A stretch of DNA of 64,000 bases. It comes from Chrysomallon squamiferum (taxonomy: Eukaryota > Animalia > Mollusca). Made by a program: the position numbers and the translations under genes. Below are positions 1-64,000 of the stretch, in pieces. Each line of letters starts with the position of its first letter. Position 1 is the stretch's first letter. The DNA lies in assembly GCA_012295275.1 (NCBI GenBank), contig CM022670.1:14818001-14882000 (forward strand), in the 5' to 3' direction. The notes under the pieces were generated by a model. That model made no database searches. It was given only the letters and a program-made list of their open reading frames with translations, and was not told where the DNA came from.

Positions 1-1944
1 TGATAGAATTTGTGTGTCTATTTTTGTGGGTGGGTGTATGAATGTGTGTGTGAGAGAGAGAGAGAGAGTTTGTGTGGGTATGTGTGTGTGTGAGAGAGTT
101 TGTGTGTGTGTGTGTGTGTGTGTATGTGTGTGCCAGTGGGTGATATATGAATTCAAACAAGACAAAATATTTGCTATCACATATATGATTTCCACCAAAC
201 ATTAATATAACATGTTCTTAAACACAGTTATTTTTTCACATAATCAGCTTGTTTTTAATTTGCTGCTTGGACTATTTCCCAGTCCACTTAGTGCTCTGTT
301 TCTAATTAATCTATGAAAGGCTGCCTTAAAGGCTGTTAAAAAAAAAAAATTTTTTTTTGGGGGGGTGTTGTTTACTTTTTTAAAATAAAAATATCCTTCT
401 GGTTAATTCATAAAATGACATTTAATAAAAATAATGTTATTAAATACTCATTCTTTTAATCTAATAAGATTCATTCAAGTGATTTACATTTTTGAAATGT
501 GTACACATTGAGTATTTTATACATATTAAATCCCTTAAACTGGTTAGTGAAACTTTAAATCAAATTACTGCCTTACTTGTATTTACTGTTAAAATAACAT
601 TTGGGCTTATAAATCCACAATCAAGACTCTGTACCTTAATATTTTTACAAAATGTGTAATTAGATGTTTGAAAATTATATTTCAAAATTTATCTTATTAA
701 AAATTCTTTATATAAATGCTGAGTAAACTGGTGAACCATATAAACAGGCCTACCAGTTCTGAAAAACATGTCTTTACTTCTGACTGCCAGGTTTCAGAAA
801 ATAGATAACTTTAAAGATAAAATAAATAAATAAAAGATAAGGTGAAGGACATGGATGAACTTACCCAGGATTCAGATAAATGTTGAGACTTTGACATTTT
901 CTCTAGGCTGTTTGTGTGAGTTGATATGCTGTTTACTTTGTATATGTTTCTTTATTTATTTTTGTTCTTATTTAATTATTTATTTATTTTGTAATTTATT
1001 TTTTAAGTAGTAGTAGATTCTTGTTATCTATTGTTATGTTGACATTATATTTCACAGTATAAAAGTTAATTTATTTAGGTGTAAAAATCGACACTGAAAG
1101 CTTTTTTATATATATTATGATGAATATAGACTGAAGCATAAATTCTTTATAATAATCATTGTTTTTTTTTTTTTTTTATTGTTATGGATTGGTTTTTGTT
1201 GTTGTTGTTTATTTATTTTTATTTATTTATTTATTACTATTTTTATTTTATTTTTTATTTATTTATATACATATATTTTTTTATTATTTATTATTTATTA
1301 TTTTATTTAATTTTTTTTTTTTTTAATTTCTTTTTAATGTTATTATAGTTATTATTATTTTTTTATTTTTTTTTATTTTTTACTTTATTTATTTATTTAG
1401 AAATTAACTGTTTGTTTGTTCTCTCCAGAAAGTGCAGAAATAAATAAAACTTTTACTAGTCTATTTACTACAATGTTTAAAATTGTTAAATTTGAAAGAG
1501 AAAAACATTTATAATTTTTTTCTTTAATTAATCATACCTAACTGTAAAATAGGAGAACACATTTTACTACACATTTACTTCTTTCTGGTTAACTGGGTAA
1601 AGCACTGACCTGTAATGATGCAGTATTTTATACAAGTTTTTAACTTCAGGTAATTAAAGTTTTTTTACATTGAACTCAGGGTCAGAGTACAAATGTTACT
1701 CATTTGTTTGTCACACAATAAGCTTCCTGTCACCTGTACATGCCAACTTTCCCTCTTTTAAAACCACTCAGTCGTATAATAACAACAACAACAACAACAT
1801 CAGTTATAATACTTTCACTGACAACAACATTATTAATAAAGTGTTCACTGACACAGCAACAACAACATCGTTAATAAAACTGTTTGTTTCTGCAGTTGGT
1901 ACAACAACAACATCAATAATAAAATATCTTTATTCTTTAATTGA

Positions 1945-2170
1945 TATGATAATAGTAGTAGTGGTGGTAGTAGTAGTGGTAATTATAGTAGTAGTAGTAA
2001 TAATAATGATAATAGTAGCATTAGTAGTAATAATAATGATAATAGTAGCAGTAGTAGTAATGGTAATAACAGTAGTACTAGTACTAGGAGTAGTAATAGT
2101 AGTAGTAGTAATATTAATAATAATAATAATACTAGTAGTTGTAGTAATAATAATAATAAAGATAATAAGA
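1945..2170. repeat. Compound (GTA/ATA)n trinucleotide microsatellite in LOX-A intron 1
   Basis: Run of agtagtagta/ataataata. The homologous spot in LOX-B (about 22845-22890) is much shorter. It produces the spurious Val/Ile and Leu ORFs. Confidence 0.85.
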
Positions 2171-2899
2171 ATAACATTTTAATTTCTTCTACATGGTTAT
2201 CTATTACATACAGGTTGTTATTGTTGTTTTTGTTTGTATTTGTGTTCATTTTTGTTTGTTTGTTGTTGTTTTCTAAGTAAATAAAATTCACTCTTTAAAT
2301 ATTTTTGCTTTTGCTTTAAGTCATTTAATCTGGTTTGCTTCAATGAATTAAGTCAACATTTCTAATTTCTTTTCAGAAAATGTACATTAAAACGTTTTCA
2401 GTCCTTATATTGATTGTTGACTTTTTTGAAACATTTTCTTTTCTTTTTTTTTCACTTGTTTAATCATCTCCAAAACAAGAATGTGACCAAATAACAACTG
2501 AAATTTGTTTTTTAAAATCAACTATCAGTTAGTTTAAATTTGAAAGGAATGAAGATAACAGTCTCCCCAAATGACAGTTTCCCCTCACCAATATCTCTGA
2601 TAGTAGAAAACAGTGACAAGTTGTCATTTGTAAAAAAAATTGGAAAAGATGATTGATTAGGTTTGTGTTAGAGGATTGCAATTTTTTTTTTAATTAAAAT
2701 TTTATATCATCAATCAAAATTTTTTTTTTTTTTTTTTATTATTTTATTTATTTATTTTTTTTTTTTTTTACTGTTATGTAGAACAACTTGACAAAACTTA
2801 GGAACACTCATATTTTTATAATTTATTTTTATTTTTTTTTTTTTAACTTCAGTTTTTAAAAAAGGGATTTTTACTATTATTTTTTTCTTCTATTTTCAG

Positions 2900-5800
2900 A
2901 TTAAGGATGTGCCACCTGATGAGCAGTTCTCCTTTGATTACAAGGTACATGTTGTTTATGTGTCATTTATTTTAACATCAGCTACTTTATTATTAACAAC
3001 AACATGTAGCTGCACTCAGTGTTAATACAGAGAAAACAGAATAAAAGAAAGACTGACTCACTGTGAACAGTAGATGATATATTTGTAACATAATATTTCT
3101 GTCTTTCATTCCTACAAACAGATATACACAAACACATGTAATACACAGCATATACTCTTATATCTGACATATGTACACACACTAACACAAATACATACTC
3201 TATCATACTTTCATATATTTGCATAAAACATACTCTTACATACAGACACCCCATGCACACATTTTTTCACATAATATTTCTCTCACACACGCACACACAC
3301 ACACAGAAACACACACACACACATACACACATGTGTTATTAAATACATACATACATATTCACACATATGACATACACAGAAAGACATATGTACACACAAC
3401 AAATACAGATCTAGATATCTGTGCACAGAAAAACACTTGAAGTTAGTTGTAAAATTGTATGATCTACATGCCATGTCTAGATAACTGTAATCTGTAAATA
3501 TTTTTCCTTGTGCAGGACACTGTCACAGATTAGTTTGTTTAAAGTCACTCACTATTGCAGTTGTTCCGTTTCAGTGGGATATTGTGTCTTACAAAATCCA
3601 GCTCATAGCCATGAGCAGAATGGTCAAACTGACAGCTGGAAACTGGGAAAGTCTGTCACATCTGACAAACGTGTACACCAAAAAAATCTTCAACATTCCC
3701 CAGGTATGACAATCATTACATAATCAATAATTAGAATAGTTATTATCTTCTTTTACTATTAAATTTTTCTTATTTATTTAGTTTCATTATCATCGCATTT
3801 TCATTTTAATAGAATTTGATTTGTTTGATTTCATTATTACCTATTTTAATTTCATTTTTTTATTTTTTATTTAATTTCTTTATTAGCCTATTTTAATTTT
3901 AATAGATTACATTTATTTAATTTCATTTTTGATAATCTGTAAAACAGGTATTTATGAATTTTACTTTCATGTAAAAACATGTTGCACTGTTAGTTTTAGT
4001 TGACACAGGATACTACCAAACAGTAGTTCTGTTCTTTCAGTAATGTGTTATTAAGAACAACACTGAAATAAAGTGAAACATTTTCAAACATTTCCAAACA
4101 TTTCACATTGTTGCATCATTCTAATATGTAGAACTACTCGTTTAGTTTGATATGTTATTCACATTGTTACATTGTTCTAATATGTAGGACTACTGGTTTT
4201 AGTTTGATATGTTATTCACATTGTTACATTGTATTAACATGTAGGACTACTGGTTTTAGTTTGATATGTTATTCACATTGTTACATTGTATTAACATGTA
4301 GGACTACTGGTTTTAGTTTGTTCTGTTCGTTCATTAATGTAATTATGAAGAATGCTGAAATAAAGTGAACCATTTTAAAAGTGTTGACATTGTTGTAGGG
4401 TGCAGACAGATGGAGTAATGATCTGTTTTTTGGAAACCAGCGAGTGGCCTGTCTCAACAACTGCATCATTCGACTGTGTACAGCCATTCCAGACAAGTAA
4501 TACAGAAATTTAACTTCACATTTCACCAGCCTAAATATTACTAAATAAATGACTGTTATACTGCATTTAATTTTAAAAATTAAAAGGTGTTCCATAGAAT
4601 TAATTTTTTGTGATTATTTATATAACACTTACATACATACATACATACATACATACATGTACACACACATATATATATATATACACACATACATATAAAA
4701 ATAAATATATACAGCCAGATATACTCACACATACATAAAAATAAACATACATATCAATACATACACATATTAATACGTAATATAAATACACTCACAGACA
4801 CACACACACATATGTACCTGTGTGTCTGTGTGTGTGTGTATACATAAATATAGGTGTTTTTGTGTGTGTGTGTGTGTTATTTTTTGCACACTATAAAATG
4901 ATGTGCTAAATGTTTTGTCAGTAGTAATTGAGTATAACGAGTATTATCATGTTGTGCAGACTGGCAATTACAGAAGAAATGCTCAAACCTCTGCTAGAAG
5001 GTCTGAGTCTGGAGCAAGCCATTCAAGACAAACGTTTGTTTCTGTGTGACTACGAAATCCTTACTGGAATACCCTGCAAAGAAGACTTGATTGTAAGCTT
5101 GGAGTCATTTCTTAGTAAACTTCATAGAAATAGATCTCTTCAGACTTCGTTGAATATATAGTAAACATTATTAAGGGTTGATCATTTCTAAAGGATTTTA
5201 TTTTGATAAAAGAGAAATGACGAGTTTTATTCTTGAAATCCAGTTCTTCAGAATAAAATGATTTTTTTTTCATGTTAAGCTGTTACAAATTTTGCACTAA
5301 TAACAAACAGTTCAAGATAATTCTACAAAATTCATAGGATATATTATAATATTTAAACCACCTGTTACTTCTGTATAACTTTATATTTCTAGAACATTTA
5401 TAATAATTAAATAAATCAATCAATCAATAATGATAATAATAATCTTTAAACAGTTTATTACTTTGTGTATTACTTTGAATTTGTAGAATCTAATAATCAT
5501 ATAATATCGTTTAACATAATACAATATAGTAAGTTATTTAAAGATCTTTGTTCTTACAAAGTAATAATACATACAAACAAATCTTTAAATCACTTAATAT
5601 GTTAAGCAGTTATTTAAACACATGTGTATGTGTGTGTGTCTGTGTATTTGTATGTAGATATTACTGTGTTTAAATACACATTATGTTTAGTTGCTGTTTT
5701 GTTTTTCTCATCCAGTGTCCCGATCCTCTTGGTCTGTTTTTTCTGAATGGAAACAAGAGACTGGTTCCCATAGCAATCCAGCTGTTCCAGAAACCTTCCC

Positions 5801-6014
5801 CAGACAACCCTGTATGTATCTCTTCTCAGTTTTAATCACCACATTTTTGATTGAATCATTTTACAATTAAAACCATTACTTTTAACAGAACTATATTTGT
5901 ATTTAGTGACCAACAGTCTACAAGTTTTCTTGGTCACCATAAACTATAAGTTGTGTGTGTCTGTTTGTATGTATATGTATGATTGTGTATATAATATGTG
6001 TATGTAATTATGTA

Positions 6015-6045
<31 letters not shown>

Positions 6046-6143
6046 CTATATATATATATAAAGTGTGTGTGTGTATGTCATATATATGTGTGTATAGGTA
6101 TTATGTATCTATGTATGTATATATGTAAAAAATGTGTAAGTCT

Positions 6144-6193
<50 letters not shown>

Positions 6194-7796
6194 CATTAGA
6201 GAGAAATAATCAGATGACAGAGAATGTGATGTATACTCTTGGGACTTGCATTGATTATCAGCTAATTTCCCAGCTTATCACCACTGTATGAATGCATTAA
6301 TGTTAAGTAGATTTTAATTCTAACATTAAGCTGATCATGTGTCCCAGGGCATGTTGATCAAAGTGGATATTTCTCTCAGGGAACAATTAACACAAACTGT
6401 GGACTCACTTAAACATTAATTTGTAATGGTTTACGAAACCACCAAGTGGCAAATTATTAACATTTATTTTGAAACGAGCATAATGTTAGACATGTACTGG
6501 CAAAACATGCATTTATTTTGTTAGCATTTCTTAAAACATATTTTGAAACAGTTGTTTATTTTGATAGTATTTCTTAGACATATTTTTTTTAAATAAGTTT
6601 TAATAGTGCTAGAGTTTCCAAAAAAATATTTATTTTGAAATAAGTATTTATTATCTTAGTATTTCTAAAACAGTATATTGTGAAACTCTTAAAATGTACT
6701 TTGAAACAGTCATTGGTTATGTTAGCATTTCTTTCCCTGGTAATTTTGCCACAAACTAAATATCAGGATGTTGTTACTGCATCAAGGTAATTTTGTTTGT
6801 TATCTAGCACTGATAGTAAAATTAGGAGTAATTTAATATTGAATATAACAGTTTTCTGCAATTTTCTGCAAATTATGACATATAATATTTAAAAACAATG
6901 TTCAGAAATGAACTGTATTTAATTTGGTATTGAAGAAATTAAATATTGTCAATTTAATGTAAATCCTGACATACTGATTTCATAAACAGTTGTTTTAAGT
7001 TCAGAAATGAATTGTATTTTGTTTAATACTGAAAATTACATCATATTGTATTCATAACTGTTTTAAGTTCACAAACAAACTGTATTTTTTATATACGTGT
7101 AATAATAACATAACTGTTTTAAGTTCACAAACAAACTGTATATTGTGTTTATATATAATAATAAACAAGATCTTTTTGATTTTTTTCAGGTTTTCTTGCC
7201 AACTGATCCATCGAACACCTGGGCTATAGCTAAAATGTGGTTTAATCTTGCAGACTGTGTTGTACACCAGTCACTCACTCATTTAGGTTTGTCACTTTTC
7301 TTAATCAGAATATTCACCTACATCTGTAAACAACAGCTGTGTACATCACTTGTATACAATGCAGCTGACATGTCAGAACAAAATGACAGATCATTTGTAA
7401 TTATGTAACGTGTTCTCCAGTGAGTTTGAATTTGTATCAGAATCAGTATTTTAATTTGTAACTTTAACCATTTTCAGTTTTCTGGCACTGTTTAGTTTGT
7501 CAATACATTTTAGTATTAAAAAATTCACCTCAATATTGGTGTTGCTGGCCATAGTAAACCCCAACAAAACTGTGCCTGTCCCACTCCAGATTATACCATT
7601 ATGATTTTTTATTTTTATTTTATTAAATTAATCTCTATTTTAATATCTAGAGATCTGTATTCAAACAAAGTCCGTACTAGTCCAAAATATAACCCAGGAT
7701 ATTATAGCTGGGCATGGGCTATTTTATACTCAGAGGTATACTTTGGATTATACTTTGTAGACAGAATTTTATCTTGAGTTTTTTATGTCTTTTGGG

Positions 7797-7873
<77 letters not shown>

Positions 7874-8589
7874 TAAATGTTTACTTGTGGTAGAATGTAG
7901 GAAAGTTTGTTTTATGATTTAGATCAATTTAATAAGCTAAAATGTTATTAAATACAGTATCTAGCTGTCATTTTGGAATTATTCAAGTTAGGAAGAATAC
8001 TGATATGGAAATAATCAGCATCTTTTTGTCATAAGTTAACATTTCATTAATTTTTTTTAATTATATATCTATCTTACTAAATTATAATTTGTATACAGAT
8101 CCTCTCAAATGATCGTCAACTTTGCAAGATGTTACATAATAAAAATTATTCAGAAAACATACATATTATTAATAGGTTGTTTTTAAATTCAGGGTACTGC
8201 TTATTTAATTTTGTGATTGTTATAAGACTTATTTGTATTAAAGTTGTAAACTGTCATTTATGTTTATTTTTATTTTCTCATTAAATCTATAACTATCATT
8301 TTCATTTGATACTTTCTCTATTTTTTTTTTTTTTTTTTGTATGTGTGTATGTCCTGCATTTACATGTGACTACATATTTTCTTTAAGTGAAAATGAATAT
8401 GAGAGGACACCAAGTTAGAAACATTTATTAATTTTGAACTTTTCAAATGCAGGTTCTACACACTTGTTGATGGAGGGTGTAACTGTGGCAACCCACCGAA
8501 ACTTGTCCCAATCTCATCCAGTTTTCAAATTACTAGCTCCACATTTTCTTTACCTGATTGCCGTTAACAGGTAACATTTATATCCGTCC

Positions 8590-8620
<31 letters not shown>

Positions 8621-9534
8621 AGTATATATGTCTGTGTGTGTGTGGGTGTGTGGGTGGGTGGTTGGGTGTGTCTGTATGAATGTCCAGAATTTCTCATTGA
8701 TAAATTTTTATAATTTACTGTTCAAGAATTTTGCATGAAATGAAATATATCCTGCATCACAAGACATATCACACATAAACAAAATATACCAGATAATTAA
8801 ACCTTGATTTCAGTTAAATTAAAAATAGCTGAATGTGTTTTGTTGTTTTTTTCAGTCGAGGTCTGCAGACTATTCTTTCACCAAATGGCTGGGTGGACAA
8901 AGTGATGAACATTGGAAGAAAAGGAATGTTCTATCTAATAAAGAAAGGGTAAACATTTTATGTATTCCTTGGATTATAATTGATACCTATTTATGAATAG
9001 AAATAACAAAAACCAGTGATGATAAATAAATATATACACACACATACATATACAAACACACATATACATAAATATTTATAGAGAAAGAAAAATAGATATT
9101 TTTATATATGTATATATATGTATCTACACACTCAGTGAGAGGTATAAGATTCATAAATATGTAGTGCCAAGTAATCTAAACTTTGATTTACTGTTGTTTT
9201 TGAAATTTATTTATTTATTTATTTATTCATGAGTATCATTTTATTTTTGTTTATCAATTTCCGTGGAGTTAAAATGTTTGTTACAAAGGCAACAGTTGTC
9301 TCCCCTGTACAATTTTGAGCAATAAAATCTCGGTCCATTTTATTAAAAATAGTCTAACAAAGTTTCATGTCTGAGACAAATGATTGCACTCCAGTTGTTT
9401 TTATATTTTACTTTATTAATAATTAATAAAAAAAAAAAAGAAGAAGAAAAAAAAAAAAATAATAATTAAAAAAAAAAAAAAATAATATAATAATATTAAC
9501 AACAACAACAGTAATAATAATAATAATCATCCTT

Positions 9535-9622
<88 letters not shown>

Positions 9623-12600
9623 TACAGGGCACTCTCCCAGAGGAATATGAGTGATATGTTAGTAACTGATATTTTTAAGTATGAATATTTCCAAATTCAG
9701 TTATAGCACAGAGGTGTGTTAAACTGATTGATAGTGTGAAAAAACAGTTCTTTACAAAGTAAATTACAAGAGATCAAATTTCTGTCAACCAACTGATCAG
9801 TAGAGTTGTCTAGTATTTTATCAGAAAGGTTATTTGCAGAAAATATTAACTTTATTCTTTAAACTTCTTTATTTTACTATACAGTTATCTTTAAATGTTG
9901 TCATTTAAAATTTATAAATTTATATATATGAATCTTTTAAAAATTTTAAATATAATGACTGTTTCAAGAGTAGAAAATGATATTAAACTGTAGTATAACT
10001 TTTAAATTATTTGAAATTATAATTGCATAAACAGATGTATATGTGAAGTTTAATAACACAGACCCAAGTTTTTCTAGTGTAGGTAGTATTTACAGGACAC
10101 TGTTAATTTTTGTAAATAATTATGCTTCTTTGTATTTATAATATTGATAATGAATTATAAAAATGAATCAATAAAAGATAGATTCTATAACATTCACTGA
10201 CAAACATAAACTGAAAATAATTGCAATCACTTTTTAATAATTTTTTTTTTGTAATTTTAAAAAAGATATATAATTATTATTATTATTTTTAATTTTTTTT
10301 TATATTATGTTTTTAGAGGATTCAGCATTCAATGCTTTTGTAATACTATTTCCTTAAACCTTATTAACAATTCTTGGAGTATAGAGTTGTCTTTCTTTCT
10401 TTTTTTTGAAGATGTATTTTTGATGTGGTGTCTAAACAACAGCAAACATGTTCTTAGTTTTTCTTTAAGGAAACACTAGGAAATAGTAAAATACGTTTAT
10501 GTGTGGTAGAGCAGTTTTCCAGTGACTACTATGTTCATTGTTGCAGGTTGGCTCAGTGGAGAGTGGATGTACAGGGCACTCTCCCAGAGGAACTGAAAAG
10601 TCGTGGAGTAACTTTCATTTACACTAGAACAGAAACCCGCTTTAATTTTGATAGTTACATTTGTTTTAAAACAGTACTAATAAAAATATATTTTATATTT
10701 TAAACAGTACTACTAAAAATAAATTTGTATTTTAAAATAGTACTAATAAAACAGTATTTTAAACAGCACTACTAAAATATATATTTGTATTTTAAAATAG
10801 TACCAATCACAATACATTTATATTTTAAAATAACTGATAAAAATGCATTTATATTTTAAAAGTATTAACAAAAATATATTTATCTTTTAAAATAGTACTA
10901 ATAGAAATACACTTATATTTTAAAATAACAGACAGAAATATATGTTTTAAAATAACTAATAATAACGCTTTTATTTTTTTAAATTGTATTAATAAAAATA
11001 ATTTATATTATAAAATATCTGTAAAAAAATACATTTATATTTTAAAATAGCACTAATATAAATACATTTTTTTAAATAGTATTAATTGAAATACATTTAT
11101 ATTTAAAATAATTTTAAAAAATACATTTATAAAATAATGCTAATAAAAATAATTTTATTTTTTAAATTGGTACAAATAAAAATATATTTATATTTTAAAA
11201 TAACACTAACATAAATACATTTTTATATATTTTTTAAAATAACTAATAAAGACCACCTTTGATTGAAAATAACCAAAGAAAATTAATATATTGTTTAAAA
11301 TACATCATAAAAATACTTATCATTAATAAAAATACATTTATCTTTTAAAATAACTAATAAATATATTTTTTAAAATAACTAATATAAATACATGTTTATT
11401 TATATTTTGATATAGCTAGTAAAGATCCATTTATTTTTTTTAAATTAATTAATATATATATATATATATTTTAAAATAACTAATAAAATATATTTACATG
11501 TGCATTTAAGAAAACTAATAAAAGTTGCATTTATATTTTAAAATAACAAAAATACATTTAACTATTAAAATAGTACAAATAAATATATTTTAAAATAACA
11601 AAAATTTAAATTTGTTATTTAATTCAGTTTTTATAGCATGACTAGGCTTTTATGTATATCTCATAACATTTATCATAATGTTTAATACACAAGGATTGTC
11701 AATAATTTTTTGGTTTGAAAGGCATGTAAACAGAATTAGAAATAATTTACAGTTTTATAAAATATTTGTAATTACTGAACATAACCTTTTAATAAGTTGT
11801 AGCTATTTAAAATAATGTATTTATATCTTGTCCTAGAGAACAGTCTTGTATAAGAAATGAACACTTAATCAGTGTATATCTGTACAGAGATCAAATTCAG
11901 AGTGTTTGATGATTGGTTTATTTCAGTTTACAGACTCCAGCATTCTGCCAGGATACCATTTCCGTGACGATGCTTTGCTTCTGTTTGAATGTATTGACAA
12001 ATACATCAGAAATTACATCAGTCTATATTACAGTAAGAAAATATTTCATACAGTCTGGCAACACATTTTTGACTGGATATAGTTTTTTTTGAATTGTTGA
12101 TTATTCTAGTTTGAAACACGTATAACATTCTGTTGAGACAAGAAAGTAGAAGATGGTCATGTGTATAAATGTATAAACATGTTTGCAACCAAAAGAAATA
12201 AAAATATATATATACATATATATATATTTTACAAATATAATTATCTACCCAGAAAATATGGAGAAAATAAAAGTAGAATACGTTGCAAATTAAAACAATA
12301 AAAGGCTTGACTGCCACTAGGATCTTCTCATTTTTTTTGATTTCCCTAAACTTAAAATCGTGAAAAATTCATTCAAAAACTACAAACTGCAAGCCAAACT
12401 GATTTAGAACAAAGATACAAAATGTGTATCCATTTTTGTTGTTTAACAAGTTCTAGACAATTTTTTTTCATGTATTGTTTCAAATGAAGAAAACTCTAAG
12501 GTAGGTGTAAGTGTACAATACATGAACAGCTGAGTCAAACTGTTATTTATTTAATTTATTCAGAGAAACCCTCGATGATTGAAGGGGACTGGGAACTGCA

Positions 12601-15275
12601 GGCCTGGGGCAGTGAGCTGGTGCAGGAGAAAAAAAAAAAGGGGGGTCGGTTTACTGGTCTGTATTTAATACTTCTTATAACATTTTGTTAATGTTCAGTT
12701 GAATCGGAATCTAAATATTAGTTTCTCTATAGTGGATTGATACTGGTATATATATTAATATTTTTTATATTTGATGTTTATCACAAAATTATCACAAAGT
12801 AATAATATTTAGCTAATAAATGAATAAATAATATAATAAAAAATAATAAAAATTTGTTATAAATATAAATAAAACTACATAAATAAATAAATAAATAAAT
12901 GAAAATAATAATAATAAAATAAAATAAATAATACGTATGTTTTAGGCAAGTTAATGTTACGAATATTAGTAGAAGGTAAGAAATGCAGATATTAAGAATT
13001 AACATCCATGTTTGTTGTTGACTGTTTTTCATGGCTTTTTGGTAAAAACTAACATTTTACTTCTTCTAATAAGATTGGAATTAGTTCAAACATGTTTTAT
13101 CTGAAAACACAGAAAGACAGACAGACAGACAGACACACACACACTACAGAGAATAACTAATAAGCATGTTTTACTAATTGCTACAGCTGAGTATGTCTTA
13201 ACATGTGTTTTAATTTTTACATTATTCTAAAAATTACCTGTAAACTTCATAAATATTAAATGTTAAACATATGTCACAATCAAATTTAACTACTGTGATT
13301 TGTAAAACTTTTATGAATTTCAAATTAAATAAATGAAAAAAAAAAAATTTGATCTTGAATTCAAAGATTTTAACTGACACATATACGTCAAAAATAATAA
13401 TACATAAAATTACTTCTAAGAATAAATTCAAAAAATAATTATATAAATTCAACAAAAAGCCTTCAAATAATTTTAATAATAAATAGTAATAACTAGCGTC
13501 TCAAATAGGAAAACAACAATCACATTCTGTTTACTTCATCCATGATATCAATTAGAAGATTTACATGTTTGAAATATTGTTGGATTGTCTATTGCTAGGC
13601 TTTCTAACTAATAAAGATTAACATAATAATTAATATTTTTAAATTATTGCACGATTGCTTACATGTGAATTCAGAACTAAACATTTGTTTTTAGCTAATT
13701 ATTTTCTGCTACAAATACTGTAGATATGATATGCAGTGTTATAATAGTGAGAATTTTAACATTTGCTTAAAAATAACAACAAATGTAATAGGATACAATT
13801 TTATTATTAGAAATTACAAACAATGTGATTAAAAATAATTTGTTGTTGAATTTGAAGTTTTATACTATTAAACTGAGCATCCTCTATGGTATTGGATAAT
13901 AATATCTATATAAATTGTATATGTTTGAAAGAAGGTCATTTCAAAACTGAAAAAAGTTTTGACAGTAAACTGAAACATGTTGAATTGCACTGAAATGTAA
14001 CATTCATAAATTGCTTTTGATTTCAGGGAGTACCAAACAATGGGAAGTTTAAGACAGTGGAGGATATAGTGAAGATGTGCAGAACAATTGTGTACACATG
14101 CAGTGTGTCCCATGCCGCATCTAATTTCGCACATTACGAAGAGTACGCATTCCCACCTAACTACCCCACTTACTTGAGAGGACTGCCACCCAAAGACAAG
14201 GTGACACAGACATTAAATGATTTCTGTGGAATATACCTATCAGAATACAGATCATTTCCACACACACACACACATACATTAGTTTCTTTATCTTTTAAAA
14301 ATATTATTAATCTTTTTGAATATTATTTTTGTTTAATATGTAGGAATGTTTTGTTTTCTAAAAGTCAAAACAGACATATTCTAAAATCTAACTCATGAAA
14401 TAATTTTTTTTTTTTCATATGCTTACTAAATTTTGTCTGTGTAAATAATGATCATATTTTATTAATGCTTGTTCTATATGAAGTCTTTATAATTATCTAG
14501 CTAAAACAAAACAGAAACAAACACATCTGAATATCTTTTTTATGTGTGTTGAAAATTATTTTTCTTTGACAAATTACTAGTTTTTATTTGGAATTATTTC
14601 ACTGAGTATTGTTTAATGTTTGACTTGGCAGACTGCACTGACAGAACTAGATATCCTAGGCTACCTGCCTGACAAACCAACCACTCTGGATGTGATGGTT
14701 GTCACCAAGACCCTGAGTGTTCGGGGAACAAAAAGTATCGGAGACTTTGAGGTGCAGTACATCTTTGATCCAAAAGCAAGGGACATTGTGGATGAGTAAG
14801 TTGTTAAAGTTTACTGTGTGTGTAAAACTGTTGTGAGGCCATCAAAAATATTTTAAAACAACTTAAAACCTTAAATTATTCTAACAAACAGATTGCATTC
14901 TTTGGTTATTTTTATTATTGATTTCAGGATGCATAACTGACAAAACGTTCAGAATCACCCATGTCTTCCCAGAAATTGTTTTAAACATGGTTCTTGCTTG
15001 TGTTTGAACCTTGAATAATTGATTATTGACATTAGTGATTTATAAAAAGAAAAAGAATTGGGATTATAAATATGAGAAATAAATCAGTAAAATGTAAGTA
15101 ACAATACTGCATGATTATCAGAGTACTCTTATACAGAATTGTTTCTGTACTGAATTTCAGATTTAGAAAAGATCTTCGCGAAGTTAGCAAGATTATCAAA
15201 GAAAGAAACAAGAGCAGGGATCCTCAGTTCCCATACCCTGACCCAGATGTTATTCCCAACTCCATCGGCATTTAA
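2900..15275 (+). CDS. Lipoxygenase paralog A (animal-type PUFA lipoxygenase, catalytic domain), coding exons 2-15; the PLAT exon 1 lies upstream of the window; one apparent +1 frameshift in exon 12
   Basis: GT-AG exons: 2900-2944, 3575-3703, 4399-4496, 4960-5092, 5716-5811, 7190-7286, 8453-8570, 8856-8948, 10547-10607, 11927-12032, 12564-12656, 14027-14200, 14632-14795, 15161-15275. Phases are compatible except at exon 12. Hallmark motifs: [36 protein letters not shown] (two Fe-ligand His), HPVFKLL, YHFRDDA, HAASNF (His/Asn ligands) and C-terminal PNSIGI* (terminal Ile ligand). Confidence 0.93.
4104..4325. repeat. 60-bp tandem repeat, about 3.5 copies, in LOX-A intron 3
   Basis: A unit containing cacattgttacattgtattaacatgtaggactactggttttagtttgatatgttatt recurs at 60-bp spacing and gives the repetitive ORF 4147-4368. 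Confidence 0.9.
7799..7870. repeat. (TA)n microsatellite
   Basis: Perfect TA run; absent from the homologous LOX-B intron. Confidence 0.9.
9537..9622. repeat. (TA)n microsatellite
   Basis: Near-perfect TA run in LOX-A intron 9. Confidence 0.9.
10660..11600. repeat. Degenerate AT-rich minisatellite (about 35-38 bp unit) in LOX-A intron 10
   Basis: Recurring ttttaaaatagtactaataaaaatacatttata-like unit. Confidence 0.75.
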
Positions 15276-15324
15276 CAGTATCCTGAAAATACATGCGCTG
15301 CATAGTAGTGAGAACAGTGAAATG

Positions 15325-15997
15325 AATAATATACTGAAAATACACAGACATGTATAATATACTGAAAATATAATGACATGTATAATATACTAAAAACACA
15401 CTAACGTATAATATACTGAAAACACACAGACATGTATAAGATAATAAAAACACAATGACATGCATAATATACTGAAAATACACACACACGTATAATATAC
15501 TGAAAATACACAGACGTATAATATACTGAAAATACAGACATGTATAATATACTAAAAACACACTAACATGTATAAATATACTGAAAACACACAGACATGT
15601 ATAAGATAATAAAAACACACTTGTATGCATAATATACTGAAAATACACAGACATGTACACTATACTGAAAAACACACAGATGTATAATATACTGAAAACA
15701 CACAGACATGTATAATATACTGAAAAAATACACAGACACGTATAATATACAGAAAATACACAGACATGTATAATATACTGAAAATATAATGACATGTATA
15801 ATATACAGAAAAATACACAGACACGTATAATATACAGAAAAATACACAGACATGTATAATATACTGAAAAATATAATGACATGTATAATATACAGAAATA
15901 TACAGACACGTATAATATACAGAAAATACACATGGTTCTAGAAAATATATAATGACGTATAATATACAGAAAATACACAGACACATATATACAGAAA
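15325..15997. repeat. About 28-31 bp minisatellite starting about 50 bp after the LOX-A stop codon and running into the assembly gap
   Basis: Unit ataatatactgaaaatacacagacatgt is repeated more than 20 times and explains the ORFs at 15250-15986. Confidence 0.92.
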
Positions 15998-16197
15998 NNN
16001 NNNNNNNNNNNNNNNNNNNNNNNNNNNNNNNNNNNNNNNNNNNNNNNNNNNNNNNNNNNNNNNNNNNNNNNNNNNNNNNNNNNNNNNNNNNNNNNNNNNN
16101 NNNNNNNNNNNNNNNNNNNNNNNNNNNNNNNNNNNNNNNNNNNNNNNNNNNNNNNNNNNNNNNNNNNNNNNNNNNNNNNNNNNNNNNNNNNNNNNNN
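15998..16197. other. Assembly gap (200 N)
   Basis: Exactly 200 N. A round number suggests a fixed-size scaffolding spacer of unknown true length. Confidence 0.97.
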
Positions 16198-16764
16198 TTG
16201 TAAAATTATTTATTTATTCTTTTTACTTTTTTATGAATTATTAATCAAATCAAATATAAAAACAGTCGGATGTAACATCATTTGTCTCAGACATGAAACA
16301 GTGTTAGACTATTAATATTAAAATGGACTAAGATATTATTGCTCAAAATTGTACAGGGGAGACAACTGTTGCCTTTGTAACAAACATTTTAACTCGTAAC
16401 TTTTTTAACTCCACAGAAACTGTTAATCAAAAATAATATGATATCATAAATAAATAAATAAATTTAAAAAAACAACAGCAAATCAAAGTTTCTTCATATT
16501 TCTCACAGATTAGTAAGCACTACACATTTATGAATCTTATACCTCTCACTTAGACTACTTTAGAAATTAAAAATCAAACAAAATGTATGAGTGTGTAGCT
16601 ACATATATCAAAATATCTATTTTTCTTTCTCTATAAATATTTATGTATATGTGTGTCTGTATATGTATGTGTGTGTATATATTTATTTATCATCACTGGT
16701 TTTTGTTATTTTTTTCATGAATAGGTATCAGTTATAATGCAAGGAAAATAAATAAAATATTTAC

Positions 16765-17105
16765 CTTTTCTTTACAAGATAGAACATTCCTTCTCTTCCA
16801 ATGTTCATCGCTCTGTCCACCCAGCCATTTGGTGAAACAAGAGTCTGCAGAGCTTGACTGAAAAACAACAAAACTCAGGAATATTCAGCTATTTTTAATT
16901 TAACTGAAAACTTTGAAATAAAATGAATTGAAGGTTTGATTCTCTGATATATTTTGTCGTACAGAATGGCTATTTATGTGTGATATATCTTATGATGCTG
17001 GATGTATTTTCTTGAAAAGTAAATTATAAAACTTTATCACCAAGAAATTCTGGACACTCACAGAGACACACAGAAACACACACTGATATATATATATATA
17101 CTCAG

Positions 17106-17142
<37 letters not shown>

Positions 17143-20100
17143 GAAACACACACATATACACACACAAGGATATGAATGTTACCTGTTAATGGAAATCAGG
17201 TAGAGAAAATGTGGAGCTAGTAATTTGAAAACAGGATGAGATTGGGACAAGTTTCGGTGGGTTGCCACCGTTACACCCTCCATCAACAAGTGTGTAGAAC
17301 CTGCATTTGAAAAGTTCAAAATTAATAAATGTTTGTAACTTGGTGTGCTCTCATAAAGAAAATATGTAGTCATATGTAAATGCAGGACATACAAACATAC
17401 AAAAAAAAAAGATCCAGAGAAAGTATCAAATGAAAATGATAGTTATAGATTTAATGAGAAAATAAAAATAAATATAAAGAAAATGAGTGAAATGTTAACT
17501 TATGACAAAAAGATGCTGATTCTTTCCAAAACAGAGTACTGTCTTTACATATCAGTGTATTTTTTCTAACTTGCATAATTTCAAATTGGCAGCTTGTAAT
17601 TAAATTTATCTAAATTATAAAACAAACTTTCCTACTTTCTGCCGCAAGTAAAGATTTATTAAAAAACGTACAACAGACATAAACAACTCAAGATAAAATT
17701 CTGTCTACAGAGTAGAGTCCAAAGTATACCTCTAAGTATAAAATAGCCCATGCCCAACTATATCTGAAAACACATCTCTAGATATTAAAATAGAGATTAA
17801 TTTAAAAAATAAAAAATAAAAAATCATGGTGGTATAATCTGGAGTGGGATAGGCACAGTTTTGTTGGGGTTTACTATGGCCAGCAACACCAATATTGAGG
17901 TGAATTTTTTTAATACTAAGATGTATTGACAAACTAAACAGTGCCAGAAAACAGAAAATGGTTAAAGTTACAAATTAAAATACTGAGTCTGATACAAATT
18001 CTAACTCACTGGAGAACACGTTACCTAATTACAAATGGTCTGTGTTTTGTTCTGACATGTCAGCTGCATTGTATACAAGTGATGTACACAGCTGTTGTTT
18101 ACAAGTGATGTACACAGCTGTTGTTTACTGATGTAGGTGAATATTCTGACTAAGAAAAGTGACAAACCTAAATGAGTGAGTGACTGGTGGACAGAAGCGT
18201 CTGCAAGATTAAACCACATTTTAGCTATAGCCCAGGTGTTCGGTGGATCAGTTGGCAAGAAAACCTGAAAGGAATCGAGAAGTTTATTATTACATATGAA
18301 CAAAATGTCGTTTTTGTTTGTGAACTTAAAACAGATATGGATACAATATGATGTAAGTTTATATTAAAATGCACCACACTGTTATTTTCAGTATTGAACT
18401 AAATAAAATTCATTTCTGAATTTAAAACAATTGTTTTTAAATATTATATGTCACAATTTGCATAAAATTGCAGAAAACTGTTATTTTCAATATTAATTAC
18501 TCCACATTTTTCTATCAGTGCTAGATAACAAACAAAATTACCTTGATGCAGTAACAACATCCTGATATTTAGTTTGTGGCAAAATTAGCAGGGAAAGAAA
18601 TGCTAATATAAGCAATGACTGTTTCAAAGTACATTTTAAGAGTTTCACAATATACTGTTTTAGAAATACTAAGATAATAAATACTTATTTCAAAATAAAT
18701 ATATGTTTCGAAACTCTAGCACTATCAAAACGTATTTTAAAAAAATATGTCTAAGGAAATGCTATAATAATAAAATAAATGCATGTTTTGCCAGTACATG
18801 TTTAACATAATGCTCGTTTCAAAATATATTTATATATATACATATACAGACACACTCACAGATACATAAATACACACGTATACAATACATTCACATACAT
18901 AAAAATATACACCAATACATACATACATACATACATAGTTTACATACGTACATAGTTTACACATACATACAAATATACAAACCCACACATAGACACACAC
19001 AACTCATAGTTTGTTGTGACCAAGTAAACTTCTAGACTGTTGGTCACTATTTAAAAATATTTCTGTTTTAATTGTAAAATGATTCAATCAGATATAAACA
19101 TATAAAAAAATATATGGTGATTAAAACTGAGAAGAGATACATACAGGGTTGTCTGGGGAAGGTTTCTGGAACAGCTGGATTGCTATGGGAACCAGTCTCT
19201 TGTTTCCATTCAGAAAAAACAGACCAATAGGATCGGGACACTGGATGAGAAAAACAAAACAGCAACTTAACATAATTTGTATTTAAACACAGTAATATCT
19301 ACATACACATATACAGACACACACACATGCACATGTGTTTAAATAACTGCTTAACATATTAAGTGATTTAAAGATTTGTTTGTATGTATTATTACTTTGT
19401 AAAAACAAAGATCTTTAAATAACTTAGTATATTGTATTATGTTAAACAATATTATGTGATTATTAGATTCTATGAATTCAAAGTAATAGGCAACGTTATA
19501 AATTGTTTAAGGATTATTATTATCATTATTGATTAATTAAATAATTCATTTATTTGTTTATTTATTTATTCATTTATTTATTTATTTATTTAGTTATTAT
19601 AAATGTTCTAGGAATATAAAGTTATAGAAGTGACAGATATTTAAATATAATATATCTATTAATTTTGTAGAGTTATCTTGAACTGTTTGTTATCAGTGCA
19701 AACTTTTTGACAGCTTAAAATGAAAGAAAATAATTTTATAATGAAGAACTGCTTTTCAAGAATAAAACTTGTCATTTCTCTTTTATCAAAATAAAGTCCT
19801 TTAGAAATGATCAACCCTTAATATGTTTACTGTATATTCTATGAAGTCTGAAGAGATCTATCTCTATGAAGTTTACTAAGAAATGACTCCAGGCTTACAA
19901 TGAAGTCTTCTTTGCAGGGTATTCCAGTAAGGATTTCGTAGTCACACAGAAACAAACGTTTGTCTTGAATGGCTTGCTCCAGACTCAGACCTTCTAGCAG
20001 AGGTTTGAGCATTTCTTCTGTAACTGCCAGTCTGCAACATGATTATACTCGTTATACTTAATTACTACTGACAAAACATTTAGCACATCATTTTATAGTG

Positions 20101-23100
20101 TGCAAAAAATAACAGACACATACTAAAACAGCCTATATATACGTGCACACACACACGCACACACACATATACACACATGTATGTATGTGTTTTTTGTATG
20201 TCTGTGAATGTATTTATATTATGTATTAATATTTGTATGTATTGATATGTATGTGTGAGTATATCTGTCTGTATATATGTATTTTTTATATGCGTGTGTA
20301 TATATGTCTGTGTGTACATGCATGTATGTATGTATGTATGTATGTATGAATGTGTGCATGTATGTATGTATGTAAGTGTTATATAAATATTCAAAACAAA
20401 ATTATTTCTTTGGAACATACTTTTCAGTTATCTAAATTAAATTCAATATAACAGTCATTTATTTAGTAATATTTAGGCTGGTGAAATGTGAAGTTAAATG
20501 TATGTATTACTTGTCTGGAATGGCTGTACACAGTTGAATGATGCAGTTGTTGAGACAGGCCACTCGCTGGTTTCCAAAAAACAGATCACTACTCCATCTG
20601 TCTGCACCCTACAACAACGTCAACACTTTTAAAATGGTTCACTTTATTTCAGCATTCTTCATAATTACATTAATGAAAAAAAAAAGAACAAAATTACTGA
20701 CTATTTTAAGTATCTTGGGTGTGAATAACAGATCAAATTAGGACAAATAGTCATATATGTTTGCAGAAAAATAAAGTGAATTGTTTTAAAATGGTTTACC
20801 ATTTATTTGAATTTTGTTCATAATTATGTTATTGAATTAACAGATATCTTTATTACTGTTAAATATGTTGTTTGTGAATAACAGATCAAACTAAAACCAG
20901 TAGTCCTACATATTAGAACGATATAACAGTGTGAAATATTTGAAAATGTTTCACTTAATTTCAGTATTGTTCATAATTACACATTACTGAAAGAACTGAA
21001 CTCATGTTTGGAAATATTTTTGCATGAACTAAAACAAACAGTCCAACATGTTTTATACAGGATAGTAAAATTCATAAAAACCTGTTCTATAGATTAGCAA
21101 AAATGAAATTAAAAAAACGTAATCTATTAAAATAAAAATAAGATAATAATGAAATTAAATAAATGAAATCTACTGAAACTAAAATAAGGTAATAATGAAA
21201 TTAAGCAAATCAAATTAAACAAATCAAAATGAGATGATAATGAAATTAAATAAAAATTTAATTATTAAAAGAAGATAATAACTTTTCTAATTACTGATTA
21301 TGTAATGATTGCCATACCTGGGGAATGTTGAAGATGTTGTTGGTGTACACATTTGTCAGATCTGACAAACTTTCCCACTTTCCAGTTGTCCATTGGATAA
21401 TTGTGCTCTGAGCTTTGAGCTGGATGGTTAAATACCCAATATCCCACTGAAACAGAACAACTGCAATAGTGAGTGACTAACTTTCCTTTAAACAAACTGT
21501 GAGAGTATACTGCACAAGGAAAATATTTACATGTAACGGATTAAAGTGATCTAGATATGGCGTGTAGATCATACAATTTTACAACTAACTGCAAGTGTTT
21601 TTCTCTGCATAGATATGTAGATCTGTATAGGTTGTGTGTAGATATGTCTTTCTGTGTATGTCATATGTGTGAATATGTATGTATGTGTTTAATAACATGT
21701 GTGTATATGTGTGGGTGTGTTTCTCTGTGTGTGCGTGAGATAAAGTACATGTGAGAAAATGTGTGAATGGGATGTCTATATGCATGAGTATGTTTTATGC
21801 AAATATATGAAAGTATGATAGAGTATGAATTTGTGTTAGTGTGTGTATATATGTCAGAAGTAAGAGTATATGCTGTGTATTACATGTGTTTGTGTATATC
21901 TGTTTGTAGGAATGAAAGATAGAAATATTATGTTACAAATATATCATCTACTGTTCACAATGAGTCAGTCTTTCTTTTATTCTGTTTCCTCTGTATTAAC
22001 ACTGAGTGCAGCTACATGTTGTTGTTAATAATAAAGTAGCTGATGTTAACATAAACAACATGTACCCTGTAATCAAAGGAGAACTTCTCATCAGGTGGCA
22101 CCTGCTTAACCTGAAAACACGAAAAAAAAAAAAATAATAGTAACAAAAATAAATTATGAAAATATGAAATACAACCCTTTTTTGAAAACTGAAGAAATAA
22201 TAAAAATAAAAATAAAATAGTTAATATGAGTGTTCTTAAGTTTTGTCAAATTGTTCTATATAACAGTAAAAAAATTAAAAATAAAATAAATAAATAAAAA
22301 TACAAACATAAATTTTGATTGATGATAAAAAAAATTTAATTAAGAAAAAATTGCAATACTCTAAAACAAACCTAATTAATCATCTTTTCCAATTTTTATT
22401 AGAAATGACAACTTGTCACTGTTTTCTACTATCAGAGATATTGGTGAGGGGGAAACTGTCATTTGGGGAAATTGTTATCTTCATTACTTTCAAATCTAAA
22501 CTAACTGATAGTTGATTTTAAAAAACAAATTTCAGTTGTTATTTGGTCACATTCTTGATGTAATGTTTTGGAGAAGTGAAAAAAAAATGTTTTTAAAACA
22601 TCAACAATATAAGAACTGAAAACGTTTTAGTGTACATTTTCTGAAAACAAATTAGAAATGTTGACTTAATTCAATGAAGCAAGTAGATTAAATGACTTAA
22701 AACATAATCAAAATATTTGAAGAGTAAATTTTATTTACTTAGAAAAGAACAATATACAAACAAAAATGAACACAAATACAAACAAAAACAAGAATAACAA
22801 CCTGTAGGTAATAGATAACCATGTAGAACAAATTAAAATATTATTGTTATTATCTTTATTATTATTATTACTACTACTACTATTATTATCATATCAATTA
22901 AAGAATAAAGATGTTTTATTATTGATGTAGTTGTTGTATCAACTGCAGAAACAGTTTTATTAACGATGTCGTTGTTGCTGTGTCAGTGAACACTTTATTA
23001 ATAAAAAGAGAACAACAAAACCAATCATTAACAATAAAGAAAAAAACAATGATTATTATAAAGAATTTATGCTTCAGCCTATATTCATCATATATAAAAA

Positions 23101-23853
23101 AAAGAATTCAAAGTCGATTTTTACACCTAAATAAATTAACTTTTATACTGTGAAATATAATGTGAACATAACAATAGAAAATGAGAAGAAAAATAATGTA
23201 TTTTGTATGCATCTACTACTACTTTAAAAAAAAAAAAATAATAACAATAAATAATTAAATAAGAAAAGAAAAATAACACAGACTTTAAGGCAGCCTTTCA
23301 TAGATTAATCAGAAACAGAGCACTAAGTGGAATGGGAAATACGGCAAGCAGCAAATTAAAAACAAAATGATTACGTGAAATAAAGGCCTGATGAAACTGT
23401 AAGAACATGTTATATTAATGTTCTGTGGAAATCAGATACGTGATAGCAAATGTCTTGTTAGAATTCAGCTATCAACCACTGGCACACACACACACACACA
23501 CACACAGACATGGTAAAACAGTAATCTGTATAATTTTAAGTGGAAGACTTCAAACCATAAACCACCAACTAGAGAAATTATCACAATATTTTATTTTAAA
23601 AATTAAAAACAAAATCTGTACATTTTGGAAAGTTTTCCTTTCATCTATTTTCTGTGAAAGGGTGAACATGTAAAACTCATAATGAATATGACATATCTAA
23701 GAATTCTACATAGAATGTGGTACACCACCTACCCACTGACAATTACAGTGAGATACTGTTGTTATATTCATGATAATGTGGGACACATGGGTGGGTATGC
23801 CTGTGTGGATGGTTGCGTGTGATCTTCAAACTTTATTCTTACAAAATTATTAA

Positions 23854-23889
<36 letters not shown>

Positions 23890-24435
23890 TCAGTAATGGG
23901 GGTATTAAAACAATATTAATGTATACAAATATCACAACATTACCTGAGTGGGCATGCCAGGAATTTTTTGTTCATACTCGTAGAGTAATTTCTTTTCCGT
24001 CAGTTCCATGTTCCTCTGTTTTAAATTGTCATCTTCCTGGGGAAGCGACGTGTCCAGATTTTTTATCACGTAATGGTAATGTGGTTTAATCCATCGGAAC
24101 ATCGGGAACACAGCTATGTCATTCGTCATTCTGTTTTCCACCATAACTTTTTCAACATACCAGTCGCTACGAAACCCACCATCGTCCCTCCAGATTTCAA
24201 TTTTCTCAACTCTTCCCAGAGAAGAGAGTTTGCTTTTTGGCACCGTGAAGGTGTCTAAGCTACCTTGCTCGAAATCGTCGTGCAGAACGTTGTTCAGCGT
24301 GATGGTGTCGGAACTGTTTTTCTGGTCGTCGTGGAGTATTATGTAGACGTTGGCGTTGGTGCCCGCATTTTTCCTATCGCCTGTTCTGATGTATATGACA
24401 TATTCCGAGTTTAGATGACGTGGAGAGAAGTCCAT
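16765..24435 (-). CDS. Lipoxygenase paralog B, coding exons 1-9 (PLAT/LH2 domain plus N-terminal part of the catalytic domain); 3' exons not assembled
   Basis: Minus-strand exons 24435-23944 (MDFSPRHLNSEYVIYIRTGDRKNAGTNANV...DDFEQG...WYVEKV...FPMFRWI, a PLAT domain), 22110-22066, 21446-21318, 20608-20511, 20031-19899, 19240-19145, 18264-18168, 17300-17183, 16857-16765. Exons 2-9 match LOX-A in length and phase, the frame is open, and [12 protein letters not shown] is present. Confidence 0.93.
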
Positions 24436-24506
24436 CTTGACGACAGCACAGATCAGCCAGTACTGCTGCAAGAAACACTAATTCATCGATGTAAATATTA
24501 GGTAAC

Positions 24507-24530
24507 CACGTGACAATTGGCAGTCACGTG
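24507..24530. promoter_or_regulatory. Inverted pair of E-boxes (CACGTGAC-N8-GTCACGTG) flanking an ATTGG/CCAAT core, 70-95 bp upstream of the LOX-B ATG
   Basis: Sequence cacgtgacaattggcagtcacgtg is CpG-containing in an otherwise CpG-poor region. Function is not demonstrated. Confidence 0.4.
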
Positions 24531-25084
24531 CCGACAAAACGACATGCACATAATAATAAAGATCTGACCTAACTGATATCATTTACGTATACCAATATTA
24601 CTCCGTTCATTTTTTGGTTATTACGAGAAAATATTGTTCAAGTACTGGAGAGTGTCAACAAGACCTATACAAACCCACCTATACACGAATACCCATATCA
24701 GTCATATGAATGGCGATTAGAAACAGTGAGAAAATTAAGGAAATAAGTCGAGAGGTGAACATTAAAAAAAGGATGACTGTATATATTCTCTTTCCATTCG
24801 AAAACGATAGAAAATAATAGATATTTGTTTTTGACACACATGAATATTTCCGTTTCTCATACGGGAAATACAAAATTAAATTTAGTTCCATCTCTTCTCT
24901 TTATTGATTTGTAAAAATAATAATAATTATTGTTGTTGTTGTAGACAGCAAACACACCAATGTGATAAAAGAAACAATCCCCCACCTTTCGAGAAACTGG
25001 CCGGAGTGTGCGTGCACCAGTTTCTGACGTGAAACCTAGAATGTGATTTAGAACGGTGAAAACTTTTATCGTTTAGTATTTTTA

Positions 25085-25773
25085 TGGTGAAAATCACATA
25101 TAATAAAAACAAATTTACCACGTAAATATTTTTAATACATTTGACAAATAATTAAGCTAGTTAAAGATAAAAATTACAGTTAACAACTAATCCTTAAAAA
25201 CTCATGTTCAGCTGGATCACCTCTCAGATCCATATGGTACAAACTCTGTAACTGGTGAATTATGATAACGCGCTTCTTACAACAGTAACAGTGAAAACTG
25301 GTAAAAACAATTTGATCTCTACGTTATATACAATTTGACGCAAAGATCAACTGGAAGCAGCATGCTGCTGTTTTGGTTTTTTTTTTTTTGTCGTTCTTAT
25401 AGTGGTGGCCGAATCGCATGGATATTAAGACATCCAAATTGTTATTTGGGTGCATCTTCAAATTTATTAATATATAGAGAAACTGAATATGATATTGAAT
25501 TAAACCTTGGTCATTTTTAAACTTTATATACCTAGCTACGGACTCCTATACATTTCTTGCCCACGATATCTATATATTGGGTATATGAACAAAAACGAGG
25601 ATTATTTTCATGTAAAAGATTAAAACAACACGAACTTAGTCAAGGTCGCTGCAATGGTCGTTTACAGACGGTAATTTTGTATGTCCTGTTCTTGTTGCGC
25701 ATGCGCCTGGTCACCCATCGCATCTTTCAAGACCGATGGATACTTATAAATAAATTCATGTTTTTATTTATTA

Positions 25774-25825
<52 letters not shown>

Positions 25826-28800
25826 GTTTAAGATGCATTTATTTATTTCATTGTTGTTTGTTTCGTCTTTTCTTTTTAATTTTTAATTTTTTTTTAATAT
25901 TTATTACTATTTTTTTAAAATTCTTAATTCTTAATTTGAATATCATTTTAACATGTCATTCTGTAATCTATAGTTTCATGTAAAGATAGTCACTGTCGCA
26001 GGGATGGTCGTTTGTAATTAAAGGCGGTAATTTTATATGTCCTGTTCTTGTTGTCCTGTTCTTGTTGAAATTATATTTACAGACAATATTGCCCAAGGGA
26101 ATATATAAGAAAATTAACAATAAACAACAAAAATGTACTATGGCTCTTATAATTTACTCATTTCGCAAACAATTAAACTAATGAAAGATAAAAATTACAG
26201 TTAACAACTAATCTTTAAAAACTCATGTTTAGCTGGATCAGCTATCAGACCCTATGGTACAAACTGGCGAATTGTGATAATGCGCTTCTTATAACAGTAA
26301 CAGTGAAAACTGGTAATAAAATTTGATTTCTGTGTTATATACAAAATGACGCAAAGATCAACTGGAAGCAGCATGCTGTTTTTTTTTTGTTTTTTTTTAT
26401 CGTACTAATAGTGGCGGTCGAATCGCATGGATATTAAGACATCCAAATTGTTATTTGGGATTGTCTTCAAATTTATTAATATATAGAAAAACTGAATATG
26501 ATACTGAAATAAACCTTTTTTAACTTTATATACCTAGCTACGGATGCCGGCCAAAGATTTAAATTCCTTGCCCACGATATCTATATACAGGCTATATGAA
26601 CAAAAACGAGGATTATTTTCATGTAAAGATTAAAACAACACGAAACTGAGTCACTGTCGCTGGGATGGTCGTTTGTAATTAAAGGCGGTAATTTTATATG
26701 TCCTGTTCTTGTTGCGCATGCGCCTGGTCACCCATCGCATCTTTCACGACCGATGGATACTTAAAAATAAATTCATGTTTTTATTTATTATTATCATTAT
26801 TATTGTTATGTTTATTATTATTATTTTTATTATTATTGTTGTTATGTTTAAAATGCATTTATTTATTATTTTTGTTGTTTGTTTCGTCTCTTTTTTCCTT
26901 TTTATAAATTCTTAATTTTTACCTTTGGTTGTCAGCTTAGACTTAATTTGAATATCATTGTAACGTGTCATTCTGCAATCAACACCCAGTCTAATACTGA
27001 CCCACGAACATTACAGAAAGAGAAAATGTGTAGGTTTTCTTTTTTATTTCTCAAACGATTCCATTGTTGTTATTTGTATTTGTTTTCTGGTTATTGTTGT
27101 ATTTTTTTTTTGTTGTTGTTGGTGTTTCATTCGATAATTGTCGCAAGTAAAAAACAAAACAAAAACAAACGAACAAAAATGTATTCATTTCTACCAATGA
27201 AGGGTGACTTTAATTGGTATTTTCAGTCAAGTACAAATGCAGTGGAATTAGGAGAGAATGTGACTCTAATGTATAAAGCAAATTACACAGAAAACGAAGC
27301 GATAGAAAACATTTTGACTTTGTGTATTCTGATATTGTTAAAACTATGTTCTTATGTTTAAAAAAAAAAGAGAAAAAGTAATAATAATAATAATAATAGT
27401 AATAATAAAGAAAGAAATTATAAAAGAAAACAAAAACAAGAACTGGAAATTCAAATAATTATATTTTAAAAATAAGAATTTTCTCGTAATTTCTTTTGTA
27501 TTATCGTTTGTAATTAAAATGATTTCGACAAGTATCATTCTGGTTGTTCCCATTTCTCCTCCTCTAGTGTCGCAGTTATCCCGATTGCTGCTATATATAT
27601 TGATAAATTCTCGGTCCTCAGCTACGATGCATTTGAATAATAAAACAAGTTATTCTTTGAGTAAAATTTCACAATACGTCAAATTGCTTGCGTGCTAGTT
27701 TCTAAATGTAAAATAGTGATATAAGTGGTTGTAATTATGAAATATTTTTATGCGCACACGCTTCAAATTCTTTAAGATCAAGAAAACATCAGAATATCTT
27801 CTTACTGTCTTATGGGTTGGAAAAAGGTCTGTAGATAGGATTTTTATTTGAGATTATTAATTTATTTGAGATTTGACGAATCATCTAAAACTGAATATGA
27901 TAGAGGAAATAACCTTGGCCGTTTTGAAACTTTATGTACCCAGCTACGGACACCTTTACATTCGTCGCCCACGATATCTATATAGAGGCTATATGAACAA
28001 AAACGAGGATTATTTTCATGCAAAGATAAAAACAACACGAAACTAAGTCAAAGTCTCTGGGATGGTCGTTTGTAATTAAAGGCGGTAATTTTATATGTCC
28101 TGTTCTTGTTGCGCATGCGCATAGTCGCAAATCGCAGCTTTCACGACCGATGGACACATAAATAAATTCATATTTTTTTAATTTTTTTATTATTATTATT
28201 ATTACTATTTTTATTATTATTATTATTATTATGTTTAAAATGCATTTATTTATTTGTTTGTTGTCTGTTTGATCTTTTCTTTTTTCTTTTTCTTAATTTT
28301 TGTTTTTGTTTTAATTATTAATAGTATTATTTTTAAATTCTTAATTCTTAATTTGAATATCATTTTAACGTGTCATTCTGTAGTCAACACCCATGAACAT
28401 TATAAAAAGAGAAAATGAGTAAGTTTTTTCTTTATTTCTCAAACGATTCCATTGTTGTTATTTGTATTTGTTTTCTGGTTATTGTTGTATTTTTTGTATT
28501 TCTTTTTTATATTTCTGTTGTTGTTTCATTCAATAATTGTCGCAAGTAAAAAACTAAACAAAAACAAACGAACAAAAATTAATTCAATTCTACCAGTGAA
28601 GGGTGACTTTAATTTGTATTTTCAGTCAAGTACAAATGCAGTGAATTCGGAGAGAATGTGACTCTACTGTATAAGGCAAATCACACAGAAAACGAAGCGA
28701 TACAAAACATTTTGACTTTGTGTATTCTGATATTGTTAACACTATTTTCTTATGTTTAAAAAAAAAAAAAAAAGTAATAACAATTATAATAGTAATAATA

Positions 28801-28921
28801 AAGAAAAAGATCGAAAAAGAAAACAAAAACAAGAAATGGAAATTCAAATAATTCAATTTTAAAAATAAGTATTTTCTCGTAATTTCTTTTGTATTATCGT
28901 TTGTAATTAAATTGATTTCGA

Positions 28922-28961
<40 letters not shown>

Positions 28962-29236
28962 TGTGTGTGTGTTTGCAACAGACTGATTTAACTTAAACCA
29001 TTATTATTATTTTCTTTACACTGTATAGGTTTTTCTAAAAAGTTTCGTCACTTTGCAACACTCAAACTCAATGATAAATTGGCTATCAGTTATATCAAAT
29101 AATATATGCACATTTTTATTGTAAAATTAATTCAAATAAAGAGAGAAATGAATAATAAATATATTTATTATTTTTATATATTTAACTAGATCAGGGGCAT
29201 GCTTACTTAATTAAAAATTAACATAATAGTGCTGTG

Positions 29237-29271
<35 letters not shown>

Positions 29272-30137
29272 CACCAAAAGATGACATTTTGGAAATAATA
29301 TAATAATAATAATAATAATAATAGCAGTAACAATAATAATTATAATCATAATCATAATCATAAACACAATGATGATGGTGATGATAATATTATTAATAAT
29401 AATAATAAAAATTTAAAGACGATTATGATTGTAGCTATAAGTTTATATAACTATTTCAGCTTACCAATTACAGAAGAAACAGGCATAAGAAATCATGGTA
29501 CCAGATCAGTTAAAATATATTCACGACATAAATAATATTAATATATTTTGCATATATTTTCAAGACTGTTTCGTGTAAGCCAACCAGTGTTATTATGTAG
29601 TGAAAATCATATATCATAAAAAAAAGTAAAAACAATTTACCACGTAAATAATTATGTTTGAGAAAAACGATACCTTAAATATATAATCATTATATGATAA
29701 AATAATTATCTGCTGGGGAAGAAGAAGAAGAAAAAAAAAAAAAAAAAAAAACACAACAAAGAACCAGTGATTATATATGGATGTATTTGTATCATCTGGG
29801 ATTTAGCCGACTCATCTAAAACTGAATATGATACAAAAAATAACCTTGGCCGTTTTGAAACTTTATATACCCAGCTACGGACTCCTATGCATTTCTCGCC
29901 CACGATATCTATATAGAGGCTATATGAACAAAAAACGAGGATTATTTTCATGCAAAGATAAAAACAACACGAAATTGAGTCAAGGTCGCTGGGATGGTCG
30001 TTTACAGGCGGTAATTTTATATGTCCTGTTCTTGTTGCGCATGCGCATAGTCACGCGTCGCAGCTTTCACGACCGATGGATACTTATAAATGAATTCATG
30101 TTTTTATTTATTATCATCATTATTATTTTTATTATTA

Positions 30138-30181
<44 letters not shown>

Positions 30182-30442
30182 TTTAAAATGCATTTATTTG
30201 TTTGCTGTTTGTTTGGTCTTTTTTATTTTTTTTATATATTTTTTTAATGTTTTAATTATTAATACTATAATTTTTAAATTCTTAATGCTTAATTTGAATA
30301 TCATTTTAACGTGTCATTCTGTAGTCAACATCCAGTTTAATACTCACCCATGAACATTATAAAAAGAGAAAATGAGTAAGTTTTTTTCTTTATTTCTCAA
30401 ACGATTCCATTGCTGTTATTTGCATTTGTTTTCTGGTTATTG

Positions 30443-30475
<33 letters not shown>

Positions 30476-31232
30476 GTTGTTGTTTCATTCCATAATTAAT
30501 GCAAGTAAAAAAACAAAACAAAAACAAACGAACAAAAATTAATTCAATTCTACCAACGAAGGGTGACTTTAATTGGTATTTTCAGTCAAGTACAAATGCA
30601 GTGAATCCGGAGAGAATGTGACTCTAATGTATAAGGCAAATCACACAGAAAACGAAGCGATACAAAATATTTTGATATTGTATATTCTGATATTGTTAAC
30701 ACTATTTTCTTCTGTTTAAAAAAAAAAAAAAAAATAATAATAATAATAATAATAATAGTAAAAAGAAAGAAAAAAGAAAATCGAAAAAGAAAACAAAAAC
30801 AAGAACTGGAAATTCAAATAATTCAATTTTAAAATTAAGTGTTTTCTCGTAATTTCTTTTGTATTATCGTTTGTAATTGATTTCGACAAGGTGGTGTGTG
30901 TGTGGGTGTGTGGGTGTGTGTTTGTGACAGACTGATTTAACTTAAACCATTATTATTATTTTCTTTACACTGTATAAGTTTTTCTAAAAAGGTTCGTCAC
31001 CAGGCAACACTCAAACTCAATGATAAATTGGCCATCAGTTATATCAAATAATATATGCAAATTTTTATTGTAAAATTAATTAAAATAAAGAGAGAAATGA
31101 ATAATAAATATATTTATTATTATTTTTTATATTTAACAAGATCAGGGGCATGCTTACTTAATTAAGAATTAATGTAATAGAGCTGAGACAAAAACAAACC
31201 AAAAACCCCCAAAACCTGATATAAACCCAAAA

Positions 31233-31288
<56 letters not shown>

Positions 31289-33249
31289 GCAGTAACAATA
31301 ATAATTATAATGATAATCATAAGCATAAACACAATGATGATGGTGATAATAATATTATTAATAATAATAATAAAAGTTTAAAGACGATTATGATTGTAGC
31401 TATAAGTTTATATAAATATTTCAGCTTACCAATTACAGAAGAAACAGGCATAAGAAATCATTCTACCAGATCAGTTAAAATATATTCACGAGACAAATAA
31501 TCTTAATATATTTTGCATATACTTTCAAGACTGTTTCATGTAAGCCAATCAGTGATATAATATAGTGAAAATTATATATATATATATATAAAAAGAAGCA
31601 TTTACCACGTAAATATTTTTATTACATTCTATAGAAGAAGGATGAGACAACTATTTATTGACTAGTCATGGGAAATGCGTGGTACCGTTGAGTCCGCAAT
31701 GCCATGATTAGTAAGTAACATTTCACTGGAGAATCACGTAATGCTTGATGACGCAATTTCTTCCTTAAACTAAGTTAGAGAATATCAAGTTCTGAAGACA
31801 AAAATGTAGGAATAGATTTAAACCACAAACAGAAATAGGAAAATATGATATAATTATGTTTTGAAAAAAAGATACCTTAAATATATAATCATTATATATA
31901 TGATAAAATTATTATCAGTGGGGAAAAAAACAAAAAACACAACAATCAACCAGTTGTTATATATGGATGTATTTGTATCACCTGGGAAACAGTACCTGAT
32001 TTACGTTTTAACATTGTCCAAATTAGAGCTCTTCAAAGGTGAAATCAGTTCTCTAATCGTCTCGATCACGATCGTACTCGAATGATTAACTGTCTGTCAG
32101 AGAGCGACAGTCCATAAATAAATGAATAAGAAAACATTTATTTTTCTATTATTGTTATTATTATTATTATATTATCATTATTTTTGGTATTATTCTTTAT
32201 TATTCTTTGTGTCATTATTATCATTATTATTGTTATTATCATCATCATCATCATAAAAAAAATAGACTCAATCAGATTTATACTTTTTCACAAATGAATT
32301 TTAAACCTTTACGCTGAAGTTCTTTTTCAGGGAAGTTCTTTTCTGAATTGACATAATAGTTCCGCAGAACTCCAGTTCACCAATTATGGCAAAGATAAAG
32401 AGTAATAAAGTGAGGCCGAACGCGTGGTGCCAACGCGGTTTACTATTCGTGTTAAATTGTCAGTTACAGGTTTGGTTGCGGTGTCCTATTATAAATAGCG
32501 CGATTTCTAATTTGGACCAATGGCAGTGCTCCTAACATTATGCTCTTGACAAAACAAACTAAAAAAATGCCGCGAATGTTCGAATGATTTAGAGACCGAT
32601 TGTTCTGTGTTTTTTATATCATTCTGGTTGTTCCCATTTCTCCTCCTCTAGTGTCGCAATTATCCCGATTGCTGCTATATATTGATAAATTATCGGTCGT
32701 CACTACGATGTATTGAATAATAAATATGTTATTCTTTGAATAAAATTTCACAATACGTCAAATTGCGTGCGTGCAAGTTTCTAAATGTAAAATAGTGATA
32801 TAAGTGGTTGTTATTATGAAATATTTTTATGCGCACACGCTTCAAATTCTTTAAGATCAAGAAAACATCAGAATATCTTCTTACTGTCTTATGGGTTGGA
32901 AAAAGGTCTGTAGATAGGATTTTTATTTGAGATTATTAATTTATTTGAGATTTGGCGAATTATCTAAAACTGAATATGATAGAGGAAATAACCTTGGCCG
33001 TTTTGAAACTTTATATACCCAGCTACGGACACCTGTACATTCGTCGCCCACGATATCTATATAGAGGCTATATGAACAAAAACGAGGATTATTTTCATGT
33101 AAAGATGAAAACAACAAGAAACTGAGTCAAAGTCGCTGGGATGGTCGTTTGTAATTAAAGGTGGTAATTTTATATGTCCTGTTCTTGCTTCGCATGCGCA
33201 TAGTCACGCATCGCACCTTTCACGACCGATGGACACAAAAATAAATTCA

Positions 33250-33283
<34 letters not shown>

Positions 33284-33988
33284 GTTTAAAATGCATTTAT
33301 TTATTTGTTTGTTGTCTGTTTGGTCTTTTCTTTTTTCTTTTTCTTAATTTTTTTTTTTTTGTTTTAATTATTAATACTATTATTTTGAAATTCTTAATTC
33401 TTAATTTGAATATCATTTTAACGTGTCATTCTGTAGTCAACATCCAGTGTAATACTCACCCATGAACATTATAAAAAGAGAAAATGAGTAAGTTTTTTCT
33501 TTTTTTCTCAAACGATTCCATTGTTGTTATTTGTATTTGTTTTCTGGTTATTGTTGTATTTTTTATATTTTTTTTTTTGTTGTTGTTTCATTCGATAATT
33601 GTCTCAAGTAAAAAACAAAACAAAAACAAACGAACAAAAATTAATTCAATTCTACCAATGAAGGGTGACTTTAATTGGTATTTTCAGTCAAGTACAAATG
33701 CTGTGAATTCGGAGAGAATGTGACTCTAATGTATAATGCAAATCACACAGAAAACGAAGCGATACAAAATATTTTGATTTTGTGTATTCTGATATTGTTA
33801 ACACTATTTTCTTATGTTTAAAAAAAAAAAAAAAAAAGTAATAATAATAATAATAATAGTAATAATAAAGAAAGAAATTATAAAAGAAAACAAAAACAAG
33901 AACTGGAAATTCAAATAATTAAATAATAAAAATAAATATTTTCTCGTAATTTCTTTTGTATTATCGTTTGTAATTAAATTGATTTCGA

Positions 33989-34027
<39 letters not shown>

Positions 34028-34334
34028 AACAGACTGATTTAACTTAAACCATTATTATTATGTTTTTTACACTGTATAGGTTTTTCTAAAAAGTTTCATC
34101 ACTTTGCAACACCCAAACTCAGTGATAAATTGGCCATCAGTTATATCAAATAATATATGCAAATTTTTATTGTAAAATTAATTAAAATAAAGAGAGAAAT
34201 GAATAATAAATATATTTATTATTTTTTCATATTTAACAAGATCAGGGGCATGCTTACTTAATTAAAAATTAATGTAATAGTGCTGAGACAAAAACAAACC
34301 AAAAACCCCCAAAACCTGACATGTTGAAAATAAA

Positions 34335-34380
<46 letters not shown>

Positions 34381-35346
34381 GCAGTAACAATAATAATTAT
34401 AATCATAATCATAAGCATAAACACAATGATGTTGGTAATGATAATATTAATAATAATAATAATAAAATTTTAAAGACGATTATGATGGTAGGTATAAGTT
34501 TATGTAAATATTTCAGCTTACCAATTACAGAAGAAACAGGTATAAGAAATCATTCTACCAGATCAGTTGAAATATATTCACGACATAAATAATATTAATA
34601 TATTTTGCATATATTTTCGAGTCTGTTTCGTGTAAGCCAACAAGTGATATAATATAGTGAAAATCACATATAAAAAAAACACAAAAAAACATTTACCACG
34701 AAAATATTTTTAATTCATTCTATAGAAGAAGGATGAGACAACTATTTATTGACTAGTCATGGGAAATGCGTGGTACCGTTGAGTTTGCTTTACCATGACT
34801 AGTAAGTAACATTTCACTGGAGAATCACGTAATGCTTGATGACGCAATTTCTTCCTTAAACTAAGTTAGAGAATATCAAGTTTTGAAGAAAAAAATACAG
34901 GCATAGACTTAAACCAAAAATAGAAATAGGAAAATATGATATAATTATGTTTGAGAAAAACGATACCTTAAATATATAATCATTATATATATGATAAAAT
35001 AATTATCAGTGGAGAAAAAAACAAAAAGAGAACAATCAACCAGTTGTTATATATGTATGTATTTGTATCACCTGGGAAACCGTACCTGATTTACGTTTTC
35101 ACATTAGCCAAATTAGAGCTCTTCAAAAGGTGAAATCAGTTCTCTAGTCGTCTCGATCACGACCGTACTCGAATGATTCACTGTCTGTGAGAGAGCGACA
35201 GTCCATAAATAAATGAAGAAGAAAACATTTATTTTTCTATTATTGCTGTCGTCGTTGTTATTATTATTATTATATTATCATTATTGTTGGTATTATTCTT
35301 TATTATTCTTTGTGTCATTATTATTGTTATTATTGTTATCATCATA

Positions 35347-35377
<31 letters not shown>

Positions 35378-36359
35378 AAATAGACTCAATTAGATTTATA
35401 TCTTTTCACAAATGAATTTTAAACTTTTGCGCTGAAGTTCTTTTTCAGGGAAGTTCTTTTCTGAATTGACTTAATAGTTCCGCAAAACTCCAGTTCACCA
35501 ATTAGGGCAAAGATAAAGAGTAATAAAGTGAGGCCGAACGCGCGGTGTCAGCGCGGTTTATTATTCGTGTTAAATTGTCAGTTACAGGTTTGGTTGCGGT
35601 GTCCTATTATAAATAGCGCGATTTCTAATTTGGACCAATGGCAGTGCTCCTAACATTATGCTCTCGACAAAACAAACTAAAAAAATGCCGCGAATGTTCG
35701 AATGATTTAGAGACCGATTGTTCTGTGTTTTTTATATAATTCTGGTTGTTCTCATTTCTCCTCCTCTAGTGTCGCAGTTATCCCGATTGCTGCTATATAT
35801 TGATAAATTATCGGTCGTCAGCTACGATGTATTGAATAATAAATATGTTATTCTTTGAGTAAAATTTCACAATACGTCAAATTGCGTGCGTGCAAGTTTC
35901 TAAATGTAAAATAGTGATATAAGTGGTTGTTATTATGAAATATTTTTATACGCACACGATTCAAATTCTTTAAGATCAAGAAAACATCAGAATATCTTCA
36001 TACTGTCTTATGGGTTGGAAAAAGGTCTGTAGATAGGATTTTTATTTGAGATTTGGCGAATCGTCTAAAACTGAATATGATAGAGGAAATAACCTTGGCC
36101 GTTTTGAAACTTTATATACCCAGCTACGGAAACTTGTACATTCGTCGCCCACGATATCTATATAGAGGCTATATGAACAAAAACCTATTATTTTCATGTA
36201 AAGATAAAAACAACACGAAACTGAGTCAAAGTCGCTGGGATGGTCGTTTGTAATTAAAGGTGGTAATTTTATATGTCCTGTTCTTGCTTCGCATGCGCAT
36301 AGTCGCACATCGCAGCTTTCACGACCGATGAAAACATAAATAAATTCATATTTTTTTTA

Positions 36360-36416
<57 letters not shown>

Positions 36417-37126
36417 GTTTAAAATGCATTTATTTATTTGTTTGTTGTCTGTGTGGTCTTTTCTTTTTTCTTTTTCTTAATTTTTGTTTTTGTTTTAATT
36501 ATTAATACTATTATTTTTAAATTCTTAATTCTTAATTTGAATATCATTTTAACGTGTCATTCTGTAGTCAACGTCCAGTGTAATACTCACCCATGAACAT
36601 TATAAAAAGAAAAAATGAGTAAGTTTTTTTTTTTTCTCAAACGATTCCATTGTTGTTATTTGTATTTGTTTTCTGGTTATTGTTGTATTTTTTATATTTC
36701 TTTTTTGTTGTTGTTTCATTCGATAATTGTCTCAAGTAAAAAACAAAACAAAAACAAACGAACAAAAATTAATTTTATTCTACCAATGAAGGGTGACTTT
36801 AATTGGTATTTTCAGTCAAGTACAAATGCGGTGAATCCGGAGAGAACGATTCCATTGTTGTTATTTGTATTTGTTTTCTGGTTATTGTTGTATTTTTTTG
36901 GTTGTTTCATTCGATAATTATTGGAAGTAAAAAACAAAAACAAAATCAAACGAACAAAAATTAATTCATTTCTACCAATGAAGGGTTACTTTAATTGGTA
37001 TTTTCAAATGCAGTGGATTCGGAGAGAATGTGACTCTAATGTATAAAGCAAATCACACAGAAAACGAAGCGATACAAAACATTTTGATTTTGTATATTCA
37101 GATATTGTTAACACTATTTTTCTTAT

Positions 37127-37162
<36 letters not shown>

Positions 37163-37330
37163 AGAGAGAAAAAATTTATTATAATAATAATAATAAAGAA
37201 AAAAGAAAATCGAAAAAAAAAAAAAAACCTGGAAATTTAATCAATTCAGTTTTAAAAAGAAGTATTTTCTCGAAATTAAATTGGTTTCGACAAAGTGTGT
37301 GTGTGTGTGTGTGTGTGTGCGTGTGTGAAA
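25085..37330. repeat. Tandem segmental array of six degenerate units (fullest unit about 3.1 kb, 32618-35737)
   Basis: The shared core aactgaatatgata...tttatatacc(c/t)agctacgg...cgcatgcgc...gaccgatg starts near 25481, 26491, 27890, 29821, 32969 and 36070. The block ttctggttgttc(c/t)catttctcctcctctagtgtcgc occurs near 27538, 32622 and 35740. Confidence 0.92.
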
Positions 37331-39949
37331 GAGAATTTGTTTAATTACAATTATACAGACTTTAGTAGAGTGGTCACTTTTGGACAGACCCATTGGGTAT
37401 TTTCTTCTTTCTTTCTAGTGCCTATGACTTGTCTATCGCACGCTGTCGAAGTATATGAAGTTTTGTCTATAGCAATATCTGGCGAGAAAGGTTAGTTAAG
37501 ACACTCGCTAACCCACTAGGATTTAACTGCTGCGACGATTTCGTAACTGGAAGCAAATATAAAAATGTATTTTGGCCTTAATAACAATTACCAATTTCAG
37601 AAAGAATAAACCGCGGGTTCTCTTTCAGTAACAAAAGAGATTTTCACATTCCATTATAATTGGTAAGTCAGTTTTAATTAATTTTTCGTATATTAATGTA
37701 ATTTGATAAATTTGTGTTTGATTCTGGTTGTCCAGAGATCTCACCACTTTGCCATGGCGTGGTCACTATCGTGCACAATGGTGGGTTGGCGGAAATCACG
37801 TGCAGAACTGGCTATTACTTAGTAGGGTCAACATTTCTGACGTGTGAAAATGGAAAATGGACTGGAATTTTTCCGTTCTGTGCAGATTTGATAAACTCCA
37901 TAAAATAATTTACAGGTAATAAGAGATCGTTATTAAAGGGAAACAAACAACATAAATAAACAAATAAATAAAAATAAAAATATGTGCATTGTACCTTTGA
38001 ATGATTTCCATTACACTGATAAAATTTAATGATAAATAAATATATTAATTAATTCTCATATGAGGATATAATTATTTATGTTCATCATAACTATTATTTT
38101 TTTTTTTTTTTCAATAGAAAAATCAGTGAATAAAATCTTTTTCACTGAATAATGTAATGAACTAGACTGTTCCAAAGACCACTATTACAGCAAGAATGAT
38201 AATAAGTGTCATCCGTGTTCCCCTACTCAGAAATACGACAGCTAAACAGAAAATACATTGCACTGTCAGTTTATGACTGTCAGTGTCGCCAAGGCTTCTC
38301 TGGAAATCCTTCAAGGAATATTCCTTGCACAGGTATACAGGAATGATCGTTTGTTTCAGTAATATATTCATTAATTTAATGAAATTCTGTTGTGTTTTTA
38401 TTTGATGAAATTTTGTTTAGTTTTTATTTAATGAAATTCTTTATTGTTTTTATTTAATTGAATTATGTTTTGTTTTTATTTCACGAAATTTTGTTAGTTT
38501 CTGTTAAATTAAATGCTGTTTTGTTTTTATTTAATTAATTTTTGTATAATTTTTTATCAATTAATTTCTGTAACATTTTTATTTAATGAAATTTTATTTG
38601 GTTTTTATTTAATGCAATTCTGTATTGTTTTTAGGTTATGAAAATCAGTATTGAAAATCTACAGTAAACTGAATTAATAATACTGAATGTTTTTAAAAAT
38701 GAGATTATCTACAAAAAACACAATGATATCATTATGTGCACAAACCATTTACAGAAAATGCCAGACTGAATTTATGTTGAAGCAGATAATAATTTAAAAT
38801 GACTAAAAACAACATATCAAAATCAGTCACTTTTTCAAGCAAATCAGTACTTTTAAAATGACAACAAAAACAACAAAATATATCAAGTAAACTGTTCTTC
38901 CGTTTCAGATAACTGTTTAAAGATTTACTTTACAGATATAGATGAATGTTCTGCTAACCTGCTGACATGTTACTATGGCTGTGAGAACTCTGAAGGGTCG
39001 GCCAGGTGCATCTGTCCTGTGGGTTACAGCTCAGAAGTAGATGGAGTCATCTGTAGAGGTGGCTTTTGAAAATAACTCTTTAAACTGAGCAGTAGTTGTC
39101 TTATTTTTTTCAGACAAGATGTGATTTCAATTTAAGAAATATTTTGCTAGCATTTGGGTATGTCAGAATGGATGAAATTTTTAATTATTTTGAATTAATT
39201 AAAAGAGAAAAAGGCTTATGGCAGCCATTTTGACAGATTTTGTGCTGAAAGCAAAGGAGAGTTACAGTGAACAATGCAGATAATGTCTAGTATTGTTTTA
39301 GAAAACATCATGTACATATAAAATTTCCATCAGGCATTAAAAACAAAAAATAATAGTATAAAATAGGAAGTTTGATATTTTTATTTCTGTTTAAAATATC
39401 ATTAATTTTTACTAATGAAACTATTTTCCATTATAATTTCTCTAAAACATCAGCTTCTCTCTGAAACAAAGATCCACGATAATTTTTCCTCTAATATTTC
39501 TTTAAAAAAATATTGTAAAACATTAACAATGGAAATTAGTCATTTTTAACAATAATGCTAATTATGTTTTCATGGTGTACTAATGTTAATTTATTTCTAC
39601 AAACTGTTGCAGATGTTGACGAGTGTCAGGATGATGCTGCTGGTTGTAATCACAAATGTGTAAACACTGATGGGTCTTTTTACTGCCAGTGCCATGGAGA
39701 TGGGTACTATTTGATGGATGATCAGCAAACTTGTGTTGGTAATAATTCCCATATCATAACCAAAGTGCTTCCCTATGCATGGAACATTAGAAACTGTATC
39801 TTGATTTGTCTCAGCTTTTATCTGTATTTTTGTTTATGCTATTAGTAATAATTAATTATTTTATTATACATATTATTTAATATTCTGTTGTTTAACTCAC
39901 AATTTTAAAACTGAACTGACTTAGGACACCCCAGACTCTTACAAATGTA

Positions 39950-40315
39950 TGAATATTCTGATTTCAGTATATCTTATATGTATATATTATTTTCAATCTT
40001 TTGGACTACATTTATTTTATCACTAACTGCAGATTAACAAATATAGTGAAAGGTCAGATATAAATTCTCATAATTGTATTTGAATATAATTTATATGTAA
40101 ATAGATTATATATAATTCTTTTTATCCCACTGAATATTCTGATTTCAGTATATCTTATGTGTATATATTATTTTCAATCTTTTGGAATACAGCTATATTT
40201 ATTTTATCACTAGTTGCAGACTAAGAAATCTAGTGAAAGGTCATATATAAAAATTTAAAAAACTTTATTATAGTTTATAATTTATAAATAGGTTAGATAT
40301 AATTTTTCATAATTG
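39950..40315. repeat. About 180-bp intronic tandem duplication
   Basis: tgaatattctgatttcagtatatcttat...tagtgaaaggtca occurs at about 39950 and again at about 40131. Confidence 0.8.
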
Positions 40316-40328
40316 TATCCAAAAAAAA

Positions 40329-40368
<40 letters not shown>

Positions 40369-42478
40369 TATAGGATAGATATACTTTTTCTTCACTGAAT
40401 ATTCATTAGATACCTTTATAAGTTTTAATATACAAATAATTAGCTGATTTGGCTGTTCACAGACATTGATAAATGTGCAGCAGGCTCATTTGAGTGTTAC
40501 TGCAGAGGAAATGGTTTCACTCTGTCCTCAGATCAAGCTTCATGTATTGGTGTGTATAATCAGGTGTATTTTTCCCAAATAAAAAAGGTTAAAAAAAAAA
40601 AAAATCATCAAAAAATCTGTTTACTATTTGTAGAATCAGTCATTTTGATGACTAAATATAAAAGTCCAATAATGATTTTACATCAACTCAGGTGAATTAT
40701 TTATTCTTCCTAACCACCTCAGATGCCATCATTAACATATTTAATACATAATGCCAGCCATGTTTTGCAGGAATTATGGATTATCAAACGCCATAGTCCT
40801 AGTTTAAAAACTATGAATACATTTTTATGTGAAACAAAAACAATTGGAATACTTTTAAGATTATTATAACCTCTTTGTTCTTGTTTGTTTGACCTTCATG
40901 TTTATTTTTCAGATATCAACGAATGCATGGAGGGGGAGAATGTCTGTGAAGAAGGGTGTGTCAACACTCATGGCTCCTACAAATGTCAGTGTGATAAACC
41001 TGGTTACCACATTGGACCTGATGGTATGTCATGCATTGGTATATGACATTTTACTGATATGCTTCAAATACACAACAAACCACACATAAAACAAAATACA
41101 GACAATGGTGCAGCTTAATTTTGTAGGCCAAACTACATCCAACTTGTTTAAATTGTTAACTAATACATTTTCCCTGGTATAACAGATCTTAATTTACATT
41201 AATGTTAACTGACACTTTTTCATTTTTCCTTAGTTCACAATTATGTTAACCTGACAATTTTTCATTAAACAACAGTTCTTAGTTTACATTTAAATTCCTA
41301 GCTGACAGTTGTAGTGTTTTGGTTTTGTAACAGTGAGGATGTGTTTAATTCTTAGTTGACAATTGTAGTGTGTTAGTTTTTGTTTCTAATATCATTTAAA
41401 CTGGATCACACTGGGATATTGACTGTATTTTTAGTGAAACATAGCACATGTTTTGGTAAGCTTCAGTGGCATTTAGTTATTTTTATACATATGTCCAATA
41501 TTTGAATGACATGTTAACTTGCACTGCATCTTGGCCTTGAAACAACAGCATGTGTTAGGCAAAATAATTTATGCTGCTTTAAGTTGTTTTTTTATCAGTA
41601 TATTAATCATTTCCTGGAAAAAACAAAAGAAGTTTCAATACAGACTTGTCAGGTTAGGCACAGAGGAATCAGTTCTTCACAGCAGTGTTAATGTGTTATA
41701 TGTTATATACATAACAGCTATGTAATATAAATAATATTTGTGTAATATGCATAGCTCTAATACTATATAATACATACAAAATTATGTAATATAAATAATA
41801 TTTTAGTAATACACATAGTCCTAATATTATATAATATATATGCAATATACATAATCCTAATAGCTATGTAATATAAATAATATCTAAGTATCATATGTAA
41901 TGCAAATATCTGTGCAGTATAAACAAAGTTAATAGCTATGTAATAAAAACAATGCTAATATGTGTATAATATGAATAATACTTACAGCTGTTTAATGTAA
42001 ATCATAGCTAATTTAAACAGTGCTAATAACTGTGTAATGTTAACATGGTTGATATGTAATTTAGCTTGTCCTGTTGGTTATTATCGAGGAGATTTGAATA
42101 ACAGCTGTAAATGTTGCCCGCCATTCTCTGTGACAAACGGCACAGCAAAGACATCAGTCAGTGACTGTTTCTGTCAGCTGGGGTACTGGGGAGACCCAGC
42201 CCAAAACATCACCTGCATGGGTAAGTTATTTAATACAGTCCCTCCCACTTGTAACAAACACTTCTTATCTCAGTGCTTTAACAATATTTTAAAAACTGAA
42301 TATTTAAAATGTAATGAGAATTGTGTTGAACATTTTTTTATATATTTATAGCAAACTTTAAAATAGTTTATAATTTAAAGTCTTGTTTATTTAAAATATT
42401 TAACCTTCTTGTTTTTTTTTTTTAAATAATTAGGGTAACTTAAGAAAATTACAGAAAATAAGACTTTTTCTTTATTAC

Positions 42479-42513
<35 letters not shown>

Positions 42514-44620
42514 GTTTTACCAACTAGTAAAATAATTGCTGAAAAAAAAATTTAAAACAAAAATTAAGTATCATTTTATCACAGCAAATATTTTATTTCA
42601 TTACTGTAATATAAACTATTTCTTTTTCTAAAGTCGTTAATGAATATAAAAGTTTTACTTTTTAAAAAAAAATTGTTAATGAATGTGAAATATTTCTCCT
42701 TTTTTTTCAGACGTTAATAAATGTAATTTTTTTATTTTTTTTTTTAAAGATGTTAATGAATGTTTGAACAATGCATATGACTGCTCTGATCACTGTGTAA
42801 ACACTGAAGGAAGTGCTTACTGCACATGTGCAGCTGGATACAAACTTGACCAGGATAAACGCACGTGCAAAGGTTAAAACATTTTGTAATTCTTTATTAA
42901 TAATAATAGCTTAACACTAATGTTCTGGTGACATACATGTAAGGGTGGATCATAAGAATATCTGAAATCTAAGTGCATACAAGTTTTCAGACCAAATGAA
43001 AAATTTACCAAAGTTAAACAAAAATGAATGGAAAATAAAAGTGTTATGTTTTAACATTAAAACATAAAGTTCATTTCAGTTTCCAAACAATTTATTTCAT
43101 TTCAAAAATGGCTACGAACAAAAATAACGCATACTCCCGGTGACATCATATAATATTATCTCCCTTATTCCGGTTCCCCTAAACATTGTAAACTGTAACA
43201 ATGTTAACCATAACACCATTTAGATAAAACAAAAAGATCAGTTTAGGCAATGTTAAAAACCTGTACTGACTAAGATTCTGCTGATAATCAGAGAGGACTG
43301 ATTCTTAAATAGTTGTTTTTGCTTTCTATCAGCCAAGTTTCTTGGATTGCTGTAGCAAAACCTTTTGACCAGTGAGAACTGAGATTCATTTTTACTTCTG
43401 TATAGCAATTAATTGACTGGAATGTTAGGAAAGTCTGATGATCTCTTGGAAATAGTAAATGAATTATTGGGGCAAATATTTGTCATTTTGGGAGACTGTT
43501 ATATAAATGTTCAAACAACTGTAGGAAATTTATATTAATTTCTACCACATAATTATAATTTTTTCAGTGGCAAGTTTACAAACAAAACATTACATTTATG
43601 TATGTGTTTAAAATTACAATGAAAGATGAATATTTATTTAGTTTAGGCAACAGTTTGATGCACGTCAAATTATATAATTATCGCAATTATAATAAAAATA
43701 ATAATTTAAAAGTTCTGGCATCATCACAGTGTTTATCACCAGTGGCCAGTATTACTTTAAATATGTGAAAGTTTGAATCATTTACTAGTACTTACTGAAT
43801 GATATTTCTTGTTTTAACAGACGTGTATATATGGATTGTTTTCAAACAGACATGAATCATATGTTTGTATATAGGGTTTTGTATTGCATCAAATGTCTTG
43901 TATTGGTAAGATAATGTGATTGTGTTAAGTACACACACACATAATGTAAATATTAATGTTGTCTGTGTTAAGTACTAATGTAAATATTAATGTAGCTTTA
44001 TCTACTTATGACTGAGATAGTAAATTAAGTTATACATCTTGGACTGTTTTGCCTAAATGTGTTACCAATAGATTTATCATTATAACTATATATCTATATT
44101 ATTATTATTATTATATTGTTTTGTTGATCACTTTAATATCTTAAAACACAAGAGGGTTAGTTAACATTTTTATTCTCTATGTAAAACCTCTGCCTCCTGC
44201 TTCACATGAAATAATGGTATCATCTGTGCATCTCTTACTTAATTTGACTAATAGAAAGTTTGTTTTGTTAGATGTAGATGAATGTAAGGGAGATCATGGA
44301 TGTTCCTACAAATGTATCAACACGAGAGGAAGTGCTTATTGTATTTGTGACATTGGTTTTAAGTTAATGGCAGACGGCAAAACTTGCACAGGTGAATCTG
44401 AAACTTCTATTTATAGATATTTAATTAAACAGGCAATATTTATATGTGCATGTACTCAAAATAGCTGAGACATACATTTTACTTTACTAAAATACAAAGA
44501 TGATAACAAATTATAATGAAGATATGTAAATTATAATTAGATCTCTCAAAATCAAAGAATGAAAAAAAAAAACTTGTAAATGATGTTTATATAATAGCAG
44601 CTTGTAATGCTGTGATTATA

Positions 44621-44739
44621 CAGTGGAACATCAGAAAACCAGGACCCTCACTAAGCTGTGATTCCCTCACAATAGAAAGACTCTGGAGTCTGGTGATTTA
44701 TCAAGAATTAACACTGTTAAGTTTTGAGATGTTTCACTG
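44621..44739. mobile_element. Possible short Tc1/mariner/pogo-type MITE
   Basis: Imperfect terminal inverted repeats cagtggaacatc / gatgtttcactg (11 of 12 match). The left end is preceded by TA; the right-side TA duplication is not intact. Confidence 0.4.
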
Positions 44740-47700
44740 AATATATGAATCATTCAGTTTTACCATAGCAACACAGAATGAATGACTTATATAGATGCAA
44801 GATTTTTCAATTTAAAAATATTCCAAATAACCTTGGAAGTTTTTTCATACAGGCTAGGCCTTTTGACCTGACCCATTGTTAATAAAAATACTGCAAGATT
44901 TTTATATAAGCTACTATTCTTGTTCACCAATCCCATTGTTAATATAAAGAGAAGTAAATATTGTTTAAAGCAGTGATAATAATCAGAGAAAATTAGAAAG
45001 AGTTGTGTTTTTAATAATCTGTTTATTGTATTTTATTTATTTCAGATTATGATGAATGCAAGGTAAACAATGGCGGTTGTGAACAAGGTTGTAAAAACAC
45101 TGTTGGCTCTTTTCATTGTTTCTGTACTGTAGCTGGTTTTGAAGTTTACCATCTAAACAAATCTATGTGTGTTGGTATGTTTTTTCATTAGTTTACATTC
45201 TAAATTATTTTCATTAACAACAAAATCATTTATTTAAAATGAATTTTGACTTTGAGTTGTTGTACTACCACAAAGCCTCCCTCGCAAGTATATGATTTGT
45301 ATACCATTTTCTTTTATGTCTGTAATTTAATTATTTTAATACAAAATACTGCTGAAATTTGTTTATGATGTAATATATTATATGAAAATAATCATGTGGA
45401 TAAATAGCTGGCATGCCAACTTATTAAATGGCTGAAATCATGCAGGGGTTTATTCATAAATTAAAATATTGTTCATGTTGCTTCTCATGACTAATAATAT
45501 TAGCCACTTCCTAAAATATTTCTGAAACTGTTTTGCTTCTGTGTTTTGTTTTTCAGACAAATGAATGTTACAGAAACAAGCCGTGTGAGGATCACTGTAT
45601 TAATAGCTACGGGACTTTCAAATGTCAGTGTAAAGGTATAAGAGATAAACATATCTGATATACTCAATGAACTGTATTGCAGAAAAAAAGAATATTTATT
45701 TTCTATTATATAAGTGCCATTTTCTAAATACATTTGATGTCTCAAGGTATTTCTAGAAAGCAAATTTTCTTATCTTTAAACCTTTAAATAATAATAATGA
45801 TGATCATAATGATGAGGATGATAAAATCTATCAAAGAAAAACATAAAAAATGTATTTAAGCCTCACGTTTATATCCAGTTCAGTAATTTATGACTTTTGT
45901 GTTACAAATGTTACAATTTACCTGGCTCATACAGGTGTGAATGTCCTATTGGCTATGTGCAGCATAAAGGAAAATGTGTAGGTAAGTTTGAAACATTCTG
46001 ATAATCAATTCATTACTGTTGGAAATAGTTTTTACTGCACCATGATTTTGTCCACTTTAAAATACTTTTATTTGTTGTCTTTTTTTAAATTTTTGTGCTG
46101 TAATTCTGTACATTAGCCAAATAACCATTGTTATTTTGTAAAAAAATTAATTTTGGTGTCTTTGTTGATAATCTAAAAGTAATATAAATGGATACTAACA
46201 ACTTAATGAAACTGTTTTAATTCTAAAATCAGTTAAAGTAATTCCTCATCTTATAACTCAGATCTGGATACAAATAAGCTGAAAACAATAAAATAAAGTA
46301 TTAAAATGAAATGAATTGTTAATATACAATATAATAATGTTTATACAAGGTTAAATATATGATGAAAATAATTAAATAAAGTTTTAAAATAATGAGATTT
46401 GTAGATATCCAAACCTGGTTAAATATCTGTAATTGAAACCATAAAAGAAATTTTGAAATGATAAGACACTGATTTATGATGAGTGTTCAGTGGACAATGG
46501 AGCCTGCAGTCAAATCTGCAACAACTACGAAGGAGATTTTTCCTGTTCATGCAGACCTCCATTTACACTGCTTGATGACAGAAAAACTTATAAAAGTGAG
46601 TCACAAACACTACTAAATTTTACTCTTTTTTTTATTAATATATACTCAAATAATGGCACCACCAGTTGATTAAACAAATAGCAGGCTATACAATGGTCAA
46701 GTATTCTCATGTAATTAGCTGAAATCATGCAGTAGTTTATTTAAAAAATTATTATTGTTCATGTAGTTTTTCATGACTGTAAAAATTTTAGCCACTTCCT
46801 AAAATATTGCTGAAATTGTTCTGTGTTTTGTTGACCACAAAAATCATTTCTATCTGATTATGAATGCTCTGTCGTAAGAAAAATGCAAATAATGTGTTTA
46901 TATTTAACTACATACAGAACATTAAAAACATTAAAATATTAATAGATAAAATAGTCTTCTCAAGTTCTATCCATCTGTGAACTACTTCTCAAGTTTTCTG
47001 AGTTATGTAAAAGTTATTCTAAGATAATATTCTGTTTATTTTGAGGAAGTATTGGTTAAAAATATGTTTGTAAATAAATTTTAGTGAGATGTATTTTTCG
47101 TTTTTTTCAGAGAAATTTTGTGCACCACTGAAAAGAGTTCAGTTTGGTCAGATATACCCAAGGGCGTGTTACTCTAAGTCGTCTGTTCAGTTGACAAGAG
47201 GGATTCTCTGCTCCTATCGGTGTTCTAGAGGTTTTCACCTACAGGGACAGCAGTATTGGGTGTGTCAGGATAATGGGATGTGGAGTGGTAAAGATGTAAA
47301 ATGTGTTGGTTAGTAACATAACATACTTTCTCAAACTTACTGTAATCAAAATCCTTAAAGATTGTGTAGAAAAGAAAAATTGCAATGACTAAAGTCCTGA
47401 ATAATTTAGAAAAAACTAATAGATACTAAAATTGTAATGAGTTGACAAAAAGATAAATTGTTTTTAATAACTAAATTTATTAATGTGATTCCCTTCTTCT
47501 TTAATCAGTTTATTTTGTTTTAAAACAGCACTGAGGTGCAAAGGTTTACCTCAACCGTCAAATGGACAGATTCGTCCAATTGCTTGCCTTTCGGACACTG
47601 TTCCATTTCGGACACGTTGTGCCTATGTCTGTAATCATGGCTTCAGGATGATTGGTCGCAGGGTTACAAGATGCAAAGCCAACCAACAGTGGAGTAGCAC

Positions 47701-50700
47701 CACACTTCCAAAATGTGTACCACGTGAGTAACCTCCCTTTTATTTTCACAACAGTACTCTAATTTTTCTCGACAAATTCGTAGAATTTAAAATGCCAGTT
47801 CTTTTATTACATCTTAAAGTCTTATTAATTTATTATTTAACATTTTTACTGTGTTACTGTTTTTGTTTCAGTCAAAAACAGTGTCAAAAGAACGCTACAG
47901 AAGAAAACATGACATTGAAGCTTGCATATTAAATACTTTTATACAGTTTTATATAATGTCATACACCTTTACCTCAAAACAGTGTAAAATAGACAACTTT
48001 AACCCTTTCACTGCTGAATGATCATAAACAGCTCCCAGAAAATCAGCAGTACCACAGATGGCAGCACTCAGAGGGGTGATGTGAAGTTTGTGAGTCTTGG
48101 GCAGTGTTTCTGTTTTTTGCAGTACAACAAAAAGTTTATTTTAAGGATATGGAGTAAACTCACTTTCTGCAATTAACAGAAATAACAGGATGTATCCACT
48201 TTTTGCAAGGAAAGATTTTAAATTTCATTAATCATATTGTTATGGTGTCACACAGTGGTAAAATTGTTATATTTTTCATTTTTAATACTTCTTATGTATT
48301 AAATAAATAAGAATGAGTAACATTCTTAACAGTTCAGAATGCATAAAAAAAATCAAAATTTAACATCATTTAATGTAACCTGTTTTTTAAATAATCAAGT
48401 GTAATGAAACTGTCATGAATATGTAAATACTGTTTTGTTTTTTTCTCATTCATTTCTTACTGTAATAATCACATCACAGCAAACTCAGAATTGATCTTCG
48501 CTGCTTCATTTCATGTAATATACTGGCAGAAACAACCAATTATGAGTAATCAGCAAGGTGTTCAGTTGTATCAGATGGAAAAGAAAGAAAAATAATTTTA
48601 TTTGTTGTTATGTCCTATCACACATTTGTACCTTTCAGATAATGAGAAAACCTATTATATCACTTTATGGATGATTGTTTTGAAGTAGCAGAATGGATGT
48701 TTTTTATCAACCACCCCACAGTCAGGATGATCTTTGTGAAGAAGTACAGCATTGGTTTGAACAAGAAATGACTTGGTGGGTCCATCAACAAGGATCGAAC
48801 TGATAATAAACCAGATCTATAGCAAATGCTCTATCACTAAACTCTATTCCCAGCTGTCTTACTTATGTGATAAACAATGATCTGATTCCTCAACTTACCT
48901 TGATCCATAATTAAAACAGAGAAATGTATTTTGACCAACAGAAAAATATGTATCTAATGAGCCATGTTAAGAATAATTACACAACACGCTATAGACTACC
49001 AAATACCAAAGGTCTGTTGGTGATTTTACCAACTTGTGTAATGCTAAAAAGAAATATAAGGCAAAATTAAATAATACAATCAAAGAAATATAAGGCAAAG
49101 TTAAATAATACAAGAACTGAGTAATATCTGGAACAATACGTTCACAAATCCTTAGTATTTTTATTTTTAATAATAATGCATTATCGGGTAAACAGACTAA
49201 ATCCATAATTTTATTTTTCAGCTTGCCAAAGCTGTCTTGCATTTCAAAAAAGATTTCCAATAATGATTTTCTAGCAGTAATCCACTAGATGAAAAAAAAT
49301 TCTATAAATCCATACTTAACCGCATCAGTATTCTACTCAGTAAGAGAGGATTATGTTTATTTAGGTGAGAAGAAAATCTTAGTTACTGTAATTGTTTATA
49401 TTAATAATATTTAAATTTAAAACTGTATAAATACTACTACTAATAATAATAATAATAATAATAATAAAAGAAAATAAACTGAACAGTCCCAATACCAACA
49501 ACAACAACAATCATATAATTACACCCTTTTACTATAAACCTGTCCACTATTCAGTATAAGTTTTGTTTATAAAAATGGATTGTGTTTTTACTGGTTCTCA
49601 TAGGTGGTAAAATATTTATTGTTGAAAATTTATGACTATTTTGTTCTTCATGAATATTTTTCATTTTGTTTTACTCCCAACATAAATTATTTAATTTTGA
49701 AAAATTCAAAGGAAATATTTTACATGATTTTTAAATAGTAAATAATTGCTAACAAAAAATGGCAGCAAATTAAACTGATGAGGTTAGATGGAAGATCATG
49801 TTTTTATGTAATTTTGTAATTTTAATGTAAAAACAAGCAATTTTCCAGTGATTATTATTATTTTTTTATTATTTCATTTTTATTTAGTTATTTATTATTA
49901 TCACCATCATCATTATTGTTATTCCTACTGATTATGATTATCACTATCATTATTATTATTATTACTACTACAAATAATTTTGATTATTATTATTAATATA
50001 TATGAACTAATGGTTCTGTAAAAGTGGAAAATATTGGCCTTTATGCAGTTAATATTGTCTCTGTCACTACTATACAAAAAATATGTTATTTCTAACTGAA
50101 ATGAAAACTACCAGCTGTATGAAAATATTCTTATAGGGTCAAAGGTTAAAACTGGATGACCTGATGTTAGAACTGGAGGAAACAAGTATGAGACATTATC
50201 ATCATCATACAGACAGACATGCACATATACATATGCATACATACAGATACATATATATTTACATAATAAAATGGTAGGTTTTAGAAGGAAAAACATTCTG
50301 TATTCTTTTCTGATCCTGAAGAAAACAACAACCATCTGGAAACAAAATTTACAAATCATACTCAGAAACTCAGATTAATATTAATGATGATGACAGTAGT
50401 AGTAATAATAATCAGAAGAAAAAGAACAACAACTATGACAATATATGAGAGCTATATGGAACAGATGTTTTAGTTAATCGGAAACAATATAAAATATATT
50501 GTGTTGTCATATACAAACTAACAAGATTTTTTGTCAGTCAACTTCTTTGTTTTCTGCTTTTTTTTCTGAAATGAAACAAATTAAAAACTCAATAAACATC
50601 ACTTTATTTTCAGTTATGTACACTTATGGTTAGTAACAAATCAACGAGAATATTTTTATAGACAAACCATTCAAAATGCATTTGGTTAAAAATGTATGAA

Positions 50701-50924
50701 ATAAACAAATAAATAAATAAATAAAATTACACACACACGCAAATAAATACAATAAGATAAGATTAAGTAAAAAGAACAAATTGAATGTAAAAAAAATAAT
50801 AATAAATGCCTTTGGCAAAAAAACAAAATCAAATACAAATAATGCTAATAATTAATAAAATGGACATAAAGTTAAAAAACAATTATAATATATATATAAC
50901 AGACTCAGCCATCTAACTTATTGA

Positions 50925-51232
50925 CGTGTAATAAAGAGATATCAGTCTAACGTGTTGGCTGTGTAATACAGAGATACCAGTCTAACATATTGTACATGTA
51001 AGACAGATAACAGTCTAACATATTGTTCATATAACACACAGATAACAGTCTAACATACTGTACATGCAAGACAGAGATCACAGTCTAATGTATTGTCCAT
51101 GTAACACAGAGATAACAGTCTAACGTACTGTCCATGTAATACAGAGATAATAGTCTAACGTACTGTCCATGTAATACAGAGATCACAGTCTAACGTATTG
51201 TCCAAATAATACACAGATCACAGTTATACATG
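50925..51232. repeat. About 34-36 bp minisatellite, about 8 copies
   Basis: Unit acagagataacagtctaacgtactgtccatgtaat repeated. Confidence 0.88.
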
Positions 51233-51800
51233 TAATACTTAAGTAAGGCTAAGGTTTTGAAAATACATAAATAATTGTCTAATGCAGTGTAGATAGAGTA
51301 CACATATATTATCAGGGACAAAAGCAACAATACCCGAAACTGTATATTCGACAGCAAATAAAACAGATGTTTTTGATTATATACAATTACAAAGAGGTAT
51401 CTATGAATTTCATTTTCTGCTCGTTACGATACATACACATTTATCCAATTATTCTGTTTTCTAAATGTTTCACAGATTAATTTCTAAATTCAAAATATTT
51501 TCTGCTACTGCTTCTTGTAACTCTAGATATATTACATAACTGTGCAGATTATGTTGTCAACAACAACGTCTGTCACTCTACATCTAAAGTGAAGTCTGTG
51601 TACACTTGGAAACCATTCGACAAAGAGATATATATTTTAACGTATACTGTTCACTCTTGAACATCAAATATGTATGTACAAACAAAAACAAAAATAATAA
51701 TAATGAAAAAAAAATTCATCAAATCCTCAAACTCGCATAAAAATTACGAATGAAAACAATCTCTGGACACTTTCTGGGGTAAGCTGGTAATAAATGATGT

Positions 51801-51896
51801 AAAACAGATGACAAAGTGCATCTGTGTCTGTTGAATACTCAGCAGTTGAAAAACAGATGACAAAGTGCATCTGTGTCTGTTGAATACTCAGCAGTT
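51801..51896. repeat. Perfect 47-bp direct duplication (period 49) downstream of the membrane-protein stop codon
   Basis: aaaacagatgacaaagtgcatctgtgtctgttgaatactcagcagtt occurs twice. Confidence 0.9.
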
Positions 51897-52010
51897 ACTT
51901 TCGAAACGATCGTCAAATATTTGTATGGTGATAATTTTCGTCTAAGTTCTGCTTCGTCGTGTTAGTAAATCCTCATAAAATAATGTCATTGATTTGCTGT
52001 GTTGTGTTCT

Positions 52011-54193
52011 TCACACTGCGTTGTCGTTGTTCACTGGTGCCGCGTGGCCATTAGCAGAAGCTTCCGTTGTCACGTTGTCGGTATTAGCATTCGCGTCAAC
52101 TGAGTTTGTTATTTTGTCAGACGATGTCATTGTCAGATCAGGGCCGTTTGATGCTTTAGTGGCTGAAAATAATAATTAAAAAATTCAATGAAATGATTTT
52201 CTAAATAATAGACTCGAAAAAATCTGCCAAGCTGATGCTATAAATAGGACAGTCGCATAATCTGCGTGATTTTTCTTTGCATGGAGAACGGTAAATTTAT
52301 CGAAACTTTGCAGTTAATATTTCTGTAACAAGTAACAAACTAACCACCTGTTTGGTTAGGAAGTGAAAATTTGTACGTGAACACATCAGTTTCTGATAAC
52401 CCTTTGTTACTGCACAAATTCAGAATTTTTGTACACTACTTTCATTTTCAGAAAACTATCTCCAGTTTCTTGTCACTGAAATTTGGGAGATTAAAAGCTA
52501 TTGTTTGTTATGGAAAACTAATCCTCTTCATTATAATATAATTATGCTTTATGTGGATGTTTCTATAATAATAATAATAATAATAATAGAGTTCTTGTAA
52601 AATAGACTCCTGTTTTTATTCATTGGTCATCCAATATTTGGAAATTTAAAACTCTTATTTTGTATAAAGTAATATGACTGACTCTAAATAAGCAGTGATG
52701 AATCGAAAACAGTAAACAGAAATTAGCGAAACATTCATATCTGTCTGAATTGTTTATTTAATGTTTTTAAAGTATAATTAAAAACTTAATAAGACGCTAA
52801 CATGGGAAATTTATTATTTTATTTTCTTTATTTTCTTTTCATTTTTCCACTTTGATCATCATAACAGAAAAAATAAATAATCAAATTCTAAAAAATGTGC
52901 CTCCATTCAAGCATTTTCAAATCTGAATTTTTTTATTATTTTTCTTTTTTTTGACGATGTTATTTTTGTCCATTTTGTTGATTATTTTAACATTTGGAAA
53001 ATCTCAAATACACGAAGTGGCGACCCCTAGCGACTGGCCGAGTTTACTGCTATCTTCAATCGTCCCTCTAACATGGGCAAATAAATGTAAGTAAACGATG
53101 CTTACTTGGAAACGTTGACGATCGACGACTGCGTTTTCTCAGCAGCAGGTAAGCTGTAACTGCAACAGCCACGCCAAGTACAATGATCAAGAGAACGACA
53201 ACGACAATGATAACGGTGAGATTATCATCAGTGAACGCTGAAACAGAGATATTGAATATGCAGCATTATAAAGTTATTAATACTGGCCTATTTATTTCCA
53301 TATTATTAGTAGTAAAATGGGTTTGTTGTGCGGTTGTTGTTTTTGGTTGTTTTTTTGTTGTTTTGTTGTCCTCACTTTTGGAATTTTTAATAATTTTATT
53401 TAAAAACAAAAACAAAAAAAAAATTATTGATAAACGACGTATTTGCTATAAACTGAAGTTCTTACTTACTTTGTTAGTTCAGTATTAATTTTTATAACCA
53501 GTGGTCCAAAAAAAATAAATAAATAAATAAATAAATAATAAATAAAAAAAATAATAATAAGAACATTTTTATAATAATAATAATAAATAAAATAAAAAAT
53601 AAAAATGAAAATAATTAAATAATTAAAACAATAAATAATTAAATAATATCAATAACAATAATAATGATATTAAATTATTAAATAAATAAATAATAATATA
53701 TGTATGTGTGTGTGTACAGTACATATGTGTACATACTGCATACACATTTTGCTTTAACTTCTTAAGTCTAGACTACTTGTTTAATGAATTATACAGTTTA
53801 CTGTTTCTTCTACGAGTGCAGAGGTTTCAATACTTACGGCAGGTAACTGAAAACAAAAATAATACAGGTATATAAGCAACATTACAGCATTCGTTTCGTC
53901 ATTTCGACAATGTAAAATTTCAGTAAGTTATTTATATTCTTATTACATCAATTTTGTTATGATTTTGCTCATAATATATTCGTTATTCTGTTTTCTGATA
54001 TATTTCGTTCATTTTTTTGAATTTTATTTGTATTACCCAAATGTATATATTTTTATCACATACATGCATAATATAAATTATATGTTATTTTTAAATTCAG
54101 TACGTGTATGATGTATTAATATAAGATCACTAAATACCATGATACCATTGGTACATGTATAATAACAATAATAATAGTAGTAGTAGTAATAGC

Positions 54194-54234
<41 letters not shown>

Positions 54235-55919
54235 TAATAGAATTAAAATAAAACAAATTAAATATATATAATAATAAAAATAATAGAGAAAATGAAAGGA
54301 TTTGAGGTGTAATGTTTCGTTCAGCTTACCCACAGGAACCATCTGGAAGAATTTCCCAGGCGAACTGATGGCTGTCGCGTTCTGGGCAACAAGGCAGTCT
54401 ACATCACTTGATGTCATGAACACCATCGTGTCGGTCTTTTCTATCGCCTGTCATAAAATTACAGTTATCAGCAGCAACTATGGAAGATGGTGGATGGAGG
54501 TGTCGAATGCTTGAAAATTTATCAAATTTCTTATTTGCTTTCTCATTAGTTTAACGCCATTACGTAACCAATAGAAATTTAAAAGTACAGTTCTTAGTAA
54601 TTATGATTTCAAAACTACTTACGAAGCATGCCGTTCTCTCAGGTATGTTTGTATCTCGTTTATACACAGACAGGTACGTAGTGGTTCCTTTTTCGATATG
54701 TCCAATACAATCCATTTGACCCAAAGCTAAAATAAATCATAATAATAAAAAAAAAAACAAACAAACAAACAACAACACAAAATAATTATAATAATATCTA
54801 AACGATCCATTTTCCGGAAACTGATGCTGCGGAATCTTTTTTAAATCGGATAATATTTTGAAACTTATTTAATTCATATGTAATGATTTTTAATTTAATG
54901 ATCTGATTTTATTAATTCAGCCCATACTACTAATAAACGTATTCCATTTATACTTACGTATTTCATCTAATCATAAATTTAAACATCTAACGATTGTTTA
55001 ACATTTCTAGCATAGTGCTATAGAGAGACTGAAGGTATATGTTTAATTGCTCATATATATTTTGTTGAATTTTATTATTATGTGACGTCTTTTGGTCTGA
55101 TAAAACTGATAATCTGGAAAGACTCTGGAACCAAGGCCTCCGGAAAATTGGTATTGTTTCGCAAATAATGTTTTTATCAGAATTATACAGTAATATATTC
55201 AACGTAACAACATTAGAATCTTGTAACATTGTTTTTAACTCTTATGGAAGTAACAAGCATCATTTACATGTACATTCCTTCTGATTTGAAAATACAGTGT
55301 TATAACAGTGCTGTTGTCGTAAACTAGACCGTACGAAAAGCGAAAAGAGTAACATCAATATCAAGATAATACATCAATAACACACACACACACAACTTGT
55401 GTATACGTATGTATGTATCTATATACATACATGTGTATATATAAGTATGTATGTAAATATGTAAGTATATATGTATATGTATATGTTTGTATATATGTAT
55501 GTATAAATGTATGTATGTGTGTATATGTAAGAGTGTATGTGTATGTGTGTGTGTGCGCGCGTGTGTGTGTAGAATTACTGTTAATAAATAAATAAATAAA
55601 GAGATGACGCACATAAAACATTCACTTACTGGAATAACCGACAACCTCGCTGCACATGGTGTAGTTAACGATGATACTCTTTCTGTCTACACACACGTCC
55701 AAGAGTGAATCCCCAGTACACTTTGTGCCGTCTATCGTGTAATTGTACGAGCCAAAGAGTATGGACGGACAGAGTATCGGAAGATCAGTGGCGCCTGTAA
55801 AACGCGATTTATAAAGTAATATTTGTATGTTTCTTAAATTGCACGCACACACACACACACACACACATCTCAAGGATGGATTATGGGGAGTTTCCCACGT
55901 GACGGAACCACCTTGACTT

Positions 55920-55950
<31 letters not shown>

Positions 55951-55995
55951 TAATAATTGATGTCGACATATGGGTACCCCTTCATACTGAACTTA

Positions 55996-56082
<87 letters not shown>

Positions 56083-57323
56083 CCCATTTATATATATATA
56101 TGGGAATTTTTGAAAAATAATATCTGGATATATGAAGGTTGAACTATTACTAGGCTATTTTCAGATATTGATTCAAATTGCAGTATTATTTAACTGTTTG
56201 CTGTATACCTAACATTTAGGAAGACGAGGAAAAAATAAATTAATATAAAACACTACACTGGACCCATTCAACAGGAACTTTAATTCCAAAATCCAGATTC
56301 TACCTTATATATTAACCTTAGATATTAACAGGAAAAAAAGCTATTGTACAATAGCTATTAACATATAAACCACTTTATCATGTACAGTAACGGCCCAAAC
56401 ACTAGAATGGAACTAAATATTTTAACCATTGTAAAAACTTAAGTCGCCTCTGTGGCTCCTTCGGAATTAGGATCCCTGAACCTTAGTTTCATACTAGATC
56501 CGCTTCTGTCTGCATAAGTTACAATGATCAGATGCTCCCTATTTTATATTTATTTTGTATTGTTATACTTCGTTTTTATTTAAAACTGAACAACAAAAGA
56601 AAGAAAACTACTTGACATGGAGTATACTTAGACTGTTCTTCGTAATATTACCATTACATTTTAAATTGTTCAGGATTTGGTACATGTTAATGTGTTAGAC
56701 ACATCCACATTCAAATACATAAATTAAAATAACCAACATGAAATTATTTACTAAAAATGATATTTAATGCAAATACAGTTTTGAAAAAAAAATTCTGAAA
56801 TAAGCAAGGGTAGCTTCATTATCATTCCTGGAATAGTATGCAATAAACTGTTATTAGATTTAACATATTTATCTTCAGTCTTAGCTATAAGACACCAGTC
56901 TAAGCAAAATGCTGTATGGTTTTATTAATTTCGTATTAATTAATCAAGACGTAAACACTGTATTAGTAAAAAATATTTTAAGTTAGATAATACATACATT
57001 CTGAATGGAATGTTTTAAACGTTGACGTTATTAGATAAACGTGTATAATTTAATTTTGATTTTTTTTTTTTTTTTTTTTATAACCTGAATGAGCTGATGC
57101 AAATGATGAAATGAAAAGGATTACACAGTTTTGTGACAAATGTACAATACCTGTTTTAATCAGGGTGGTGTACGGAACTTCGTCAGTTGTTTTATTACAC
57201 GCATTTTCTACACCGTAGGTCTCAGTTTGCCGAAAATCAATAATTTCCTGACCTGGAACGACTGAAAACAAATTTGACTTTCAAACTTTAATTATAGCAA
57301 AAATTAATTATTGTAATGGTTGA

Positions 57324-57404
<81 letters not shown>

Positions 57405-57886
57405 ATGTAGGCATGTATGTATGATGCATATACGCATGTATATAAAGCATTTTAAAACGTTTAATTAATTATTATTTTTTTGCTTTATATAGTTACTTTT
57501 TTTCTCTCGTTTTTTTTCTTTTTATTATTATTATTTTCATATTATTAATAAAAAAAAAACAACAACAAAACAACAACACCTGTGAGAATATGCAGAAAAT
57601 AGATGTTATTGCTCTTCTTCTGTAACTCGAAACATAATACAGCGTAAAGGGCCAACGAGTTCTGTTCGAATGGAGTTCTGAAATGTAAATACCTAGTTGT
57701 TAATTTAACGTTCCAGCATTCATTTGTACTAGTCAAACTGTAATAAATAAATAAATAAATATATAATAAAAAAATGTTTATAAAAAAGAAAATAAATAAA
57801 TAAATAGAACATAATATAATATAATATAATATAATATAATATAATATAATATAATATAATATAATATAATAAAAATAATAAAAAAA

Positions 57887-57921
<35 letters not shown>

Positions 57922-58695
57922 ATAGAATAGAATAGAATAGAATTAAATAAAATAAATAAATAAAACTTGGCCAGATATTCCTACTATCTACTACAGTTTA
58001 GTTGATTTTTTTCATACTTTATGCCTTGTAATAGTCCAGTGTTTTTCTTTTCTTCTTCTTCTTCTTTAAATTTTATTTATTGTTTAATGGGATAAAGAAA
58101 ATTAATTTGGTTTCACGCCACGTAAAGAATGACAACTTACCTAATCACATATTTTGATCCAGAAATAAAATCACAGTCAAACTGGTCCATTATTATTCCT
58201 GTGTGGTTGATGTTTAGCCCTGACACGTAAGAACTGCTAAATGTCAGTGTTTTGAGGTCACTGCCTCTGGTCCATGAACCCAACAAGTCGTCAGGGAATG
58301 TACATACTCCATCTAAAAAACAAAATTAAAAAAAAATTAAAAATAATTTTACCTTATAAATTATGCTGTCGTGCGGATCAATTTCAAATGTTAATCGTAA
58401 AATTAATTTATTATATATTAAAAGATTTTAAAACTGACATTGATCTACAATTATTACTGATGAAAGCTTCAGTTATATTTATTTCTTTTATTTTTCATTT
58501 ATATATTTCACTCGAAATTTGTATTGAAATTCTGTCATGATACATCTTTTCGTATAGAGAAATGTAATACAAAGATGTTAAAAACAATACTCATCAAAAG
58601 TAAAATACACATCGATGCTTACCTGAAAGATCTCCAAGAAAAGCCACAGTGATGTAAAGAAATATGTAAAATTTTGATATCTCGTTAAATTTCAT
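52011..58695 (-). CDS. Uncharacterised 377-aa Cys-rich type I single-pass membrane protein (signal peptide, two beta-rich Cys domains, TM helix, short low-complexity tail)
   Basis: Ten phase-compatible GT-AG exons on the minus strand: 58695-58623 (MKFNEISKFYIFLYITVAFLGDLS), 58312-58141 (GVCTFPDDLLGSW...), 57677-57580, 57261-57151, 55794-55630 (LCPSILFGSYNY...), 54726-54623, 54447-54330, 53846-53838, 53237-53106 (TM VIIVVVVLLIIVLGVAVAVTAYLLL then RKRSRR), 52162-52011 (TGA). Total 1134 nt with an open frame. Confidence 0.88.
56002..56080. repeat. (CT)n microsatellite
   Basis: Perfect CT run. A second one lies at about 57330-57400, and (ATAAT)n/(AAAT)n runs lie at about 57812-57960. Confidence 0.9.
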
Positions 58696-60368
58696 GGTTG
58701 AAGTAAAGAAAATGAACTAGAATTTCGCATTACTTTCTGAGTTCTACATTCCCGCATTGTATATTGGCTTTAGAAATAACAGGATCACCATGGCGCGGTG
58801 TACAATGGTATAACGTTTTTGTGTGGACGCACTTTATCTTTTGTGTAACCAAACAAAGTCTGCTAAGAAAGTACTTTCAAAGTGTCCTGACGAAAACAAA
58901 TTCTGGATTATTCACACAACATATAACGTCATATGTGAATGAGCCAGCGATTAGTCTTGAGAATTTAAAAAAAAGAAAGAAAAAGACTCATGAAGGGGCA
59001 TTCATTTTGGTTAATTACAGGTCATGTTCATTTTCCTCAACCTATTAATCATTTCAAAATGAAATCTGTTGTCATTTCTGTTACTTTCATATGCAGATTA
59101 CATTTCTTTTTTTTTTTTTTTTTTGCCACATCGGTTTCATATTATTCTGTGGTGTGTAGGGGCACGTTATAAAAACACGAAGATTCCATTAACTATAGTT
59201 AATCCAGTTATTCAAAGAGAAAGCTCAGCACTCCTGTGGTCGTTAACATAATATATCAAGAACAAGACAGCTTGTCGTACACACTGAAATTATACCCTGC
59301 TTCTGTTCAATACTCCAAATAATAGTTTCGCAATAGATTGACGTCATCATTATCATTTTAATGATTATATTTTTATTGATAAATGAATTAAGTATATCAC
59401 AAAACAGAGTATGTGATTGTTATGATACATAAAACAATCTCGGAATATTTTTATTTATTTAAATAAAATGAAATTACTGAAAATTTTATAACCATTTTTT
59501 TTTTAGTGCACTGCTCAGTTTTAAGAAGACAACGTAATTAATTATTCTTAATTTCATTATTTTTTTATTATTAAATTTTTACGATTTTTGGCTGGTTATT
59601 TGCAAAGTAAATAATGATAAAGAGATTTGCGAACCAAAGAACATACTAAAGAAAAAAAGATAAAAAAATAAGTGTCAAATTTCTTAAAGAACGTTTTATT
59701 CATTTATGATATAAAAATATTTCACAACGCAGTTAAAATGTTCGACAAGCAGGTTTTGTTAACTGTTCAGTTCAACGACTTGGCTCAAACCCTAGACAGT
59801 TTCAATGGTACTCAGCGGCTTTCAATGCTGAATGTTTTTATAATCTTTGTTATCAGCAGGATTATACTTTATTAATTCATAGTAAGTGTCATATCTGGGC
59901 CTGTTCATTGATTATAATACAAGTTCTAGACACCATTTTATCCCGCAAGCGTGGATCGAAGGTGACCCATTTCTCGACGAAGGCTTAATATATTATACTT
60001 AAAACACAAAATAAACAGTGAACATAAAGAACGAAGCTGTATCTAACAGATACAAATGAATGTTTTACTTCCAAAGCGGGATTAGTGTTCTGATACCTAT
60101 TATTATTGAAAAGAAGAAATAAATATAATGCTTATTCTACATACTTCTATGTTCTTTGCTTCTTTCTTCTTTTATTTTGGAGTCCAGTCTTAATTAATAA
60201 CGAAGTATTACAACAAAAGAGTAGCCTACATTGCAATACTAATGAGAAAAAAAATATAAAAAAAAGAAAAAAAGACACACGCCAAAAAAAACAAAAAAAA
60301 ACACACTACAAAACAACAGTTGAATATTGTTTGGTTCCCTTTTATTTATTTATTTATTTATTTATTTA

Positions 60369-60426
<58 letters not shown>

Positions 60427-62488
60427 TGTATTCGCAATAATCTATCGCACTTATTGCACTTCCATGTAATATCAAAGTCGAGCTAACAAATATGCCTGTT
60501 CATCTATTCTTCTCAGTCACGTAATCCTCTCCTGTCGACGTGGATAAAATAATCCTAAAAACATTTCCAGTTACGGTTTTGTGAGCGATCGAGGAAGCTA
60601 ATGTACAGATTACCGTTGAAAACTAAGAAAACTAAGCTATGGTTGTATTCATTAACACATTTCATAAAACAACTTCAGTTTTATTTAATAATTCATTTAT
60701 TTTAGATGGCAGGATTTGGTGGCCTTCGACATTAATAGATTCAGAAAAATGAGTTCTTGAAACATTATTTCTTTTTCAGTGTATGCTCGCACATGAACAC
60801 ACACAATGTTGTTTTCATTTTTTTATTTTTTATTTATTTTTTTAATCGCCTTTTAACAGATACAGACACAATCCTATACTAAAACCAATAATTTTACATG
60901 CCGCTTGCAAAATGATTTCGCTTGGTGTTCTCGTTTTGGCTAATTCACTTTAAACTCGGGTACTATACAATTCAGTAACGTTTTTTGCTTGTCAGTAGCT
61001 GCCAGCTTTCACCAAACGTGAACTGTTTATATCTTGGGTCAGTCGTGCTGCATTTTAACCAATCAAAAACAGTATGTGACGTTTACGTAATTATCAACAT
61101 TCACCTTTTGTTCGTTGTTTTTGATAGGTTTAAAATGTAACTTAATGGTCATTGTATATACCGAAGTTACTTAAAAAAAAACTGACAAGAAAGTGTTGTT
61201 GTCATGATATGATTAATGTTTTTTTTTTATTTTAGTTTTTAACCCAGGTTGCTGAACTAATAAACAAACATTCAGTCATTTTTGTTTTATAACTTAAATT
61301 GATATTATTAACTGTTAATATATACTTAAATTGTTTTGTAAACTATATTTTAATATGAAATGGGTGGATAATGGGTAGTAATTTGCAGCTAAGTGTTACA
61401 GAATTTCTATAACTTCAGTATAATCAAAACATTGATATATATATATAAAAATAATAAATAAATAAAACATTATAATTAAATGAATAAAAATGATTATTTT
61501 TAAAAATGAAGGCAAAAAATAGAGTAAAATAATATACATAAAAATAAATAATTAAAAAAATAATAAATATTTTGACAAAAACGAAGACAAAAAGGTTTTT
61601 GGTAACAATTTCTTGTATGAAATATTCTTGTTTTCTGCCATTAATGCTGCTGTCAAGGTAACTTCCTACACTAGTAGTTTTCCTAAGATTTGATGGCATA
61701 CAGCCAAGCTTTCAACATACAGCCCTGTCTTACAAATTCATTTTTCTCTTATTATAGGAAATTATATTAGTGGATTAGTTGTAAGAAGTCAGATAAAATA
61801 AGACATCTTGACAACAAGATAATCGTTGGCTGAGTCATAAATATCTTGACATATGAGGAATTTCAGTTATTACTCTAAATCTGCTACAGAATCTAAAATG
61901 TAAATAAAATTGTGCAATGTACAAAGTGCAGTAATCAAAATAAGGTTGACATTGAAAATTGTGGTGTAATAATAATGTCAGAGTTAATAAATTATGTTTG
62001 TCGAACTGTCATCTGGTATCTATATGTAATCACATTTCATGTAAAAACGATATGAACTTTTGTGTGCATTTATGGTTCTTGCCTGCATTTGATCACTTTC
62101 TAAATGTATCTTGTTTAGTAAAACTGTGTTTAATAATGTTTTCTGTCTTGTGTTTTAAATATTCATTGAGCAACTCACAATACCATTAGGAACACAGCCC
62201 TTTCAGATTTATTTGCCAGTGAAATTATACAGTGAAATAATTCATACAATGATATACAAACAGTCTTTCATAATATACAGATTAAACGTCACTTGTTCTT
62301 AAAGTATTATTGCTAATGCCTGTAAGATACAAAGAAATCAAAATGTACACAAGTTAATAATGATGTCTCTAAATGACAAATTATATGCAGCAAATATATT
62401 TTTTTGCAAGTGATATGGTATAAATGATTTCTAAAGCAATGTCTTGGTCATGGTGATATAAACACAAATATCAAAACACTATACATTA

Positions 62489-62631
62489 TCAATCTTTCTT
62501 AAAATCAGGCATAGGTTTAGAATCCTCATTCCAGGCCACATATATAAAACCGCCAAGAATTATATGCACCACAACAATTGAAACAATTGCTGCATAGAAA
62601 TAACTGCTGGTATTTGACAGTCCCAAAATAC
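62489..62631 (-). CDS. VMA21: Last coding exon of vacuolar ATPase assembly integral membrane protein VMA21 (upstream exons not identified, probably beyond the window end)
   Basis: The acceptor tttcag is followed by (G)ILGLSNTSSYFYAAIVSIVVVHIILGGFIYVAWNEDSKPMPDFKKD*. This matches the second TM segment of metazoan VMA21 (human YFYAAIVAVVAVHVVLALFVYVAWNE, recalled from memory). Confidence 0.9.
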
Positions 62632-64000
62632 CTGAAAGATAAAAAAAACAAAAAAACAAAACATTTTATAAGGATGTTTGTTATTTCATCTATCAACAAC
62701 TGTCATATGACTCTTTACTAAGTTTTCAGACATTACTGTTTTGTAGAACATAATTAGTTTAGTTTGACATCTTAGGAACAAAGAAATGGCTCTACACAGA
62801 AATGACCTGTACGTGTCAATAAAGACATCAAAGTAATCAGTCAGTAACAGTCTGAGGTATCTATGTTTTCATATTTCTCTCTTGCATTATTATGCTAAAC
62901 AGTGTCTCACAGTTGATGAAATGATGGGATGCTAGAGAAACCATGGAATAACCCTTCTTTTGATGTGTAATAACCACTGGCTAAAAAGTTTAGTATACCT
63001 AGTGTATTTTCAACAACGTAATAATAATAAAACCAATTCCTCATTTAACTGTGTTATTAACTTTTAATGGGTATTCCTTGTGAGATATTACAAATTACAA
63101 ATTTAAATTTGGTTTAGTTCTTTTTCATCATATCTGATACACCATACATCAAACAGTTTTAGAGTTACATCTGCAAATGTATAAAGGAGGTAACTTCTCT
63201 AAACCTGGAAGTTACTAGTCTATGGGTTGCAGGAAAAGAAAGGGCGAACAAATTTTGTTATTATTATTATTATTATTGTTGTTGTTGATGTAACACTTGG
63301 AACAAAACTTAAGACTACAATTTTAAAATGTCTATGTGTAATCAATCTTGCATGGTATACTTAATGTACTGACTCTTTGTCTGTCTGTTTATAAAGAAAC
63401 ACTCCATATGCAGTGGGATTTCCAGACTATTGGAGTAACTGATGTCTCACCATATATATATGTTTAAGAAAAACCACTATATTAAAAACACTATCAATAT
63501 AAGATATATTTAATAAAGGAAATTTTAAATTCTCAAAAAAATGACCACATTAAGTACATAAAAAACATAATATCAACTGCACCAGTTCACCTTGTAGGTT
63601 TAAAGGTTTCCTTTCTAGAATATGTTATATATATCCCACATAATGATAAATTAAAACAATGATAATAAAATACCACATTGTGGGTGCTTTTTTCTCAGCA
63701 TTTTCACCTTACATTTACTGCCATTATTGATGGTAACATTTTTTTCATACCATTTATAAAAAAATATATAATTACCTGAAATGAAATTTAATTTTAAATA
63801 TTGGATATTCTCCATTTGATAAGGTTTGTACCACTATTTACCCCTCACCCCCCCTACAAAATCATCCCAAAACACCCACATGCCCATCTGCCTTTCACCC
63901 CATAAAGCTCAATATTAAATCATTACCTTCAAAGACAAAGCTCTTGGAGAAAAAATAAGAAAAGATAGGACATGTCACCATTGCTAGACTGAAACCTATC

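Follow-up and report, generated by a model that had tools for sequence, protein, structure and literature searches.

Sister lipoxygenase copies in Chrysomallon squamiferum carry Gly and Ala at the Coffa site and may differ in their products

Two lipoxygenase (LOX) copies of Chrysomallon squamiferum meet at a single locus, one with Gly (LOX-A) and the other with Ala (LOX-B) at the Coffa site, which raises the question of whether they make different products. In the window (the whole 64,000-nt stretch of DNA analysed here), LOX-A lies on the plus strand, with exons 2-8 at 2900-2944, 3575-3703, 4399-4496, 4960-5092, 5716-5811, 7190-7286 and 8453-8570, and exons 9-15 at 8856-8948, 10547-10607, 11927-12032, 12564-12656, 14027-14200, 14632-14795 and 15161-15275, the last ending in the stop. 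Its exon 1 (PLAT domain) is absent from the window and presumably lies upstream of it. LOX-B lies on the minus strand, with exons 1-5 at 24435-23944 (PLAT), 22110-22066, 21446-21318, 20608-20511 and 20031-19899, and exons 6-9 at 19240-19145, 18264-18168, 17300-17183 and 16857-16765. These nine exons (16765..24435) form an open frame of 433 codons, and all of their introns are GT-AG. LOX-A exon 13 gives a Pfam Lipoxygenase match and LOX-B exon 1 a PF01477 (PLAT) match (E 2.7e-19). The iron ligands of LOX-A are complete (H362, H367, H549, N553 and I670, in LOX-B numbering) when one homopolymer base is discounted. LOX-B encodes the first two iron His residues; the window contains none of the exons that would carry its remaining ligands (third His, Asn and C-terminal Ile).

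LOX-B is present only as exons 1-9 of 15, after which comes a 200-N assembly gap (15998..16197) between the two copies. The gap cuts LOX-B in intron 9, and the homologous spot in LOX-A is an A-rich tract right before a (TA)44 run. On the other side, a 28-bp tandem repeat (15322..15997, with ~22 copies over 15322-15932) leads from just past the LOX-A stop towards the gap. Searches with tblastn and blastn revealed no second copy of exons 10-15 anywhere in the window. The near-identical 3' halves and the flanking repeats would likely have broken the assembly here. The sequence-only reading described a young inverted pair; we do find two sister copies, but not two complete genes in the window, and their inverted orientation depends on the join across the gap.

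That the duplication is recent, as the same reading held, was confirmed. The eight shared exons are identical in size (45, 129, 98, 133, 96, 97, 118 and 93 nt) and differ at 54 of 809 bases, and the introns are still alignable, the two copies differing at 327 of 3859 bases in aligned blocks (8.5%) and by several large indels. The proteins are 85.9% identical (38 of 269 shared residues differ). In our tree LOX-A and LOX-B are sisters, with Gigantopelta aegis (Gly) outside. Because this nearest named relative has Gly, the Ala of LOX-B is derived, and polarizing the change with relatives thus places a Gly-to-Ala replacement on LOX-B.

Assembled contigs from public sequencing runs were compared with the window over 8400-12800 (LOX-A exons 8-12); contig depth does not equal copy number, and contigs drop rare variants. 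A-type and B-type letters are both present at 8872 and 8875 in runs X1 and X5. We think it rather improbable that LOX-A and LOX-B represent a single locus, as deep alleles or gene-conversion mosaics set inverted side by side across a scaffold gap. For alleles, the intron divergence and the large intron indels are high, as is a protein divergence of 14%, and more than two versions occur inside single runs, though these runs may be pooled samples. Such an arrangement would nevertheless fit with copies that meet at an unsized gap with one 3' half assembled, with contig versions that match neither copy (at 8982, an insertion at 8991, and 8456), with shared contigs that cover exons 11 and 12, and with run X2, where only B-type letters are found at 8872 and 8875.

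Is LOX-B a gene that continues beyond the gap? Between 39 and 67% of B-region words are present in six public runs from three studies, and only 10% of these words are common to LOX-A. The public contigs hint at continuation: one contig of X1, which carries six B-type letters, seems to continue into 9679, past the LOX-B gap edge, through a joint with just 26 letters on its short side, and intron 9 occurs in another version at 9714-9903 in X1 and X2. Depth in X1 at exons 11-12 is ~2x that of single intron versions, which is only a hint given that depth is not copy number. In RNA run X9, LOX-A-type RNA is spliced (joints 8947>10546, 10607>11927 and 12032>12564), and the dominant RNA contig bears the A-type letter at 8872. 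The A/G homopolymer in LOX-A exon 12 (12628..12645, plus strand) has one extra assembled base; the base at 12629 is left out at full depth in DNA runs X2 and X5 and in X9, and the one-base frameshift in this exon is likely an assembly error. At the exon 9 sites 8872, 8875 and 8920, B-type letters made up 0 of depth 278.7 in X9, a single library. A 0.06 share of B-region words in X9 was rejected as LOX-B expression because 10% of those words are common to LOX-A, and a low-depth X9 intron contig was rejected as LOX-B because its gap total did not match.

These data bear on the possibility, which we regard as unlikely, that LOX-B is a duplicate that is incomplete or silent and under relaxed selection, its pocket changes reflecting decay and not adaptation. 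The exons missing from the window and the lack of B-type letters at three sites in one RNA library point in that direction, as do a LOX-B branch ~2.8x longer than that of LOX-A (0.11 versus 0.04), a dN/dS near 1, and residues that are rare or absent among homologs (Gln404 in 0 of 118, Ser400 in 1 of 117). When the 38 differences were polarized, 23 were B-derived, 8 A-derived and 7 unpolarized (P = 0.011). The dN/dS between the copies is 1.49, not different from 1 (P = 0.32), and positive selection on the pair is not established. Decay is opposed by the state of the nine LOX-B exons, which are without a stop, frameshift or broken splice site despite many intron indels: there is no frameshift in 1301 coding bases versus ~4.5 predicted from intron indel rates (which overstate exon rates). 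The conserved core is also kept: of 70 positions that are the same in 90% or more of the homologs, LOX-B retains 68, and the contigs hint that LOX-B runs past the gap. We give about an even chance to the reading that LOX-A and LOX-B are recent sister animal iron LOXs, with LOX-B probably a complete, working gene that is cut by the gap and predicted to differ in the position or handedness of oxygenation.

The residue at the center of this prediction was correctly located from sequence. The LOX-A codon is GGT (Gly405; 8860..8862, plus strand) with Arg404 before it, and the LOX-B codon is GCT (Ala; complement of 16851..16853) with Gln before it. In both copies the residue lies three positions past a conserved Asn; the counterpart of the Asn that closes LOX-B exon 8 is residue 539 in soybean LOX-1 and residue 425 in a tagged 5-LOX chain. 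A Littorina homolog aligns without gaps at the site, where 5-LOX has Ala and coral 8R- and 11R-LOX have Gly. These soybean, 5-LOX and coral alignments uphold the identification of the site as the Coffa determinant. One X1 contig spans 8752-8933, including the LOX-A codon, with no alternative letters, and we infer a Gly codon in LOX-A RNA from the A-type letters that flank 8861.

The switch is not the only change, and the pair is not the natural version of the Ala/Gly mutagenesis experiment that had been envisaged, as the 38 differences among 269 residues make it far from single-site. Within exon 3, which encodes the alpha-2 lid helix (3575..3703 on the plus strand in LOX-A; 21446-21318 on the minus strand in LOX-B), 11 of 18 helix residues differ, and Lys186 of LOX-A, which aligns with coral 8R-LOX Arg182, is Thr in LOX-B. 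Synonymous change in exon 3 is also raised (4 of 27.6 sites), so its surplus may reflect an older stretch that gene conversion passed over. In segments picked after the data were seen, 25 of the 38 differences fall within 74 lid or pocket positions of the 269, and 15 of 44 do so between LOX-A and G. aegis. LOX-A has changes of its own (I401V, L409I and Q556H) and is therefore not a clean ancestral enzyme. Its Ile409 (8872..8874, plus strand) occupies the shield position one turn past the switch (8R-LOX Leu431 equivalent), where 116 of 117 homologs have Leu, and its His at 556 takes the place of a Gln that 116 of 118 share. LOX-B combines Ala at the Coffa site with the shield Leu.

The switch, together with the predicted pocket differences, would likely lead to different signalling lipids, and altered products, as judged from sequence, strike us as an evenly balanced prospect. 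LOX-A may keep the ancestral Gly and a basic lid-helix anchor, as in coral 8R-LOX. In LOX-B, the methyl of Ala would shut O2 off from this end of the pentadienyl radical and direct it to the other; the product would then be S, and 12S provided that tail-first entry of the substrate, as in 8R-LOX, is retained. The loss of both candidate carboxylate anchors (Lys186 and Arg404) and the rebuilt lid would in addition shift the substrate register or favour an esterified lipid. A clean split into an R-type LOX-A and an S-type LOX-B is a tentative prediction that we doubt. The Arg-Gly motif, shield Ile and Gln-to-His change of LOX-A cast doubt on it, as do the unassembled catalytic C-terminal third of LOX-B and the lack of B-type letters in the single RNA library.

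The alternative that both copies work with no R/S split, LOX-A being S or mixed and the divergence concerning mainly the choice of substrate (EPA, DHA or esterified lipid) or a regulatory role of the lid helix, seems unlikely to us, at roughly one chance in a handful. It draws on fish LOXs with Arg-Gly, which, according to the available portion of PMC10531496, yield mainly 12S-HETE despite Gly, an exception to the rule that Gly means R, and produce more 8R when the Arg is replaced. It also draws on the invariant Leu that excerpts of PMC13059375 couple to the switch, which is absent in LOX-A, and on the concentration of differences in the lid helix and not at the switch. However, the same excerpts have the Gly/Ala rule hold with "a few exceptions", and even in the fish exceptions Gly-to-Ala cut or removed the 8R share (PMC10531496, in the part available). 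The model of a mollusc relative also best matches coral 8R-LOX chains, though 5-LOX is almost equal.

How unusual is this pair? Trees were built from 119 rows, restricted to proteins of 470-760 aa and excluding one whose residue at the site is aberrant. Among 118 homologs, 70 have Gly and 47 Ala at the switch, with 12-14 Gly/Ala switches on the tree. Mixes of Gly and Ala paralogs are, by sequence, common in mollusc genomes, which makes the C. squamiferum pair less unusual than first rated. Still, no other Gly/Ala pair in the set is as similar (85.9% here versus 76.8% for the next pair without LOX-B). The Arg before the switch is lost in 19 of 47 Ala and 2 of 70 Gly homologs by raw count, a link to Ala that fails independent-pairs tests; with the tree accounted for, co-loss of basic residues with Ala was not significant (median P 0.25 and 0.63). 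A search for longer proteins with LOX-B exon 1 gave 3 matches among 202 candidates, and a search for fragments with G. aegis residues 330-520 gave 10 matches among 98; judged by identity, none of these was a fragment of A or B type. It is conceivable, although we would not expect it, that mollusc clusters time and again give rise to Ala (S-type) enzymes from a conserved Gly (R-type) parent and that this pair shows such a switch under way, with gene conversion keeping the core identical while the switch, anchors and lid of LOX-B were rebuilt, to give an R/S pair 14% apart. Were this true, the locus would offer a natural experiment on the residues that have to change alongside the Coffa switch. 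More broadly, the pair offers a compact system in which to test the generality of the Gly/Ala rule and the accompanying changes it needs, and could serve to calibrate what is predicted for the 118 related proteins (47 with Ala); no known mechanism is altered by the finding. In the literature searched (most subscription journals lay outside it), we came across no enzyme data on cloned mollusc lipoxygenases and no paper on Gly/Ala switching in mollusc LOXs or on this pair; the accessible text of PMC4204529 discusses 12(S)-HPETE as a neuronal signal in a gastropod.

Among known systems, the coral (Plexaura homomalla) 8R-LOX (2FNQ/3FG1/4QWT) and 11R-LOX (3VF1) share the PLAT and catalytic domains and are the top profile matches of the mollusc family (E ~1e-155). 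Coral 8R-LOX chains match the AlphaFold model of a Haliotis relative with TM ~0.89 at ~31% identity, and 5-LOX scores nearly the same; the model, being of neither LOX-A nor LOX-B, gives fold and helix limits only. Roles of 8R-LOX Arg182, Gly427 and Leu431 are described in the section of PMC13059375 at hand, and three of four residues highlighted for this enzyme differ between LOX-A and LOX-B. Coral 8R-LOX has Gly at the switch, like LOX-A, and its Arg182 pairs with the LOX-A Lys; unlike it, LOX-B has Ala and Thr at these sites, and in LOX-A Ile and Thr stand where the coral enzyme has Leu431 and Ala589. The LOX-B gene model holds no catalase-like allene oxide synthase (AOS) domain N-terminal to PLAT. 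Its Met lies ~10 residues ahead of PLAT and it aligns from the start with stand-alone 670-aa LOXs; no AOS fusion is seen because LOX-B starts at the PLAT exon. Human ALOX5, ALOX15, ALOX15B and ALOX12 share the fold and iron ligands and have Ala at the switch like LOX-B, but orthology of ALOX5 and the mammalian S-LOXs to the pair is putative at most and their oxygenation position is not transferable. The Arg-Gly LOXs of bony fish, including zebrafish (D. rerio LOX1), match LOX-A at the switch. Closer by, Gigantopelta aegis XP_041357698.1 belongs to the same family (79% identity to LOX-A, 75% to LOX-B), and Nucella KAL8593844.1 (Gly) and KAL8593845.1 (Ala) are co-occurring paralogs, as are sets in Patella and Lottia; the "AOS-LOX-like / ALOX5-like" labels of mollusc proteins are automatic annotations. 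In mammals, one cluster contains ALOX12B (Gly, 12R) next to ALOXE3 and ALOX15B (Ala). These too are neighbouring paralogs with opposite switch residues, but they are ancient and far-diverged, whereas the introns of LOX-A and LOX-B can still be aligned.

Comparing the window with itself (27.8% G+C, AT-rich animal DNA) revealed one long inverted match, with ~100-9450 pairing with 23510-16200, and the two lipoxygenase copies lie on opposite strands. LOX-A, on the plus strand, comprises exons 2-15, from 2900 to a stop codon at 15275; its exon 1 is absent from the window. LOX-B, on the minus strand, comprises exons 1-9 (24435-16765), followed by part of intron 9 and a run of 200 N (15998-16197), the only such assembly gap in the window. 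The sequence-only reading made no mention of LOX-B being incomplete. Neither a stop nor a frameshift interrupts its nine exons, and every intron is GT-AG. Searching the window with the last third of LOX-A returned LOX-A itself as the sole match and no second copy, so only the first 433 codons of LOX-B are available, and the window lacks its exons for the third iron His, the Asn and the C-terminal Ile. LOX-B sequence stops at an A-rich tract, just ahead of the position of a (TA)44 run in LOX-A, and a 28-bp tandem array terminates the LOX-A contig; the A-rich/(TA)44 tract and the array are typical assembly break points.

About five repeats of 2-3 kb each (25083-37327, 83-91% alike) are arrayed directly upstream of LOX-B; no convincing coding frame was found in them. 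Plus-strand exons at 38857-47731 match calcium-binding EGF, ephrin-receptor-like and Sushi domains, and we take this gene to encode a SVEP1/SCUBE-like extracellular protein. On the minus strand, cysteine-rich frames resembling exons (54130-57280) had no Pfam match at E 0.01.

The duplication is recent, as had been claimed from the alignable introns: intron divergence is 8.5% (327 of 3859 aligned bases), and among the 269 codons that the copies share, 38 encode a different amino acid. With the switch columns left out, the tree placed LOX-A and LOX-B as sisters (SH-aLRT 92; branch lengths 0.04 and 0.11, respectively) and Gigantopelta aegis, which has the nearest named protein (79% to LOX-A, 75% to LOX-B), outside them (100). 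That nearest protein makes a neomphaline gastropod the likely host. Because G. aegis, Haliotis and the nearest limpet proteins all have Gly at the switch (the Coffa site, where Gly or Ala is linked to R- or S-lipoxygenase chirality), the change was from Gly to Ala in LOX-B, which supplies the direction that the sequence-only reading had left to a tree with related species. Polarised by G. aegis, 23 differences are derived in LOX-B and 8 in LOX-A, with 7 unpolarised (P = 0.011). LOX-A is nevertheless not simply the ancestral enzyme, since it has its own Val401, Ile409 and His556 (LOX-B numbering) where homologs have Ile (113/117), Leu (116/117) and Gln (116/118). Past the exon 13 equivalent the G. 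aegis protein, XP_041357698.1, is no longer similar, and it has no C-terminal Ile; its end is likely mispredicted.

Both switch codons were confirmed, GGT (Gly) at 8860-8862 on the plus strand in LOX-A and GCT (Ala) at 16853-16851 on the minus strand in LOX-B. The Asn closing exon 8 aligns with soybean LOX-1 residue 539 and residue 425 of a tagged 5-LOX chain. The Gly/Ala position, three residues further on, corresponds to 5-LOX Ala410, a match inferred through an 18-residue tag offset, and to soybean LOX-1 Ala542, which is named in PMC13059375. A gap-free alignment to a Littorina homolog puts the Ala of 5-LOX and the Gly of coral 8R- and 11R-LOX at this site. The assignment to the Coffa site is sound. 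Two other positions also differ between LOX-A and LOX-B: Cys/Ala at the 5-LOX Phe359-aligned position (approximately 7253-7258 in LOX-A; 18222-18204 region in LOX-B) and Val/Ala at the Ala424-aligned one (approximately 8902-8904 and 16811-16809), the Borngraber and Sloane positional determinants.

The differences extend beyond the switch. In coral 8R-LOX, PMC13059375 highlights four residues: Arg182 (near the carboxyl), Gly427, the clamp Leu431 and Ala589. Gly427 is the switch position and Ala589 falls within the missing part of LOX-B. Arg182 aligns, with the numbering offset counted by hand, with Lys186 of LOX-A, a Lys in 101 of 118 homologs and a Thr in LOX-B; at Leu431, LOX-B and 116 of 117 homologs have Leu and LOX-A has Ile. 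The Arg ahead of the switch, present in 96/118 homologs, is Gln in LOX-B, a residue found there in 0/118. Within helix 182-199 (limits from a model of a Haliotis relative), 11 of 18 residues differ, and 74 lid/pocket positions, in segments picked after the differences were seen, hold 25 of the 38 LOX-A/LOX-B differences versus 15 of 44 between LOX-A and G. aegis. None of 77 sites in exons 4-6 carries a synonymous change, a shortfall against the intron rate (P = 0.002) that suggests gene conversion. Non-synonymous changes in exon 3 number 19 in 101 sites, exceeding that rate (P = 0.0009), and the exon also has 4 synonymous ones; with an overall dN/dS of 1.49, not different from 1 (P = 0.32), the LOX-A versus LOX-B comparison falls short of showing positive selection. 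The young duplication of the lipoxygenase gene is real, with a derived change at the Coffa site and a pocket that has been rebuilt.

LOX-B sequence occurs in public sequencing runs, and contigs of some of them (X2 and X5, DNA; X9, RNA; X1) were compared in LOX-A coordinates. Words of the LOX-B region, only 10% of which occur in LOX-A, were present at 53-67% in five runs and 39% in a sixth, from three studies, one run possibly being the assembly's own source. At exon 9, X1 and X5 contained both LOX-A- and LOX-B-type letters and X2 only LOX-B-type. Two contig hints suggest that LOX-B extends past the gap. An X1 contig carries six LOX-B-type letters at 9326-9347 and an equal-depth joint to 9679 (its short side only 26 letters), beyond the end of assembled LOX-B at about 9460-9470; and in X1 and X2 a second version of intron 9 (9714-9903; 13 other letters, 15 gap letters) accompanies the LOX-A-like one. 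Some versions fit neither copy and may reflect allelic variation, mosaics or a third copy; that LOX-A and LOX-B are themselves alleles of one locus seems the least probable reading. That LOX-B is partial or silent also seems improbable, though less so. Non-triplet indels in introns (26 in 3794 bases) predict ~4.5 frameshifts in LOX-B exons on one branch, an intron-based figure that overstates exon loss, and 0 were seen. Contigs of one RNA library (X9) had no LOX-B-type letters at three exon 9 sites.

LOX-A as assembled has a frame shift inside an A/G run of exon 12. One base at 12629 is missing at full depth in X2, X5 and X9 (X1 lacks cover there), and without it LOX-A has an open frame of 506 codons and retains every iron ligand. 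Joints in X9 contigs (8947>10546, 10607>11927 and 12032>12564) show that LOX-A-type RNA is spliced. At 8872, 8875 and 8920 the dominant X9 contig agrees with LOX-A, and in exon 8 it has just two non-assembly letters, neither LOX-B-type, from which we infer Gly at the switch in the transcript. Elsewhere reads come closer than the assembly to the family consensus, at 8456 (Ser365 to Tyr; X1 and the RNA run) and 12005 (Ile481 to Val; X1, X2, X9 and part of X5), because of errors in the assembly, polymorphism or a third copy. The last exons (14027-15275) depart from residues conserved in >=90% of homologs (Q556H, Y656F, L659P, S669G), and this 3' half, the only one assembled, could be a LOX-A/LOX-B mosaic. 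In intron 9 the (TA)44 run is immediately followed by 23 bases that duplicate a piece of exon 10 (9625-9647) and may be an assembly artefact or variant; X1 and X5 contigs skip 9306-9647.

Among 118 homologs, the best matches of one search and mostly molluscan, the switch is Gly in 70, Ala in 47 and other in 1, and the tree requires at least 12 to 14 changes between states, counts that do not distinguish gains from losses. Both states occur in each of 12 mollusc species hand-picked from the list for this purpose (in Nucella in adjacent genes), so mixed sets are ordinary in molluscs; others, such as Dreissena, Mya and Mytilus, have only Gly among the matches listed. The unusual feature of LOX-A and LOX-B is their similarity, not the mixture: at 85.9% they are the most similar Gly/Ala pair found, the next being 76.8% with LOX-B versus G. 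aegis set aside. Our literature search turned up no paper dealing with these two genes or with Gly/Ala switching among mollusc enzymes. The two are a good pair for experiments, with LOX-B only half assembled.

On our preferred reading, to which we give about even odds, LOX-B functions as a paralog whose product has changed, probably to S, and whose substrate handling is altered as well. A clean R-versus-S split between the copies is less likely, and it is unlikely, less so than a silent LOX-B, that both copies are active with no such split. Two points count against the clean split and for activity without it: LOX-A lacks the shield Leu, and fish lipoxygenases that resemble LOX-A in its Arg-Gly motif yield mostly 12S-HETE, with mutation of the Arg raising 8R, according to PMC10531496.
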